This document shows positions 1 through 51,194 of a stretch of 51,194 nucleotides of DNA, piece by piece. The notes under the pieces were generated by a model. It made no database searches, was not told where the DNA came from, and saw only the letters and a list, made by a program, of their open reading frames with translations. Numbering within the stretch: the stretch's first letter is position 1; each line of letters opens with the position of its first letter. Made by a program: the position numbers and the translations under genes. Origin of the DNA: an uncultured Spirochaetota bacterium (lineage in GTDB: Bacteria > Spirochaetota > B62-G9 > DRHN01); NCBI GenBank assembly GCA_964460545.1, contig CAYWUT010000007.1:1-51194 (forward strand). The letters run 5' to 3'.

Positions 1-89
1 CTTAAGTATGTGAAAGCTCTACATCCTGCATATTTCTTGAAACTCGAATCAGGCAATTGCTTTATTTTTCGATTGTGAAAGGAGGGGGA

Positions 90-641
90 ATGCTGTCTGA
101 GCTCATACGGAAGAGGAGAGCGTACCGATCGCTGAAGCCGGTGCGCATTACGAATGACATGGTTGAGGATATGGCGGAAAACGCCGGGCTTTCGGCTTCC
201 TGTTTTAACAACCAGCCCTGGCGTTACGTGTTCGTGTACGGGAAGGAGAAGCTTGCGGAGTTGAAGGAGGCACTGGCGAGAGGAAACGCGTGGGCGAGGA
301 AGGCTTCGCTTATCATTGCCGTTTGCAGCGCCAAAGAAATGGACTGCAGTATAAAGGGGAGGGACTACTACCTGTTTGATACGGGAATGGCAACGGCTTT
401 TATTCTGCTCCGGGCCGTGGAAATGGGACTTGTCGCCCATCCGATTGCCGGTTTTAACGAGGAATCCGTAAAGGAAATCCTGGCCGTGCCCGCTGAAATG
501 CAGGTAATAACACTGGTCATCGTCGGCAGACACGCCGATGAAATCGATCCGGACCTTTCCGAGCAGCAGGCTGCGAGTGAGAAGGAAAGACCCGAACGCC
601 TGCGGCTCGAAGATTATGTCTTTATCGATACGTGCGCTTAA
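90..641 (+). CDS. Nitroreductase family (FMN-dependent) protein
   Basis: RRAYR, SASCFNNQPWRYVFV and DTGMATAFILLRAVEMGL motifs typical of the nitroreductase fold; ATG 90 follows GGAGG (track start TTG 57 not preferred). Confidence 0.85.
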   Translation: MLSELIRKRRAYRSLKPVRITNDMVEDMAENAGLSASCFNNQPWRYVFVYGKEKLAELKEALARGNAWARKASLIIAVCSAKEMDCSIKGRDYYLFDTGMATAFILLRAVEMGLVAHPIAGFNEESVKEILAVPAEMQVITLVIVGRHADEIDPDLSEQQAASEKERPERLRLEDYVFIDTCA

Positions 642-646
642 TGTTC

Positions 647-1108
647 TCAATCCTGGGTCAGGATGTCGTCATCATAGAGACGCTCGAAGTAGAGCTTGTG
701 CCTGCTCTCCTCGGATGCGAGCTTCTGGAATAGAACACGCATGTCCGGATCCATGGTTCTGCCCGCGAGATCACTGTACAGTTTAAGCGAAGCCTCTTCC
801 CTCTTCATTGCCGTGATGAGAATATCCTGATAGGGCATGCTCCCGGACACTTCCACAGAGACCGTATAATCGCTGATGTGCAGATCCTTAATCCGGGGTA
901 TGTCGATTTCCTCGACCACTCCTTTTCCTATGTTCTCCAGAATGGTGATATGGCCGATCTCCATGAGCTCGAATTCGCGGATAAGCTTCTTTTTATCCGA
1001 GAAGGAAGCCTCCTTCCCGAGATTCCGGTAGAATTCGACAGCCTCTTTTTCCCTTTCAATGGCGAAATTGATGATCTCCCTGAACCTTTCTCCAATACTG
1101 CCTTCCAC
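647..1108 (-). CDS. Ferritin-like diiron protein, rubrerythrin family, without a rubredoxin domain
   Basis: Two E..E-x-x-H repeats (EREKEAVEFY...EIGH; KREEASLKLY...EESRH); GTG 1108 follows GAGGT, alternative TTG 1123. Confidence 0.8.
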   Translation of the reverse strand: MEGSIGERFREIINFAIEREKEAVEFYRNLGKEASFSDKKKLIREFELMEIGHITILENIGKGVVEEIDIPRIKDLHISDYTVSVEVSGSMPYQDILITAMKREEASLKLYSDLAGRTMDPDMRVLFQKLASEESRHKLYFERLYDDDILTQD

Positions 1109-1157
1109 TTTAAATAACCTCAACTTTTTGAATTTAAAACGGTGGATTTATGGTTTT

Positions 1158-1319
1158 CTAACTTTCCGGAGAGAACGCGTCCTTTCCTGCACCGCATTCA
1201 GGGCACACCCAGTCGTCCGGAATATCTTCGAATGAAGTCCCGGGATCGATTCCTCCATCGGGGTCACCCGCGGCGGGGTCGTAAACGTAACCGCATACAT
1301 CGCACACATACTTTTTCAT
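1158..1319 (-). CDS. rub: Rubredoxin (53 aa), absent from the ORF track
   Basis: Manual translation [53 protein letters not shown]; two CxxCG knuckles; AGGAG RBS at 1326-1330. Confidence 0.97.
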
Positions 1320-1395
1320 TCTGTTCTCCTTGAGTTGATATAGGCGGAGGATCTTTCCGAAATATGAAATCCGGCCCGATTCACCACCCGTTTAA

Positions 1396-1857
1396 TTACT
1401 TCTCTATTTCGAGTGTCAGGACGAGGTCACCGGGATCGAGCCTGAAATTGGAACCTTTCCCCTCGTAGAATCCGTGTTTCCCCACGAGATGTATGTGAAG
1501 ATCCGTATAAGTTATCTCTCTTCCCAGGCGCAGGTTTCGTACCGTGATGTTCGTTTTCGGGAAGACGCCCGGTCCGCCGAACGGGCTGGGAAGTTTTCCC
1601 CGCACCGAGTCCACACGTACCTCGAAATGCGGAGGTACCTTTATGACGTTGCCGAGTCCCCGTTTCCCCGCGTCCCGGAGCTCGGTCATGCGCGCAGCTA
1701 TTCGTTCATGCGTCAGGTCCATGCGCTTCACCGCGGCGTCGTCCTCCATCAGTATATCGACGAGGTTCCTCCTGTCCGTGCCGAGAAAACCGTCTCGGGT
1801 TATGATCCCGGGTTTCATTTTCTCTTGTATCTCCTGCATTTGAACCGTCTGCTTCAT
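1396..1857 (-). CDS. Hypothetical soluble protein (153 aa) downstream of nqrF-like gene
   Basis: Clean ORF with GAGAGG RBS and natural composition; His-rich DLHIHLVGKHGFYEG segment; no family recognised. Confidence 0.75.
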   Translation of the reverse strand: MKQTVQMQEIQEKMKPGIITRDGFLGTDRRNLVDILMEDDAAVKRMDLTHERIAARMTELRDAGKRGLGNVIKVPPHFEVRVDSVRGKLPSPFGGPGVFPKTNITVRNLRLGREITYTDLHIHLVGKHGFYEGKGSNFRLDPGDLVLTLEIEK

Positions 1858-1938
1858 TCGGAATACCTCTCTCGCGGGCCGAGCGGATCTTTTAACGGGA
1901 CCGGCGTTGCTTTCCGGGTTCCCCCGTGCCTGCCCGCA

Positions 1939-3048
1939 TCAGGCGAATTTATCGTAGTATATAAGTTCCTCCGGAATCCCCTTGTCCAACAGCACCTTGA
2001 CCGTGGCGTCTATCATGCCCGGACTGCCGCAGAGATACGCCTCGAGGTTGTCGCCCGATTTTACGTGCTTGCTCAGGACCTCCGTAATGAGCCCCGTTTC
2101 GCCCTTCCAGTTGTCCTCGGGCTGCGGATCGGAAAGGGCGGGTATGAAGGTGAAACCGGGGAGACGGGTTTCCAGGTCTTTCATCTCATCCAGGAGGAAG
2201 AGGTCCCGCACCGCCCGGGCGCCGAAGAAATAGCGCGCCTTTCTAGGATTTTCCCGCTCCGCCATGGTATAGAGTATCGACTTGATGGGCGCCATGCCTG
2301 AACCGCCGGCGATGAAAACGATATCCCGGTCGGTTTCCCGAAGGAAAAACTCGCCGTACGGCCCGTTGACAATGACTTTGTCGCCCTCCCGCAGGTGTTC
2401 GAAAACGTAGGTTGTGCATATGCCGTTCGGAACGAGGCGGACCTCGAGCTCGATCTCGTTTCCGCGGGAAGGCTGGGAGGACATGGAATAGGCCCGGTAA
2501 ACGGATTCCGGGGTAAGCTCGTACTCGGGCACCTGGAACTGTATGTACTGTCCGGGTCTATAGCTGATGGTATCGGGCTCCACGAGCTTCAGGGTCACCT
2601 GTTTGATGTCATAGGTGAGGTCCACGAGGGAGGCTACTTCCGTGACGTATTCCCGCACGTTGAAGAGCTCTTCCGGTATCCTGATGCTGATGTCTTTTTT
2701 CAGCTTGAGCTGGCACGAAAGGCGGATGTTTTCAGCTTTTTCCTCATCCGATATCCAGGGGAGCTCGGTAGGGAGGTAGTCGCCGACGTCGGACGTGACC
2801 TTTACCTTGCACAGCCCGCACGACCCCCTTCCTCCGCACGCGGAGGGGATGAAGATTTTCTCCTCCATGAGCGACCCGAGCAGGGGTTTCCCTCCCGCCA
2901 CGGTTACCTGCTTCTCATCGTTGATCGTCACCGTGACGTCTCCGTAATTGGCGATAGTCGCGTCCGCAATGACCATGAGCACGGCGAGAAAGGTCGAAAC
3001 TCCGCATATCGCTCCGATACCGATCAACAGCTGTGCGGCGGCTCCCAT
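1939..3048 (-). CDS. nqrF: NqrF-like NADH:2Fe-2S/FAD oxidoreductase with N-terminal membrane anchor
   Basis: N-terminal TM helix; CGGRGSCGLC...RLSCQ 2Fe-2S motif; RAYS FAD motif; AGGSGMAP, FGAR, YLCGSPGM and C-terminal DKF NAD-binding FNR motifs. Confidence 0.85.
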   Translation of the reverse strand: MGAAAQLLIGIGAICGVSTFLAVLMVIADATIANYGDVTVTINDEKQVTVAGGKPLLGSLMEEKIFIPSACGGRGSCGLCKVKVTSDVGDYLPTELPWISDEEKAENIRLSCQLKLKKDISIRIPEELFNVREYVTEVASLVDLTYDIKQVTLKLVEPDTISYRPGQYIQFQVPEYELTPESVYRAYSMSSQPSRGNEIELEVRLVPNGICTTYVFEHLREGDKVIVNGPYGEFFLRETDRDIVFIAGGSGMAPIKSILYTMAERENPRKARYFFGARAVRDLFLLDEMKDLETRLPGFTFIPALSDPQPEDNWKGETGLITEVLSKHVKSGDNLEAYLCGSPGMIDATVKVLLDKGIPEELIYYDKFA

Positions 3049-3072
3049 ATGTCCTCCATGGATTACGCTAGG

Positions 3073-3666
3073 TTATGTTATTTTGATCATACCCGAGAAG
3101 CCCATGAATGCAAGGGCCATAATTCCCGCTATGATGAGCGTTATCCCCGCGCCCGCGAGGCCCTTGGGCACGCGAGAACGGACCATCTTCTGGCGGATGC
3201 CGGCCATGGCCATGATGGCGAGCGCCCACCCGATGCCGCTTCCGAGCCCGTAAAAGAGCGAGTTGACGAAGGTGTAGTTTCTGATAACCATGAAAAGGCT
3301 GACGCCGAGTATGGCGCAGTTCACGGTGATGAGGGGCAGAAATATACCGAGCGCGGCGTAGAGCTTGTCCGATACCCGTTCTATTACCATTTCAACGAGC
3401 TGCACGAATGCCGCGATGATCACGATGAACACGATGTATCGGATATAAACGAGATCGAGAGGAACGAGTATATAGCGGTAGGCGAGCCAGTTGAGAACGG
3501 ACGTTGCCGTCATGACGAATACCACGGCCGTGCCGAGGCCCGCGGAGGTGCTCACTTCACGCGATACGGCGAGAAAGGAGCACATGCCCAGATAATTGGT
3601 CAGCAGGATGTTGTTCGTGAAAATCGCGGCGAAAAATATGGCGTAGAAAGCGACCTGTCCGTTCAT
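3073..3666 (-). CDS. nqrE: NqrE/RnfA family membrane subunit
   Basis: NNILL..YLGMCSFL and FLPLITVNCAILG motifs; ATG 3666 overlaps the upstream TGA (ATGA coupling); real gene lies within track ORF 3073..4152. Confidence 0.88.
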   Translation of the reverse strand: MNGQVAFYAIFFAAIFTNNILLTNYLGMCSFLAVSREVSTSAGLGTAVVFVMTATSVLNWLAYRYILVPLDLVYIRYIVFIVIIAAFVQLVEMVIERVSDKLYAALGIFLPLITVNCAILGVSLFMVIRNYTFVNSLFYGLGSGIGWALAIMAMAGIRQKMVRSRVPKGLAGAGITLIIAGIMALAFMGFSGMIKIT

Positions 3667-4280
3667 TTTTTTCCCTTTTCCTCCTTTCTCGCGTTGTATC
3701 CCTTGACGACCCAGATGAAGATGGCGAGCATGAAAAAAGCCCCGGGAGCCATGATCATGATGGACCAGTTGATCCACCAGTCTCCGAGAACGGTGAATCC
3801 CCATATGGAGCCCGACCCGAGGAGCTCCCTGAGGAAGGCGATGATGAGAAGCACGTACGAATAGCCGAGCCCGGAAGCGACACCGTCGAGAAATGAGAGG
3901 CCCGGCGGATTCGACAGGGCGAAGGCCTCGGCCCGTCCCATGATGATGCAGTTCGTAATAATGAGACCCACGTAGGGGCCGAGCTGCCGCGAAACGTCGG
4001 GCATGTACGCCTTGAGTACAATGTCCACGATGATGACATAGGATGCGATGATCAGGGTTTCGACCATCATCCGTATGCGCGAGGGGATGTACCGACGCAT
4101 CAGGGATATGGTGAAATTGGAGAGGCCGGTCACGAATATGAGGCCGACGCACATCACCACCGTGTTCTTCAGCACGTTCGTGACCGCCAGGGTGGAACAG
4201 ATACCGAGAATCTGCGCGAACACGGGATTGTTCGCTCCCAGGTCGTCGGTAAATACTTTCTTGATTTTGAATGCCTCCAT
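3663..4280 (-). CDS. nqrD: NqrD/RnfE family membrane subunit
   Basis: NNPVFAQILGICSTLAVT, IPSRIR, GLIITNCIIMGRAEAFA, APGAFF motifs; AGGAG RBS before ATG 4280. Confidence 0.88.
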   Translation of the reverse strand: MEAFKIKKVFTDDLGANNPVFAQILGICSTLAVTNVLKNTVVMCVGLIFVTGLSNFTISLMRRYIPSRIRMMVETLIIASYVIIVDIVLKAYMPDVSRQLGPYVGLIITNCIIMGRAEAFALSNPPGLSFLDGVASGLGYSYVLLIIAFLRELLGSGSIWGFTVLGDWWINWSIMIMAPGAFFMLAIFIWVVKGYNARKEEKGKK

Positions 4281-4388
4281 GGAAACTCCTTCAGGCGGGG
4301 ATTCCCGCGACGGCCGTTTGTTTCGAAGCCGTGCCGCCCTGCGTTTCACTCGCACGCGGACGCCGTTGCGGACGCCTTTGCGTGTGCA

Positions 4389-5021
4389 TTACTCGTCCTT
4401 GAACGCCACCTTTACCCTCTCCAGGCCGGTGTTCATGATATACTCAACGGCGGCGGTCGAGTAGGTAGCGCCGGTGATAGCCTGGAATTCACCTTCATCC
4501 GTCTCATCGCCCTCCGCCACCGAAATGAGGGGAGGTTTCTTCCCGATGAACTGGTCTTTAAACCACTTCTCCGATATTCTTCCGCCCAATCCGGGTGTTT
4601 CGTTCTGGTCTATGACCTCGAATCCGGTGCACGTCTCCAAACGGCTGTCGTATCCGATGATGCACGTGATGTCCCCCCAGAGACCGGGGCCGGTGATATT
4701 CAGCACGTAACTTTGAACGGCCGACCCGTCCGGGCTCGTGACCTCATACAAAAGCTCCCCCGCCGCGCTGACTTCCCTTACGCGGCTGTTATACAGTCCG
4801 TCCACCTCCCGAGGGTCCTCGGGGGCCGCGATTCCTCCGCTCTCCAGCACCGCGCGCTTCAGCTTGATCGTTTCGTTCAGCTTGATCGTATCCTTGGTCA
4901 CCGTGTAGATCACGCTCGTAATTGAGATGAAAACGAGCGTGATCACGAGCATGAACAGAATGGGGAAAAGCCTCTTTCCGGCACGTCCCTCTTTTTTCTT
5001 ATTTTGCGCCGCATCGCTCAT
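4389..5021 (-). CDS. nqrC: NqrC/RnfG family FMN-binding subunit
   Basis: One N-terminal TM helix; GPGLWG, ETPGLG and ITGATYS (flavinylated Thr) motifs; ATGA coupling to upstream gene. Confidence 0.88.
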   Translation of the reverse strand: MSDAAQNKKKEGRAGKRLFPILFMLVITLVFISITSVIYTVTKDTIKLNETIKLKRAVLESGGIAAPEDPREVDGLYNSRVREVSAAGELLYEVTSPDGSAVQSYVLNITGPGLWGDITCIIGYDSRLETCTGFEVIDQNETPGLGGRISEKWFKDQFIGKKPPLISVAEGDETDEGEFQAITGATYSTAAVEYIMNTGLERVKVAFKDE

Positions 5022-5983
5022 TTCGCATTCCCCCGGCTCTTCGACTTCTTCATGTAGTAATCGAGGAGGGGCGCGAACATGTTCGTCGTGAGAATCGCAA
5101 ACATGACCCCTCCGGGCCAGATGGAGAACGATCTGATGATAACGGTCAGGATCCCTATGACGCTCCCGTAAATCCACCGCCCCGTATTCGTCGTCTGGGA
5201 CGCTGAAACCGGATCGGTCGCCATGTAGAGCATGCCGATCATATAGCCGCCTCCCAGTACGGCGCTGACCGTATCGATCACCCCGGGTGCCCCCGAGAGC
5301 CGGAGCACCGTATTCAGCGCGATGGTTGACGCGAAGGCGGACACAACGATTCTGTAGTTGGCATACTTTTTAATCATCAGGTAGAGTCCGCCGAGCAGGA
5401 GGAGCAGAGCGCTCGTTTCACCGAGGCAGCCGGAGATGTTTCCGAAAATGAGGTTGATGCGGTCCACGGGCGAGCCCCCCGCGATTACGGCCATGGGAGT
5501 GGCCGAGCTGACCGCATCGGAGATAAAGGTCCCGAAACCCCCGGGAATTCCTCCAATCGGGTCGAGCCAGCCTCCGTTCATCCAGCCCCCGAAGCTTATG
5601 TAGATGAACGCGCGTCCGGTCAGGGCCGGATTGAAAATGTTCCTCCCGAACCCGCCGAAGGCCATCTTGCCGAGGGCTATGCCGAAAACAATTCCCACTA
5701 CGGCCATCCACACGGGAAGGGACGGGGGAAGGGAAAGGGTGAAGAGCATGGATGAAACGAAGACCGCCGAAGATACGGGCTCCCTGTAGTAGGCCCGCAG
5801 AAAGACGTACTCCGTGAGGAAACCGGCGACCGCCACAACCGTGATGAGGAGAAGGCTCCTCCACCCGAAGAAGTATATGGAGGCCAGTGAAGGGGCTATG
5901 AGCGCGTACAACACTCCCACGTTCGACTTTTGCCACCGTATGAGCTTCTGTTTTTTCTTTTCGGCCTGCGGTTCTTTTCCCAT
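5018..5983 (-). CDS. nqrB: NqrB/RnfD family membrane subunit (321 aa, RnfD-length)
   Basis: FGGFGRNIFNPALTGRAF, DAVSSATP (FMN-Thr), GCLGETS, MATDPVS and NMFAPLLD motifs. Confidence 0.88.
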   Translation of the reverse strand: MGKEPQAEKKKQKLIRWQKSNVGVLYALIAPSLASIYFFGWRSLLLITVVAVAGFLTEYVFLRAYYREPVSSAVFVSSMLFTLSLPPSLPVWMAVVGIVFGIALGKMAFGGFGRNIFNPALTGRAFIYISFGGWMNGGWLDPIGGIPGGFGTFISDAVSSATPMAVIAGGSPVDRINLIFGNISGCLGETSALLLLLGGLYLMIKKYANYRIVVSAFASTIALNTVLRLSGAPGVIDTVSAVLGGGYMIGMLYMATDPVSASQTTNTGRWIYGSVIGILTVIIRSFSIWPGGVMFAILTTNMFAPLLDYYMKKSKSRGNAK

Positions 5984-6281
5984 GGTACGCCTTTTCTTTA
6001 TTAAATAAATTAATGTCTCGAAGGATTGTGGCATACAAACCGTTCGCAATCATCGAGACGGCCGGCTGCACTTGGAAATACCCGTATGTTCGGGTTGGAG
6101 GATTTTCCGAAAATAATCTATCACGGAGAGCCGTGATGTCTTTCAAGAAAAAAATAAAGCTGTTATTCCTTTACAATAAAACGGTTCGCGTACGGAGATA
6201 ATGTTTTTTTTGATTACAGTTTTACCCTAACACGGTGCTGGGAGTTTCGCAACCGGAAACAGGAAGAGGGTGGAAGTCCCG

Positions 6282-7070
6282 TTATGGTAACGGATCTATA
6301 TCCGTGATGAGGATTAGCCGACCGCGCGGCCGGACGAGCCGCGCCGGAAATGACGGTTCGAGCTCGGCGGGATTGAGCAGCCTTTTGAGCACCTCCGATT
6401 TGGATTCACCGGATACGAGAAATATGACCATGCGCGCCGCGTTGATGAGGGGAAGCGTGATGCTGACCCTGTTTTTTACCGGTGCGTAATCGGGGGCCGT
6501 TACGGGTATGAAAAACCGCCCGTCTTCCTCGGTGGGATTTCCCGGATAAAGCGAGGCCGTATGACCGTCATCTCCCACCCCGAGGAGGATGACGTCGAAT
6601 GCGGGATAGGGGAGGCCGCCGGTTTTCTCTCCTGTCCCGGGTTCTTGGTCCACTGACGGGTTCCGGTCTGAAAAAAAAGTCCTGATGGTTTCTTCGTATG
6701 CCGCCGCGGCCGCACGGTTCGAGGAGAGCCCGGTCGGGACCGGGAAGATGTTTTCGTTTTTTATCGGGACCCGCGACAGCAGGAGGTCGAAAGCGGCAGA
6801 TGCATTGGACTTCGGATCGTCAAGCGGAACGCATCGTTCATCCCCCCAGAATATGGAAGTCCTGTCCCAGGGAAACCCCTCAGGATGTTCTGCGAGCTCC
6901 CGAAAGAGTATTTTCGGCGTACTGCCCCCTGAAAGCACGAGGGTGAAGGTACCGCGCCGCGCCACCGATTCGTTCGCGGCCTTTTCCATGATGCCCGCCG
7001 CGCGAGCGGCCATATCGCCGCTGCTGGTGCACGAAAAAACCTCGATGGGGTCCTTCCGTCCGTTACACAT
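6282..7070 (-). CDS. pgl: 6-phosphogluconolactonase
   Basis: [37 protein letters not shown]; ATG 7070 overlaps the zwf end by 8 bp. Confidence 0.93.
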
Positions 7071-8607
7071 ATATCCAGTCCCTCCCGTCCCTATCGAGCA
7101 GTTTCTCCGATTCCGCGGGGCCCCAGGACCCGGCAGGATAGGTGAGGATTCGCGCCGCGTTTTTATTTTCTTCGCTCTCCCAGCTCTCGAGTACCGGTGT
7201 GATGAGAGACCATGAGACCCGCATATCGTCGTGCCGTATGAAAAGGGTCTGGTCTCCAAGCATGGAATCGAGCAGGAGGCGCTCGTACGCCTCGGGGAGT
7301 CCTTCCGTGATTACGTCGCTGTAGTGAAAGTCCATTTCAAGGGTATCCATGCACAGTTTCGGGCCGGGATGCTTGGCCTGTATGGCGAGCGATATTCCCT
7401 CCTCGGGCTGAACCCTGAAGATAAGGATATTGGGATTCAGGTCGTCTGAGGTGAGCGGGCGAAACATGGAATGGGGTACGGGTTTGAAAGTTACGATAAT
7501 CTTGCTCGTTCTACGGGCCAGGCGCTTGCCCGCACGCAGGTAGAAGGGGACGCCCTGCCATCGCCAGTTATCCACCATGACACGGGCCGCGACGAATGTC
7601 TCGATCCTGGAATCCGGATTTACACCCTCCTCGTCCCGGTAACCGGGTACCGATTCGCCGTTTACCTTTCCGGTAACGTACTGCGCGCGGACGAGGTCTT
7701 CCGTACCGTCCCCGCCAAGCGGTCGCACTGCCCTGAGAAGCTTCACTTTCTCGTCGCGCACCCGGTCCGCGTCGAAGGAAATGGGATGTTCCATGGTTAC
7801 GAGGGAAAGCATCTGGAGCATGTGGTTCTGGAACATGTCTCGCAGAAGCCCGGCCTGCTCGAAGTAGCCGGCGCGATGGCCGACGCCGTCGGATTCGGCG
7901 ACCGTGATCTGGACATTGTCGATATACCTTCGGTTCCAGATCGGCTCGAATATGGCGTTCGCGAACCGGAAGAGGAGTATGTTCTGCACCGTGTCCTTGC
8001 CCAGGTAATGGTCAATCCTGTATATCTGCCTTTCCGAGAGGACCTCGTTGAGTGAGCGGTCGAGCTCCATTGCGCTTGTCAGATCCCTGCCGAAGGGTTT
8101 CTCAACGATCACGCGTGCCTCGATGAGGGGCCCCGAGTCGTCGATCGTGAGGCGGGAGTTTCCCAGCCCCTCAATGATCTTCAGGTTGACGCCCGGAGGG
8201 GTCGCGAGATAGAAGATGTGGTTCCTCTCTGGAAGGCAGCGTTTGTCGAGCGTTTTAAGACGAGACCCGATGTCCCTGAAGAGCGAGGGGTCGCCGTAGT
8301 CTCCTGAAACGTAGAAACAGCGGTCAATGAACGGTTTGAGCTCGGATTCGCCCGCGTTCTGAGATTTTATCAACGCCTCCCGCGCCCGCTCCCTGAAGGT
8401 TTCGTCGGTGAGCCTGCTTCTTGCGCAGCCGAGAATGTAGAACTTGCCGGGTAAAAGTTTTTTTCTATACAGGTTAAAGAGCGAGGGGATGAGCTTCCTG
8501 GAGGTAAGGTCCCCGGACGCGCCGAAAATGACGAATCCCGCGGGTTTGGGGATCTCCTCCACGCAGAAGGAGCCCCTGATTTTTACGGAGCCGTGCATGG
8601 GATCCAT
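7063..8607 (-). CDS. zwf: Glucose-6-phosphate 1-dehydrogenase
   Basis: [50 protein letters not shown]. Confidence 0.97.
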
Positions 8608-8629
8608 AGGAGTTCTCCGGAGGGATTGA

Positions 8630-9538
8630 TTACTCGTCAGCCGATCTCGTATCGTGACCGCCGAACTCTTTCCTGAGCGCAGCGAGCAGCCGGTCGGAGA
8701 AGAGATTGGGATTCCGGGATTGGAAGCGCTTGAACAGGGCATGGGCGATGGTGGTCGCGGGCACACCCGTTTCCACGGCCTGCTGAACCGTCCATCGTCC
8801 CTCGCCCGAGTCGTCGACGAAACCCCGTATCTTATTCAGACCCGGGTCATTCCGAAACGCCGTCTCCAGCAACTCGAGCAGCCAGGAGCGGATAACGCTC
8901 CCCTGGTTCCAGAGATGTGCGATCTTCTGATGATCGAGTGTCTCCTTATACGGTGAAGCGTCCAGTATCTCAAAACCTTCTCCGTACGCCTCCATGAGCG
9001 CGTACTCGATACCGTTGTGAACCATCTTGACGAAATGTCCCGCGCCTGAGGGGCCGCAGTAGAGGTAGCCGCCCTCGGGGGCGAGCGATTTGAACAGGGG
9101 CTCGACACGTTCGAAATCCTCTTTATTACCGCCCACCATGGTACAGTACCCGAGCTGAAGCCCCCATATTCCGCCCGAGATGCCGGCGTCCATGTAACGG
9201 ATGCCGATATGCTTCAATTCTAGCAACCGCCGCATATCGTCCTTGTAATAGGTGTTTCCGCCGTCTATGATAAGGTCTCCCTCGGTGAGGAAGGTGGAGA
9301 GCTTGCGTATGTACGTATCGGTTACCTCGCCGGCCGGAAGCATCACGAGCACGGTTCGGGGAAGATCGAGCTTCTCCACGAGCTCCTCCACCGATGAAGA
9401 GGGAACGGCGCCCTCCTTTGCCGCGGATTCGACCTTTTCCCCGGTACGGTTGTACACAACGACCGTATGCCCCCCCTGGAGGAGACGGCGGGTCATGTTG
9501 AACCCCATTCTGCCGAGACCGATGATTCCAATCTGCAT
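8630..9538 (-). CDS. gnd: 6-phosphogluconate dehydrogenase, decarboxylating (short type)
   Basis: [46 protein letters not shown]. Confidence 0.96.
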
Positions 9539-9690
9539 GATGGTACCCCGTGTGGAGCGTTTTATTAAGAATACAATATACAGTATCGCTCTTATTATTC
9601 AAGGTTATATTGCGGAAATTTATCCCTTCTGTTCAAATCTCCGGGGGATGAACCCGGGGCCCCGCCGGTTTAAGTCCCTGCCTAATAGGG

Positions 9691-9718
9691 TTGACAACCT
9701 CGGGCGGTATTGTAATAT
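9691..9718 (+). promoter_or_regulatory. Sigma70-type promoter of tRNA-Arg
   Basis: TTGACA (9691-9696), 16 nt, TAATAT (9713-9718), just upstream of the tRNA. Confidence 0.7.
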
Positions 9719-9733
9719 TAAGGTCAGAAAAAA

Positions 9734-9807
9734 GCTCCAGTAGCTCAGCAGGATAGAGCATCGGTTTCCTAAACCGAGGGTCGGACGTTCGAGTCGTCTC
9801 TGGAGCA
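9734..9807 (+). tRNA. tRNA-Arg (anticodon CCT), CCA not encoded
   Basis: Cloverleaf: acceptor GCTCCAG/CTGGAGC, D arm GCTC/GAGC, anticodon arm TCGGT-TTCCTAA-ACCGA, T arm GGACG-TTCGAGT-CGTCT. Confidence 0.97.
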
Positions 9808-9812
9808 AGCGT

Positions 9813-9851
9813 AAAAAAGCCCCCGCACATTTATAAGGCAGGGGCTTTTTT
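9813..9851 (+). terminator. Intrinsic (potentially bidirectional) terminator after the tRNA
   Basis: AAAAAAGCCCC ... GGGGCTTTTTT inverted repeat. Confidence 0.8.
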
Positions 9852-10138
9852 AATCGCCCCTCCCTCAATCGGCGAAGAATTATCACAATCGAGAACGGGC
9901 TCTTTGCATGATTCATATTTACGCCTTGACCCATGGGGCGTTTCCCCCTTTTATTCAAATATCCACTCAAATAATTTGAAAGATAAATTAATACGGATTT
10001 ACGCTCCGTGAAGAGTATGATATGCTGATTCATTAATGACAACAGGCTTGAAAAATACGGCTGACCAATTATGTTCCTGTGTATAATGGTTTTGAAATCG
10101 GTGTGTTAAAACGTGATGGATGCAGGAGGAGTTCGGGA

Positions 10139-10696
10139 ATGAAAAAAATAATGATGCTAACGTTTTTCATCACTTTAATAATCCCCCTTTCTTTATTTGC
10201 CGAGGAGAAAACGTTATTAAGTAAAGGACTTGAAAGCGGCGGATACGGCGGCCCTGTCATAAAGATCAAGTCCGTTGCCGGGGATGCGGGAGTCCTGGCC
10301 GGCGGGCGCGGCGGCTGGATCATCAACCACACCTTCGTGATCGGGGGCGGGAGGTACCGGCTGCGCAGCGATCTGAAGGTCGATGGCAACGACCTGAATC
10401 TGCGGTACGGAGGGCTCGAGTTCGAGTACATCGGGCTTTCGGACGAGGTCCTGCATTTCACGGTCCATACGGGCCTGGGGAGAGGGTGGGTATCGTATGA
10501 AAACACGGATTTCTCGCACAGGTTCTTCTATATAGAGCCGACCGTGAACGGGGAGATCAACATCGTCGGGTGGTTCAGGATAAACGCCGGGGTCGGGTAT
10601 CTGTGGGTGGACGGCATACAGGACATGCCCGGTTTGAGCACCGGCGACATCCGGGGGCTCACGGGTACCCTGGTGTTCAAATTCGGATGGTTTTAA
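10139..10696 (+). CDS. Putative small outer-membrane beta-barrel protein
   Basis: AGGAGG RBS, signal peptide (MKKIMM...SLFA), Gly/aromatic-rich amphipathic strands, C-terminal FKFGWF. Confidence 0.65.
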   Translation: MKKIMMLTFFITLIIPLSLFAEEKTLLSKGLESGGYGGPVIKIKSVAGDAGVLAGGRGGWIINHTFVIGGGRYRLRSDLKVDGNDLNLRYGGLEFEYIGLSDEVLHFTVHTGLGRGWVSYENTDFSHRFFYIEPTVNGEINIVGWFRINAGVGYLWVDGIQDMPGLSTGDIRGLTGTLVFKFGWF

Positions 10697-10818
10697 TGGC
10701 GGATTTCTCTATAAGCAATGCTAATATATCCTCTTAAGCTATAAGGCATATTTATTTCCCCTGTTTTGACTTTCTCCTTATACTTCCGGTTAATCAAGCC
10801 GGTAATAAGGAGAAGCCA

Positions 10819-11541
10819 GTGGAACTTCTTGATAACACAGACGATCTCAAGTATCTCGTTCATAATCTTAATTACAAACAAAAGGTCGAACGCTCGCTTC
10901 AGCTCATCGAAGCGGCGTACGAAAAATACGGCGACGGCCTGGTGGTCGCAAACAGCCTTGGAAAGGATTCCGTGTGTGTCTGGGCCCTGGCAAAGATGGT
11001 GAACCCCGCCATACGGGGATTCATCGTTACCACGCGGTTCAAGCCCCGGGAGACGGTCCGTTTCATGAATGAGGAAGTTGCGCTGTATCCGGAGTTGAAG
11101 ATCTACAGAAACGACGAGGATATACCGGAGAGGCTCTACGAGCACGATCCGGATCGCTGCTGCAACATATTGAAGGTACTCCCAACCAGGTGGGCGATCG
11201 ATGAGATGAACGTCGCCTGCTGGGTTACGGGCCTCAGGTGCACGGAGGGAAGAACCAGGACCGATTACCGGGAGGTGGAGGAGCGTGACCGGGATCTGTT
11301 GAAGCTGAACCCCATACTCATCTGGAACGAGCGTGAGGTGTGGCAGTTCCTCGCATTGAACAACGTGCGCGTCAATCCCCTCTACTCGCAAGGGTACCGT
11401 TCCCTGGGCTGCGCTCCCTGCACGAAGATATCGACCGATGACAACGAGCGTGCGGGAAGATGGATCGGCACGAGCAAGTGCGGAGGGGAGTGCGGCATAC
11501 ATACCCGTCCGCTCAAGGGCGATTTTGCGGTGCAGACATAA
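10819..11541 (+). CDS. cysH: APS/PAPS reductase family, [4Fe-4S] APS-reductase type
   Basis: SLGKDS, DRCC..LK, TGLR, GYRSLGCAPCT, ERAGRW and ECGIH motifs; GTG start after AAGGAG. Confidence 0.85.
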   Translation: MELLDNTDDLKYLVHNLNYKQKVERSLQLIEAAYEKYGDGLVVANSLGKDSVCVWALAKMVNPAIRGFIVTTRFKPRETVRFMNEEVALYPELKIYRNDEDIPERLYEHDPDRCCNILKVLPTRWAIDEMNVACWVTGLRCTEGRTRTDYREVEERDRDLLKLNPILIWNEREVWQFLALNNVRVNPLYSQGYRSLGCAPCTKISTDDNERAGRWIGTSKCGGECGIHTRPLKGDFAVQT

Positions 11542-11631
11542 TATCGCGATTCCAGGGTCGGGATGTCCGCCTCAAGGTCTACCCGTAACATACGCCCAGC
11601 TGGCATCCCCAGGTAAGAGGTGGAGGAAAAA

Positions 11632-11838
11632 ATGACGGAATCGAAAACACGAACCATCATGAAGACCGTGACCTGGCGTGTCATTGCAACCTGCACGACC
11701 ATATCGATCGTATACCTCTTCACTAAGAGGCTCACCCTCTCGCTGGGCATCGGTGTCCTGGAAGTAATCATCAAGATGTGCGTGTATTTCCTGCACGAAC
11801 GGATGTGGCTGAGGATAAAGCTGGGCGTGCCTGAGTAG
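11632..11838 (+). CDS. DUF2061-type small membrane protein
   Basis: ESKTRTIMKTVTWRVIA and YFLHERMW pattern with two TM helices; GGAGG RBS; family often found near sulfur assimilation genes. Confidence 0.75.
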   Translation: MTESKTRTIMKTVTWRVIATCTTISIVYLFTKRLTLSLGIGVLEVIIKMCVYFLHERMWLRIKLGVPE

Positions 11839-11861
11839 CCCCTGGATCCGGCCGAGCCCTT

Positions 11862-14060
11862 CTATGCATTCCGAGCCCTGGGGGCGATTTTTCTCCGCTT
11901 GCTTGTCTCCAGGAGCTTCCACTGCACGGTCGGAATTTCGTCGATATCCTCTTTCGGGATGAGGAAAATCTTCGCGTCCGAGGAGGGCACGGCCGTGAGC
12001 ATTTCAGGCTCATCGAACAGTATCGTCTCCTCCCCGAAAAAGTCACCGGAATGAAGCTCCGCGACGAGGCTGCCGCCTGAGGAGAGGTTGATTTTTCCCT
12101 GCTCCACGATAAAGAGCGCCGGCGGATCCTCGGGTTTGACGGGCTCGTCAGCCGCGTAGGACTTTCTCGTCATGATTCCCGCTATCTCGTTCTGTATGGG
12201 GCAGGAGACCATCTCGCCGAAAAGCCAGGTATTTTGTAAAAACCGCCTGTTTTCGAGCACGCGCCTGATCGTATCGTAGAGGTAGTTTCGCTTGATGAAG
12301 CTGATGTAGAGGTCCGAGGGTATTTTCAGTGCCCTGATGTAGCTCGCGGCCCGGTATGTCCGTGTAGTCTTCTCGCCGCTCAAGGCCGAGAGCTCACCCA
12401 CGATGGAACCGGCCGACAGCATGTTCCGAATATCGGTTTCCGCATCGATGAATTCCACTACCCCGCTCAGCAACAGGAAGATGTCCTTGTTTACAATTCC
12501 CCGTTTGATGATGATCGATCCTATATTGTGCGATACCACGGGGCAGTTCATCAGCATGTGCAGGTCGTGCATGGACGCCTTGGGGAAGTAGGACCTGAGG
12601 TGGTAGAAGGCGGAACGCATGGAATAATCCTGCTGCGCCGGAATGAGAACGTCCTCCATGCCGAAGGTCGCGTTCGCTCCGATCTCCTTCTGAGAATCCG
12701 TGAGCGGCACCGAGGTATGGCTCAGCACTATCTTGGGAGAGGTGTCGTTTACGAAATCTTCGGCTTTGCCGTGTATGAGGCCCCCGCCTATGTCGATCTT
12801 CTTGATATCAACGGGCGTGAAATAAATTTTCTTCACATTGTCATAGAATTCCTGTGACACCCCGCTCTTTTTCGGATCGTCCGTTATCATTCCTTTCAGG
12901 ACGTCGAGTGATACGATATCCGCGAGGTGTGCGTACGTCTTGTATCCGCCGCCCCAGAGTGTGCGAAAGAAGAATATGCTCGTTTCAACCGGATGGGGGG
13001 AGAACACGGGCATGACCTCGAGTCCCTTGATCGAGTTCCATCGGTTGAACTTCAAGTCGAAAATCTTGAAGTACCGCTCGAACCGCTCCTCTTTTATGGA
13101 CATGAGCGCTGAGAGTTTTTTCATAACCGACACGCGTACAAGCTTCGGCGCATAGTACTTGATCTTGTGGTCCGACCGGACGAGGGTGGTGAGACCGGCG
13201 AAGTGGTCGTCGTGGACATGACTGTGGAAGATACCCTCGATCTCGTTGACGCTGATTCCGAGCGCCGTGAGGCTGTATAAGATGTTGGGTCCGGCGTCCA
13301 GAAGGTAGATCTTCCCCTGATAGGTGAGTATGCTGCCCATGCAGGGTCGGTTCGTGTCCCAACCGTCCCCCTCGCCGATATGGATCACTGAGAAGTACTC
13401 ACGTCTGATTTCGTGAAACCCGAGATTGTAGGAGGGTTCGTATTTCTGGTTGGGCGCAAGGTTCAGGTCAACGGGCACGGTTTCGTCCTTGTAAGAGAAC
13501 TCGTACACGTTGAATGCGGTACGGCGAATCGTGACACCTCCTCTCAGCTCGACCGGGTCCTCACGCACGATACGGAAATCGATGAGCTCTTCGGTTTCGC
13601 GTATATTGTCGAATGCGAATTTCAGCTTCAGGCGAAACATATCCTGCGCACAGTCATCGGGGACACCGGTTTTGTGGATCTCCTCCATTGACTTCAGACC
13701 GTAATTTCCACGGTATATGTACTGACTCTGGGCGTTGACCTGGTCTTCCGTACCGATGAGCATGGGCTTTATTCCCGTGTTGTTCGGATGGTTCGGGAGA
13801 AGAATGCCCTGTCTGTAGAACATCTGGAGAACCGGAAACTCGGCGAGATTTGAGAAGCTTCCCTTTTGCACGGGTACGTCGGAGAGGAGTATGGCGTTTG
13901 GTCCTGTCTCGAAGGTGACTCCGTTTTTTTCCTTTGATACGATGAGCCCTCTTTTCATGAGGTGCTTCACACTGTCGGCGGGACAGCCGCAGAGCACGTA
14001 GAGGTTTGCTTCAGGGATTTCGACGTAGTATACGCCGCTCGTTACCTCGATTTTCTCCAT
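11862..14060 (-). CDS. Metallo-beta-lactamase-fold protein with two C-terminal cyclic-nucleotide-binding domains
   Basis: LLDAG, HSHVHDDH and PHPVET MBL motifs; GSIVGELSAL...RT and GDFFGEETIL cNMP-domain motifs. Confidence 0.75.
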   Translation of the reverse strand: MEKIEVTSGVYYVEIPEANLYVLCGCPADSVKHLMKRGLIVSKEKNGVTFETGPNAILLSDVPVQKGSFSNLAEFPVLQMFYRQGILLPNHPNNTGIKPMLIGTEDQVNAQSQYIYRGNYGLKSMEEIHKTGVPDDCAQDMFRLKLKFAFDNIRETEELIDFRIVREDPVELRGGVTIRRTAFNVYEFSYKDETVPVDLNLAPNQKYEPSYNLGFHEIRREYFSVIHIGEGDGWDTNRPCMGSILTYQGKIYLLDAGPNILYSLTALGISVNEIEGIFHSHVHDDHFAGLTTLVRSDHKIKYYAPKLVRVSVMKKLSALMSIKEERFERYFKIFDLKFNRWNSIKGLEVMPVFSPHPVETSIFFFRTLWGGGYKTYAHLADIVSLDVLKGMITDDPKKSGVSQEFYDNVKKIYFTPVDIKKIDIGGGLIHGKAEDFVNDTSPKIVLSHTSVPLTDSQKEIGANATFGMEDVLIPAQQDYSMRSAFYHLRSYFPKASMHDLHMLMNCPVVSHNIGSIIIKRGIVNKDIFLLLSGVVEFIDAETDIRNMLSAGSIVGELSALSGEKTTRTYRAASYIRALKIPSDLYISFIKRNYLYDTIRRVLENRRFLQNTWLFGEMVSCPIQNEIAGIMTRKSYAADEPVKPEDPPALFIVEQGKINLSSGGSLVAELHSGDFFGEETILFDEPEMLTAVPSSDAKIFLIPKEDIDEIPTVQWKLLETSKRRKIAPRARNA

Positions 14061-14182
14061 ACGTATTACCCCGTCTTCACAGTATTCCTTATAATAAGTA
14101 TATACCATATGAAATATTTAACAGCGATTTTATATATTTATAATTATTATGTATTTTCTCTTCATGTGGTGCCGAAGGGCTC

Positions 14183-14851
14183 TCAAGTATTCTTTAATCC
14201 CGTAAGTATCAGGCCGAATGGGTTCCCTTTCACCCTTGCATTCATTAGAGAAGTTCCGGATTTCATCGTTTCCAGTTCCTTCGGTGTGTACGCCGCGTTG
14301 ATCGAGCTGAGGAGTCCGTTCACCATTTCCTTCGGCTTTACCGTACTCTTCATGTACCACTTGATTATGAAATTCATATCCCGTCTGAGGTCGCTGATGC
14401 AGTACCTGCCGCCGGGTTTCAGTACCCGGTACGCTTCGTTGAAAACCCTGATGGGATCTTCCCACTCGTGCAGGGAGCCGTTCGAGAAAAACGCGTCAAA
14501 GGTTCCGTCCTGAAAGTGGAGCTCCATGGCGTTTCCCTCGATATACTCGGTCCTGTTCGAGAGGCCGTATTCCTCGGCGTTTTTCCTGGCCGTCCTTATC
14601 ATGTTTGTGCTTATTTCGAGTCCCGTAAGTCGTGTTTCCCGGGTCGCTTTGAGCCACTCGAGACCCAGGTACCCGGGTCCGGGCCCGATTTCAAGTGCGT
14701 GTCCGTCTGTCATGCCGAGCTTGAGTACGGGCTTCAACTCCATTTTTATTATGCCTTTGTCGCGCATGATTCTCATGGATTGATCATATTTCTCAACAGT
14801 GAAACCGTCCTGAATCCCCTCACTCGTTTCGATTGTTCTTTCCCTTACCAT
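14183..14851 (-). CDS. Class I SAM-dependent methyltransferase
   Basis: LEIGPGPG motif I, GNAMELHF, SLHEW, RVLKPGG; GAGGAGG RBS. Confidence 0.9.
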   Translation of the reverse strand: MVRERTIETSEGIQDGFTVEKYDQSMRIMRDKGIIKMELKPVLKLGMTDGHALEIGPGPGYLGLEWLKATRETRLTGLEISTNMIRTARKNAEEYGLSNRTEYIEGNAMELHFQDGTFDAFFSNGSLHEWEDPIRVFNEAYRVLKPGGRYCISDLRRDMNFIIKWYMKSTVKPKEMVNGLLSSINAAYTPKELETMKSGTSLMNARVKGNPFGLILTGLKNT

Positions 14852-14878
14852 TGTTTCCTCCTCATTATTTCAGTTTAA

Positions 14879-14896
14879 ATATACAATGTTGAATAT
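14879..14896. promoter_or_regulatory. Candidate PadR operator 1
   Basis: ATATACAA-TG-TTGAATAT, one mismatch from the palindrome at 15465; just upstream of the methyltransferase start. Confidence 0.6.
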
Positions 14897-14909
14897 ATAG
14901 AGAAAAAAA

Positions 14910-15449
14910 TTAACTCCATTCTCCCGACTCGAACTTCCGCAGCACCTCTTTCAGCCACGTGAGCTCCGCATTCAGGTGGTGGAGTGAATGGTCGAAGAGC
15001 GCTTCCGCTATGGGTGGTACGTACGGATTCGTGATCTGCTCCTTTTTATGCCCGGTCACGTGATCGATTAATTTCTCTGTGTCATGGATGCGCCCGGCAA
15101 GGTATCCCTCGGTCTCCTCCCTGGGAAGGGCTTTCACGAAGAACAGGGCTATATCGAGATCGAAATACTGCTGTCTCTGTGTGCTCCACAGTTCTTTGAG
15201 GAGGCGGCTGAACTCATCCCTTCCTCTCTCGGTAATGGTGTAAACCGAACGTGCCGGACGGCCCGTGGGTTTCTCCACACCGGCTTTCCGGATAAATCCC
15301 TCTTCCGTCAACTTGCCGAGCGCGAAGTAGATAGACCCGAACGCGATGTTTGTCCAGTCCCCCATGTGGTCTTCGATTATGTGCTTTATCTTGTATCCAT
15401 GGAGGTCTCTATCCCTTAACAGTCCCAGTATCACCAGTTTCGTGGACAT
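14910..15449 (-). CDS. PadR family transcriptional regulator
   Basis: LGLL...HGYKIK, GSIYFALGKL, RSVYTITERG wHTH plus C-terminal helical domain. Confidence 0.92.
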   Translation of the reverse strand: MSTKLVILGLLRDRDLHGYKIKHIIEDHMGDWTNIAFGSIYFALGKLTEEGFIRKAGVEKPTGRPARSVYTITERGRDEFSRLLKELWSTQRQQYFDLDIALFFVKALPREETEGYLAGRIHDTEKLIDHVTGHKKEQITNPYVPPIAEALFDHSLHHLNAELTWLKEVLRKFESGEWS

Positions 15450-15464
15450 ACTATTTAACTCGGA

Positions 15465-15482
15465 ATATACAAGGTTGTATAT
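15465..15482. promoter_or_regulatory. Candidate PadR operator 2 (autoregulation)
   Basis: Perfect palindrome ATATACAA-GG-TTGTATAT just upstream of the padR ATG. Confidence 0.65.
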
Positions 15483-15825
15483 AATTTATACTTTTCAGCA
15501 ATACCGGTCAATAGAAATTTCCTTAATTAAAAAAAGTGGCGGTCTGCTCAATCGGCAACATGGTGCCCCCCTCACCCAGCGGTAAACCGCCCCCCTCAAT
15601 CGAGGGCAAGCTCAATCGAGGGCTAATTAATTTATTGCTGGTATCCATGTCTGTGTGCACGGCCGCCGGTGAATACACATCCCGGAAGAACGTTTATTCA
15701 GGGGTGACCCGGATCTCCAATGGCTCCACGACCCGGTAGAGATCGGCCTTATGCGTAAAATAAACATGGTTGTCGTCCGCGACCGTCAGGTTTTCAACCG
15801 GTACCGGTGAAGTCGCGAGGACCAC

Positions 15826-17670
15826 TTAGGCTTTTGAAACGAGGTCGATTCTTACTATCTCGGTTCCCGTGCCCGTTATCAGAGAACCGTCGTCGAGCGG
15901 TATGACCGTACCGGCGGTTATGGGTTCAAGTCCGGGTACCGGGTCCCGTATTATTGATTCAGATTCGGTATCGTACTCACATAAAACCCCGTTTACCGTG
16001 AATACCACCGTATTCGTCTTCCGGTCACGGCAGAGATTCTTCACGGCTCCGGTTTCAAACGAGGATTCGAAGAGTGTCTCCTGGGTGCGAATAGCAAGGA
16101 CTCCGAACTTTGATATATTTCTTTTTCCGGTTAAACCACTGGCTTCCGTGTGAGTCCCGATGAAGATTCGGTCTTCATCCACGGCAAGGGATTGTATCCC
16201 GCGCGTACCGAGAGGATTCTCTATGATTTCCGTTCGTGAGGTTACGGGATCCGTGATTGCGATGGCCCCTCCGAATTTACCATACCTGCCGGAGTATCCG
16301 GAGTACAACCGTCCGTCGGGTCCAACCAGTATTCTGCTCGGCCTTATATATCCGTAGGCGTCCATCTTGAAAATGGACCGGGGGTTTTTACCACCCAGCT
16401 GGTCCCAGGGCTGTGTCGGATCGTATCTGATGAGCTCGCCGTCCGGATAAGAGACCGCATAAACGACATTGTCTGCGAATGCAATATCATAGATCTCTCC
16501 CATTTCGTCGCTCATAACATCGGTATTTACGACCTCGTGTGTCCGTACATCATAATGGAAGAGCGTTTGACCGAACCAGGGTCCTCCCCAAATCTTTCCC
16601 TGCCGATCTGCTTTGATAAAGAGCGGTGGGCGCGCGTGTGTCTTCACCGGAATATCCGTCAGCCGCAGTTTATGTGTGCCTTCATCAACAATGAAGTAGG
16701 ACTGTCCTCGTACGCCGACGATGCGGCCGTCCCGCAACGACCCGATATAACGGTCCCCTTTCAGATTTATACTGGCGAAGAGTTCTGTTCCACTGTCCTC
16801 GTCAGTGCTGCTGAAACGGAGTAACGCGTTGCCGCGGGTGAAGTAGAGAGCGTCTTTCGTTGTAAGATCCTTTTGGATCTTGAAAGAACCGCGTCCCGGG
16901 AGCTCAAAGGGGTACTCCTCCAGGGCCGTCCAGGATGCATCCTCAAACGCCTCCACCCTGTCGGTTCTGGGATCGAAGGCGATTACATACCTGTCCCACG
17001 CCGTTACATTGCTGAAATACCGGCCGGATTCTAATCCGGGGATTTTTTTCCATGTTCCTGTGCGCGGGTCGTATGAAATCGTCATCATATTTTCATAGCC
17101 TGAGTTTGCAACGATGGTTCCCCACGGAGTAGCCGTTACTGAAAAGAGATAGAGGTTCGGTTCGACGGGGGCGGGAATCGTTTCTAATGTGAAAGTATCG
17201 AGATCCAGTGCGCAGAGTACTGCTCCGGGATAGGTGCCGCCGTAGATCCGTCCGTCCGGGCCCGCGGAAAGATTCCAGATGTAACTTTCTCCCGGTATAT
17301 CGATGTCCTGTATGGTTTGTTTCTTTCCAAGATCGAAGACTATGAAATGACCGTTATAAAACGTGCCCATTACGAGCAGATTACCGGACACCTGTCGGAT
17401 ATCCCATGATCCGGATCCGGAAGGGAGGGTAAACAGATCACCGATGCCGCCGGTGAAATCAATGGAGATCATTTCACATCCGTGGATTTCGTTGTTGCTG
17501 AGCAGTACGAGCCGCTCTCTCCCATCCACGGGATCGATCGCCACACATCCACCGAGTATCTGCTTCGATCGACAAGGCTGTGCGATCCATACAACGGAAT
17601 ATGCTCCCGCTTCGTGTGATTGTGTGATGAAGAGGATGACCGCTGCTATCAGAATAGTGCGTATCTTCAT
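15826..17670 (-). CDS. Exported multi-bladed beta-propeller protein; probably truncated by an in-frame TAA (full frame ends at 15694)
   Basis: Signal peptide; repeated GPDGRIYGGTY / ADRQGKIWGG / GPDGRLYSG blade motifs; reading frame stays open and blade-like for 43 codons after the stop. Confidence 0.75.
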   Translation of the reverse strand: MKIRTILIAAVILFITQSHEAGAYSVVWIAQPCRSKQILGGCVAIDPVDGRERLVLLSNNEIHGCEMISIDFTGGIGDLFTLPSGSGSWDIRQVSGNLLVMGTFYNGHFIVFDLGKKQTIQDIDIPGESYIWNLSAGPDGRIYGGTYPGAVLCALDLDTFTLETIPAPVEPNLYLFSVTATPWGTIVANSGYENMMTISYDPRTGTWKKIPGLESGRYFSNVTAWDRYVIAFDPRTDRVEAFEDASWTALEEYPFELPGRGSFKIQKDLTTKDALYFTRGNALLRFSSTDEDSGTELFASINLKGDRYIGSLRDGRIVGVRGQSYFIVDEGTHKLRLTDIPVKTHARPPLFIKADRQGKIWGGPWFGQTLFHYDVRTHEVVNTDVMSDEMGEIYDIAFADNVVYAVSYPDGELIRYDPTQPWDQLGGKNPRSIFKMDAYGYIRPSRILVGPDGRLYSGYSGRYGKFGGAIAITDPVTSRTEIIENPLGTRGIQSLAVDEDRIFIGTHTEASGLTGKRNISKFGVLAIRTQETLFESSFETGAVKNLCRDRKTNTVVFTVNGVLCEYDTESESIIRDPVPGLEPITAGTVIPLDDGSLITGTGTEIVRIDLVSKA

Positions 17671-17941
17671 GGCACCTTTTCCAACCGTAAGGGAAATATA
17701 TTGTTCAGGAATTAAGACCCTTTCGGTAATGTAGTATAGGCTGTTTTTATTATATAAGAGAGCTTTTCCGTAACACCAGGATTTATTCTTACGATATATC
17801 CCGGTATACCGATCTAAAAATTTGAAAATACCACATATTTCAACTTAAAATAGATTATACGGGCGAGAACCGTTGCGACAGTGCTTACCTGATTATAATA
17901 AAAATAAAATTTTTTTCTGAAGTGAAGGGTATGCTTTTTTT

Positions 17942-20893
17942 ATGAAGAAAGATAAGCAGATAAAAACTGTCGACTATCAAGTTCTCTTTCAGAATGCACC
18001 TGATATGCTTTTTCTGCTCGATGAAGATTTGCACGTGCTCTTCGTCAATGAAACAGCTTCTGCAGCGCTTGGACTGGATAAGGGGGAAATCATGGGTTCG
18101 GATTTTCTCAGCCTTGTTTACAGTGCGGATCAAGACCTCATCCGGAGTATCGTTCACCCTGTTGATGAGAAGAACAATAACCACGAGTTCCGGCTGGTAC
18201 ACGGGAACGGATCGTTTTTCCGGGTATGCGGGACGTCGAGCAGGACGGTTGCCGGGGGTGAAGGAAGCCTGCTTGTTGCGTGCAGGGGTATGGATGACTA
18301 CTGGGATCTAGGGAATACGATCGAAGAGGGTGTGCGTCGTTTCCCTAACGTCTTCGAGTATTCCCCGGACGCTATATTCATCGAGGACATAAATCGGCGT
18401 ATACTCGATGTAAATCCGGCGGCCTGCCGCCTTCACGGAATGACGCGTGATGAGCTGATCGGTATGGACGCCGCGGACCTTGTGCCGCCGGAGTATCGCG
18501 ATCTCGTTGCGGATGATTTCACGCTGCTCGCAAAAGACAAGGTCGAGCACATCGAAAACTTCAGTATCGGACCGGACGGCAGCCCGATCCCGGTCGAGAT
18601 CCGTATGAGCAGGATCCTGTATAATAACCGTCAGGCCCTTCTCCTCCACGTTCGGGAAGTTAGACAAAAAAGAGAGGCGGAGGAGCAAATACGGGCGCTC
18701 GCAAGATTCCCGAATGAAAATCCAAACCCCGTTCTTCGTCTGCTGAATGACGGTACCCTGATATATGCGAACGAAGCGGCCCTGCTACTACTTGAAGAAT
18801 GGCAATGCAGTGTAAATGACAAGGCCCCCGTCCATGTTATTCGTCATGTGTACGATGCCTGTGAAAAAAAGAAAAGTATCGAACGTGAGATAATGTGCGG
18901 GGACCGCGTCTGTTCCCTCGTGTTTACGCCCGTCGAAGGTGAGGATTATGTAAACATCTACGGGCTCGATATTACGGAGCAGAAAAAAAGCAGGGAGGTT
19001 CAGCAGCGTCTCATCTCTCTCATAGAGAGCAGCAACGAGTTTATCGGACTGACCGACATGAAGGGAAGGGTCCTCTATCTCAATGAGGCGGGTATGAATC
19101 TCTGCGGCGTTGATACAATTAATGGAGATAAGTCCCTCACCATAGAGAATTTCGTACCGGAGGAGGGTAAGGCATACCTCCGCGACATCCTGATGTCGTC
19201 CCTTTTAAAAGACGGTCATTTTAAAACCCGCAAGTATATCAGACATTTGAAGACCGGTGAGCGTATCGATGTTGAGATAAATGTCTTCCTGATAAATGAC
19301 GGAGGGGGGAATCCCACTCACATCGCAGTCGTCATAAACGATATACGCGACCGGATAAGAAGGGAACGCGAGATAAGGGAAACCGAGGAGAGGTTCAGGA
19401 GGCTTGTCGGGACTGCGCCCATAGGCATCCTCCTTGCCGACTCCACCGCGAATATCCTCGTTGTGAACGATGCATGCGCGCAAATTTTCGGATATTCCGT
19501 ACAGCAGATGAAGGAAAACAATTTTCTGGACCTGATACCCGAAGATTCCCGTGAGCTGGCGCTCGATATTCGCGAGAAGCTCAACAGCGGTTCCGATATG
19601 CGCAACAGGGAATTCCTGATTACGAAACAGGATGGAGGAAACGTTCCTGTTGAGGTGTCCGTGTCCACGATAAGGGATGAGAAAGAAAAGGTTACAAACT
19701 ATATCGCGCTCATTCGTGATATTTCCCAGCGAAATGAGCTCCAGCGCCAGCTCAACCAGTCCCAGAAGATGGAGGCGGTCGGTTTGCTCGCGGGTGGTGT
19801 GGCACACGACTTCAATAATATTCTGAGCGTCATCATCGGGTATAGTGATTTTATACTTACAAAACTCGATGATGATGATACGCTGTCTCCCTTTGTACAG
19901 GAGATCAGAAAGGCCGGAAACAGGGCGGCATCTCTCACCCACCAGCTTCTCGCGTTCAGCAGGCGTCAGATGTTGAGATCCAGGGTGCTCGATCTCAATG
20001 TACTCGTTTCGGATATGGAGAAAATGCTCCAACGTCTCATCGGCGAGGACGTCGAGCTCATTACCAATTTGGACGGATCGGTGAGCAAGCTGAAGGCGGA
20101 CCACGGCCAGATCGAGCAGATCGTCATGAACCTTGCGGTGAACGCACGTGACGCGATGCCCGAGGGCGGAATCCTGACCATAAAGACGGAAAACAGGACG
20201 GTGGACGAGGAACACTGCAGGGTCGTCCCCGATGCATCCACGGGCGTTTTCGTGCTCCTTTCCCTGTCGGACACGGGTTTTGGCATGGCGGACGATGTAA
20301 GCGCGCATATATTCGAACCCTTTTTCACAACCAAGAGAGAGGGAGGAACCGGCCTCGGTCTCTCAGTCACCTATGGTATCGCCAAACAGCACGGAGGTTG
20401 GATTGAAGTCAGAAGCACTCCCGGCAAGGGCTCCACATTCGAAGTGTACCTGCCCGCGTTGCTGCATGAGGAAGCGGAAGAGGTCGTAATCGATATTCCG
20501 GACGATACCGTTCGCGGAAAGGGAGAGCGGATACTCGTGGTTGAGGATGAGGATATGCTTCGTACCTTCGCACAGGGCGCGCTCTCGGACAAGGGTTATT
20601 CGGTCCTGACAGCGTCATCCTATAGTCAGGGAATCGATCTGTTCAGGAAAGAGGAGGGCCGTTTTGATCTTGTTTTCAGTGATGTGGTCCTTCCTGATAA
20701 AACGGGTCTCGACCTCGTAAACGAATGCAGGTCGATCAAACCATCCGTCAAGGTACTTCTTACAAGCGGCTATCTCGACCAGAAGTCGCAGTGGAACGAG
20801 ATCAGGAACCGCGGGTACCGGTTCATGGAGAAGCCCTATTCGCTCGTTGAAATGTTTTCCACAATCGATGATTTGCTGAGAAATCAAGTGTAA
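17942..20893 (+). CDS. Cytoplasmic hybrid sensor histidine kinase (about 5 PAS, HisKA, HATPase, REC)
   Basis: Repeated PAS starts (APDMLF, SPDAIF, NPNPVL, SNEFIG, APIGIL); AHDFNN H-box; NLAVNARDAM; DTGFG; FEPFFTTK; GTGLGL; VVEDE...SDVVLP receiver. Confidence 0.93.
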   Translation: MKKDKQIKTVDYQVLFQNAPDMLFLLDEDLHVLFVNETASAALGLDKGEIMGSDFLSLVYSADQDLIRSIVHPVDEKNNNHEFRLVHGNGSFFRVCGTSSRTVAGGEGSLLVACRGMDDYWDLGNTIEEGVRRFPNVFEYSPDAIFIEDINRRILDVNPAACRLHGMTRDELIGMDAADLVPPEYRDLVADDFTLLAKDKVEHIENFSIGPDGSPIPVEIRMSRILYNNRQALLLHVREVRQKREAEEQIRALARFPNENPNPVLRLLNDGTLIYANEAALLLLEEWQCSVNDKAPVHVIRHVYDACEKKKSIEREIMCGDRVCSLVFTPVEGEDYVNIYGLDITEQKKSREVQQRLISLIESSNEFIGLTDMKGRVLYLNEAGMNLCGVDTINGDKSLTIENFVPEEGKAYLRDILMSSLLKDGHFKTRKYIRHLKTGERIDVEINVFLINDGGGNPTHIAVVINDIRDRIRREREIRETEERFRRLVGTAPIGILLADSTANILVVNDACAQIFGYSVQQMKENNFLDLIPEDSRELALDIREKLNSGSDMRNREFLITKQDGGNVPVEVSVSTIRDEKEKVTNYIALIRDISQRNELQRQLNQSQKMEAVGLLAGGVAHDFNNILSVIIGYSDFILTKLDDDDTLSPFVQEIRKAGNRAASLTHQLLAFSRRQMLRSRVLDLNVLVSDMEKMLQRLIGEDVELITNLDGSVSKLKADHGQIEQIVMNLAVNARDAMPEGGILTIKTENRTVDEEHCRVVPDASTGVFVLLSLSDTGFGMADDVSAHIFEPFFTTKREGGTGLGLSVTYGIAKQHGGWIEVRSTPGKGSTFEVYLPALLHEEAEEVVIDIPDDTVRGKGERILVVEDEDMLRTFAQGALSDKGYSVLTASSYSQGIDLFRKEEGRFDLVFSDVVLPDKTGLDLVNECRSIKPSVKVLLTSGYLDQKSQWNEIRNRGYRFMEKPYSLVEMFSTIDDLLRNQV

Positions 20894-20997
20894 AGCAGCG
20901 GGAATGCTTCCGTACGGAATGAAATCATTTACTCCATCCCGGTTGCCGGGCTATAATGGAACGGTAAGGTGGTATGAAAAGCCTTGAGGGGGTTCCC

Positions 20998-21735
20998 ATG
21001 GACCGGAAACAGTTCAGAAAACTGCTCATTGCCGCCGTGCTCTCGGCATTTGCCGGAGGAGCATTGACGGGACTTGTTCTCAACGCGCAGGTTGCTTTTG
21101 GACAGCTTCGGGAAAAGGTGATCAGGGCCGAGAGCTTCCAGATCGTCGACGGGGAGGGGAGGGTCGTTTCCGAATTCGGCACGGGGTCGGACGGCTCGAC
21201 CAGGATCGGTTTCTGGGACAAAAACGGTCTCTACCGTGCCGGTTTCGGGATATTCGAAAACGGTGACGGCGCGCTCACCTTTTATGATGATGAGGGGAAT
21301 GCGGTTTCCGAGTACGGTATAGCACCGGACGGCATCGTCAGGATGGGTTTCTGGGATAAGGCCGGATCGTTCAGGGCCGGTCTCGGCATGTATGTAAACG
21401 GTGACGGCGCGCTTACCTTTTATGACCGTTCCGGACGGCCGGTTACGGAATACGGCGTCAATCCCGAGGGGGAAGTCCTCATCAGCTTCTGGAGTGAAGA
21501 GGGTATAAGCAGGGCCGCTCTCGGAGTTTACGGGGAGAACGATACCGCACTCACCTTCTACGATCGGGAGGGGAGGGCCGTTTCCGAGTACGGTATCGCG
21601 CCTGACGGTTCCTCCAGGATCGGCTACTGGGATGAAAGCGGGCTTTACAGGGCCTTTTTCGGCAGTATGGGGGAAACGGATAACACCCTTACCTTCTTCG
21701 ATGAAGAGGGAACGGCCCTGTGGAGTAAGCCGTAA
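20998..21735 (+). CDS. Exported/membrane-anchored protein built from four 46-aa beta-rich repeats
   Basis: Hydrophobic N-terminus; repeats start at 21172, 21310, 21448, 21586 (138-bp period); GAGGGG RBS before ATG 20998. Confidence 0.8.
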   Translation: MDRKQFRKLLIAAVLSAFAGGALTGLVLNAQVAFGQLREKVIRAESFQIVDGEGRVVSEFGTGSDGSTRIGFWDKNGLYRAGFGIFENGDGALTFYDDEGNAVSEYGIAPDGIVRMGFWDKAGSFRAGLGMYVNGDGALTFYDRSGRPVTEYGVNPEGEVLISFWSEEGISRAALGVYGENDTALTFYDREGRAVSEYGIAPDGSSRIGYWDESGLYRAFFGSMGETDNTLTFFDEEGTALWSKP

Positions 21736-21951
21736 TCGATGTTCCCTCAGGCAGTCTATTACTATAACCGTACGAACCGCTTTTTCACCGTAAGTCCGCA
21801 CAGAGAAGAGTCCTTCGCTATCCTCATTTATTTTAGCTGTCCTCCGCATCTTCGGACGACTATTGTTTTTTTATTAATCTCAAGTACTCACAGCGCGGAA
21901 GTATAACCGGGGGATTACCGGTAAAAAATACTGACAGGGATGAGGTTCGTG

Positions 21952-24900
21952 ATGAAAAAGATATTTGAATTCTTTGCCGGACGGCATATCCTTGCCACGC
22001 TCTTCACTATTTCCATCCTGCTGCTTGGAATAAATGCGCTTCGGGTGCTTAAGCGTGATATCATCCCGGAGGTGGATTTCGGACAGCTTATCATTACAAC
22101 CGTATATCCCGGCGCATCACCGGAGGACGTGGAGCTGAACGTAACGAACAAGATCGAGGATGAGCTGGGGGGCGTGACCGGTATCGAACGGGTCACCTCG
22201 ACCTCCATGGAAAATATGTCCGTCATTGAAGTTACCGTGGATATCGACGCAAAGGATATCGAGAAGGTCAAGAGCCGCATTCGTGAGGCGGTGGACAGGG
22301 TCACCGATCTGCCCGGGGAGGTGACCGCTTCTCCCCTGATAGAGGAGGTCGACACCTCCCAGATATCGATTATCGAAGTCGGAGTTGCCGGTGATATTCC
22401 CTATGGGGAGCTGCGCGAAATAGCGAGGCGGTTTGAGCGGAAGCTCAAGGAGGTTTCCGGTGTTTCTAAGGTCGGAAAATACGGATACCGGGCGCGGGAG
22501 ATACAGGTCGAAGTCAATCCCGCCCGGCTCGATCGTTACCAGATCCCGTTTTCAGAGATTATCCGTGCAATTCAAGCGCGCAACATTCGCCTAACGGGCG
22601 GCACCTTCGAATCCTTTACAAGTGAAAAAAACGTGGTCACCATGGCCCAGTTCCGCGAGCCTCAGGAGGTCGGAGACGTGATTGTCCGCTCCACCTTCGA
22701 CGGACCTCTTATCAGGGTAAGGGATCTGGCGATCGTGAAGGACGGTTTCGAGGACCCTGAGATCATTTCACGGGTGAACGGTAAGGAGGCGATCTCGTTT
22801 CTCGTTTACAAGACATCGGATGCGGACATCATCAGGACCGTGCGCGCCGTAAAGAAGATGGTGCGGGAGGAATCGGGAAAGGGCCTGCTTGCAGGGTACA
22901 TAAGCGAAGAGGAGAAAAAGGGGAATTTCGATTTTCCCGGTTCCATTAAGCGAGTATTCGGCCTCGAGAGGAATGAGGGAGGGGTTTACAGGTACGGACC
23001 CGTTCAAATTATTTACGCGCAGGACCAGTCGATTCTGGTCCAGGACCGATATCAGATCGTTTTAACGAACGGTGCGGTGGGGCTCGTGCTTGTGATTCTC
23101 GTACTCACTTTCTTCCTCAATCTGCGCACCGCCTTCTGGGTGGCCATGGGAATCCCCATATCGATTACGGGCGTTTTTTTTCTTCTTCCCCTTTTCGGCG
23201 GCTTTCTCGATACCATATCGCTCGCGTCGCTTGTTCTCGTTATCGGCATCATCGTGGATGACGGTATTATCATTTCGGAAAATATATCCTACCGGCGATC
23301 CATGGGCGACGACCCGCTCCAGGCCGCCACAAACGGCGTAAACGGCGTTTTCCTCCCCGTGTTCACCACCGTGCTTACCACTTTCCTCGCTTTCGCACCC
23401 ATGCTGTTCGCCAAGGGTGTGGTGGGTAAGTTCGTCTTTGTCATACCGCTCACCGTAAGCCTCGCGCTCTTCATATCGCTCGGGGAGGCGCTTTTTGCCC
23501 TTCCAGCGCATTTAAAGCACGGGTTGGAGCGGTCCACAAAGGGTGCGGCTCGCCAGGCGGTACGCCAGTGGTTCAACGGGCTCAGGTCTTTCTACCGGAA
23601 GATTGCGGTCGTTTTTCTCAAGTTCCGGTATCCCCTCGTCGTACTTTTTATCGCAGTGCTCGGCTTAGCCCTCTACTATGCGCGGTCCAATATGGAGTTT
23701 CTCCTCTTTCCCTCCTCCGGGGCAGACACGCTGATCGTGGAGATCGAACTTCCGACGGGATCTCCGCTGGCATTGACCTCGGAGAAGACGAAGGAACTGG
23801 AGCGGATCGTACAGTCACTGCCGGAAAGCGAGCTCCAAACATTCGTTACTCGAATCGGTACGCTCGAATCGGTGCAGGGGAGGGCTGAGAACTACGCGCA
23901 TCTCGTGGTCGGCCTCACGCCGTATACGGAAAGAGTCCGAACCGCCGACGATATCGTGGAGGCGCTCAGAAGGGATTCGGACGGGCTTGAGGGCTTCGAG
24001 CGGATCAATTTCATGGTGCTTCGGCAGGGACCGCCCGTGGGCAAGCCCATAACGCTCCGGGTGACCGGGGCCGACGACGGGCGGCGGGCCGAGGTCGTTG
24101 ACAGGGTGGTGGAATACCTCGGTTCCGTGGATGGGGTGAAGGACATCGACCGGGACGATAAGAAGGGAAAGGAAGAGATACGCGTCAACATAAATTACCG
24201 GCGGCTTGCCCAACTCGGGCTGACGGTCGCTGACGTGGCGAGCAACGTCCGGTACGCCTACGACGGACAGGTCGTTACGTCACTTCGGGACGGCGACGAA
24301 GATATCGATTTCCGTATACGGCTCATGGAGAAGGCGCGCAAGGACACCGGGTATTTAAAAAACCTCGTTGTTCCCAACAACCGGGGACGGCTTATAAAGT
24401 TGAAAGAGTTCGCTTTACTCGAAACGGCGGCGGGGCTCAACACGATCAAACACTTCGACAACATACGAACGACAACCGTGACCGCGGACGTCAATCAGGA
24501 TGTCACGACGCCGGTCGCGGTCGTGGTGCCCCTCCTGCGAAATCTGAACGTCGATGAGGATTATCCCGGAATCACCCTTACCGCGGGCGGGGAAGCCGAG
24601 GAGAGCATGGAATCATTCATGACGCTTTTTCTCACTTTTATCATCGCCTTCATCGGGATATATTTTCTGCTGATACTGCTTTTCAACTCTTTTACCCAGC
24701 CCTTCCTCGTGCTCGCGGCCATTCCGTTCGGTATTGTGGGGGTTATATTTGCGCTCGCCATTCATCGTGAACCGCTCAGCTTCATTGCCATTATCGGGAC
24801 CATCGGCCTGGCCGGCGTTGTGGTGAACGATTCTCTCGTGCTCGTCAGTCATCTGAACGATCTGAAGAAGGATAAACCGGACATGCCCATGCGCGACCTG

Positions 24901-25134
24901 GTCGCGCGCGGCACATCCGACCGGCTTCGCGCCATTATCCTCACCACGCTCACCACGGTGGCCGGGGTGCTCCCCCTTGCGTATGGTATAGGTGGAACGG
25001 ATTATTTTATCTCGCCCATGGCCCTTACACTCGGGTACGGTCTTCTCTTTGCCACACCTTTGACCCTCGTTCTCGTACCCTGCCTCTATCTTATATGGGA
25101 CGATATCGGGAGGGTTTTCCGGAAGAAAGGGTGA
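21952..25134 (+). CDS. RND efflux permease (AcrB/AcrD/AcrF-like)
   Basis: YPGASPEDVE, IGIIVDDGIIISENI (TM4 DD), GVVVNDS, RLRAIILTTLTT; two sets of TM helices; GAGGT RBS favours ATG 21952 over 21940. Confidence 0.93.
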   Translation: MKKIFEFFAGRHILATLFTISILLLGINALRVLKRDIIPEVDFGQLIITTVYPGASPEDVELNVTNKIEDELGGVTGIERVTSTSMENMSVIEVTVDIDAKDIEKVKSRIREAVDRVTDLPGEVTASPLIEEVDTSQISIIEVGVAGDIPYGELREIARRFERKLKEVSGVSKVGKYGYRAREIQVEVNPARLDRYQIPFSEIIRAIQARNIRLTGGTFESFTSEKNVVTMAQFREPQEVGDVIVRSTFDGPLIRVRDLAIVKDGFEDPEIISRVNGKEAISFLVYKTSDADIIRTVRAVKKMVREESGKGLLAGYISEEEKKGNFDFPGSIKRVFGLERNEGGVYRYGPVQIIYAQDQSILVQDRYQIVLTNGAVGLVLVILVLTFFLNLRTAFWVAMGIPISITGVFFLLPLFGGFLDTISLASLVLVIGIIVDDGIIISENISYRRSMGDDPLQAATNGVNGVFLPVFTTVLTTFLAFAPMLFAKGVVGKFVFVIPLTVSLALFISLGEALFALPAHLKHGLERSTKGAARQAVRQWFNGLRSFYRKIAVVFLKFRYPLVVLFIAVLGLALYYARSNMEFLLFPSSGADTLIVEIELPTGSPLALTSEKTKELERIVQSLPESELQTFVTRIGTLESVQGRAENYAHLVVGLTPYTERVRTADDIVEALRRDSDGLEGFERINFMVLRQGPPVGKPITLRVTGADDGRRAEVVDRVVEYLGSVDGVKDIDRDDKKGKEEIRVNINYRRLAQLGLTVADVASNVRYAYDGQVVTSLRDGDEDIDFRIRLMEKARKDTGYLKNLVVPNNRGRLIKLKEFALLETAAGLNTIKHFDNIRTTTVTADVNQDVTTPVAVVVPLLRNLNVDEDYPGITLTAGGEAEESMESFMTLFLTFIIAFIGIYFLLILLFNSFTQPFLVLAAIPFGIVGVIFALAIHREPLSFIAIIGTIGLAGVVVNDSLVLVSHLNDLKKDKPDMPMRDLVARGTSDRLRAIILTTLTTVAGVLPLAYGIGGTDYFISPMALTLGYGLLFATPLTLVLVPCLYLIWDDIGRVFRKKG

Positions 25135-25159
25135 AGGCGGGCTTTATAAGTCTTATAAC

Positions 25160-25188
25160 TTGACATCCGGGTTCAGAGGTATTAATAT
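25160..25188 (+). promoter_or_regulatory. Sigma70-type promoter of the Moco operon
   Basis: TTGACA, 17 nt, TAATAT. Confidence 0.7.
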
Positions 25189-25194
25189 CCAAAA

Positions 25195-25217
25195 CGTTAT
25201 TCATTTTCTGAATAACG
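25195..25217. promoter_or_regulatory. ModE-type operator palindrome
   Basis: CGTTATTCA-TTTTC-TGAATAACG, perfect 9-bp arms; CGTTAT-N11-ATAACG spacing resembles ModE boxes; abuts the RBS of the modE-like gene. Confidence 0.7.
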
Positions 25218-25221
25218 AGGG

Positions 25222-25563
25222 ATGGTCTTCAGAGTGGATGACCTTGTGGTCAAGTCGAAGGTCTGGTTCGAGAAATCCGGAAAGCCCGTATTCGGCGAGG
25301 GAAGGTACCGTATACTCAAAGCGGTGGAAACGGGCGGTTCGATCTCGGCGGCGGCCCGCGCGCTCGGCATGTCTTTCAGGGACGTCTGGTACAGCGTGGA
25401 CCGCGCGGAGAAGAACCTCGGCGTTCGGCTTCTCGTCCGAACGAGAGGGGGAAGGGGAGGGGGCCGTTCACATCTCACCGGCGATGCGAGGTTCCTCATC
25501 GGTGAGTATGAACGCGTACTCAGGGAGCGGGCCGGGTCTCCGAACCGGGTGGTACGGGAATAA
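25222..25563 (+). CDS. modE: ModE-family winged-helix regulator, DNA-binding domain only
   Basis: GEGRYRILKAVETGGSISAAARALGMSF...LG..LLVRTRGG.GGG.S.LT; no Mop/TOBE domain. Confidence 0.8.
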   Translation: MVFRVDDLVVKSKVWFEKSGKPVFGEGRYRILKAVETGGSISAAARALGMSFRDVWYSVDRAEKNLGVRLLVRTRGGRGGGRSHLTGDARFLIGEYERVLRERAGSPNRVVRE

Positions 25564-25567
25564 GCCA

Positions 25568-26761
25568 ATGATACCAATGGAAGAGGCGGTTCGTATTATC
25601 AGGGAGAATACAAGTACGCTCCCTGTCCGGCGGGCGGATCTGGAAGACGGGTCGGGGCTCGTTCTTGCGGAGGACGTTAAGTCCGATATTGATATACCGC
25701 CCTTTGACAAGGCCGCGATGGACGGGTATGCGGTACGAGCGGACGATATTCCCGCTCCGCGAAGCTCTCTGAAACCGATCGATACGATCCCGGCCGGGAG
25801 CTCCAGGGGGAAGGTATATACAGTCGGGCCGCGCGAGTGCATACGAATCATGACGGGCGCGCCCGTTCCCCCGGGAGCGGATACGGTCGTCATGTTCGAG
25901 GAAGCAGAGGAAAACGGGGACGAGGTGCTGTTCGGGAAGGTACCGGTAAAGGGTCATAATATATGCAGGCGGGGCGAGGATGCGAGGTCCGGATCGGTCG
26001 TGTTGAGCGCCGGGACCCGTATCGCGGAACCCGAGATCGCGGCACTTGCCTCTGTCGGTAAAATCCGTATTCGGGTGTTCAAGAGGCCGGAGGTGGGCGT
26101 GCTCGTTACGGGCAATGAGATAGTTACTGCTGATAAAACCCCCGGCCCCGGCAGTATAAGGGATGCAAACGGTCCGCTGCTCGGTTCGCTTCTCAGGTCT
26201 TCGGGATGCGACGTTGCTCGGCTGGGAATAGGCAGGGACAGCAGGGAGGTGCTTCGCGAACATATCGAGCGGGGCCTGCGGTACGATTTTCTGCTCGTCT
26301 CGGGCGGCGTTTCCGCCGGCGATTTCGATCTCGTGCCCTCAGTTCTGGAGGAGCTCGGGGCGGTGATCCACTTCCACAAGGTCAGGGTGAAACCGGGAAA
26401 GCCCCTCCTTTTTGCAGAGAGGGGGGAGTGCAGGATATTCGGCATTCCGGGGAATCCCGTTTCCAACCTGGTCGGCTTTCATCTCTTCATCAAGCCGGCC
26501 ATTAGAAAATGCATGGGGATAAAGGATCACGGGCCTGAGTTTCAGGATGCCGTCATCGAGAGGGATTTCGAACGGAAGGGGAAAAGAACGCTCATTGTGC
26601 CCTCGATCTGCGATTTCAGCGGGACGTACAGAGTGCGGCCCTTAATCTTGAACGGTTCGGCGGACATCATAGGGTGTTCCGGGTGTACCTGCTTCACCAT
26701 TATTGACGGTCCCGAGCGGACTGTGAAAAAGGGAGAGGTCGTAAAAATCCTCCTCATCTGA
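25568..26761 (+). CDS. moeA: Molybdopterin molybdenumtransferase
   Basis: PPFDKAAMDGYAV, IMTGAPVPPGADTVV, VTGNE, SGGVSAGDFD, KPGKP, PGNPVS; ATG 25568 inside track ORF 25160. Confidence 0.93.
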   Translation: MIPMEEAVRIIRENTSTLPVRRADLEDGSGLVLAEDVKSDIDIPPFDKAAMDGYAVRADDIPAPRSSLKPIDTIPAGSSRGKVYTVGPRECIRIMTGAPVPPGADTVVMFEEAEENGDEVLFGKVPVKGHNICRRGEDARSGSVVLSAGTRIAEPEIAALASVGKIRIRVFKRPEVGVLVTGNEIVTADKTPGPGSIRDANGPLLGSLLRSSGCDVARLGIGRDSREVLREHIERGLRYDFLLVSGGVSAGDFDLVPSVLEELGAVIHFHKVRVKPGKPLLFAERGECRIFGIPGNPVSNLVGFHLFIKPAIRKCMGIKDHGPEFQDAVIERDFERKGKRTLIVPSICDFSGTYRVRPLILNGSADIIGCSGCTCFTIIDGPERTVKKGEVVKILLI

Positions 26762-26781
26762 GGTGGCGACGGTGATGAGGT

Positions 26782-26821
26782 GGTGACAGTTCCTTTTGTG
26801 ACAGTTCCTTTAGGGACAGTT
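26782..26821. repeat. Dispersed GTGACAGTTCC REP-like element, copy 1
   Basis: GGTGACAGTTCCTTTTGTGACAGTTCC (27 nt) is the exact reverse complement of 33781-33807; a third degenerate unit GGGACAGTT follows. Confidence 0.8.
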
Positions 26822-26859
26822 ATCATATTCGGGTATTACACTGTGGAATGGAGGAATCC

Positions 26860-27036
26860 ATGGAGGATCGGCACTACACTGTAGAGCTCGCGGTAGACGG
26901 TAAAAAGATCGGCTTGAACAAATTCGTGCGTTCCGTCTTTATCAATGTGACGACCGGCATGGTCCTGCCGCTCAAGAACATCGGCGAGCCGGAAGAGATA
27001 GTGGTCCGGCTGAAGCGGACGCCTGAAAACGGCTGA
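26860..27036 (+). CDS. Small protein resembling the C-terminal extension domain of MobB
   Basis: GGAGG RBS; VELAVDGKKIGLNKFVRSVFINVTTGMVLPLK pattern, recalled from MobB C-termini (not searched). Confidence 0.6.
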   Translation: MEDRHYTVELAVDGKKIGLNKFVRSVFINVTTGMVLPLKNIGEPEEIVVRLKRTPENG

Positions 27037-27062
27037 AACCATAACTCGTCTGGAGAAAACCG

Positions 27063-27539
27063 GTGAGTACATTCTCACATCTGGATAAACAGGGCAAGGC
27101 CCGTATGGTCGACATCGGCCCCAAGAAAGTGACGAAGAGAAACGCCCGCGCCCGCTGTGTCGTCCGTATGGAGCCTGGAACGCTTGCGGCTATACGCGAT
27201 AACACGGTCGCTAAGGGTGATGTGCTCGCTGTAGCAAAGATCGCGGGTATACAGGCTGCGAAGAAGACGGCCGAGCTCATACCCCTTTGCCATCCTCTGA
27301 ATACGGAGCACGTCGATATTCTATTCTCTATGCGAATAGAGCGGGGAGAGCTCGAGATCACGAGTGCCGTTTCAGTACACGGGAAAACGGGTGCTGAGAT
27401 GGAAGCCCTGGAGGCGGTTGTGCAGACGGCGCTCACGGTCTATGACATGTGTAAGGCCGTTGACCGCGGGATGGCAATTACAAACATTATGCTCGTGGAA
27501 AAGAGCGGGGGGAAATCGGGGACGTGGAAGAGACGATAA
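27063..27539 (+). CDS. moaC: Cyclic pyranopterin monophosphate synthase
   Basis: FSHLD..G.ARMVD, KGDVL..A.IAGIQAAKKT, LIPLCHP, TGAEMEAL, YDMCKAVD, KSGGKSG. Confidence 0.96.
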   Translation: MSTFSHLDKQGKARMVDIGPKKVTKRNARARCVVRMEPGTLAAIRDNTVAKGDVLAVAKIAGIQAAKKTAELIPLCHPLNTEHVDILFSMRIERGELEITSAVSVHGKTGAEMEALEAVVQTALTVYDMCKAVDRGMAITNIMLVEKSGGKSGTWKRR

Positions 27540-28033
27540 AAATCGCCGTGGTTACCGTGAGTACGCGGTGCAGCAGGGGACAGGCCGAAGATACGAGCGG
27601 CCCCGCCCTGTGCGGGCTCCTGAAACAAAGGGGATACGGGATTGTACGCTATTCCGTTGTCGGTGATGACCGGGCCGCCATAGGGAAGGAGCTCATCGAT
27701 CTGAGCGACCGGACGGATGCAGCTGTAGTTTTTACGCTTGGAGGAACGGGACTTGCCCCGGATGATGTGACGCCGGAAGCCACGGAGGACGTTATTGAGC
27801 GGCGAATTCCCGGAATTCCCGAGGCTTTGCGCGCGGCCGGTCTCATGATTACGCCCCGGGCGATGCTCTCGCGGGGAACGGCGGGGATCAGGAATAATAC
27901 CATTATCATCAATATGCCCGGCAGTGAAAAGGCGGTAACCGAGAACGCGGGCACCATTTTTCCCGTAATCGAACACGCGGTTGCGCTGGTCCTGGGAAAA
28001 GTCGGGGATTGCGGGAGGAGCACTGATGACTGA
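27524..28033 (+). CDS. mog: Molybdopterin adenylyltransferase (MogA/MoaB family)
   Basis: VVTVS, EDTSGP, GGTGLAPDDVTPEAT, LSRG.AG, INMPGS. Confidence 0.9.
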   Translation: MEETIKIAVVTVSTRCSRGQAEDTSGPALCGLLKQRGYGIVRYSVVGDDRAAIGKELIDLSDRTDAAVVFTLGGTGLAPDDVTPEATEDVIERRIPGIPEALRAAGLMITPRAMLSRGTAGIRNNTIIINMPGSEKAVTENAGTIFPVIEHAVALVLGKVGDCGRSTDD

Positions 28034-29009
28034 CGGGCAGGGCCGATTGATAGACTACCTCAGGGTATCCGTAACGGACAGGTGCAATCTCAGGTGCCGC
28101 TACTGCATGCCCGGAGAAGGGGTCAGTTTCATCGCGCATGGTCATATACTGCGCTACGAGGAGATAGTACGTATTGCCGGGATATTTGCCCGTCTGGGCA
28201 TTCGCAAGGTACGGATAACGGGCGGCGAACCGCTCGTCAGGAAGGGACTTCCTTTTCTGTTCGAAAAGCTGGGACGGATTTCGGGCATCGATGAGCTTAC
28301 GCTCACGACAAACGGGACTTTGCTCGCTCCGGTAACCGGCCGCCTTGGGGATGCGGGCGTAAAGAGGGTCAATATAAGTCTGGATTCTCTCGAAAATGCA
28401 TGTTACCGGCTCATCACCGGATTTGACCGTCTGAGGGATGTACACGAAGGTATCGACAAAGCGATAGAAGCCGGTATGGCGGTCAAGCTGAACGTGGTGG
28501 CTATGCGGGGAATAAACGACGGAGAGTTTGTCAGTTTCGTCAGGTTTGCCATTGACCGATCAATTGATGTCAGGTTCATCGAGCTCATGCGGGGCCGTTA
28601 CAACGGGGATTTCGTCCGGGACCGGTTTCTGTCATCCGAAGAGGTATACCGGAGATTATGCGGGGAGTTTACCCTCATCCCCGTTTCTCCTTCTTACGGA
28701 TCAACCACAGAAAAATCGTACTCAGTTTCAGGTACCGCTGTACGGGTCGGCTTAATAAGCGGCGTATCCGACCCTTTCTGCGGACGGTGCAACAAGGTCA
28801 GGCTTATGTCGCAGGGAGTTCTGAAAACATGCCTCTTTGATACCGGCGGAATCAATCTCAGGGATATGCTGAGGGGAGGATTGTCCGAAGAGGAGATCGA
28901 GGAAAAGATAAAAAAGGCGGTGGAGGGCAGATCGGAAGGACCCGCACAAGGAAAGAATCCAGAGGGGCCCGGTGAATCCGAACTGGTCATGCACAGAACA
29001 GGAGGGTAA
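28026..29009 (+). CDS. moaA: GTP 3',8-cyclase (radical SAM)
   Basis: YLRVSVTDRCNLRCRYCMP, TGGEPL, FCGRCNKVR...KTC second cluster, C-terminal GG. Confidence 0.96.
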   Translation: MTDGQGRLIDYLRVSVTDRCNLRCRYCMPGEGVSFIAHGHILRYEEIVRIAGIFARLGIRKVRITGGEPLVRKGLPFLFEKLGRISGIDELTLTTNGTLLAPVTGRLGDAGVKRVNISLDSLENACYRLITGFDRLRDVHEGIDKAIEAGMAVKLNVVAMRGINDGEFVSFVRFAIDRSIDVRFIELMRGRYNGDFVRDRFLSSEEVYRRLCGEFTLIPVSPSYGSTTEKSYSVSGTAVRVGLISGVSDPFCGRCNKVRLMSQGVLKTCLFDTGGINLRDMLRGGLSEEEIEEKIKKAVEGRSEGPAQGKNPEGPGESELVMHRTGG

Positions 29010-29107
29010 GCCCGTTTCAATCGTGCAGCGGGGAAGCAGGTGTGTATGATCGGATAAGAGCCTATTCATGTAAATGGTGAAGAAACGGGATACAGGGAGA
29101 ATTCGAT

Positions 29108-29578
29108 ATGGGAAGTGTTTCAGCGATATGTATAAGCACGCAGAGGGGAGTGAAGAAGAAGAGTGTGCAGTCCGCGAAACTCATTCGGGAGACAGGAATC
29201 GAAAATGACGCCCACGCGCAGGGCGGTGACAGACAGGTGAGCCTGCTCATGGAAGAATCCATAAACAGGGTGCGGGAGCACGGGATTGATGTGAATTTCG
29301 GTGATTTTGCCGAAAACATCGTGACCAGCGGCGTGAACCTGCGGGATGTCCGGATAGGTGACAGGATACGTTTAGGTGAATCGCTTCTCGAAATTACCAT
29401 TATCGGAAAAGAGTGTCATACACCGTGCCATATATACTACCAGATGGGGAGCTGTATCATGCCTGACGAGGGGGTCTTCTGCCGGGTTATAAAACCGGGG
29501 AATCTGTCAGTGGGCGACGGGGTGGAAATTGTTGCTCATAACACGCAGGAGAGCGCTCCACGTGATATTCCCCGGTGA
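29108..29578 (+). CDS. MOSC domain protein
   Basis: GIENDAHA, RQVSLL, GDFAENI, GKECH..C.I, CIMPDEGVF. Confidence 0.88.
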   Translation: MGSVSAICISTQRGVKKKSVQSAKLIRETGIENDAHAQGGDRQVSLLMEESINRVREHGIDVNFGDFAENIVTSGVNLRDVRIGDRIRLGESLLEITIIGKECHTPCHIYYQMGSCIMPDEGVFCRVIKPGNLSVGDGVEIVAHNTQESAPRDIPR

Positions 29579-29600
29579 ATAACAGGGGGGGCACAATCCT

Positions 29601-31064
29601 TCAGGGTAGAACGGCGGACGGGACCGCTTCATCGGGATCGACCTCGATAACATTTCCGATCTCCGAGAGCGGAAGATCGAAGTCCTCATCCCATCCTACT
29701 ACAACGACAAGCAGATTTTGCGTATCGAGATACCTGTACGCAGCTTCCCTGACTTCTTCCGCGGTCACCTCCGAGATTCTCTCCGTATACCGCTCGAGAT
29801 AATCGGCCGGATAACCTCTGAAGTCCAGGAGCCCGTGCCGAAGCGCGATGGTGGCTCTTGAATCGAATCCGAATACGAATGAATTGATTATGGAATCCTT
29901 TACCGATGCGAGTTCGGTTTCGGGGACCGGCTGCTCCCCCATATCCCTTATGGTATCGATCATGAGCATGGCTGTTGCCACGGTACTGTCCGAGCGTGTC
30001 TGCGCGTAGGCAAACCACGTTCCCGGATAGATGAAGCTCGTGAGATCGAAAGAGCTTCCGACCGAGTACGCGAGCCCCCGTTTTTCACGTACCTCTCTGT
30101 AGAGACGCGAGGTGAACGAACTCTCTCCGAGTATCTCGTTCATGACCCTGAGAGAGAATGCATCCGGATGGAGCGGAGTACGCTTCAGGCCCAGGGAGCC
30201 CATGAGTATGGTGCTCTGAGTCAATTCTTTCCGCACGTATACAACAGTTATACCGTCGGAGATATCTTCAAGCTCGGGGAGAGGAGGGCGGGGTAGATGA
30301 TTCGTATTCCAGCCCGAAAAGCGATTTTCAAGAATTTCCAAAAGACCTTCTTCTTCGAAATCCCCTGACGCCGTAACCAGGATGTTTCGCGGATTGAAGA
30401 GGAGGCTGTGAGCCCACTCGAGATCGTCCCGTGATATACTCGTTACACTGTCTACTGACGGATGAATTCCCATGGGATGATGCTCCCCATAGAGACGGGA
30501 TGTAAAGAAGCGCCAGGCCGTATTAAAGGGGTTTTCATTTCGTCTGCGAATATTTTCCGCCTCCCGCATCTTTATCAGCTCGACACGGTCCTGCCTGAAT
30601 GCGGGGTTTTTCAGTATTTCCATGAACAGGTCGAGCCCGTGCTCGATGTCCTCGGCGCGTGTTTCAAGGGTGGCTATTCCGAACTCCCGGTCGAATCCTA
30701 TTTCGATGGTCGCGGCCATGGATTCGAGGGTATAATCCACTTCTTCGGGCGACATCAGCGCGGTTCCTCCGGTCCGCATGGAATCCGCCGTAATCGAAAA
30801 AAGTCCGGATTTGTCCGAAGGCTCCAGAAGGCTTCCCTCGGTAATGAGTATCTTCAGGGTGAAGAGGGGCAGTTCGTGATCTTCCAGGAGATATACCGGT
30901 ATGCCCGTGCTCAGCCGGCGGACGAGTGGAACGGGCGGCTTGAATACGAGCGGGTCGAAATCCAGCTCTTCCGCGGTCTTGGAAAAGACCATGCAGGGAG
31001 TAAGTATAAGAAAAATAAGAACGAGGACGGTTCTTGCAGCCCGGCGCGTCTCAGCCTTTTTCAC
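29601..31064 (-). CDS. M16B peptidase partner subunit (no HxxEH), exported
   Basis: Signal peptide; LEDHELPL, SRLYREVREKRGLAYSV; lacks the zinc motif. Confidence 0.85.
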   Translation of the reverse strand: MKKAETRRAARTVLVLIFLILTPCMVFSKTAEELDFDPLVFKPPVPLVRRLSTGIPVYLLEDHELPLFTLKILITEGSLLEPSDKSGLFSITADSMRTGGTALMSPEEVDYTLESMAATIEIGFDREFGIATLETRAEDIEHGLDLFMEILKNPAFRQDRVELIKMREAENIRRRNENPFNTAWRFFTSRLYGEHHPMGIHPSVDSVTSISRDDLEWAHSLLFNPRNILVTASGDFEEEGLLEILENRFSGWNTNHLPRPPLPELEDISDGITVVYVRKELTQSTILMGSLGLKRTPLHPDAFSLRVMNEILGESSFTSRLYREVREKRGLAYSVGSSFDLTSFIYPGTWFAYAQTRSDSTVATAMLMIDTIRDMGEQPVPETELASVKDSIINSFVFGFDSRATIALRHGLLDFRGYPADYLERYTERISEVTAEEVREAAYRYLDTQNLLVVVVGWDEDFDLPLSEIGNVIEVDPDEAVPSAVLP

Positions 31065-31077
31065 GGGTCCTCCCCGG

Positions 31078-32559
31078 CTACTTGCGAACGAGGACCGCTA
31101 CGGTCCTGTTCTCTTCCATGAAATAGGTGCGTGCAACGCGCTGAATATCCTCCGGCGATATTTTTTTCATTCGATCTTTCCACTGGAGAATGTAACGCCA
31201 TGAACCCGCAGTCCCTTCATACTCGGCGATATGCCGCGCCATACCCTCGTTCGACTCGAGCGCACGTATGAACTGGGTTTCAATGAGCTTGTGTATCCTG
31301 GCAAGCTCCTTTTCCGTAACCGGTTCATTCTTCAGCCGTTCGAGCTCTCTATAAACGGCTTCTTCGACATCCTCCGCACGGGCGGGATGCCGGGGTGCGG
31401 CGGCGATGAGGAACAGGTTTTCTCCCCTGGAGCCCGGGTAACCGCCCGTACCATACGCGTAGAGCGCGATGCCCGATTGCACGATATTCTTGTGGAATCG
31501 GGAGGTCCTCCCGGCGGAGAGCAATCCCGAAATCATATCGAATATGTAATCGTCCTCATGACCGGACGCAGGTTTGTGATACCCGATCAAGACGGACGGC
31601 TCCGCGTCAAAGGCAACTTCGACCCGGCGTTCGGCCGTCTGTTCAGACACGGGCGGGGCTTCAATGGTACGTGCCGCCCGTTTCTCAATCGATCCGAAAT
31701 ACCGTTCAACGATCGCCATTCCGTCCCGCGGCGTAATATCCCCGACCATGATGATGACGATGTTTTCAGTTACGTAATGATCTTCGAAGAAGCGGCGGGC
31801 CTTCTTGACATTCAGTCCAAGGATGTCCCGCTCTGATCCGATAAGGGGATATCCGTAGGGGTGATCGGCGAATGCGGTTTGGAGAAAACGTTCCGACAGG
31901 AGACCGTGCGGATTGTTGTCCACACGCATCCTGCGTTCTTCAAATACCGCGTTTCTTTCGGTGTAGAATTCCCGGAGAACGTTGTTTTTCAGCCTGTCCG
32001 ACTCGAGCAGGGCCCAGAGCTCCACCTTGTTCGCGGGAAGTGAAACCGTATAGAGCGTATAATCACGGGAGGTGGAAGCGTTGAGTCCCCGCGCTCCATG
32101 TCTCGTATACAGGGATTCGTACTGGCCCGGAACAATGAGCCCGCGGTGCTCCTCCTGAAGAGAGGTCAGCGAGGCTTCCAGCCTGCCGATGAACTCCTCG
32201 TCTTGCCCCTCGTTCTTCAATCGTTCCGCGTCCAGTTTTTCCGTCACCCGTTCGATGCGCTCAAGGAGGGGCTTCTCCCTTTCATAATCCGATGTGCCGA
32301 TGGTTTTCGTTCCCTTGAACAGCATATGCTCCAGCATATGCGCCACACCCCTGCTCTCATCGTCTTCATCTATTCCTCCGGCCTTGATGAGTATGTTGAG
32401 GGCAACAGTTGGTATCGTATGCCGTTCAATTACAATAACCCTGATCCCGTTGTCGAGCTGCTGTTCTACAACCCGTTCTTCCAGGGATTGCGCGAAGATG
32501 AGCAGCGGGAAGAAAAAAATCAGTATGACGACCACCGGTATTCGAACCTTCATGATCAT
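31078..32559 (-). CDS. M16B zinc peptidase, catalytic subunit, exported
   Basis: Signal peptide; GVAHMLEHMLFKGT (HxxEH), NASTS.DYT.Y, EERRMR, HPYGYP..G; alternative ATG 32553. Confidence 0.9.
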   Translation of the reverse strand: MIMKVRIPVVVILIFFFPLLIFAQSLEERVVEQQLDNGIRVIVIERHTIPTVALNILIKAGGIDEDDESRGVAHMLEHMLFKGTKTIGTSDYEREKPLLERIERVTEKLDAERLKNEGQDEEFIGRLEASLTSLQEEHRGLIVPGQYESLYTRHGARGLNASTSRDYTLYTVSLPANKVELWALLESDRLKNNVLREFYTERNAVFEERRMRVDNNPHGLLSERFLQTAFADHPYGYPLIGSERDILGLNVKKARRFFEDHYVTENIVIIMVGDITPRDGMAIVERYFGSIEKRAARTIEAPPVSEQTAERRVEVAFDAEPSVLIGYHKPASGHEDDYIFDMISGLLSAGRTSRFHKNIVQSGIALYAYGTGGYPGSRGENLFLIAAAPRHPARAEDVEEAVYRELERLKNEPVTEKELARIHKLIETQFIRALESNEGMARHIAEYEGTAGSWRYILQWKDRMKKISPEDIQRVARTYFMEENRTVAVLVRK

Positions 32560-32689
32560 TAACTTAGTCTCTTGTCCGTTGTCGGTCTACCGCAAAAGGC
32601 CGTTCACCGTTACCTGTGAATGGTGTTTCCAGACCTTTTTCCTTCTATTATTATTTCAGGGAACAATTTATATGAAGAGGATGATTTTC

Positions 32690-33769
32690 ATGGAAAGATT
32701 AAACCACCGGGAAAACCTCCTGCGAATGATCAGGAAGAACGGGGGCGGATGGATACCCTTCACCCTCGATATTGGTGCTATCCCGGGGTTTACACAACCG
32801 GTATTCAGACGGTTCACCAGCGAAACCGGATCGGAAAGACCCGACGAGTACTTCGATTACGATTTCAGAACCTTTTCACTCAGGGGAAGGTTCGGCGGGA
32901 AAAATCCGCGGTCGCTGTACGATGATCTTCCCGAAGACACGGTATTCGATGAGTGGGGAATCGGGCACTGGGCCGGCGGTGCGGAAGGGACGTACGAGCG
33001 GATGTACGCGCCCTTTGCCGGAATCGATAGTCCCGACAGGATCGATCGGCATCCCGTTCCCGTAATCGAGGTTCCAGAGGATGCAAAGAGGATCGAATCG
33101 TACAGGAGCAGGGGATATCCCGTTTTCGGTTATGCGGGAAGTATATACGAGTGGTCGTGGTGGCTCAGGGGAATGGAACGGTTCATGGAGGATTTGATAA
33201 TCCGGCCGAAACTCGCGGATACCGTGGTACGCCTCGTTTCCGTGTATGTCGAAAAGCTTGCATTAAAATCGGCCGAAGCCGGAATAGACGTGCTCTGTTT
33301 TTACGATGATGTGGGCATGCAGACAGGTCTGCAGATTTCACCCGTACTCTGGCGGAGTTTCATCAAACCGCGATGGGTCAGTATAATAAAAAAGGTACGG
33401 TCCGAATATCCCGGGATCCTCTTTTTCCTTCACAGCTGCGGGAATGTGACTGAGATAGTGGGCGATATCGTGGAAGCGGGATTTCACATTCTTCACCCCG
33501 TTCAGCCTGAGTGCATGGATTTCGGACAGGTATGGGAGCGGTATGGCGAGAATATCGTTCTCTGCGGTACGGTGAGCGCTCAGCGAACCTTCTCCTTCGG
33601 GTCGCCCGACGATGTGCGTCAGGAGCTCCGGTATTACAGGGAGCTCTGCGGCCCGGACAAGCGCTGTATACTCTGTCCGTCGAACATGATACAGCCTGAA
33701 ACGCCCTGGGAGAACGTACTCGCCTTTGTGGAGGAAGCCCGGAAGGAAAGAGCGCGGAACCAGGGGTGA
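32690..33769 (+). CDS. URO-D/MtaA-like fold protein (not canonical HemE)
   Basis: DEWG, WWLRGMERF, FYDDVG.Q, LHSCGN, LHPVQPECMD, QPETPWEN; lacks the HemE RQAGR motif; GAGGA RBS before ATG 32690. Confidence 0.75.
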   Translation: MERLNHRENLLRMIRKNGGGWIPFTLDIGAIPGFTQPVFRRFTSETGSERPDEYFDYDFRTFSLRGRFGGKNPRSLYDDLPEDTVFDEWGIGHWAGGAEGTYERMYAPFAGIDSPDRIDRHPVPVIEVPEDAKRIESYRSRGYPVFGYAGSIYEWSWWLRGMERFMEDLIIRPKLADTVVRLVSVYVEKLALKSAEAGIDVLCFYDDVGMQTGLQISPVLWRSFIKPRWVSIIKKVRSEYPGILFFLHSCGNVTEIVGDIVEAGFHILHPVQPECMDFGQVWERYGENIVLCGTVSAQRTFSFGSPDDVRQELRYYRELCGPDKRCILCPSNMIQPETPWENVLAFVEEARKERARNQG

Positions 33770-33807
33770 CAGTTCCCGGAGGAACTGTCACAAAAGGAAC
33801 TGTCACC
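33765..33807. repeat. Dispersed GTGACAGTTCC REP-like element, copy 2 (hairpin)
   Basis: GTGACAGTTCC-CGGA-GGAACTGTCAC 11-bp stem plus a further GGAACTGTCACC unit; spans the gap between two convergent genes. Confidence 0.85.
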
Positions 33808-35293
33808 TTTCGAAGAGGCGGGTGTAGTAGGAGTCGTATCTGAGGCGGACTTTTTCGTACACCCCATGAACAGCGAGGTCCGGCTCGACCCGGGACGATA
33901 TTCTTACATATGGCTCCAGATCTTCCATGCTCCCGGCGATTCCGAGCGCGAGCAGTCCGATGAGAACCGCTCCCCATGCGGCCGGTTCATTCACCTCGGG
34001 TATGAGGAGGTGCTGGCCGAAGAAATCCGCGAGGAGCTGCAGCCAGGCGGGCGATTTGAGTATGCCGCCCGTTACCACGCATTCGGAGCGGGCGTCAGGT
34101 TCGAGCATCATATAGATGGTATGGAGCCGGTAGGCTATTCCTTCCATCAACGCCTTGACAATATGACTGCGTCCGTGAGAGAGCGATAATCCGGCAAGCG
34201 CGGTTTGCGCTGACGGATTGTTGTGCGGAGCGCGTTCGCCGCTCATAAAGGGAAAGAAGACGAGGCCCTCGGCTCCGGGGGGAATGGACCTCGTCGATGC
34301 GATTCTATCGAATATGGTTTCTCCTTCGTCCCGGAGAACGGCGTCCGCGAGCCACTGCATTACGTTGCCGGCGTCATGCGCGACTCCGCCGCCGAGCCAT
34401 TTTCCTTCCGCCATGTAGTAGCACCACGCCTCCGTATCCGGCTGCACTGAAGCGGCAGGAATGAGTTTTCTCAATGCTCCGCTCGTTCCGACCGTTAAGC
34501 TCATTTTCCCCGGATCCAGCCCCGCGCTTCCCAGGTGGGCCAGCGGACCGTCGGCACCACCCGCGATACCGGGTGTTCCGGCAATGAGACCCGTTTTATC
34601 CGCATACTCACGCCGCAAACCGCCGACTTCGCACGTCGTCTCCACAACCTCCGAGAAATTATTTTTCCTGAGACCGACTGTCTTCAATAGGTCCTCGTCC
34701 CAGTCCAGGGTGTGGAGATTCCAGACGCCCGTTCCCGAGGCTGTCGACCGGTCCACCAGGCAGGTGCTGAAAAGCCGGTTCAGAACGTATTCCTTTATGG
34801 ATATAAATAACCGGGCCTTCTTGTATATGTCCGGCCGCTTTTCCCTGTACCAGAGCAGTCTCGGGAGGAAATAGAGGGGATTGAGCGCGCATCCCGTTCT
34901 GTTACGAGCTTCCTCGCGGTCGAGCATCAGCGCGAGCCGGGCCGTCTGTTCTTCGCTTCGCCTGTCCGACCAGATCATTGCCCTGTCGAGGAGTCCGCCT
35001 GAACCGTCCACCGGTACGATGCTGTGGAGTACGCCGCAGAATACGAGCGCTTCGACGGAAGCGGGGTCCGGGCGGTATCGGGAAACGAGGGATGATAGAA
35101 CCGATACAGCTGCCTCCAGTATCTCGTCGGGATCCTGGACCGATGATCCCGACGACGGGAAAAGACAGGTGTGCGGGCTCGATGCGGAGCCCAGGATTTT
35201 CCCCCGTCCTCCCGCATTCCCGGTCTCGTAGAGCAGACCCTTGGTCGATGTCGTACCCATGTCGAGCGCAACTATGTATTTTTTCGAAACCAT
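33803..35293 (-). CDS. gntK: FGGY-family sugar-acid kinase, gluconokinase-like
   Basis: DMGTTSTK, WSDRRS, GGADGPLAHLG, GTSGA.R, PFMSGERAP, EGIAY; exact substrate inferred. Confidence 0.75.
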   Translation of the reverse strand: MVSKKYIVALDMGTTSTKGLLYETGNAGGRGKILGSASSPHTCLFPSSGSSVQDPDEILEAAVSVLSSLVSRYRPDPASVEALVFCGVLHSIVPVDGSGGLLDRAMIWSDRRSEEQTARLALMLDREEARNRTGCALNPLYFLPRLLWYREKRPDIYKKARLFISIKEYVLNRLFSTCLVDRSTASGTGVWNLHTLDWDEDLLKTVGLRKNNFSEVVETTCEVGGLRREYADKTGLIAGTPGIAGGADGPLAHLGSAGLDPGKMSLTVGTSGALRKLIPAASVQPDTEAWCYYMAEGKWLGGGVAHDAGNVMQWLADAVLRDEGETIFDRIASTRSIPPGAEGLVFFPFMSGERAPHNNPSAQTALAGLSLSHGRSHIVKALMEGIAYRLHTIYMMLEPDARSECVVTGGILKSPAWLQLLADFFGQHLLIPEVNEPAAWGAVLIGLLALGIAGSMEDLEPYVRISSRVEPDLAVHGVYEKVRLRYDSYYTRLFER

Positions 35294-35443
35294 CACGAGC
35301 AGAAGGTATACCGGCGGTGGTTTTTGCTCAAGCATTTTCTCGGTCCGCATTCTGCGCCTGCCGATCGTATATTTACCGGACCGGCAAAGGTAATTTTCTT
35401 GACTGTCGCGGCTCAAAGCGTTAAAAGGTGAAGGGGGGTAATC

Positions 35444-36700
35444 ATGGGAGCGGGCAGGTTAAATCTTCAGAGGGGATTGAGCGACCTGGAGATTCGGGAG
35501 GTACTGGAGGAAGGGCTTCCTCCGGAACGGTTCCGGAACAAAAGGGTGCTCGTGCTAACGCCCGATCAAACGAGAACGGCTCCGCTCCCCCGAATGGTTC
35601 GACTCCTTATCGAGCTCGCGGCGCAGGCTTCCCGCCTCGACTTCATGGTCGCTCTCGGCACGCACAGGCCCTTACGGCGGCGGGAGATTCAAAGCCTCTA
35701 CGGGATCGATGAAAACGATGGGGCTTTATCCGGAAAAACCGCTTTCTTCAACCACAGGTGGGACAGGCCGGGGACGCTCGTCAGTACAGGCGTGATCGAC
35801 GGATCTAAAATAGCCGGGCTGACCGGCGGTGTTTTCCGGGACCCCATGGATATCACCATAAACCGGAAAGTGTTTGATTACGATCTCCTCCTGATACTCG
35901 GGCCCGTATTTCCCCATGAGGTCGCGGGCTTCTCGGGCGGCAATAAATACCTCTTCCCCGGTATCTCGGGGGGTGATTTTCTCCATCGGTTTCACTGGCT
36001 GGGTGCGGTCATAACGAGTTGGAACATCATTGGAATAAAAAACACGCCTGTCAGGAAGCTCATCGACGAAGCTGCGCGCATGGTGGATGTCGAGCGGCTG
36101 TGCGCCGCCATGGTCGTGACGCCTGAAAACGAGCTCGCGGGTCTTTTCACGGGTGAGACGGCGTATGCCTGGTCGGAAGCGGCGGACCTTTCCTCCTCGC
36201 TCCACATCGTACGGAAGCGAAAGCCCTTTCACACCGTGCTCGCCAGGGCGTCGGAAAACTACGACGAGCTCTGGACCGCGGGAAAGGCGATGTACAAGCT
36301 CGAACCCGTTGTTGAAGACGGCGGCACGCTCATCATATACGGAAAACACATACATGCGATTTCGCATACCTGGGGGAGATACATCGAAGAAACGGGGTAT
36401 CACGTGCGTGATTATTTTACGGGGAGATTGAACGAGTTCACCGGCGTTCCCCTGGGAGTTCTCGCCCACCTCAGCCATGTCAAGGGGCTGGGGACCTATG
36501 AAAACGGTGTGGAGCGGCCCCGAATCAACGTGGTCCTGGCCACCTCGATCACGGAGGAGCGGTGCAGGCACGTGAATCTCGGTTACCTCGATCCCGATAA
36601 AGTCAGGATCGAGGATTACCGGGGCAGGGAAAGCGAAGGAGTGCTCCTGGTCGATGGGGCGGGCGAGGTCCTCTACCGGCTCGAAGAGACCGCTGAATAA
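35444..36700 (+). CDS. LarA-family nickel-pincer 2-hydroxyacid racemase/epimerase
   Basis: TPDQTRT, LGTHR, NH, PHEVAGFSGGNK (His, Lys at +10) and His 16 residues after the Lys, matching the spacing of L. plantarum LarA H174/K184/H200; WTAGK. Confidence 0.82.
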   Translation: MGAGRLNLQRGLSDLEIREVLEEGLPPERFRNKRVLVLTPDQTRTAPLPRMVRLLIELAAQASRLDFMVALGTHRPLRRREIQSLYGIDENDGALSGKTAFFNHRWDRPGTLVSTGVIDGSKIAGLTGGVFRDPMDITINRKVFDYDLLLILGPVFPHEVAGFSGGNKYLFPGISGGDFLHRFHWLGAVITSWNIIGIKNTPVRKLIDEAARMVDVERLCAAMVVTPENELAGLFTGETAYAWSEAADLSSSLHIVRKRKPFHTVLARASENYDELWTAGKAMYKLEPVVEDGGTLIIYGKHIHAISHTWGRYIEETGYHVRDYFTGRLNEFTGVPLGVLAHLSHVKGLGTYENGVERPRINVVLATSITEERCRHVNLGYLDPDKVRIEDYRGRESEGVLLVDGAGEVLYRLEETAE

Positions 36701-36795
36701 CGGCATCCTGTCAATTTACCGTTTTCATGACCCGAACGGCCGGTATCCCGCATCCACCCGCGGAGCCGGATGTATTTCCTGAAAGGAGAGGGACC

Positions 36796-37509
36796 ATGAA
36801 CATCGTCGGATTTACGGACATACACGGAAGAACGGAAAAATTAATAAACGCGGAATCCGCGATCCGCGAAGCCGATCTCGTGCTCCTCTCCGGCGATATA
36901 ACGCATTTCGGACATTCCGAGGATGCCGGGCTCGTTATAGCTGAAATCAGGCGTCTGGCAAACGGTTCGGCCGGAATAGGGGCGGTTCACGGTAATTGCG
37001 ACTATCCGGCAGTGGAATCTTACCTCGTGGGTGAGGGCCTGAGCCTGAGCGGGAGATGCCTGAACGCGGGCGAATACGCCCTCATCGGGGCCGGAGGCTC
37101 TTTACCCGCGCCGGGCTCTACACCCAATGAATACTCGGAGGATGAGCTCGGTATGCTCCTGGCCTGCGGCCTGTCGGGTGTCCGCTCGGGAAGCCGTATC
37201 ATCATGGTCTCTCATCAGCCCCCGCGGGATACGGCGCTCGACAGGGTGGGAAGGAGACACGTGGGGAGCAGAGCGGTCCGGGATTTTATTTTAAAAAACA
37301 GGCCGCTTCTCTGTTTCTGCGGCCATATACACGAGAGCATGGGGATCGACGAGATCGGAGATACCGTGCTCGTTAATCCGGGTCCCCTGCCCGGAGGCGG
37401 GTACGCCCTCGCGCAACTCGGCGACGGGGACCTGTCCGTGAAAATAATACAGTCGGGCGCCGAAGTCGCGCGCCTTGACAAGGCTATACGAAAAACCGGA
37501 GGAGTATGA
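36796..37509 (+). CDS. Calcineurin-like metallophosphoesterase
   Basis: DIHG, GD, GNCD, HQPP, GHIHE, VNPG; GGAG RBS. Confidence 0.88.
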   Translation: MNIVGFTDIHGRTEKLINAESAIREADLVLLSGDITHFGHSEDAGLVIAEIRRLANGSAGIGAVHGNCDYPAVESYLVGEGLSLSGRCLNAGEYALIGAGGSLPAPGSTPNEYSEDELGMLLACGLSGVRSGSRIIMVSHQPPRDTALDRVGRRHVGSRAVRDFILKNRPLLCFCGHIHESMGIDEIGDTVLVNPGPLPGGGYALAQLGDGDLSVKIIQSGAEVARLDKAIRKTGGV

Positions 37510-37789
37510 AGGCCACCGTCACCGATGCTCCCACTGAAAACACGAGCCCGCCTCCGAACCAGGCGGTGATGAGGGCCGCCCCCATGCCCGCGGCCGCGGC
37601 CGCCGGCATTTGAGGAATAGCTTTCAGGACCCCGGGAAAGATGAGGGCTCCGAGCGCCGCGCTCGGTATAAACCTGAGGAACCTTCGTAACAGGGGCGGC
37701 GGGTCGAAATTCTTCATTAAATAGAGGGGGAGAATGCGAGGGATGGAGGTGACGGCGGCCATGCAAAGGATGATGATCCAGACACTCAT
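37484..37789 (-). CDS. azlD: AzlD-family branched-chain amino acid exporter small subunit
   Basis: MAAVTSIPRILP, FIPSAALGALIFP; coupled to the azlC stop. Confidence 0.85.
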   Translation of the reverse strand: MSVWIIILCMAAVTSIPRILPLYLMKNFDPPPLLRRFLRFIPSAALGALIFPGVLKAIPQMPAAAAAGMGAALITAWFGGGLVFSVGASVTVAFILLRFFV

Positions 37790-38514
37790 TCCTCTTCACC
37801 TCCGTCTTTTTTTCCGAATACAAGGGCACCGATACCGGATGAAACGAGGATGGCGGCGACGAGCGACCATCCCGGTTTGATCCCCGCAGTCTGAAGCAGT
37901 GAATTGGCTCCGGCAGCTCCGGCGGCCGTCAGCAGTGCGGGAAGGGATTTCCTGATGACGGGGACGAGAATCGCTCCGAAGAGTGCGTAGAGCGCGACGT
38001 ACATGCTCACCTGAAGGGTCGGCGGAATAATCCCCCCTATAACGGACCCCGCCGCCGTACCAGCAACCCAGCTTGCGTACGAAACGAGCTCGATACCGAT
38101 CACGTACCCGGGCGCGAGACTGCCGCTCGAGGACGACGCGAGTGAAAAGGTCTCGTCGGTCAACCAGAAACCGATGAGCGCCGGCGCCTTCGTTTTTGTG
38201 AGCCGGTCGGCAATGGATGCGCTCATGAGAAAATGCCTGAAGTTCATCAGGAATGTAACCGATACGATCTCGGCGGCGGCGGTATGCGAAGCCATGAGGC
38301 CGATAGCCATGAACTGGCTTGCGCCCGCGAAAACGAGTACCGAGAGGGAGACGGCCTGCACGGCCGATACGGTCTCCGAAGCGAGCATCCCGAAGGTAAC
38401 GGCAATGGGGAAATAACCGATGATGATGGGGATACCGGCCGAGCATCCCCGGAAAAAAGCCGGGCCCCGCTTCTCGCGTCCTTTTCCGGGTATAACTGTT
38501 TTTCGCATATCCAT
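37786..38514 (-). CDS. azlC: AzlC-family branched-chain amino acid exporter permease
   Basis: PIIIGYFP, VFAGASQF, NFRHFLMS, LTDETF, SYASWVAGT; GGAGG RBS supports ATG 38514 or 38508. Confidence 0.9.
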   Translation of the reverse strand: MDMRKTVIPGKGREKRGPAFFRGCSAGIPIIIGYFPIAVTFGMLASETVSAVQAVSLSVLVFAGASQFMAIGLMASHTAAAEIVSVTFLMNFRHFLMSASIADRLTKTKAPALIGFWLTDETFSLASSSSGSLAPGYVIGIELVSYASWVAGTAAGSVIGGIIPPTLQVSMYVALYALFGAILVPVIRKSLPALLTAAGAAGANSLLQTAGIKPGWSLVAAILVSSGIGALVFGKKDGGEEE

Positions 38515-38619
38515 GCGTGCCTCCGGGTTTTTCACGTGAACAGGTAATTCCAACATAGCCCTGTCCGGTTCGAACCTTCCGTGGTAAATTAACGATAGAG
38601 GCCCCGTAAATAAAATATT

Positions 38620-39426
38620 TTGTTCACCGCCGGGCATCGGGCCCGAATTTCGAGTGCGGATTTGCGCTTGACACCTCTATTCAGAGCGGTTGCCGATCTC
38701 TTCAGCGCTCTTGTGAACCTTCTTTTTCCAAACAGGTGCTTTTTCTGCGGGAGGCCCACGGACGGGGTGGTCTGCCCGGATTGCATGGAAAATTTAAAAC
38801 GTGCGGGACGGAACTGCTGCCTCAGATGCGGGGCCCCTGTGACGGGTGAAAGCGGAGCAGTGTGCGATCAATGCAGGGATATGCAGTTCGTGTTCACACG
38901 GAATGAATCGATCGGCGTGTATGGAGGGGAAATCCGGGATCTCATACGGCTCTACAAGTTTACCGGGAGGAGGTCCCTGGCATCGGTATTCGCCCGGCTC
39001 GCGCTTGCCGAGAAGAAGATGTATATCGAACGTCACGATGTGCTCGTCCCCGTTCCATTGACGAGGAGGAGACACCATGAGAGGGGATTCAACCAGTCCG
39101 CACTTTTGGCGCACCGTATAAGCAGGGGGATATCGACACCTCTCCTGGTCCGGGCTCTCTGCAGGAGGGGGAATGCGCTTCCTCAGTCAAGTATCACATC
39201 TCTTGCACAGAGAAAGGGAAATATGACCGATAGGTATTATGTACGGAAACGGGTTTGGAATCGTCTGTCGGGTCTAAACGTACTCCTTGTCGACGATGTT
39301 TTAACAACGGGTGCCACCGCTTCGGCATGTGCAAAGGCCCTCTATTGCGCGGGTGCGGTCAACGTGGATCTTTTTACGATTGCACGAGCGGTGAAGGAAA
39401 CTGTTCCCGGTGAGCGCTTCGGCTAG
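38620..39426 (+). CDS. comF: ComF family (double zinc ribbon + phosphoribosyltransferase-like)
   Basis: LFP.RCFFC..C / CLRC..CDQC, VPVPL...R..ERGFNQS, VLLVDDVLTTGAT; start uncertain (TTG 38620 or 38668). Confidence 0.88.
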   Translation: MFTAGHRARISSADLRLTPLFRAVADLFSALVNLLFPNRCFFCGRPTDGVVCPDCMENLKRAGRNCCLRCGAPVTGESGAVCDQCRDMQFVFTRNESIGVYGGEIRDLIRLYKFTGRRSLASVFARLALAEKKMYIERHDVLVPVPLTRRRHHERGFNQSALLAHRISRGISTPLLVRALCRRGNALPQSSITSLAQRKGNMTDRYYVRKRVWNRLSGLNVLLVDDVLTTGATASACAKALYCAGAVNVDLFTIARAVKETVPGERFG

Positions 39427-39653
39427 CGGTATTATTTACTTTTATGGAAAAAGACCGATAATTAGAGCGAATTTCGAATCGTGAAAATATACTTAATGGA
39501 GGGCTTTCACATAGAGAGGACATACTGTTTCCCGTGAACTTCTGGAGTTGTTTATAATAATATGGAGATGATTATTATGCTTAATTACCGTTGCATGGCA
39601 TATAAAGAGCTCGAAGTTCACCCTCATTAAGCGAATTCACACGGGTCCGGGCA

Positions 39654-42041
39654 ATGGCAAAACTAATAATTCGATATCCAAACAACGTCATCAATGAAGT
39701 TGAATTCGAGCAGCCGAAGTATACGATAGGCACGGCCGAAGACAACGATCTCGTGCTCACGGGGGTTGAGGTGTCCCCCCATCAGGCCGAGATATACACC
39801 GCTGGCGGCGCCTATTCTCTCGTCGATGTCTCCGAAAACAACAACACGTCCGTAAACGGGAAGAAGGTAGAAAGGGTAAACATCACCTATGGGGACAGGA
39901 TCAGTTTCGCGAATATCGTCGGTCTCTTCTACCCGTCCAAAAAAGGGCAAATGGCGGACAAGACGAAGGTTATCCTCTATCTTGCGGCCGGAGCCGGAGT
40001 AATACTCGTATCCATCGCACTCATATTCTTCCTGACAACGCGGCAGATTTCCTCGGTCGTTTCAGGCGGTATCGGAGAAGCGTTCCAAACGGACGAGGTT
40101 CCTGCCGAAACGGTACAGGAGGAACCGGTTACTCGAAGAGCTCGAGAGCCCCGTGTCCGGGAAAGCGGAAGGGCCGAGAGACCGGACCGTGTTGAAAAAG
40201 CCTTCAATCTTAATATTTTCAAAGGTCGTGATCTGGAGCTCCCGCAGCCGCCGGTAAATGCGGTACGGAAGCGGGCCGCGACAGCCGTACCCACGGGACT
40301 GAGGAGGCTCTTCTTTCGAAAAATTCCCGTGCCCGTTGTTCTTTCCGGAGAAACACCGGTGTCTGCTCCGGAGGATGTTCCCGCGGCAGAGACGGCCGTC
40401 CAGGCCGATACGGCCTATACGGGTGAAGATCTTGATGCGCTGGAAGCCTTGCCCGAGGAGGAAAAGAAGGGGGTATTCGGCAGAATCGTTTCTCCGTTCA
40501 GGAGGTTGTTCGGATTAGAGGAAGCCGTGCCTCTTGAAGCGGATACGGGGGAGGAAGGCCCGGACGAGGCCGGGGCGGAGCAGATCGCCGTTCCCGCGAG
40601 TCCGTCCACACCTGCCATTGAGCCGGAAAAACCTTCGGACGAGGACGTAAAGCGGGTCACCGATCCGCTCGAGCCCGTGCGTAAGAGGGATATTGCGGGA
40701 ATACGGGAGGATATGTTCGAGGAAAAGCCCGTGTACAGTGAAAAGGAGATCGAACAGTACAGGAGCGATTATTCACTTTCGGACATCCCTGTTTCCGCCA
40801 GCGAAGGACTGAACATCGATATTCTCTGGAAGTATCCGGAGATACCGGAGGAAACGGGAAGCGTCATCAGGTCGGGAGCGTTCGGAATTGTCGATGACGA
40901 CAAGGTCTTCGATTATCTGTACGGAACCGCTGAAGGGGACCTCGTGCTGCTGGGCGGCGCAACAGGGCAGGAGCTCCTGAGAGAAGAAATGCAGGGACCC
41001 TTTTTCGAGCCCGTGCTCTGCGATTTCGACGGCGACAGGCGGGATGATATCCTCATAATCTATGAAAGCGGGGATATCGAAGCGATGAGCTTCGAGCTCG
41101 ACCGCCTGTGGTACTACGTGGGGGGAGACAGAATAACGGCACTGCCGCTCCTCAACGATGCGAACGGGGACGGCACGCCTGATATCATATTCGCGACCTT
41201 CGGCATGGAAATCGTTGCGGTAGATGGAACGAACGGTTTCGAGCTGTGGCGTTTCAACGATATAGAAAGTGAGATCATTTATCCGCCCGTCGGTGTGGAC
41301 ATCAACGACGATTCGATTCGGGACGTGGCGTTTGTAACGGTAAACGGCTCCCTGCACGCGATCGACGGAAGCAACGGGTGGGGTATCTGGAAAAGAAATA
41401 TCTTTGGAAAGCCGGCGGGGCCGTGTTCCGCGGGCGATATCGACGGGGACGGCGAATACGACCTCGTTTCGTTGACGAGGAGCGGCACGATCTCGGCTTA
41501 CGGCGGAGACGGTCAGCTGCATTTCAGGTGGGAAACACAGTCCTCGCACAACGTACCGCCCACTCTGGGAGACACGGACGGTGACGGGACCGTGGATATC
41601 GTTCTGATAGATGTGGACGGTAAAATAACGGCCATGGAAGGGGCAACCCGGAGAGAGAAGTGGGTTTATGAAACCGAGGAAGGATTTTCGCTTACCCGGC
41701 CCGCTCTCGTCGATATCGACGGCAGCGGGAGTATGGACGTGATCGTCGGTTCGGCCTCGGGCGCGCTCAGTATCATCGAGGGCGAATCCGGCGGCCTGCT
41801 GGCGCTTTTCAACAGCCGGGGGTATCTGTTCGCATCGCCCGTAGTGCGTGATATCAACAGGGACAGGATACTCGAAATTCTGATCGCGAACTACGGCGGA
41901 GAGGTCTATGCGCTGCAGGCGACCGATACCCGTACGGGATTCTTTACATTAAGGAGATCTTCCTGGGCGAACCCGCATCATGATATGTGGAATACCGGTT
42001 TTGCCCGGCGGAATTTTATAGTATCGCTTCGTAAGAGATAG
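39654..42041 (+). CDS. Membrane protein: degenerate FHA, TM helix, acidic linker, FG-GAP/VCBS beta-propeller
   Basis: N-terminal FHA-like strand pattern; TM VILYLAAGAGVILVSIALIFFL; repeated DxDGDGxxD loops (DFDGDRRDD, DANGDGTPD, DINDDSIRD, DIDGDGEYD, DTDGDGTVD, DIDGSGSMD, DINRDRILE); C-terminal W..PHHD.WNTG. Confidence 0.8.
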   Translation: MAKLIIRYPNNVINEVEFEQPKYTIGTAEDNDLVLTGVEVSPHQAEIYTAGGAYSLVDVSENNNTSVNGKKVERVNITYGDRISFANIVGLFYPSKKGQMADKTKVILYLAAGAGVILVSIALIFFLTTRQISSVVSGGIGEAFQTDEVPAETVQEEPVTRRAREPRVRESGRAERPDRVEKAFNLNIFKGRDLELPQPPVNAVRKRAATAVPTGLRRLFFRKIPVPVVLSGETPVSAPEDVPAAETAVQADTAYTGEDLDALEALPEEEKKGVFGRIVSPFRRLFGLEEAVPLEADTGEEGPDEAGAEQIAVPASPSTPAIEPEKPSDEDVKRVTDPLEPVRKRDIAGIREDMFEEKPVYSEKEIEQYRSDYSLSDIPVSASEGLNIDILWKYPEIPEETGSVIRSGAFGIVDDDKVFDYLYGTAEGDLVLLGGATGQELLREEMQGPFFEPVLCDFDGDRRDDILIIYESGDIEAMSFELDRLWYYVGGDRITALPLLNDANGDGTPDIIFATFGMEIVAVDGTNGFELWRFNDIESEIIYPPVGVDINDDSIRDVAFVTVNGSLHAIDGSNGWGIWKRNIFGKPAGPCSAGDIDGDGEYDLVSLTRSGTISAYGGDGQLHFRWETQSSHNVPPTLGDTDGDGTVDIVLIDVDGKITAMEGATRREKWVYETEEGFSLTRPALVDIDGSGSMDVIVGSASGALSIIEGESGGLLALFNSRGYLFASPVVRDINRDRILEILIANYGGEVYALQATDTRTGFFTLRRSSWANPHHDMWNTGFARRNFIVSLRKR

Positions 42042-42098
42042 GCTGGATAACGTATCGCTTTTTTATTCAGATAAAACCATGAGTATGGAAAACGTAAG

Positions 42099-44582
42099 AT
42101 GATTGACCTGAGAAAACCATGTACAGTTCTATGTGCGGTCCTGCTGCTTTCAGCCGTATTCGCTCCGCCGGCATTTTCATCAAAAAAGAGAAAGGCGCAG
42201 CAGGTAGAGCCGGCCGAAGAATCGGCCGAAGAATCGGCTGGGGAGGCTCCCGTTGAGTTTCCCCCCTTTACCGTGGGCGAGGTACTGAATCCCCCGGAGG
42301 AGGAGGAGGAGGAGGAGGAAGAACCCGCCGGTGACCTCAGGGGAACGGTAATAGATGAAAAGGGGGAACCCGTTCAGGGAGTGCTCATTACCTGCCTGGG
42401 TGAAAGCGGCATTATTATCGCCCATGACGTAACGGATGAAAACGGGGCATATGATTTCAGCGCGCTTCCGACCGGGAACTACACCATCAATGTGGATTAC
42501 AGCGGGTTCTCGTCACCCGTGGAGGTCTCTTTCGGTGAAGAAATGGGGCGGCCGCCCATACCGACGGGACTGCAGGTGAGCGAGGTAATGGTCTCGGATT
42601 CGGGCCAGTCAATAATACGGGTGGCCTGGGACCGGATGAAGAACGTAACGGGTTATAAGTGCGCGCTCTATCTCAGGGGGCAGAGTACTCCGATCCAGGA
42701 ATATCCCGATATGAAGCAGAACCATGTGGAATTCGGCAAGTTGAAAGAGGATACCGAATACCAGATAAGGGTTTATTCCAAGAATCCGAACGGCTATTCC
42801 TCGTCGTACAGGGTCGGTATAATACGAACGAAGAACCGTCCGCCTCTCCCGCCGTATGGTATCGGTGTTCTGTCCGCGATCAATAACGCGGTCGAAATCG
42901 TATGGAGAGCCCCGGATTGCGAGGACCTGGCCGGTTATCTGATTCAGATCAGAAAGGAAAACGGCAGATATCTCTACTATGCGAAGGACAAACTCACCGG
43001 GGCCGGCACCGAGGCCTTCGTCGTACGGCCGAGCGGCGATGAGTACGAGAGTATTTATATAGAAGGCATGCTTGAGGATGGAACGCCCGTCCTTGAGAAT
43101 ACCATGGAATATTCTTTCAAGTTCTACTCGATTGACCGGAGCGGCATGCTGAGCACTTCTTCGCCCGAAATTCAGCATATCGTACTGGAAGATACCATAC
43201 CGCCCAGGCCGCCCCGTGATGTTTTTTACGAATTCGTGGATGAAAACATGCTCCGAATAAGCTGGAAAAGGGCGGACCGCGATACCGACCGTTACGCGTT
43301 ATACTACGGTGTTACGCGAGACCGTTGGGACGAAGTCGTGTATACGAAGAAGAACACACACGAGCTCCTGGTCGACCGGGAGAAGCTGGCGAGCAGCAGC
43401 CTCTACCTGTCGGTCGTTGCTATCGACCGGGCCGGGAATGAGAGCGGTTACATGCCGGTCAAGAAGGCGACGACCGTTGCGGCGGGCAGGACCGTAACGG
43501 AAGACATCGTCTTTTCCTCTTCAGGGCTCTACAGGGACTACTCCGAAGCGATCAGGGAGCCTCCCGTGAAGAAGGCTCCGCCGAAAAAGAAGGTTGTTAA
43601 ACCCGCTCCTCCTCCGAAGCCGACCCGCTACGGTATCGATTATTTACGGGAAAAGGGCTACGTGGTCGAGGACGGGGAAACCGCGATACTGTCCGGGGAC
43701 CTCCTGTTCCCTGTCGACGCGCTTATAATGGTGAAGTCCGGAGGAAAACTGGAGATACGGGACGCGAAGCTCACTGCCTCCGACGGGCTGTGGGGAGGAA
43801 TAAGGTTTACGGGGGGTTCCCGGGGCACGATCCAGGACTCCAGCGTGCGGAGCGCGGCCATCGGCATCGGGATCATCGGGTGCCGTGATTCAGTACAAAT
43901 GAGAAATGTCAAGGTGTCGGATTGCGTTGAAAAGGGAGTGTATATAAAGGACAGTTCCGTATCACTCTCGATTCTGACGGTCTATGATAATCCGACAGGA
44001 ATGTTTGTTGAGAACAGCAGTGTCATCGTGGATAATTCCTCCTTCTATAAGAATACGAGGGGACTCACGGTTGTAAATTACAGCCTGAAAGTAAGCGACT
44101 CGCTTTTCAGGGATAACGGATCATACGGTCTCCGGCTTTACGGAGGCGGAACGGTGGAACGCTGCATTTTCAGCCATAACCTGGTGGGCGCGGTTCTCGA
44201 TCAGGGAAAGGGAAGTCCGCGGCTGATCGGTAATACCGTGAAGCATAACGCCATGGACGGCATCGTGGTGTCCACTGAAAACGGGATGCTTAAGAATAAT
44301 ATCATCGCGTTCAATGGAAGGCACGGTATATACAATAAGGATGATGCCAATCCCGTTATCCTCCAGTCGGATATCCTGAACAACGTGAAGTACGGGATCA
44401 CGGGAGGGGGTGTCGTCAGAAACTGCCACATCGCGTACAACAACGGCAGCGTGTATATCGACGATACCGGTTTGAAAGGGAAACAGGACAATGTACTCAG
44501 CTCGTCCTCGGCGGGCGTGATAAAACAGATACTCAATGCGGACCTCATAGAAGGGCTGTCCTACGTTCCGATCGTGCAGTAG
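42099..44582 (+). CDS. Exported protein: carboxypeptidase-regulatory-like domain, about 3 FN3 domains, C-terminal right-handed beta-helix
   Basis: Signal peptide; GTVIDEKGEPVQGV..TDENGAYDF..LPTGNY; P.PTGL..W..Y FN3 patterns; DTIPPRPP; Asn/Gly-ladder pectin-lyase-like repeats. Confidence 0.75.
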   Translation: MIDLRKPCTVLCAVLLLSAVFAPPAFSSKKRKAQQVEPAEESAEESAGEAPVEFPPFTVGEVLNPPEEEEEEEEEPAGDLRGTVIDEKGEPVQGVLITCLGESGIIIAHDVTDENGAYDFSALPTGNYTINVDYSGFSSPVEVSFGEEMGRPPIPTGLQVSEVMVSDSGQSIIRVAWDRMKNVTGYKCALYLRGQSTPIQEYPDMKQNHVEFGKLKEDTEYQIRVYSKNPNGYSSSYRVGIIRTKNRPPLPPYGIGVLSAINNAVEIVWRAPDCEDLAGYLIQIRKENGRYLYYAKDKLTGAGTEAFVVRPSGDEYESIYIEGMLEDGTPVLENTMEYSFKFYSIDRSGMLSTSSPEIQHIVLEDTIPPRPPRDVFYEFVDENMLRISWKRADRDTDRYALYYGVTRDRWDEVVYTKKNTHELLVDREKLASSSLYLSVVAIDRAGNESGYMPVKKATTVAAGRTVTEDIVFSSSGLYRDYSEAIREPPVKKAPPKKKVVKPAPPPKPTRYGIDYLREKGYVVEDGETAILSGDLLFPVDALIMVKSGGKLEIRDAKLTASDGLWGGIRFTGGSRGTIQDSSVRSAAIGIGIIGCRDSVQMRNVKVSDCVEKGVYIKDSSVSLSILTVYDNPTGMFVENSSVIVDNSSFYKNTRGLTVVNYSLKVSDSLFRDNGSYGLRLYGGGTVERCIFSHNLVGAVLDQGKGSPRLIGNTVKHNAMDGIVVSTENGMLKNNIIAFNGRHGIYNKDDANPVILQSDILNNVKYGITGGGVVRNCHIAYNNGSVYIDDTGLKGKQDNVLSSSSAGVIKQILNADLIEGLSYVPIVQ

Positions 44583-44626
44583 TAGGATAATTGACGGACT
44601 AAAAAGGGTAGAACGGGTAGCGCCTC

Positions 44627-46357
44627 ATGAATAGGGAGATACAGAATCGGTTTCATCTGCTCATGCAAGTCATCAGGGATACGGGCAGGAGGCTTGCCGC
44701 CTTATGTCTGATTTCAGCCGTTGCGGTGGTTTTCGTTTTTATCGGCGGTTCCTGCTGGTTCCTCTTTCATAATTATGAAAGAATGAACCGTACCTATTAC
44801 GCGGCGATGTTCAGGGACGTTTTCCTCTTTCAGCAGGATATTATCCGTAAGGACGGCTATAAGAATGATGTGCATGACGCGGCCGTGGCCGTAAGCAGGC
44901 AGCGGGGAGTGGTGAATGTCTGGTTCACGGACAGGGACGGAAGACTCCTCTACCATACGGACAGGAATTTCTACTCCGAATACGGCGCGAGGAGGCTTCC
45001 GGCCGAGTTTTACGAGAGTATTCGAACGGTGTGGCGGTTCAGCGAAGGGTTTCCTGCAGTTAATACGACCCCCATCGATATAAAAACACTCAGGATGAGC
45101 ATGCCGCTCTATCCGTTCGGCAACGATGAAGCCGATTTCATCATGGGTATGGATGCAAGACGGTTTATATTTGTGCCTGAGAACCTGAGCTACGCCATAC
45201 TGATCGGCGCGGGTTTTATCGTCGTTTCGGTAATCATTCTTTTCCTTCCCCTCTTTATGATTCTGCGTAACAAAATGAAACAGCTTACGACACAGGTCAG
45301 AACAGCGGCAGGGGCCGTCCTAGCCGCTCCCGAAGCCGGTCCAGGGGAAGAGGTCGTTAGACCGGAAGGTGTAGCGGAACCGACCGGGGAGGAGGTCGTT
45401 AGACCGGAAGGGGTGGCGGAACCGGCCGGGGAGGAGGTCGTTAGACCGGAAGGGGTAGCGGAACCGGAAGAACCTCGTGAGGAGCCGATGGCCGCCGTTA
45501 CCGGGAAACCGACCGGGGAGGAAGCGGAACCGGCCGGGGAGGAAGCGGAACCGGCCGGGGAGGAAATCGCCAAGCCGGAAGAGACCGGGGGAAAAGAGGT
45601 CGCTGCCGGGACGGAAACACGGCCCGTCATCGGGCGTGAGGAATTCATGAAAATAAGGGAGGAGGTTTTCGGCAAGCGTACCATCGAGCTTCCCTTTGTA
45701 CAGGCAAGCAATTATGTTCTCGACTCGCGGGAGGTGGGCGGAGATTATATATTCCACGCGAAGTCGGGAGAGGGTAAAGCCGACGTCCACTTTTACATAG
45801 GATACTCCACCCCCGCGTCCGGGGAAAGCGCGGTCCCCACGATGACGCTCATGATAGGAGAAGAACTGAAGAAACTGGCTGAGGACGGTGCACCGCTCCG
45901 GACACTCTTCAACGGCTGCAATCGCCTCTGCATTGAGAATAAAATATCCCTGGATCTCTCCGTTATCAGGTTCGAGGGCGATACGAAGAAGGTCGAATAT
46001 GCCGCGGGAGGGAACGGTAAGGGCCTCTATCTCAAGAGTGGAAACGGGGAGGTAAAAGAGCTTCTCCTCGAATCACCCCGGCCCGGAACAACGGAGGAGG
46101 GCGGATTCTCTGAATCCATCTCCGTAGCGGAGCTCCGTTTTAACAGCGAAGATATATTCGTGCTTATTCCCGCCAAGACCGCCGGAGCGGCTCCCGGAGG
46201 TACGTCTTTGGAAGAGATTCTCCGTTCCGAAATTCTGAAAAGCCGTGATTTGAGCGCTCAGACGATCGGAATGGAGGTCGTGGGCAGGTTTGAGGAGGCT
46301 GTTGCAGGAGGAGAGGCCCTCCCCAGGGCGGGTTTTGTGGTCGTTAAATACCTTTGA
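44627..46357 (+). CDS. Membrane protein: Cache-like periplasmic domain, Pro/Glu repeat linker, degenerate PP2C/SpoIIE-like domain
   Basis: Two TM helices flanking VWFTDRDGRLLYHT; REVGGDY and VEYAAGG SpoIIE-like motifs; other metal-binding Asp motifs absent. Confidence 0.65.
   Translation: MNREIQNRFHLLMQVIRDTGRRLAALCLISAVAVVFVFIGGSCWFLFHNYERMNRTYYAAMFRDVFLFQQDIIRKDGYKNDVHDAAVAVSRQRGVVNVWFTDRDGRLLYHTDRNFYSEYGARRLPAEFYESIRTVWRFSEGFPAVNTTPIDIKTLRMSMPLYPFGNDEADFIMGMDARRFIFVPENLSYAILIGAGFIVVSVIILFLPLFMILRNKMKQLTTQVRTAAGAVLAAPEAGPGEEVVRPEGVAEPTGEEVVRPEGVAEPAGEEVVRPEGVAEPEEPREEPMAAVTGKPTGEEAEPAGEEAEPAGEEIAKPEETGGKEVAAGTETRPVIGREEFMKIREEVFGKRTIELPFVQASNYVLDSREVGGDYIFHAKSGEGKADVHFYIGYSTPASGESAVPTMTLMIGEELKKLAEDGAPLRTLFNGCNRLCIENKISLDLSVIRFEGDTKKVEYAAGGNGKGLYLKSGNGEVKELLLESPRPGTTEEGGFSESISVAELRFNSEDIFVLIPAKTAGAAPGGTSLEEILRSEILKSRDLSAQTIGMEVVGRFEEAVAGGEALPRAGFVVVKYL
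45344..45466 (+). repeat. 42-bp coding tandem repeat x3 (GEEVVRPEGVAEP[T/A])
   Basis: Units start at 45344, 45386 and 45428. Confidence 0.9.
45515..45565 (+). repeat. 21-bp coding tandem repeat x2 plus partial (GEEAEPA)
   Basis: GGGGAGGAAGCGGAACCGGCC at 45515 and 45536, partial at 45557. Confidence 0.85.
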
Positions 46358-46363
46358 ATTATC

Positions 46364-46392
46364 TTGACTGACGGTTTAAATATTATTACAAT
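46364..46392 (+). promoter_or_regulatory. Sigma70-type promoter of the rimP operon
   Basis: TTGACT, 17 nt, TACAAT. Confidence 0.75.
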
Positions 46393-46426
46393 TTGTTAGC
46401 GATAGTATTGTAGACTGTGTTAGCTG

Positions 46427-46453
46427 AAGAGTCGCTGTGCCGACTCTTTTTTT
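46427..46453 (+). promoter_or_regulatory. rimP leader hairpin / attenuator-like structure
   Basis: AAGAGTCG-CTGTGC-CGACTCTT followed by a U-run, between the promoter and the rimP ATG. Confidence 0.7.
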
Positions 46454-46466
46454 ATTGTACGGACCA

Positions 46467-46925
46467 ATGGACAGGAACGATGAAATACTGTGGGCGGAAC
46501 TGACAAAGATCACGGATCCGCTTGGTGTAATTATCGTCGAGATCTCGGTCGGGAAGGGAAAGAACGGTCTCAATATCAGAATTATAGTCGACAAGGAGGG
46601 GGGAATACAGATCGGCGATCTGGAACATATAACCCGTCTCTTGAACGACAGGCTTTCAGTGCTCGAAATATTGGATGAAAATGATTATTCGCTTCAGGTT
46701 TCCTCCCCCGGTATATATCGTGAGTTCAAAAGCAAAGAGGAATACGGTCTCTTTAAATCCCGAAAAGTGAAGGTCATACTGAGAGAACCGCTGGATAACA
46801 TGCGGGACTCTGTCGTGACGGGTATACTGAGAGGGATGGAAGATGATGACGTTACAATTGAAACCGGAGGAAGAACCGTGAGCATACCCTTTGACAAAAT
46901 CGTTAAAACGAAGCTCGACGGATAG
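46467..46925 (+). CDS. rimP: Ribosome maturation factor RimP
   Basis: IRIIVDKEGGIQIGD, YSLQVSSPGIYR; position before nusA. Confidence 0.92.
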   Translation: MDRNDEILWAELTKITDPLGVIIVEISVGKGKNGLNIRIIVDKEGGIQIGDLEHITRLLNDRLSVLEILDENDYSLQVSSPGIYREFKSKEEYGLFKSRKVKVILREPLDNMRDSVVTGILRGMEDDDVTIETGGRTVSIPFDKIVKTKLDG

Positions 46926-46935
46926 GGAGGAGGGG

Positions 46936-48417
46936 ATGACGAACGAGTTAAGTGAGGCGGTAAAACAGCTCGTTGCCGATAAAGGTATTTCCGAGGAACT
47001 GATCCTCAAAACCATCGAGATGGCTCTTCTTGCCGCGTATAAGAAGAAATTCGGAACAACCGCAAACGCGGAAACCTACATAGACGAAGAAAACGACATC
47101 GTCAAGATATACTCAAAAAAGGGAATCGTGGAAGCGGTTGAAAACCCTGTCTTCGAGATTTCGCTGGGTGAAGCCCAGAAGCTCCATTCCGGTGCCGAGA
47201 TGGGAGACGAGCTTCTCATCGAACTGAAACCCGAGGATTTCGGGAGAATCGCGGCGCAAACCGCAAAGCAGGTGGTAAGGCAGAGGCTCAAGGAGATCGA
47301 AAAGGACGTCGTCTACAACGAGTTCAAGCAGCGCGAAGGAGAGATGATCGTCGGTTACTATCAGAGGGAGCGTAACGGCACGATTTACGTCAATCTCGGA
47401 CGGACGGAAGGTATCATGCCGAGAAGCCAGCAGTCTCCCCGCGAACATTACGCGGTAGGAGACAGAATCAAGGCGCTCCTGCTCGAGGTGAGAAAGGGTC
47501 CCAAGGGCCCGCAGATCATTCTTTCGAGAAGTCATCCGAGCTTCGTGAAGAAAACGTTCGAGCTTGAAATTCCGGAGCTTGCGGACGGCACCATCGCGAT
47601 TAAGAATATTGTGCGTGATCCGGGATACCGGACAAAAGTGGCGGTTTATTCTCCGCGCGACGAGATCGACCCTGTCGGTGCATGCGTTGGTATGAAGGGT
47701 ATAAGGATACAGGCGATCGTCGGGGAGCTGGAAGGCGAGAAGATAGACATCGTCAAGTGGGACCAGGACTTGAGGCGCTACATCGAGAACTCGATGAATC
47801 CCGTCAAGATCAGCAAGATCATCATCACCGATGAGGAGAGCAATGAAGCTCTCGTTGTGGTACACGATTCTCAGCTCTCAATAGCGATCGGCAGGCAGGG
47901 ACAGAACATTCGTCTGGTATCAAAGCTTGTGGGAATGAAGCTCGATGTCATGCCGGAGAGTGAATTCGAGACCTCGGAATATGCGGATTACGTGCGCAAG
48001 GCGGCGAACGAACTTTTCGGCGGGGAAGAAGAGGAAGCCGAGGTCGTCACCCTGAGCGATATACCGGGAATAGACGACGAGACGCTGGAAGTCCTGCAGG
48101 GTGCAGGCCTGAATAATATTGAGGATATCATAGACAAGGATGAGAAGGAGCTTGCCTCCATAGAGGGTATGACTCCGGAACTGACGAAAAAACTGCTCAG
48201 TACGCTCTCGGAAAATGTTGAGGTCGTGGAAGAGGAGTTTGTTAAAAAGGAGGCGGCGGCTGGAGAAGAGGAAGGCGCCGTTGATGAGGAGGTCTATGAG
48301 TGCCCGAACTGCGGAGCAAGGATCACGGAGGATATGGACAAGTGCGAGAGCTGCGGTGTGGAGCTCGTCTTCAAGGAAGAGGAAGAAGAAATAGATGATG
48401 ATGGTGAAGAAGAGTAG
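46936..48417 (+). CDS. nusA: Transcription termination/antitermination factor NusA with C-terminal HhH-like domain, zinc ribbon and acidic tail
   Basis: FGRIAAQTAKQV, LSRSHP, RDPGYRTKVAV, DPVGACVGMKG.R, AIGRQGQNIRL; C-terminal CPNC...CESC. Confidence 0.97.
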   Translation: MTNELSEAVKQLVADKGISEELILKTIEMALLAAYKKKFGTTANAETYIDEENDIVKIYSKKGIVEAVENPVFEISLGEAQKLHSGAEMGDELLIELKPEDFGRIAAQTAKQVVRQRLKEIEKDVVYNEFKQREGEMIVGYYQRERNGTIYVNLGRTEGIMPRSQQSPREHYAVGDRIKALLLEVRKGPKGPQIILSRSHPSFVKKTFELEIPELADGTIAIKNIVRDPGYRTKVAVYSPRDEIDPVGACVGMKGIRIQAIVGELEGEKIDIVKWDQDLRRYIENSMNPVKISKIIITDEESNEALVVVHDSQLSIAIGRQGQNIRLVSKLVGMKLDVMPESEFETSEYADYVRKAANELFGGEEEEAEVVTLSDIPGIDDETLEVLQGAGLNNIEDIIDKDEKELASIEGMTPELTKKLLSTLSENVEVVEEEFVKKEAAAGEEEGAVDEEVYECPNCGARITEDMDKCESCGVELVFKEEEEEIDDDGEEE

Positions 48418-48481
48418 TATAGTAATAGGGACGATTCAAAGCTTTGATTAAAGCTCATTGGTCTTGATAAAGAGGGGCGGC

Positions 48482-50803
48482 ATGAAGGTTCATGAACTGG
48501 CGAAGAGCAGGGAGCTCACTACAAAGGAAGTACTTGCGATACTGAACTCCCTGAATATCAAGAACAAGAAATCCGCTAGTAAACTCGAAAAAGAAGAGCT
48601 CGCTCAGTTTGAGCGTTACATAGAGGAAAACGTGGAGAAGAAGCCCGAAGTCGCTCTCATTAAGAAGAAGGAAAAGGAAGAACACGAAGAGCATAAAAAA
48701 ATCATTATAAAGAAGAAAAAAGTCGTTATCGTCAAGAAGCTGCACAAGCCTGAAGCCAAGAAGGAAGCGGCACCCAAAGAAAAACCGGTTATAAAGGAAA
48801 AGAAGGAGAAGAAACCCGCTCCGGCGAAAGCCCAGAGACAGCCTCCCGAGGACAAGAAATCACATTATAAACTGAAGGACAAGCCTGAGAAGAAGAAGGA
48901 AAAAGAGAAAGAAACCGGTAAGAAGTTTGTTAAAAAGAAATACCCGCACAGAAGACGGTGGCAGCATGAGGAAGAGGAGGATCATCTCGACAAACTTGTC
49001 TCCCACAAGAAGAAAACGTCGGCTGTTGCAGTCAGTGCCATTCCCAAGGAAATAGAGGTCCTTGAAACCATATCGGTCGGTGATCTTGCCAAGAAGATGA
49101 ACCTCAAGGCGAGCGACCTGATTTCGAAGCTCATATCGCTCGGCGTCATGGCGAGAATAAACGATATGCTCGACGCCGAGACGGCCACGCTCGTGGCCGA
49201 GGAATACGGCTGCCATACCAAGGTTATTTCCCTTTACGAGGAAACCGTCATAGAAGAGGAAGAGGACCAGCCGGAGGACATGCAGCCGAGGCCCCCCGTT
49301 GTTACGGTCATGGGGCACGTCGACCACGGGAAAACCAAACTGCTCGACGCCATAAGGAACACCGATGTCGTTCAAACGGAATCCGGTGGGATTACGCAGC
49401 ACATCGGGGCCTATAAGGTCCGCATCAAGGACAAGTCCATCGTGTTTCTCGACACCCCCGGCCATGAAGCGTTTACCGAGATGCGTGCCAGGGGAGCGAA
49501 GGTAACCGATATTGTCGTGCTCGTGGTCGCGGCGGATGACGGCGTGATGCCGCAAACGGTGGAAGCAATCGACCACGCACGTGAAGCGGGAGTACCTATA
49601 GTGGTGGCAATCAACAAGATCGACCTGAAAGGCGCGAATCCCGATAAGGTGAAGAGCGAGCTGTCCGAGCATAATGTTTTGTCGGAGGAATGGGGCGGGG
49701 ACGCTCTCATGGTAAACGTATCGGCCCTCAAGAAGGAGGGTATTGACGAGCTGCTCGAAACCATACTTCTGCAGGCGGAAATGCTCGAGTTGAAAGCGAA
49801 TCCCGATATACGCGCCCAGGGAACGGTCATCGAATCGAAGATCGATACCGGGAGGGGTATCGTTGCCACCGTGCTCATAACGAAGGGCAAGCTTCAGCTC
49901 CAGGATCCCTTTGTCGCCGGGATCTATTCGGGGAAAGTAAGGACCATGTTCGACGATAACGGAAGCATCGTCGGAGTCGCCATGCCATCGGACCCCGTTG
50001 AGGTAGTCGGATTCGGGGGACTTCCGGTGGCCGGAGACCCGTTCCAGGTGACGGACAGCGAAAAGTATGCGAAACAGATAGGCCAGAAGAGACAGGAGCT
50101 CAAGCGGTTTGAACAGTCAAAGAACGTCAAGAAGGTGACGCTGGAAAACCTTTACGACCAGATAAAGGATGGTGAAACCCTCGAGCTCAAGGTAATAATC
50201 AAGGCCGACGTACAGGGCTCGGTGGAGGCATTGAAGGATTCACTCGAGAAGCTGTCCACGCCCCAGATAAGACTCAACTGCATTCACGCCGGAGTCGGCG
50301 CCGTTAACAAACCCGATATTATACTGGCGTCCGCGTCGAACGCGATCATCATAAGTTTCCGTGTACGCCCCAATGCTATGGCTGCGGAGCTCGCGAAAGA
50401 GGAGCGGGTTGATATCCGCAAGTACAGCATTATCTACGATGCGATCGAAGACGTACGATCCGCGATGGAAGGCCTCCTCGCTCCCGAGCTGCAGGAGGAA
50501 ATCATCGGCGCGGCCGAGGTACGAAAGGTCATCAGGGTACCCAAGGTCGGAAACATAGCCGGTTCGTATATTGTCAATGGAAAAATAATGAGGTCCTCGA
50601 ATGTACGTCTCGTCCGGGACGGCATAGAGATATACACGGGCAGGATTTCCAGCCTCAGGCGTTTCAAGGACGACGAGAAGGAGGTAGCAGCAGGGTTCGA
50701 GTGCGGAATCAAGATCGATAATTATGATGATGTGAAGGAAGGAGACACGATCGAGGCTTTCGTGATACATGAGATCGCACAGAAACTCAATGCAAATGCG
50801 TAA
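48482..50803 (+). CDS. infB: Translation initiation factor IF-2
   Basis: RPPVVTVMGHVDHGKT, GGITQHIGAY, DTPGHEAF, NKID, KADVQGSVEA, GFECG. Confidence 0.98.
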   Translation: MKVHELAKSRELTTKEVLAILNSLNIKNKKSASKLEKEELAQFERYIEENVEKKPEVALIKKKEKEEHEEHKKIIIKKKKVVIVKKLHKPEAKKEAAPKEKPVIKEKKEKKPAPAKAQRQPPEDKKSHYKLKDKPEKKKEKEKETGKKFVKKKYPHRRRWQHEEEEDHLDKLVSHKKKTSAVAVSAIPKEIEVLETISVGDLAKKMNLKASDLISKLISLGVMARINDMLDAETATLVAEEYGCHTKVISLYEETVIEEEEDQPEDMQPRPPVVTVMGHVDHGKTKLLDAIRNTDVVQTESGGITQHIGAYKVRIKDKSIVFLDTPGHEAFTEMRARGAKVTDIVVLVVAADDGVMPQTVEAIDHAREAGVPIVVAINKIDLKGANPDKVKSELSEHNVLSEEWGGDALMVNVSALKKEGIDELLETILLQAEMLELKANPDIRAQGTVIESKIDTGRGIVATVLITKGKLQLQDPFVAGIYSGKVRTMFDDNGSIVGVAMPSDPVEVVGFGGLPVAGDPFQVTDSEKYAKQIGQKRQELKRFEQSKNVKKVTLENLYDQIKDGETLELKVIIKADVQGSVEALKDSLEKLSTPQIRLNCIHAGVGAVNKPDIILASASNAIIISFRVRPNAMAAELAKEERVDIRKYSIIYDAIEDVRSAMEGLLAPELQEEIIGAAEVRKVIRVPKVGNIAGSYIVNGKIMRSSNVRLVRDGIEIYTGRISSLRRFKDDEKEVAAGFECGIKIDNYDDVKEGDTIEAFVIHEIAQKLNANA

Positions 50804-50811
50804 AAAGTTCG

Positions 50812-51171
50812 ATGGATATACGTACAAGAAGGATCGAAGAACTCATAAAGATAAAGCTCTCGTCTCTCCTTCTAACTGAACTCAAAGACCCGCGCCTTCA
50901 AACCTTTATCACCATCCTCAACATCCGTCTTTCCAGGGACGGCAGGTTCGCACTGGTCGTTGTATCAGTTATCGGATCGGAAAAAGAGAAAAAAAACGCC
51001 CTGAAAGGGCTGGAAAGTGCGAGCGGTTATATACAGAAACGGCTGAGTAAGGAGATGCGAATCAGGTATATACCGAAACTCAGATTCAAGCTCGACGATT
51101 CGACGGAAGAGAGGGTGAAGCTCGTACACAGGCTGAGCAGCCTGTCGAGAGAGAACGAAAAGGATTCCTGA
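50812..51171 (+). CDS. rbfA: Ribosome-binding factor A
   Basis: RTRRIEELIK, KDPR, LESASGYI, RIRYIPKLRF.LDDS; follows infB. Confidence 0.95.
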   Translation: MDIRTRRIEELIKIKLSSLLLTELKDPRLQTFITILNIRLSRDGRFALVVVSVIGSEKEKKNALKGLESASGYIQKRLSKEMRIRYIPKLRFKLDDSTEERVKLVHRLSSLSRENEKDS

Positions 51172-51194
51172 TTGAGAAATAAGGGATCCCGTCC

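Follow-up and report, generated by a model that had tools for sequence, protein, structure and literature searches.

Na+-NQR (NqrABCDEF) and the RNF complex (RnfCDGEAB; Acetobacterium woodii 9ERI, Clostridium tetanomorphum 7ZC6) belong to one family of membrane complexes, in which the final cofactor of the membrane part is the riboflavin of NqrB/RnfD, on the cytoplasmic side (PMC11889175, PMC12174285). In Vibrio, residues Met1-Lys54 of NqrB form the cavity for quinone analogues (quinone/inhibitor) and touch NqrA (bioRxiv 10.1101/2022.04.19.488743). Operons of nqrBCDEF without nqrA have been mentioned in genome papers since 2014 (Pseudothermotoga lettingae/thermarum, Clostridium ultunense; PMC4148951, PMC5924567) and in Ca. 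Izimaplasma (PMC6256511), with the same gene order as described here and with the acceptor termed unknown; this part of the arrangement is therefore not new, and these reports mention neither the sixth gene nor the rubredoxin link. The NqrB-NqrF fusion systems (Meheust et al. 2021, PMC8238504) are likewise partial NQR/RNF derivatives without A/C and RnfB, but each consists of one fused protein, for which export of electrons in one direction was proposed, whereas the locus analysed here keeps the full U-shaped core of D/E and B.

The window, a 51 kb metagenome fragment comprising the whole stretch of DNA that was analysed, carries five core genes in the order B-C-D-E-F, all co-directional on the minus strand, as the earlier note on this DNA had described. 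That note treated the five subunits as the unit, and here the synteny survey led to a correction: the operon unit is six genes, B-C-D-E-F-X, and the open reading frame downstream of F, which the note had brought up only as a co-folding partner, is the strictly conserved sixth.

5018..5983, minus strand: B subunit, NqrB/RnfD homologue of 321 aa (PF03116), of RnfD length
4389..5021, minus strand: C subunit, NqrC/RnfG homologue of 210 aa (FMN_bind), with an N-terminal membrane anchor and the FMN-threonine in ITGAT
3663..4280, minus strand: D subunit of the NqrD type, 205 aa (PF02508), passing the nqrD equivalog cut-offs
3073..3666, minus strand: E subunit, NqrE/RnfA homologue of 197 aa (PF02508), with both conserved cysteines
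1939..3048, minus strand: F subunit of the NqrF type, 369 aa (Fer2+FAD_binding_6+NAD_binding_1; TIGR01941 317 bits against a cut-off of 295)
1396..1857, minus strand: X, a soluble protein of 153 aa directly 3' of F, the conserved sixth gene

The stop codon of B overlaps the start codon of C in an ATGA (5021-5018), and the same overlap joins D and E (3666-3663). The B-C-D-E-F order was found again in more than 50 independent contigs, which is more than chance.

The features common to the Na+-NQR and RNF cores are all present. The FMN threonine of B (SSAT, T162) was invariant in the alignment with NqrB and RnfD, the threonine of TGAT in C aligned with the SGAT/TGAT motif of NqrC/RnfG, and C28/C111 of D and the two cysteines of E were invariant; the couplings, FMN-threonine motifs and four cysteines listed by the earlier note were thus all confirmed. 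C28 and C111 of D would ligate an intramembrane 2Fe-2S cluster. B also retains the riboflavin-site residues N115/N118/D257, as defined previously (PMC9293633), as well as E58. F consists of an N-terminal membrane helix followed by 2Fe-2S ferredoxin, FAD and NAD domains, with the motifs C-x5-C-x2-C...C (2Fe-2S), RAYS (FAD) and GGSGMAP (NAD). It matched V. cholerae NqrF with 248 bits and contains the complete NADH-oxidising domain set of NqrF, in a chain about 40 aa shorter.

The proposed Nqr/Rnf hybrid character was recovered as a mosaic. Besides F, D passed the Nqr equivalog cut-offs (257 vs 235; 249 vs 245); B (231 vs 414; 203 vs 350), C (67.5 vs 144) and E (232 vs 248) scored below them. Among the Rnf subfamily models, RnfD was passed by B (228 vs 207) and was the sole model that B passed, while RnfG (75.6 vs 102), RnfE (173 vs 213) and RnfA (226 vs 229) remained below cut-off, and C and E passed neither set. 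PDB searches gave a similar picture in bits for Nqr vs Rnf: 152 vs 143 for B, 39-41 vs 46 for C, 205 vs 141 for D and 193 vs 187 for E. The locus resembles Na+-NQR in its gene order, NqrF-type NADH entry, nqrD-model D and an E nearest to NqrE, and resembles RNF in the same membrane core, the RnfD-like B, a C of RnfG-like size without the NqrC insertion, and anaerobe hosts. The short B was also verified by alignment: its match to RnfD runs from residue 24, that to V. cholerae NqrB from no earlier than NqrB residue 133, and it has neither the ~55 residues with which NqrB begins (Met1-Lys54) nor the NqrB-specific insertion. Such mosaic similarity, with a B that passes the rnfD model only, would suit the earlier note's reading of a five-subunit Rnf-to-Nqr evolutionary intermediate whose acceptor is unknown. 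However, the published Rnf-to-NQR scenario retains RnfC/NqrA throughout (PMC4014512), a conserved sixth gene exists, and a system that is spread over about five phyla and has a module of its own looks less like a relic than like a distinct functional branch, so that the intermediate appears quite improbable.

No NqrA, RnfC, RnfB or ApbE was found among the 20 other large open reading frames scanned in the window or the operon-adjacent genes, and NqrA, RnfC and RnfB were not encoded with the operon in any relative examined, which upholds the absence that the earlier note saw at this locus and widens it to the relatives; NqrA in particular was absent next to the operon in loci L008-L011 and L106. 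The RnfB/RnfC-type 4Fe-4S motif (CxxCxxCxxxCP) occurred nowhere within or adjacent to X-type operons, in contrast to 4-5 copies per canonical rnf locus, and its single match among X-type loci lay about 4 kb upstream of B in L007. Compared with RNF, the locus thus lacks RnfC, RnfB and this motif within or next to the operon and has NqrF instead; compared with Na+-NQR, it lacks NqrA. Considering that the window spans only 51 kb, and that published hosts also have a separate full rnfCDGEAB operon, an nqrA or rnfC elsewhere in the genome might complete a canonical complex. We regard this as highly improbable, since nqrA was reported missing from the complete P. lettingae, P. thermarum and C. ultunense genomes (PMC4148951, PMC5924567), the NqrA-contacting stretch is missing from B, and the arrangement is stable across phyla.

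Wherever a related locus extended far enough, X came after F, namely in 50/50 metagenome loci and 6 genomes/MAGs from about five phyla, and the F-X order was seen in Spirochaetota, two Bacillota MAGs, Verrucomicrobiota and Ilyobacter polytropus. The NqrF 2Fe-2S motif was located 0.9-1.0 kb upstream of X in 50/50 metagenome loci with enough upstream DNA. Among relatives, X shares 64-76% identity and is better conserved than B (53-57%), and none of the canonical nqr loci examined carries it. Searches of Pfam, NCBIfam and PDB returned no match to X, and its confident alpha/beta model (pLDDT 97) had no PDB fold match. D28, G87, P92, H128, F130 and G133 are invariant; no cofactor motif is recognisable, and the position of its only frequent cysteine holds serine in the window. 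X as a relative of NqrA/RnfC was rejected at an hhalign probability of 0.2%.

Fusions of X to rubredoxin formed 22 distinct 90%-identity clusters (49-100% identity) on many contigs, and natural X-rubrerythrin and X-nitroreductase fusions were also found. From gene context, X is proposed to be a new cytoplasmic output or docking module. Its place downstream of F is that of nqrM in Klebsiella, and of nqrM/apbE in Vibrio and Klebsiella, and locus L024 has an X-rubredoxin pair without NqrF; these facts, and the missing cofactor motif, would agree with X being a maturation or assembly factor (like NqrM or ApbE) or a regulator, with a five-subunit complex passing electrons from B directly to rubredoxin or another carrier. 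A maturation factor would nevertheless not be expected to have become joined to three kinds of electron-accepting protein in independent lineages, and the conservation of X exceeds that of the catalytic B, which leaves this explanation unlikely, though with some appreciable weight.

Downstream of X, the window continues with rubredoxin and a probable peroxide-reducing end enzyme, rubrerythrin.

1158..1319, minus strand: rubredoxin of 53 aa (PF00301, E=1e-25), 76 nt downstream of X
647..1123, minus strand: rubrerythrin/ferritin-like protein, 34-49 nt past rubredoxin; the public gene call begins at 1108 (153 aa)
591..611, minus strand: terminator-like hairpin from a consensus scan, just past the rubrerythrin stop codon
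57..641, plus strand: convergent nitroreductase-family gene, also neighbouring the operon in L008, L052, L060 and L011

As the hairpin is the only such minus-strand site from F to the cluster end, the genes from B through rubrerythrin may be transcribed together. Rubredoxin, flavodiiron protein, rubrerythrin or desulfoferrodoxin is found at either end of X-type operons, whereas canonical Na+-NQR is linked to a quinone chain. The window and L008 share X-rubredoxin-rubrerythrin plus nitroreductase; L052 and L060 have the order F-X-rubredoxin-flavodiiron-rubrerythrin; in L106, a flavodiiron protein precedes B-C-D-E-F and an X-rubredoxin fusion; L103 reads X, regulator, rubrerythrin, desulfoferrodoxin, rubredoxin; and in L006 (Kiritimatiellae), rubredoxin lies immediately 5' of B. 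Rubredoxin immediately follows X in only 21 of ~74 scorable metagenome loci (~28% of close relatives), and was not found near the operon in L009, L010, L074, L096, L040 and Ilyobacter, which weighs against rubredoxin as the acceptor, as does the missing cofactor motif of X against its role as output module.

These fusions and neighbourhoods with rubredoxin-dependent enzymes point to rubredoxin as the acceptor, filling what the earlier note had left blank. Judged from gene context, there is an even chance that B-C-D-E-F-X forms a membrane complex in which X, not NqrA/RnfC, serves as the output module and rubredoxin is the physiological acceptor. Membership in the RNF/NQR family suggests that the complex probably pumps ions. 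A competing proposal is an NADH:quinone (menaquinone) oxidoreductase, in which B itself would reduce the quinone, as in NQR, and X would only stand in structurally for NqrA. Menaquinone may be synthesised by the Verrucomicrobiota and Kiritimatiellae hosts. D and F are of the Nqr type, and a UbiE-like methyltransferase adjoins X in L005, albeit with a generic match. Moreover, reviews have NQR electrons going straight to membrane quinone and give NqrA no cofactor and no assigned catalytic role (PMC12174285), so that its loss alone does not exclude quinone reduction in B. Against quinone stand the whole N-terminal quinone/inhibitor-cavity stretch missing from B and the non-quinone acceptor proposed by the authors who studied the Thermotogae and Clostridium ultunense hosts (PMC4148951, PMC5924567). 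The fusions of X to rubredoxin, rubrerythrin and nitroreductase would also be left unexplained, and we consider quinone reduction decidedly unlikely.

For the preferred NADH:rubredoxin reaction, NADH, presumably rather than NADPH, would deliver electrons to FAD and 2Fe-2S on F, from which they would pass through the intramembrane 2Fe-2S of the D/E cysteines to the covalent FMN on C at the outside, and then to the covalent FMN and riboflavin of B on the cytoplasmic side. X may dock at the riboflavin side of B and present rubredoxin for reduction. Reduced rubredoxin would supply rubrerythrin (H2O2) and, in close relatives, flavodiiron protein (O2/NO) and desulfoferrodoxin (superoxide) too. The potentials are about -320 mV for NADH and about 0 mV for rubredoxin, a span as large as that of NQR, and on this basis export of Na+ (or H+) would be expected from the conserved pump core. 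The expected direction is from NADH to a higher-potential acceptor, in contrast to ferredoxin to NAD+ in RNF.

The overall reaction proposed here (NADH to rubredoxin to O2/H2O2/O2-), with the same end enzymes, is known from Clostridium, Desulfovibrio and Thermotoga, whose chains run from NADH:rubredoxin oxidoreductase (NROR) through rubredoxin to flavodiiron protein, rubrerythrin or desulfoferrodoxin. NROR, a soluble flavoprotein without homology to the complex, conserves no energy, whereas the reductase here would sit in the membrane and belong to the RNF/NQR pump family. Tentatively, and somewhat short of an even chance, a Na+-pumping NADH:rubredoxin oxidoreductase with an X of previously unseen fold may constitute a third functional RNF/NQR branch, through which strict anaerobes that lack quinones, in many phyla, would use rubredoxin-dependent reduction of O2/H2O2/superoxide as a miniature respiratory chain that conserves energy. 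Anaerobes could then conserve energy during oxygen removal through this membrane complex, and, if true, detoxification by flavodiiron protein, rubrerythrin and desulfoferrodoxin would become energy-conserving.

The WPGG that replaces the usual PEG motif in B was confirmed, but it is a lineage-specific reading and not a family trait, as relatives have WPEG, WSEG, WPAG, FTEG or FPEG. On the upstream side, B is neighboured by pgl (TIGR01198, 1.4e-59), as reported before, and the spacer between them contains one further element, which could either terminate pgl transcription or act as operator at the promoter of B.

6120..6137, minus strand: perfect 7-bp inverted repeat ATCACGG-CTCT-CCGTGAT inside the 298-nt pgl-B spacer

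The five Nqr/Rnf-type genes described in the earlier note were found in the order B-C-D-E-F on the minus strand with exactly the coordinates claimed. That note treated them as a five-gene unit and overlooked a sixth gene, X, which comes after the nqrF-like gene in related loci. The operon thus reads as follows.

5983-5018, minus strand: B, 321 aa, Pfam NQR2_RnfD_RnfE
5021-4389, minus strand: C, 210 aa, Pfam FMN_bind
4280-3663, minus strand: D, 205 aa, Pfam Rnf-Nqr
3666-3073, minus strand: E, 197 aa, Pfam Rnf-Nqr
3048-1939, minus strand: F, 369 aa, Pfam Fer2, FAD_binding_6 and NAD_binding_1
1857-1396, minus strand: X, 153 aa, beginning 81 nt past F

The two ATGA couplings correspond to overlaps at the B/C and D/E junctions. 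Alignment with canonical Nqr loci (Klebsiella, Parabacteroides and Leisingera) and Rnf loci (Bacteroides, Shewanella, Subdoligranulum and E. coli) supported the reading of the FMN threonines, with T162 of B invariant and the threonine of C conserved, and of the four cysteines in D and E, all of which were conserved. N115, N118 and D257 of B, the counterparts of the riboflavin-site residues N200, N203 and D346 of V. cholerae (PMC9293633), were invariant in the same alignment. B, noted as short (321 aa), lacks about 55 N-terminal residues of NqrB, and an internal NqrB insertion is also missing. The WPGG tetrapeptide is indeed present, being special to the window organism, but its aligned relatives carry WPEG, WSEG, WPAG, FTEG or FPEG, which ruled out a meaningful family-wide change.

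The placement of the subunits between Nqr and Rnf, made by pairwise scores alone, gave a mosaic: D and F scored above the NCBIfam Nqr equivalog cut-offs, B exceeded only the rnfD subfamily cut-off, and C and E exceeded neither the Nqr nor the Rnf set. Against solved structures, the bit scores for Nqr versus Rnf were 152 versus 143 for B, 39-41 versus 46 for C, 205 versus 141 for D and 193 versus 187 for E, while NqrF was the only match of F (248 bits). The system shares the core of the RNF/NQR superfamily, but it differs from NQR in having neither NqrA nor the NqrB N-terminus and from RNF in having neither RnfC nor RnfB, the defining features of each. In agreement with the earlier note, NqrA, RnfC and RnfB, and also ApbE, were absent from the 20 other large ORFs of the window and from the genes called beside the operon. 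Completion of the complex by an orphan NqrA or RnfC is a rival reading, and an unlikely one.

The arrangement without NqrA is already known. A-less nqrBCDEF clusters have been reported in Clostridium ultunense (PMC5924567) and Ca. Izimaplasma (PMC6256511), the variant was not treated in a study of NQR evolution (PMC4014512) or in a 2025 RNF/NQR review (PMC12174285), and a flavinylation survey took the occurrence of NqrF as its definition of NQR, thus lumping A-less clusters with NQR (PMC8238504). The literature searched made no mention of X as a conserved gene, of its fold without a known match, or of a linkage to rubredoxin and ROS enzymes, and these three, as judged by comparative genomics, would be the new part.

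X was located after the nqrF-like gene in CP070841.1 (a complete Spirochaetota MAG genome), two Bacillota MAGs, one Verrucomicrobiota MAG, one further metagenome contig and plasmid pILYOP01 of Ilyobacter polytropus, and it was absent from all seven canonical nqr/rnf loci (0/7). The synteny shared with CP070841.1, together with the nearest named homologues, suggests that the window itself comes from a Spirochaetota bacterium. In the related loci X was better conserved than B (64-76% versus 53-57% identity). Since a genome-contig search with B gave only 3 loci, synteny was surveyed in metagenome loci and by looking up contigs. In the metagenome scan a diverse X alignment (A3) proved too variable and gave way to a closer set (A4); 80 loci were fetched with X as the query. 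The NqrF motif C-G-G-x3-C-G-x-C lay 0.9-1.0 kb upstream of X on the same strand in 50/50 of the metagenome loci with at least ~950 nt of upstream sequence, a sample weighted to close relatives of the window X (63-76% identity).

The X family is large, comprising 857 clusters at 90% identity and 765 at 50% identity (E<=1e-3), and matched no family in Pfam (up to E=10) or NCBIfam and no relative among PDB sequences in a profile search. An AlphaFold2 model built from a 61-sequence alignment predicted a very confident alpha/beta fold (pLDDT 96.9, pTM 0.90), for which a Foldseek search of the PDB gave no similar structure (best E 0.2, TM ~0.2). D28, G87, P92, H128, F130 and G133 are invariant, and G23, F24, G26, R30, I35, D39, K101, L120, H123, G135, R139 and P142 are nearly so. 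The X family, which has no Pfam entry, merits a formal definition and an experimental structure. X was unrelated to NqrA and RnfC (hhalign probability 0.2%). A structural stand-in for NqrA in a quinone reductase and a maturation factor are less likely roles for it. Two long proteins, P0241 (885 aa; locus L105, 1247-3904) and P0283 (2506 aa), carry three X-domain copies each, with no Pfam or NCBIfam family and an uninformative genomic context, and the contigs of the distant homologues P0385 and P0304 were too short for context.

The gene fusions of X point to a redox partner. P0300 (210 aa) joins X to rubredoxin with both CxxC knuckles of the latter in frame, P0288 joins X to rubrerythrin, and P0318 joins X to a nitroreductase. 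The X-rubredoxin fusions (207-213 aa) fall into 22 distinct clusters at 90% identity and span 49-100% identity, and their occurrence on many contigs excludes an assembly artefact. In locus L020 such a fusion directly follows E-F. The three kinds of fusion are explained less simply by a quinone reductase, a maturation factor, an orphan NqrA or RnfC, or an evolutionary relic with an unspecified acceptor than by X serving rubredoxin. The fusion in L020 is followed by genes for a fatty-acid desaturase and a flavin amine-oxidase-like protein (2965-4969); oxygen and donors of the rubredoxin or ferredoxin type can also be required by desaturases.

The genes around the operon displayed a similar association.

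Gene neighbourhoods of X-type loci
L106: flavodiiron protein (ODP/MBL and flavodoxin, 404 aa), B-C-D-E-F, X-Rd (rubredoxin); 12-nt gap before B
L052 and L060: F-X-rubredoxin-flavodiiron protein-rubrerythrin; nitroreductase convergent; X 71-73% identical to the window X
L006 (Kiritimatiellae MAG): rubredoxin 107 nt upstream of B
L103: X, then a regulator, rubrerythrin, desulfoferrodoxin and rubredoxin
Window and CP070841.1: X-rubredoxin-rubrerythrin; nitroreductase convergent; zwf-pgl upstream
L024, 3-1827: X-rubredoxin pair without NqrF; a 384-aa protein upstream instead

Among ~74 scorable metagenome loci, 21 had a rubredoxin motif within 100-450 nt on the downstream side of X, and neighbours other than rubredoxin were seen in L009, L010, L074, L096, L040 and Ilyobacter. 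The X-rubredoxin link is thus frequent and recurrent across distant lineages, but not universal. The 384-aa protein of L024 matched nothing in Pfam, NCBIfam or the PDB, and given this pair X may also serve other reductases. The ferredoxin-type motif CxxCxxCxxxCP was present in 4-5 copies in each canonical rnf locus and in no X-type operon or its immediate neighbours, the single match lying ~4 kb upstream of B in L007. In one sub-lineage (L010, 14437-14730; L074, 6468-9519), a CsoR-type metal-sensing repressor and a P-type ATPase follow X with no rubredoxin.

For NQR and RNF, a U-shaped path has been described, in which electrons enter from the cytoplasm, pass the 2Fe-2S cluster of D/E (A/E in RNF) to the FMN on C (G) outside, and return through the FMN and riboflavin of B (D) to the cytoplasm, where RnfC takes them in RNF and quinone is reduced in NQR (PMC11889175, PMC12174285). 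In NqrB, the N-terminal stretch makes up the cavity for quinone analogues and is in contact with NqrA (bioRxiv 10.1101/2022.04.19.488743). The window operon retains all core cofactor ligands and lacks RnfC/NqrA and this stretch, which leads to the proposal that X docks at the cytoplasmic face of B. X would present rubredoxin, free or fused, to the riboflavin of B, making rubredoxin the proposed acceptor, and reduced rubredoxin would then supply rubrerythrin, flavodiiron protein and desulfoferrodoxin. Gene content, residues, linkage and fusions are direct observations; the contact of X with B, the acceptor, ion pumping and the specificity for the donor are inferred from them.

Rubredoxin carries single electrons at a potential near 0 mV, and the span from NADH to rubredoxin, roughly 0.3 V, is comparable with that of NQR; on this basis, translocation of Na+ or H+ would be expected of the pump core kept here. 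The acceptor of the A-less NqrBCDEF in anaerobes has been a question in genome papers since 2014, and rubredoxin via X is a testable answer, with at least one cultured host, Ilyobacter polytropus DSM 2926. If true, anaerobes would form an ion gradient while they detoxify O2 and peroxide, and would not bear this detoxification as a pure cost, with a bearing on the survival of strict anaerobes in oxic-anoxic transition zones, and the RNF/NQR core would take interchangeable output modules, namely RnfC, NqrA with quinone, and X with rubredoxin.

The operon sits within an iron/oxidative-stress island. On the window's own contig (L001, 16287-18436), past window position 1 and beyond the nitroreductase, lie NifU, ferritin, a Fur-family regulator, possibly PerR, and a second rubrerythrin. 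The upstream pgl of the earlier note belongs to a same-strand gnd, zwf and pgl set (6282-9538, minus strand), the oxidative pentose-phosphate branch, directly upstream of the operon, which could supply reductant during oxidative stress. An NADPH preference of F, considered for these neighbours, was set aside, as its GAR-x-x-R-D/E segment is similar to the one found in NADH-using NqrF and no positive evidence favoured NADPH; NADH is the presumed donor. The pgl-B spacer (6120-6137, minus strand) contains a perfect inverted repeat, ATCACGG-CTCT-CCGTGAT, with a T-rich tail beside a TTGAAA hexamer, which could be a terminator or operator; the signal of the promoter/terminator scan was not above that of shuffled background and is suggestive only.

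Elsewhere in the window, a 748-aa protein (11862-14108, minus strand) combines a metallo-beta-lactamase fold (Anti-Pycsar_Apyc1 Pfam hit) with a cyclic-nucleotide-binding domain, and it may be a phosphodiesterase that is regulated by cNMPs or degrades them. On the plus strand, a 1064-aa AcrB-family efflux transporter (21940-25134) lies downstream of a 983-aa hybrid histidine kinase (17942-20893) that has multiple PAS domains as well as a receiver domain, and a 306-aa ORF on the minus strand (20929-21849) lies between the two. A molybdenum-cofactor set follows on the plus strand (25160-29578), consisting of a MoeA-like protein (25160-26761), a MoaA-type radical SAM protein (27981-29009) and a MOSC-domain protein (29108-29578).

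Follow-up and report, generated by a model that had tools for sequence, protein, structure and literature searches.

Conversion of D-mannonate to D-gluconate by a nickel-pincer enzyme, followed by phosphorylation to 6-phosphogluconate, is a route already known from Thermotoga maritima and from the LarA-superfamily literature, and for the T. maritima epimerase, GntE2, a role in mannonate entry into the pentose phosphate pathway has been proposed. GntE1 of Corynebacterium glutamicum (LarAH group 19), with published D-gluconate 2-epimerase activity, and GntE2 (TM0442, PDB 4NAR; group 20), a proven enzyme of the same activity, have each been seen to turn D-mannonate into D-gluconate in vitro; the published Km is 120 mM (for D-mannonate) for GntE1 and 17 mM for GntE2. 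GntE1 is the sole assayed enzyme of group 19, for which a uronate-linked gene context is listed (Desguin et al. 2020, PMC7583248); those who described GntE1 question whether mannonate is what it acts on natively, and because of the 120 mM Km the physiological product of the group was left open. In T. maritima the GntE2 gene adjoins an FGGY sugar kinase gene in a complete cluster with a regulator, UxaE and a reductase, and an SDR is found in 100% of group 20 loci and an FGGY kinase (COG1070) in 86%.

We analysed a 51,194-nucleotide stretch of DNA from an uncultured Spirochaetota bacterium (hereafter, the window), in which a LarA homologue (LarAH) stands divergent from an FGGY-family kinase. The preferred reading of this pair, to which we assign a probability of roughly 0.62, is that of a GntE1-type D-mannonate/D-gluconate epimerase and a gluconokinase feeding Gnd. 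Unlike the complete Thermotoga GntE2 cluster, that of the window is reduced, and unlike the GntE1 system it belongs to an uncultured spirochaete, has the FGGY kinase as the only partner of the epimerase and has neither UxaC nor LarBCE nearby. The features considered are as follows:

33803..35293, minus strand: putative gluconokinase of the FGGY sugar kinase family, 496 aa when begun at the ATG at 35293
35294..35443, no strand: divergent intergenic region between LarAH and kinase (93-150 bp, according to which start is used for the kinase)
35444..36700, plus strand: LarAH, 418 aa; putative NPN-dependent aldonate 2-epimerase of LarAH group 19 (GntE1 type), with D-mannonate/D-gluconate as the predicted pair
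36727..37509, plus strand: metallophosphoesterase (Pfam Metallophos), 27 bp 3' of LarAH
8630..9538, minus strand: short-type 6-phosphogluconate dehydrogenase (gnd), 302 aa; predicted to use up what the kinase makes, 25 kb off and unlinked
7063..8766, minus strand: glucose-6-phosphate dehydrogenase (zwf), G6PD_N and G6PD_C domains; maximal ORF
6282..7259, minus strand: 6-phosphogluconolactonase (pgl), Pfam Glucosamine_iso at 221 bits; maximal ORF

Results

Organization of the locus

The ATG of LarAH at 35444 is preceded by a strong ribosome-binding site (GGTGAAGGGGGG), and the 418-aa protein record P0003 is identical to the window protein. The maximal ORF of the kinase spans 33803-35416 on the minus strand, with the FGGY domain beginning at residue 47 and other possible starts at 35335, 35350 and 35416. 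The ATG at 35293 fits the lengths of kinase homologues (490-500 aa) and gives a divergent gap of 150 bp, the figure proposed in an earlier note on this DNA; the recorded product (P0123, 515 aa) starts at 35350 and leaves 93 bp. We sought a shared operator or promoter in this region by site scan, repeat search and alignment and found none: a simple scan returned no sigma-70-like site, only weak inverted repeats are present, and alignment with two relatives revealed no conservation, these repeats included.

That gnd, zwf and pgl lie in the same window, as the earlier note had also pointed out, is borne out by Pfam and NCBIfam matches (gnd scores 433 bits on NF007161 and 397 bits on TIGR00872, each exceeding its own cut-off), but the three genes are not linked to the LarAH/kinase pair, from which unrelated genes and 25 kb separate them. 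For zwf the actual start codon probably lies downstream of the stop codon of gnd, and the Gnd match at 8630-9538 is the sole one in a genome-wide tblastn search. The metallophosphoesterase downstream of LarAH, which has no NCBIfam match, probably falls outside the module; it was rejected as a pathway phosphatase because its homologue in a relative (locus L114), two genes after LarAH, travels with a downstream DZR/FHA-propeller/beta-helix block.

LarAH carries a complete LarA-type active site in a predicted GntE-like fold

LarAH matches Pfam Lar_N (PF09861) at 71 bits against a cut-off of 23.3. Its AlphaFold model (pLDDT 88.5) aligns with 4NAR at a TM score of 0.84, compared with 0.6-0.72 for lactate and malate racemases, and all of its top 13 PDB fold matches are LarA-family proteins; by sequence, too, the best PDB relative is 4NAR (E 2e-60). 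In HMMER alignments to 4NAR and LarA and in an 84-sequence alignment, D41, R44, H74, H158, K168, H184 and K281 correspond to LarA D72, R75, H108, H174, K184 (the thioamide cofactor tether), H200 (a Ni ligand) and K298, such that all seven residues of the catalytic and NPN-binding set are present. The LarA-like spacing of histidine, tether and nickel ligand reported earlier holds exactly, with 10 residues between H158 and K168 and 16 between K168 and H184. Among 83 orthologues the positions of D41, H74, H158 and K281 are D, H, H and K in essentially all, signature positions 1 and 2 being given as X in one partial or broken copy, and of the 105 columns with conservation of 90% or more, LarAH matches 103.

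For clade placement we compared signature and motifs with the published supplement text and took into account the 4NAR match and NCBIfam scores. The LarAH signature, DRHHEVKHVWTGKGLALSHK, agrees with group 19 entries (DRHHEVKHVW[TV][AG]KG[LI]ASTHR) at 17-18 of 20 positions and is like that of GntE1 and its group (PMC7583248) except at three alpha14 positions, where LarAH has L343-S344 and K347 in place of S-T and R; long motifs shared with group 19 lie around the loop of the catalytic His and around the WxxGK and AHSTHVRG helices. Position 343, a substrate-facing alpha14 signature position, is Ser in 76 of the 83 orthologues. The substrate region as a whole (loop E159-V160; alpha11 W277..G280-K281; alpha14 G-L-A-x-x-H-K, with G338, L340 and A341) follows the pattern described for groups 18, 19 and 20 (PMC7583248). 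GntE2 has the same catalytic set at about 30% identity in the structural alignment, and differs in the loop (E-S, versus E-V in LarAH) and in alpha14 (N-A-A-V-I-N-R versus G-L-A-L-S-H-K). The best NCBIfam match is the group 18 model NF052594, 'nickel-dependent putative hexonate epimerase', on which LarAH scores 161.6 bits, where the curators require 500; scores of 166-180 bits were obtained for five orthologues, taken from relatives and from other phyla. Group 18 shares with LarAH the E-V loop and the alpha11 Trp, and has SDR, Gnd and UxaC in its gene context, but its alpha11 reads W-L-N-K rather than W-T-G-K. No NCBIfam equivalog covers the LarAH subfamily. Group 22, whose context includes SDR, TRAP, FGGY and UxaC, was rejected as a home for LarAH because its signature is without the D72 and K298 equivalents. 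Taken together, these sequence comparisons support assignment of LarAH as a probable member of group 19 (GntE1-type), within the GntE clade and apart from lactate racemases, in agreement with the earlier proposal of C2 epimerisation of an aldonate.

The divergent kinase and the cofactor genes

The kinase has full-length FGGY domains (PF00370 positions 1-245 of 245; PF02782 positions 30-197 of 198). It scores 324 bits on TIGR01314 (gntK_FGGY), half of the 648.55 cut-off, and 290 bits on the XylB model, and paralogues on contigs C47, C54 and C42 score nearly the same on TIGR01314 (312). Its best PDB relative is the gluconate kinase 3GBT of Lactobacillus acidophilus, at 227 bits versus 150 for XylB (a margin of 77). 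The three next-best of the genome's approximately 25 FGGY paralogues are each closer to XylB than to 3GBT, so that, among the four top-scoring paralogues, a gluconate kinase is the nearest solved protein for the window kinase alone. Kinase orthologues 46-52% identical are divergent from LarAH in four relatives and adjoin or lie near it in three other phyla; the subfamily, at 45-53% identity, is found mostly in uncultured Spirochaetota and their relatives. We keep the earlier GntK-like designation as a prediction, the FGGY protein being a candidate gluconokinase.

None of larB, larC and larE lies within the window, as previously stated. All three lie elsewhere in the genome: larC on C118 (396 bits); larE, which exceeds its cut-off of 150 bits with 212, on C121; and larB in two parts, one at an end of C140 and one at an end of C118 (87 and 174 bits), a split that is probably an assembly break.

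Gene neighborhoods of LarAH orthologues

The LarAH subfamily occurs in the genomes of more than 590 species. Within 6 kb of LarAH, across 71 orthologous loci spread over many phyla, an SDR is found in 28, Gnd in 21 (directly beside LarAH in 13), UxaC in 14, UxaE in 11, a small GntK (TIGR01313, 181 bits, exceeding the cut-off) in six and an FGGY kinase in three, with at least one of these in 42 of the 71. The top model for the adjoining SDRs is D-mannonate oxidoreductase, at 258 bits against a cut-off of 281, and no aldarate genes were seen in these neighborhoods. These surroundings match the established path that leads from uronate through mannonate and gluconate to 6-phosphogluconate. In some relatives, an aldehyde:ferredoxin oxidoreductase gene adjoins the epimerase gene.

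Within the family, genus g10 has a larger cluster in the order URO-D-like gene (>), FGGY kinase (<), SDR (>), LarAH (>), UxaE (>) and UxaC (>), flanked upstream, as in the window, by MoaA and MOSC genes. At the locus of genus g5 (L111) the FGGY kinase (<) and LarAH (>) stand alone between the flanks of the window, both M16 peptidase genes included; the pair, epimerase and kinase, is kept there at 60% and 50% identity. What the window holds is the pared-down remainder of a larger uronate cluster, of which the kinase and the epimerase alone have been kept. LarAH is present in all 17 family genomes and UxaC in five; in two of the genomes LarAH is interrupted by an in-frame stop (TAA in G007, TGA in G011).

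A search of the genome, which is 91% complete, found no UxaC, UxaE, UxuA or UxuB-type reductase, no orthologue of the cluster SDR, no GntP and no small GntK, and no mannonate source or transporter was identified. Two genes of the mannitol-dehydrogenase family were rejected as UxuB; they are MtlD-like, of about 400 aa. Since no mannonate-making enzyme was found in this genome, mannonate is an entry substrate that we infer. The earlier proposal of a mannonate to gluconate to 6-phosphogluconate entry is supported by the presence of the cofactor genes, the clade of the epimerase, the best solved relative of the kinase and the neighborhoods of the orthologues; the route that it describes was already known.

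Discussion

In the mechanism that we propose, K168 would tether the cofactor, a nickel-pincer nucleotide (NPN), and H184 would serve as a ligand of the nickel, with H74 and H158 as the two acid/base histidines. Hydride would be parked on the cofactor while C2 passes through a 2-keto intermediate, giving the predicted interconversion of D-mannonate and D-gluconate. The divergent FGGY kinase, if expressed as we presume, would then convert gluconate to 6-phosphogluconate, which the genome's single Gnd, encoded in the same window but unlinked, may decarboxylate to ribulose 5-phosphate. The ancestral cluster would have comprised kinase (<), SDR mannonate oxidoreductase (>), LarAH (>), UxaE (>) and UxaC (>), an arrangement still seen in sister genera. 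The window pair being what is left of it, its substrate in this organism would be mannonate or gluconate that either enters by uptake or is the product of an enzyme not recognised as such.

The chemistry may be as proposed and the substrate another, such that LarAH acts at C2 of a different hexonate or pentonate pair, or of an aldarate (glucarate/mannarate), and the kinase phosphorylates that product. This is possible though doubtful: the high Km of GntE1, whose authors propose a different native substrate, speaks for it, as do the S343L substitution in the alpha14 pocket region, the lack of a detected mannonate-forming enzyme both here and in the UxaC-less sister genus g5, the retention of LarAH in family genomes that have no UxaC, and a kinase that falls under the GntK equivalog cut-off in a genome rich in FGGY paralogues. 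Against it stand the 3GBT match of the kinase, the lack of aldarate genes around the orthologues and, across phyla, the Gnd genes and bona fide small gluconokinases beside them, which make sense only with gluconate as the product. A further reading, which we hold to be unlikely, concerns the many UxaC-less family genomes, where the GntE-GntK pair may use an undescribed mannonate source (e.g. anaerobic aldose oxidation; compare the aldehyde:ferredoxin oxidoreductase genes of some relatives) or may work on another pair of aldonate epimers, in which case S343L would adjust the pocket.

Deletion of the upstream genes from an otherwise syntenic locus, together with the in-frame stops of two relatives, would also fit an evolutionary leftover that lost SDR, UxaE and UxaC, carries no physiological flux and is heading for decay. 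We consider this improbable, as both ORFs are intact, LarAH keeps its full active site and nearly all of the highly conserved columns, and the bare pair persists in genus g5 at an identity that implies long retention under selection. Least probable by far is an ordinary lactate racemase, the function suggested by the Lar_N match and by the automated names of homologues at JGI and NCBI ('nickel-dependent lactate racemase'; the NCBI-named members of the subfamily found are only 'lactate racemase domain-containing protein'). LarAH scores 81 bits on the NCBIfam LarA model against a cut-off of 460 and is 16-20% identical to LarA structures, its loop is E-V and not the F-F of lactate racemases, alpha11 and alpha14 are of GntE type, and no lactate genes were seen nearby.

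Overall, the locus is largely ordinary, an already known type of enzyme pair in an uncultured spirochaete: the nickel-pincer route from mannonate through gluconate to 6-phosphogluconate is established in Thermotoga, and the window adds a spirochaete example and no new principle. Points of minor interest are the orphan state of the GntE-GntK module and the unusual pocket substitution. The 71 group 19 neighborhoods, with their Gnd and gluconokinase genes, argue that gluconate is the physiological product of group 19. Finally, the epimerase is kept in family genomes without a recognised mannonate-forming enzyme, which points to a gap in what is known of how anaerobes process sugar acids; were the UxaC-less genomes indeed to draw on an undescribed mannonate source or on another aldonate pair, the native substrate of LarAH group 19 would be identified.

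Gene layout of the window

The LarA homologue (LarAH) and the divergently transcribed FGGY kinase lie among the following features, called as open reading frames:

6282-9538, minus strand: gnd, zwf and pgl
32294-33769, plus strand: URO-D/MtaA-like methyltransferase-family gene, convergent with the FGGY kinase
33803-35416, minus strand: FGGY kinase, maximal reading frame, with the FGGY domain from residue 47 (Pfam)
35444-36700, plus strand: LarA homologue, 418 aa, with an identical 418-aa protein on record
46891-48417, plus strand: NusA with a C-terminal zinc-ribbon domain (Pfam Zn_ribbon_3 / DUF7129)

The sequence ahead of the LarAH ATG reads as a ribosome-binding site, GGTGAAGGGGGG. Because kinase homologues are 490-500 aa long, we favour the kinase ATG at 35293, which leaves the divergent region of about 150 bp described in the earlier note, while the start of the recorded 515-aa product, at 35350, narrows the gap to 93 bp. 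On the 5' side the pair is flanked by the molybdenum cofactor genes MoeA, MoaA and MOSC, two M16 peptidases and the URO-D/MtaA-like gene, and on the 3' side by a metallophosphoesterase, AzlC, a zinc-ribbon protein, an FHA-propeller protein and a beta-helix protein. The true start of the URO-D/MtaA-like gene is probably later than that of its long reading frame, which overlaps the 5' M16 peptidase gene; the gene keeps its position in relatives of genus g10, and a homologue stands at the far end of a LarAH locus of another genus (L116).

The gnd-zwf-pgl genes, which the earlier note had connected with the pair, are indeed in the window, but they lie 25 kb away with unrelated genes between, and their proximity is incidental. 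The window gnd is of the short type, exceeds two NCBIfam cut-offs and is the sole copy found in a search of the genome (3.4 Mb, 205 contigs, 91% complete). NusA is 76-82% identical to homologues from Spirochaetes/Spirochaetota MAGs and about 51% to those of Treponema and Gracilinema, which places the organism in an uncultured Spirochaetota lineage; the C-terminal zinc ribbon is common to most listed homologues from related Spirochaetota.

Group assignment of the epimerase

LarAH has a Pfam Lar_N match, and the solved structure nearest to it in sequence is 4NAR (E 2e-60, residues 17-415), the demonstrated NPN-dependent D-gluconate 2-epimerase TM0442 (GntE2) of T. maritima (PMC7583248), followed by LarA and Mar2 structures at E 1e-11 to 1e-5. 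LarAH D41, R44, H74, H158, K168, H184 and K281 align with LarA D72, R75, H108, H174, K184, H200 and K298, and the His-Lys-His spacing noted earlier is exact, at 10 and 16 residues (H158-K168 and K168-H184). Superposition of the AlphaFold model (pLDDT 88.5) on 4NAR gives a TM score of 0.84 at 30% identity. NCBIfam holds no equivalog covering this subfamily: the top match, group 18 "putative hexonate epimerase", reaches 161 bits (cut-off 500), and on the same model five orthologues, from relatives and other phyla, get no higher than 166-180 bits.

Desguin et al. defined a 20-position signature for each LarAH group (PMC7583248). The window protein has D R H H E V K H V W T G K G L A L S H K, to be compared with ...E V K H V W L N K S/G A A L I H S for group 18, ...E S K H A W T G K N A A V I N R for group 20 (TM0442) and ...E V K H V W T/V A/G K G L/I A S T H R for the group 19 entries from Actinoplanes, C. 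glutamicum (GntE1), Planctopirus and Rubinisphaera (PMC7583248). The most frequent signatures among 83 collected orthologues, DRHHEVKHVW[VT]GKGLASTHR, are those of group 19, and the group 19 sequences in the supplement of PMC7583248 share with the window protein long motifs at the catalytic loop, the WxxGK helix and the AHSTHVRG helix. Signature and motifs together point to a group 19 type enzyme. Group 22 was ruled out: equivalents of D72 and K298 are missing from its signature.

The divergent kinase

The window kinase scores 324 bits on TIGR01314 (gntK_FGGY) and 290 on XylB, reaching neither cut-off. The FGGY sugar-kinase expansion of this genome is unusually large, with 27 TIGR01314 matches that all fall below the cut-off and include about 25 near-full-length paralogues (for example C47:12604-14100, C54:5390-6805, C42:3086-4594 and C18:27368-28876); three paralogues score about 312 bits, and the model is therefore not discriminating. 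Among solved structures, gluconate kinase 3GBT is a better match to the window kinase than XylB (227 versus 150 bits), whereas the three next-best paralogues favour XylB (328 versus 218, 214 versus 199 and 230 versus 208) and look XylB-like. We predict that the window kinase is a gluconokinase, because it is kept beside LarAH, because the corresponding clusters of other lineages contain bona fide small gluconokinases and because 3GBT is its best solved relative.

Cofactor genes

The earlier note's reading implied larB, larC and larE in the genome, and profile searches of its contigs recovered larC (C118, 396 bits), larE (C121, 212 bits, cut-off 150) and larB in two parts. Model positions 1-102 of larB run to the end of one contig (C140:6626-6931), and positions 99-207 lie beside larC near the end of another (C118:10055-10482). 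The two ends have no exact overlap, and the split is likely an assembly break rather than a real one; the final ~100 bases of C118 are not readable as LarB. The genome also encodes a second LarA homologue:

C67:7984-9417 (L001:694-2127, minus strand): 477 aa, closest to NCBIfam LarAH14/15/16 (405 bits, cut-off 740)

Conserved neighbourhoods

All 16 family relatives searched carry a LarAH orthologue (43-64% identity). Three g10 genomes have the order URO-D-like gene>, FGGY<, SDR>, LarAH>, (UxaE>), UxaC>; L112, the longest locus among them, has MoaA and MOSC upstream as in the window. In a locus of genus g5 (L111), MoaA, MOSC and M16 peptidase genes flank the FGGY<, LarAH> pair alone, as they do in the window. 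Compared with the complete uronate cluster, the window locus is therefore reduced. The kinases of the three g10 loci and of L111 share 46-52% identity with the window kinase. Of 17 family genomes only five have UxaC above its cut-off, and it was not found in the two g5 genomes of 94-96% completeness. Four further family loci (L116, L118, L119 and L126, from G005, G015, G003 and G008) share the conserved order SDR>, LarAH>, GntR/FCD regulator>, tungsten-type aldehyde:ferredoxin oxidoreductase>, followed by a distant FGGY kinase with 25-28% identity to that of the window; this order could represent an anaerobic aldose-to-aldonate route supplying the epimerase.

LarAH relatives are encoded in the genomes of at least 590 species, the best 80 being 48-63% identical and coming from Spirochaetota, Desulfobacterota, Planctomycetota, Verrucomicrobiota and others. 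Reading frames were called in these loci and clustered, cluster representatives were annotated, and neighbours within 6 kb of LarAH were counted in 71 loci.

Neighbours of LarAH (loci out of 71)
SDR: 28
Gnd: 21 (immediately adjoining LarAH in 13)
UxaC: 14
UxaE: 11
PPi-PFK-like: 10
HAD: 10
HisN-like IMPase: 9
Small GntK: 6
TRAP DctP: 6
TRAP DctM: 6
PdxB-like: 6
FGGY kinase: 3

At least one uronate or gluconate gene occurs in 42 of the 71 loci, typical orders being SDR-LarAH-UxaC-GntK-Gnd and DctPQM-LarAH-UxaC-UxaE. The SDR best matches D-mannonate oxidoreductase (258 bits, cut-off 281), and the small GntK exceeds its TIGR01313 cut-off at 181 bits. These neighbourhoods match the Thermotoga scheme hexuronate -> fructuronate -> mannonate -> gluconate -> 6-phosphogluconate -> ribulose 5-phosphate.

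A PPi-phosphofructokinase-like gene (NF010675, 367 bits) lies within 6 kb of LarAH in L025, L032, L045, L049, L057, L082 and L088-L091, with Gnd in nine of these ten loci, a HAD hydrolase in seven and a small GntK or FGGY kinase in none; given this mutual exclusion, the PFK-family enzyme could replace gluconokinase there. In nine Planctomycetota loci (L041, L046, L054, L055, L058, L063, L067, L072 and L081) LarAH is directly followed by a HisN-like gene of the inositol-monophosphatase family (TIGR02067, 261 bits, slightly below cut-off), with no uronate or gluconate gene within 6 kb of LarAH.

Weighing of the alternatives

LarAH scores 81 bits on the NCBIfam LarA model (cut-off 460), its AlphaFold model superposes on lactate/malate racemases at TM 0.6-0.72 with 16-20% identity, and we give a lactate racemase function very little credence. 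Another sugar acid as the substrate of the pair is a more serious contender, if an unlikely one. LarAH carries L343 where 76 of the 83 orthologues have Ser, at the signature column matching LarA W358 in the alpha14 region facing the substrate side chain, a substitution that might affect specificity; UxaC, UxaE, UxuA, GntP and a small GntK were not found in the 91% complete genome, and no match to the cluster SDR exceeds 35-38% identity. The two mannitol-dehydrogenase-family genes considered as UxuB proved MtlD-like.

That the pair is a relic we regard as improbable. In-frame stops interrupt the LarAH copies of two family genomes (TAA in G007:C1:3320736-3321782 and TGA in G011:C238:13318-14532) and are signs of decay of the gene in some lineages; G007 has in addition an N-terminal fragment at a separate site. 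The window protein departs from its 83 orthologues at only 2 of 105 columns with conservation of 90% or more (K301, elsewhere Pro, and L343), and the gene is therefore under constraint.

The mannonate/gluconate reading of the pair is preferred, with a probability of roughly 0.6. C2 epimerisation followed by phosphorylation feeding Gnd, as the earlier note proposed, is supported in kind by the 4NAR and group 19 affinity, by orthologue synteny including the full g10 clusters, and by 3GBT, and the locus would represent an already known system, GntE and GntK feeding Gnd. GntE1 has a Km for mannonate of 120 mM, and its discoverers therefore left the physiological product open; the fit of the neighbourhoods to the Thermotoga scheme argues that group 19 enzymes physiologically form gluconate.

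Follow-up and report, generated by a model that had tools for sequence, protein, structure and literature searches.

In described systems, FHA and PP2C proteins are classically paired, as in the PpkA/PppA/Fha set of T6SS and the mycobacterial PstP/FhaA/FhaB set. The PP2C-like domain of RssB has an adaptor role. [quoted passage not shown] Precedents for the parts of the locus described here have been published (PMC4552016, PMC3635987, PMC11761067), including CT589 as a pseudo-PP2C protein (PMC4552016).

Here, we analyzed a stretch of 51,194 nucleotides from an uncultured Spirochaetota bacterium (the window), in which three genes, denoted as g1, g2 and g3, occupy positions 39654-46357, all on the + strand, with intergenic gaps of 57 and 44 bp, as a preliminary description had stated. 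That description did not recognise the trio as a described system, and our literature searches agree: the design principles have precedents in CT589, SctD/YscD and GltG, but no description of this combination of domains and genes was found. By likeness to these precedents, the FHA domain of g1 would act as do those of SctD/YscD and GltG, and the C-terminal domain of g3 as do those of CT589 and RssB.

39654-42041, + strand: g1, 795 aa; FHA, TM helix, long linker, seven-bladed FG-GAP propeller
42099-44582, + strand: g2, 827 aa; secreted; CarboxypepD_reg, three FN3 domains, beta-helix
44627-46357, + strand: g3, 576 aa; TM, periplasmic domain, TM, repeat linker, pseudo-PP2C

Membrane topology and PP2C-fold domain of g3

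Two transmembrane segments, TM1 (aa 23-47) and TM2 (aa 189-213), divide g3 into the following parts.

44768-45190, + strand: periplasmic alpha/beta domain between TM1 and TM2, aa 48-188
45329-45619, + strand: cytoplasmic disordered acidic linker, aa 235-331, pLDDT <50
45344-45467 and 45507-45565, + strand: DNA tandem repeats within the linker, 42 bp x3 and 21 bp x2.8, respectively (TRF)
45635-46354, + strand: cytoplasmic PP2C-fold domain of SpoIIE/RsbU type, metal site ablated

The linker differs in length between close relatives, g3 having 561 aa in P0002 versus 576 aa in the window. The periplasmic domain is well conserved, with W.TDR.G.L.YHTD, P.Y and DF..G.D as invariant columns. In the AF2 model (pLDDT 77-93), its elements are ordered as helix, helix, two strands, two helices and three strands. 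Sequence tests for Cache similarity of this domain gave nothing significant, and only the predicted order of secondary structure would fit a PDC/Cache-type fold, which is not proven. The transmembrane segments, repeats and PP2C fold of the preliminary description stand, whereas its Cache-like assignment is not demonstrated.

When the g3 family profile was searched against 1.84 billion representatives, about 35 family members were followed by a score gap and then by weak matches only; nine of the ten remote matches tested were genuine PF07228 SpoIIE proteins. In Foldseek, the PP2C domain matched RsbX (3w40) with an E-value of 4e-10 and a target-normalised TM-score of 0.77. SpoIIE, Rv1364c RsbU, SiaA and RssB (3f79) were also matched, and the top matches were all PP2C. 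The SpoIIE-invariant Asp positions are kept in 1/23, 0/23, 0/23, 0/23, 0/23 and 0/23 members of the g3 family, whose structural Gly and GD Asp are retained in 22-23 of 23. The first PP2C Asp, in the GGD motif, is kept by the g3 of the window and its closest relative alone. Since 22-23 of 23 members have lost the metal-binding Asp residues, the C-terminal domain of g3 is, judged from these residues, a pseudophosphatase, and calling it catalytically dead is accurate.

The nearest active relatives of g3 are Cache-HAMP-SpoIIE or GAF-SpoIIE sensor-phosphatases, which raises the alternative that g3 is a partner-switching or adaptor output, with g1 and g2 as accessories. Here, the periplasmic domain would prompt the pseudo-PP2C to sequester a protein of the cytoplasm, RsbV/SpoIIAA-like or other, as CT589 and the PP2C-like domain of RssB found by Foldseek would suggest. 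However, the linker of g3 holds no HAMP-like rigid connector. The disordered stretch of about 100 aa in place of HAMP argues against conformational coupling between sensor and output, and STAS or anti-sigma genes are absent from every neighbourhood. We thus regard partner switching as a doubtful explanation.

FHA domain and propeller of g1

The architecture proposed for g1, in which FHA, a TM helix and an acidic linker precede an FG-GAP propeller, was reproduced by Pfam matches to FHA and FG-GAP_3 and by a single hydrophobic segment.

39654-39938, + strand: cytoplasmic FHA domain, aa 1-95 (Pfam)
39969-40037, + strand: single transmembrane helix, aa 106-128 (hydropathy peak 2.64)
40038-40943, + strand: periplasmic linker, aa ~129-430, acidic, poorly conserved, ~300 aa
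40944-41978, + strand: periplasmic seven-bladed FG-GAP (integrin-alpha-like) beta-propeller (Pfam, motif spacing)

The FHA domain (Pfam FHA, aa 23-85, E 1.8e-12; Yop-YscD_cpl, E 7.6e-10) is the best-conserved part of g1, with block identities of 0.75-0.82. In an alignment of the window protein with GarA, the Arg of the GR motif is replaced by Thr27 and the His of SxxH by Gln44, while the Ser of SxxH (Ser41) and Asn63 are kept. Across 31 orthologues, the residues of the pThr pocket are kept in 9 (Arg), 10 (Ser), 3 (His) and 4 (Asn), and two of the four is the most that any of the 31 retains. The variable positions of the domain are those of the pocket, and the rest is 75-82% identical. Based on these alignments, the FHA domain of g1 is conserved but non-canonical, with a degenerate pThr pocket. 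Since Arg and Ser are each kept in about a third of orthologues, residual phospho-recognition may persist in some lineages. The preliminary description had stated that both signalling domains appear catalytically dead; this holds for the PP2C domain but is misworded for FHA, which is a binding module and no enzyme, and in which it is the pocket that is degenerate.

Along the linker, conservation runs at 0.19-0.45 and rises to 0.65 at aa 201-220, and two short motifs are conserved at aa 194-226 (LPEP..R.AVAIPRG.RRLFFRK) and aa 272-287 (KG......SP...LF). Its composition and conservation suggest that the linker is disordered. The propeller was matched by FG-GAP_3 (E 3.7e-15) and PQQ_2 (E 1.1e-12) at aa ~485-760, and by profiles of 6mlt, BamB, PQQ dehydrogenases and ITFG2 in the PDB. 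Seven Ca2+-loop-like motifs of the form D-x-[DN]-x-D-G-x-x-[DE] lie at aa 457, 502, 549, 595, 640, 687 and 733; they recur about every 46 aa and are a conserved feature of the family.

A conventional Ser/Thr module would consist of a Hanks-type kinase encoded elsewhere, the FHA domain of g1 reading pThr, and g3 removing it. FHA together with a membrane PP2C is indeed the classical pairing, and the window proteins keep Ser41 and Asn63 in g1 and the first Asp of GGD in g3. However, neither the window protein nor any of the 23 g3 family members retains the other metal-binding Asp residues, the FHA domain of the window protein lacks its Arg and His, and no g1 orthologue exceeds two of four pocket residues. 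A scan of ~40 long ORFs of the 51-kb window for Pkinase, STAS and a second PP2C domain found none, consistent with the earlier claim that it holds no Ser/Thr kinase. In those related loci whose genes have Pfam annotations, the flanks likewise yielded no kinase, STAS or active PP2C. Other parts of the genome could encode a kinase or a partner-switching set. We judge a conventional module very improbable. Because PP2C catalysis and the canonical pThr pocket are lost across the families, a phosphorylation-independent role is the sensible reading.

Domains of the exported protein g2

The secreted CarboxypepD_reg, triple FN3 and beta-helix arrangement proposed for g2 agreed with its N-terminal signal, Pfam matches and AF2 model, in which the strand pattern shows three FN3 domains.

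42099-42179, + strand: signal peptide, aa 1-27 (hydropathy segment 4-28; sequence read directly)
42330-43499, + strand: CarboxypepD_reg (aa 78-133) and FN3 domains (aa 159-243, 253-362 and 373-467)
43680-44438, + strand: right-handed parallel beta-helix of CASH type, aa 528-780 (Pfam; pLDDT >90)
44439-44579, + strand: C-terminal tail, aa 781-827 (identity 0.78-0.80; pLDDT 24-37)

No lipobox Cys was found when the sequence of the cleavage region was read. In Pfam, g2 matched CarboxypepD_reg (E 8.8e-14), fn3, Beta_helix (E 2.6e-23) and NosD (E 7.8e-13). The FN3 region matched structures of three to four tandem FN3 domains in Foldseek (E 1e-12 to 8e-14) and, in PDB profile searches, titin, fibronectin and SdrD. 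The C-terminal tail combines the highest conservation with the lowest pLDDT in g2 and is retained even in the most divergent contigs. Being the most conserved stretch and yet modelled below pLDDT 40 in a single chain, the tail is a candidate partner-binding (docking) peptide.

The beta-helix also matched the alginate C5-epimerases AlgG and AlgE (E 6e-5), with the match confined to the repeat region. Together with the NosD/Beta_helix matches, this would suit a system that modifies periplasmic polysaccharide or peptidoglycan, with g2 as a CASH epimerase, lyase or hydrolase that g1 and g3 position or regulate. AlgG itself belongs to a periplasmic scaffold. The conserved residues on the surface of the beta-helix include Y676, R679 and D720. 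However, the AlgG/AlgE match extends over no more than generic coil repeats, the g2 sequence was searched for the DPH(D/E) motif of epimerase catalysis and lacks it, and no locus has an adjacent glycosyltransferase, polymerase or exporter. A glycan-modifying system is therefore unlikely in our estimate.

Gene order in related genomes

All three families are found only in uncultured Spirochaetota of one and the same clade. Each comprises 30-40 orthologue clusters at 25-50% identity, beyond which the scores fall off a cliff, and with so many orthologues the three genes are real. Synteny was compared in 16 loci, from GTDB species representatives and from contigs that were retrieved directly, and in 12 further metagenome loci. 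The order comF-g1-g2-g3-rimP-nusA is constant in about 30 distinct loci: wherever a relative's contig is long enough, the three genes follow one another in this order, comF precedes g1 in all loci that extend to it, and rimP-nusA-infB-rbfA downstream is equally invariant. The preliminary description had named a trio that never co-occurs or neighbours in relatives as evidence against its reading, and this comparison does not refute it. Median gaps are approximately 3 nt between g1 and g2, whose called genes overlap in locus L004, and 53 nt between g2 and g3.

Since comF and rimP-nusA-infB-rbfA are as invariant as the trio, conserved adjacency is not specific to it, and synteny by itself does not distinguish functional coupling from a gene order frozen around rimP-nusA-infB in a narrow clade, in which case the three genes would be functionally unrelated. 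However, the region is not entirely frozen, because genes further upstream of comF differ between loci and an opposite-strand gene is inserted between g3 and rimP in L011. Frozen order would also leave unexplained that g1 and g2 are ~3 nt apart or overlapping in most species with g3 ~50 nt behind, that all three are clade-restricted orphans of equal phyletic range, and that they complement each other in topology, supplying two binding modules to the cytoplasm and three modules to the periplasm. We consider mere frozen adjacency quite unlikely. The ~3-nt spacing of g1 and g2, the phyletic pattern common to the three families and the fit between their topologies argue that g1-g2-g3 is a lineage-specific operon of this uncultured Spirochaetota clade.

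Upstream of the trio, the window holds the following elements.

38620-39426, + strand: ComF-like gene, double zinc ribbon plus phosphoribosyltransferase-like domain (Pfam DZR_2, E 1.5e-12)
39435-39462 and 39551-39578, + strand: two sigma-70-like promoter matches (consensus scan, 9/12 each; pattern matches only)

The phosphoribosyltransferase part of the ComF-like protein matches ShosT/PsyrT models. The gap between comF and g1 is approximately 87 nt in the median and ranges from -8 to 337 nt. comF is the invariant upstream neighbour; roughly half of the loci have it less than 90 nt from g1, and in L006 the two overlap. Some species may transcribe it together with the trio, and its position could hint at a DNA-uptake (competence) apparatus. 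In the window, however, the two genes are separated by 227 bp of AT-rich DNA that contains both sigma-70-like matches, and gaps of 227-337 nt with promoter-like sites occur here and in several other loci. The trio has no comEC, comEA, dprA or pilus genes next to it, and ComF homologues are widespread, housekeeping-like genes. A role in competence is highly improbable.

Proposed envelope complex

Taken all together, our preferred but tentative reading is that this lineage-specific operon may encode a phosphorylation-independent, inner-membrane-anchored envelope complex that serves as a tether or scaffold. Of its parts, g1 joins a cytoplasmic FHA domain to a periplasmic propeller bearing Ca2+ loops through its ~300-residue linker. 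The exported g2 carries Ig-like and FN3 spacers, then the CASH-type beta-helix and the conserved peptide that is unstructured when modelled as a single chain, and g3 places an alpha/beta domain in the periplasm while its disordered repeat linker carries the metal-less PP2C fold in the cytoplasm. The beta-helix of g2 probably binds a periplasmic glycan (peptidoglycan or polysaccharide), a putative function based only on membership among Beta_helix/NosD/AlgG-like repeats. The conserved tail of g2, its FN3 domains or both could dock onto the propeller of g1 or the periplasmic domain of g3. In the cytoplasm, FHA and pseudo-PP2C, by analogy with the precedents above, may be protein-binding modules that bind each other or a common partner. 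The long flexible linkers in both membrane proteins look like tethering, localisation or scaffolding rather than rigid-body transmembrane signalling. The preliminary description had offered a trans-envelope apparatus or a phospho-independent signalling scaffold; phospho-independence is supported by the degenerate domains, whereas trans-envelope goes beyond the evidence, as no outer-membrane contact is shown.

Conserved element between g3 and rimP

The flanks named in the preliminary description, comF and the rimP promoter, were both recovered, the latter as part of an element that separates g3 from rimP and marks the trio's downstream boundary.

46364-46392, + strand: promoter-like site ahead of rimP, TTGACT-17-TACAAT (consensus scan)
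46426-46457, + strand: invariant hairpin plus T-run, 3' of the promoter and before rimP

A search of Rfam with this promoter and hairpin gave no match. The element recurs ahead of rimP in every related locus, and its alignment shows no variation in CTTGAC or in the stem AAGAGTCGC...CCGACTCTTTTTTT.

Gene order and conservation of the g1-g2-g3 trio

The three genes form a real, conserved and clade-restricted operon. They occupy window positions 39654-46357, all on the forward strand, with gaps of 57 and 44 bp, in agreement with the preliminary description:

39654-42041 (+): g1, FHA domain, TM helix, linker and FG-GAP propeller, 795 aa
42099-44582 (+): g2, secreted protein with CarboxypepD_reg domain, three FN3 domains and beta-helix, 827 aa
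44627-46357 (+): g3, TM helix, periplasmic domain, second TM helix, repeat linker and predicted pseudo-PP2C domain, 576 aa

A ComF-like gene (38620-39426, DZR_2) lies upstream of g1, and rimP, nusA, infB and rbfA follow g3. In public metagenomes, each gene of the trio has 30-40 orthologue clusters with 25-50% identity, and the three ORFs are genuine genes. According to source names and record titles, all of the relatives are uncultured Spirochaetota MAGs; their sources are sediments, hydrothermal sites and springs, and one of them is a complete 3.5-Mb chromosome (CP070841.1, locus L011). The comparison covered loci fetched directly, loci identified by scanning the GTDB species representatives and another 12 contigs from metagenomes. 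Synteny, which had been proposed as a check, was confirmed: the order comF-g1-g2-g3-rimP-nusA is the same in every locus with a long enough contig, about 30 distinct loci in total. When metagenomes were scanned with the g3 N-terminal alignment, the context was the same throughout, and no relocation of the whole trio was found. The contigs that carry the most divergent g3 members are only 2-4 kb long. Since the flanking genes are as invariant as the trio itself, adjacency alone is no proof of functional coupling.

Intergenic gaps in the compared loci (approximate medians)
comF-g1: 87 nt (range -8 to 337)
g1-g2: 3 nt (in the NCBI MAG locus L004, the called genes overlap)
g2-g3: 53 nt
g3-rimP: 185 nt

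In every species, the g3-rimP spacer contains a promoter-like CTTGAC-17-TAnnAT sequence, an invariant hairpin and a T-run. On the complete chromosome CP070841.1, and in this species only, a reverse-strand gene for a 232-aa multi-pass membrane protein (L011 16721-17419) has been inserted after g3, ahead of the rimP leader element, so the g3-rimP junction can be interrupted. Because of the gaps, the promoter-like and hairpin element in the g3-rimP spacer and the insertion in L011, we treated g1-g2-g3 as one transcription unit separate from the rimP operon. In some species, comF is possibly co-transcribed with the trio.

The FHA domain and the propeller of g1

The N-terminal FHA domain of g1 was assigned by Pfam (PF00498, 48 bits against a cut-off of 20.7, E 1.8e-12), and phmmer matched it with GarA, Rv1747, OdhI and EmbR at E-values from 1e-7 to 3e-3. 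The Yop-YscD_cpl family, which is the cytoplasmic-domain family of T3SS YscD, also scored above its Pfam cut-off (39.4 bits against 33.2), and the NCBIfam model gliding_GltG gave a weak match (E 0.001) far under the model cut-off. In a residue-level alignment to GarA, the pThr pocket positions of window g1 are occupied by T27, S41/Q44 and N63, such that the protein has Gly-Thr, Ser-x-x-Gln and Asn-Asn where the canonical motifs are Gly-Arg, Ser-x-x-His and Asn-Gly. Among the orthologues, too, none has more than two of the four canonical residues (n = 31).

Canonical pThr pocket residues kept in the g1 FHA domain
Arg: 9/31 orthologues
Ser: 10/31 orthologues
His: 3/31 orthologues
Asn: 4/31 orthologues

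The FHA domain is nevertheless the best-conserved block of g1 (identity 0.75-0.82), and it is under strong selection, though not for the pThr pocket. A single hydrophobic helix (aa 106-128) directly follows the domain. Given that g1 has no signal peptide and that basic residues precede this helix, the FHA domain would be cytoplasmic, and the linker and propeller would be periplasmic. The linker after the TM helix is acidic, about 300 residues long and of low conservation except for short motifs at aa 194-226 and aa 272-287.

The C-terminal 350 residues of g1 consist of FG-GAP and PQQ-type propeller repeats according to Pfam, with 56.7 bits for FG-GAP_3 against a cut-off of 26.9. This part contains seven D-x-[DN]-x-D-G-x-x-[DE] loops at a spacing of about 46 residues, all conserved in 31 orthologues. 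Such a pattern is characteristic of seven-bladed FG-GAP propellers of the integrin-alpha type, and the loops are putative Ca2+ loops.

The secreted protein g2

The N-terminus of g2 is a signal sequence without a lipobox, after which an acidic low-complexity stretch, the CarboxypepD_reg domain, three FN3 domains, a Pro/Lys-rich linker and a right-handed beta-helix follow in this order. In Foldseek, the three FN3 domains matched tandem FN3 structures; as FN3 dominated this full-length search, the beta-helix gained no fold assignment from it. The beta-helix was modeled by AF2 with pLDDT above 90, and a profile of the beta-helix by itself matched the alginate C5-epimerases AlgG and AlgE (E 6e-5). 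Both enzymes have a periplasmic or secreted right-handed CASH beta-helix whose coil repeats are like those of g2, but AlgG lacks the CarboxypepD_reg and three FN3 domains. The alignment covers generic coil repeats only and lies outside the catalytic coil, and no DPH motif was found anywhere in g2, whereas mannuronan C5-epimerases have the catalytic motif YG(F/I)DPH(D/E). We therefore set aside the reading of g2 as an epimerase.

The most conserved part of g2 is its last 47 residues (column identity 0.78-0.80), a tail that is kept even in the most divergent contigs. Its pLDDT in the AF2 model is 24-37. Strong conservation in spite of low model confidence is typical of peptides that need a partner in order to fold.

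The predicted pseudophosphatase domain of g3

The C-terminal 240 residues of g3 adopt the PP2C alpha-beta-beta-alpha fold in the AF2 model, with pLDDT of 80-95 over aa 337-576. The top 50 Foldseek matches of g3 were all PP2C structures (quoted E-values 4e-10 to 1e-7); the first was RsbX, with a target-normalised TM-score of 0.77, and SpoIIE, RsbU, SiaA, PstP and RssB were also among the top matches. By sequence, the SpoIIE family (PF07228) gave only 14.5 bits on window g3 (E 0.035), under the Pfam cut-off of 25, and 14 of 25 members of the g3 family matched it weakly, the best at 6e-5. A profile search of 1.84 billion representatives returned about 35 g3-family members, followed by a score gap and then by weak matches, and nine of ten weak matches tested were bona fide SpoIIE-domain proteins. 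In this reverse direction, with the g3-family profile as query, genuine SpoIIE proteins were recovered with E-values from 5e-7 to 6e-4. The C-terminal part of g3 shares with PP2C proteins of the SpoIIE/RsbU/RsbX type the fold, a profile-detectable homology and the general sensor-TM-PP2C layout, but differs from them in its sub-cut-off SpoIIE score and in the absence of catalytic Asp residues.

To compare catalytic residues, we aligned 23 g3-family members with nine genuine SpoIIE domains. At the six Asp columns that are invariant in SpoIIE (GGDxxD, xGDvsGxG, TDG and DD motifs), Asp occurs in 1, 0, 0, 0, 0 and 0 of the 23 members, and the single case, in the first column, is P0001, a database copy 100% identical to the window protein. 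The fold-determining Gly residues and the non-catalytic Asp of the GD motif are retained in 22-23 of the 23. Because the metal-coordinating Asp residues are lost while the fold-determining residues are retained, g3 is predicted to be a pseudophosphatase. The preliminary description had called both signalling domains apparently catalytically dead. The substance of this holds, as the PP2C Asp residues are lost and the FHA pocket is degenerate, but the term is wrong for FHA, which is a binding domain.

In one JGI contig (L005 5553-7111), g3 is split into two overlapping ORFs of 320 and 210 aa. The g1 of this locus is identical to that of the NCBI MAG locus L004, in which g3 (6730-8418) is intact with 562 aa. 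A frameshift or assembly error would explain the split, as would a pseudogene at the population level.

The periplasmic domain and linker of g3

Two TM helices (aa 23-47 and aa 189-213) flank a well-conserved domain of about 140 residues. The AF2 model places a long helix, a helix, two strands, two helices and three strands in this order, which would be compatible with a PDC/Cache-like fold. A Cache assignment was considered and dropped, since all of the searches were non-significant: in the Pfam scan dCache_2 was matched by 1 of 25 g3 members (E 0.094), a PDB profile search with the domain gave nothing relevant, and hhalign against an sCache_3_2-HAMP-SpoIIE protein returned a probability of 0.5%. 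The full-length Foldseek search was dominated by PP2C, so the periplasmic domain gained no fold assignment from it, and we describe it as alpha/beta, possibly PDC-like.

No HAMP domain follows the second TM helix. Its place is taken by about 100 residues that have pLDDT values below 50, and part of this acidic linker is encoded by tandem repeats (42 bp x3 and 21 bp x2.8, window 45344-45565). The database relative P0002, 93% identical to g3, is 15 aa shorter and differs inside the acidic linker, which suggests that the repeat copy number is still changing.

Comparison with known systems

Each part of the trio has precedents. CT589, an RsbU paralogue of Chlamydia trachomatis, spans the inner membrane, with one domain in the periplasm and, in the cytoplasm, a PP2C-like domain without the Mn2+/Mg2+-coordinating residues (PMC4552016), and g3 is of the same design. 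However, a sequence relationship between the two is undetectable beyond the PP2C superfamily, g3 carries a disordered repeat linker in place of HAMP, and CT589 adjoins an active RsbU and has RsbV/RsbW partners in its genome, whereas there are no partner-switching genes near g3. In the SctD family (YscD, PrgH, MxiG and CdsD), an FHA domain without the pThr-binding motif serves as a protein-docking surface (PMC3635987). Like g1, these proteins begin with a cytoplasmic FHA fold, which a single TM helix connects to a periplasmic domain, but in g1 the periplasmic region consists of a long linker and an FG-GAP propeller and not of ring-building motifs. GltG is a tether in the envelope-spanning Agl-Glt gliding machinery (bacterial focal adhesion complex) of Myxococcus xanthus, and resembles g1 in its cytoplasmic FHA domain, TM helix, long disordered periplasmic extension and C-terminal globular domain (PMC11761067). 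Its end is TonB-C-like, in contrast with that of g1, and its partners, the AglRQS motor and many Glt proteins, are not present here.

The resemblance to CT589, SctD and GltG is therefore one of design only, and membership in these families fails on genomic context and on the periplasmic domains. The FHA matches to YscD, TagH and GltG could point to a T3SS, T6SS or gliding affiliation, which we rejected because no other component is present; T3SS genes were found neither in the window nor in the related loci. The PADLOC defence models had no match for g1, g2 or g3 at E <= 0.01, and Rfam checks were negative. The trio had not been recognised as a described system in the preliminary description, and we likewise found no description of it in the literature. 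We conclude that the trio combines known design principles in a new way.

Proposed role

As the preliminary description had noted, the window contains no Ser/Thr kinase. Genes for Hanks kinases, STAS proteins, anti-sigma factors or active PP2C were found neither in the window nor in the flanks of those related loci whose genes carry Pfam calls. Considering the lack of such genes nearby, the ablated PP2C active site and the degenerate FHA pocket, a role of the trio in phosphotransfer is very unlikely. The signalling-derived domains appear instead to have been converted to non-catalytic, non-canonical modules.

The topology places two putative protein-binding modules in the cytoplasm (FHA and pseudo-PP2C) and three modules in the periplasm (the propeller, the alpha/beta domain of g3 and the FN3/beta-helix protein). 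Both membrane proteins have long flexible linkers, that of g1 in the periplasm and that of g3 in the cytoplasm, so tethering or scaffolding is favoured over rigid transmembrane signal transmission. In the best-supported model, which is tentative, the CASH beta-helix of g2 would bind a periplasmic glycan, g2 would be captured, probably via its conserved tail, by the propeller of g1, the periplasmic domain of g3 or both, and FHA and pseudo-PP2C would form or recruit a cytoplasmic platform. We infer all of these interactions and regard the three-part model as quite possible, though somewhat short of probable. It is unlikely, but conceivable, that the trio is a hitherto undescribed envelope machine with a receptor-ligand pair like integrin and fibronectin, where a stalked, Ca2+-dependent g1 propeller with a cytoplasmic docking domain captures g2 via the tail. 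Its cytoplasmic side would consist of pseudo-signalling domains only (pseudo-FHA and pseudo-PP2C), and the machine as a whole would couple the periplasm or cell wall of these spirochaetes mechanically or spatially to a cytoplasmic structure without phosphotransfer. The earlier interpretation as a phospho-independent scaffold or trans-envelope apparatus is partly supported: the clade-restricted operon and the converted domains speak for it, but neighbouring genes need not be coupled.

To our knowledge, bacteria have few pseudoenzymes of the PP2C family, and these are poorly understood; CT589 and the C-terminal domain of RssB are examples. If the three proteins cooperate, the trio would be a clear bacterial case in which a whole FHA/PP2C signalling pair has been turned into non-catalytic binding modules and is maintained in this form by purifying selection across the whole lineage. 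The spirochaete periplasm houses the flagella and determines cell shape, and the trio offers a compact three-gene system for studying flexible tethers, a Ca2+-loop propeller and a putative glycan-binding beta-helix in this compartment. As a pseudoenzyme case it is solid and unusual, yet it is confined to uncultured organisms with no known phenotype, and its practical value is limited for now.

The rimP leader and other genes in the window

Upstream of rimP in the window (46363-46457) and in the related loci L001-L041, a conserved promoter-like CTTGAC-17-TACAAT sequence precedes, by about 35 nt, a hairpin, AAGAGTCGC-loop-CCGACTCTT with T7. The stem is nucleotide-identical in every related species and the loop is variable; Rfam had no match for this element even at E <= 1. 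The hairpin resembles a terminator or attenuator in the leader of the rimP-nusA-infB operon, might serve in autoregulation by NusA, and would also halt read-through from g3. For rimP, the mechanically assigned GTG start (46437) falls within this hairpin, and translation more plausibly begins at the in-frame ATG at 46467. RimP would then have 152 aa, the length called in the related locus L003.

Elsewhere in the window, only the genes for the first and third of the following proteins are recognisable as signalling genes, and the second may be another beta-propeller-type protein, unlinked to the trio:

11862-14108 (-): 748 aa, metallo-beta-lactamase fold and two cyclic-nucleotide-binding domains
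15826-17670 (-): 614 aa, weak matches to Kelch and DUF6923 repeats
17942-20893 (+): 983 aa, hybrid histidine kinase with several PAS domains and a receiver domain

The PRTase-like half of the ComF-like protein (38620-39426) matches the PADLOC models ShosT (E 4e-11) and PsyrT (2e-7), which most likely reflects the common PRTase fold and not a role in defence.
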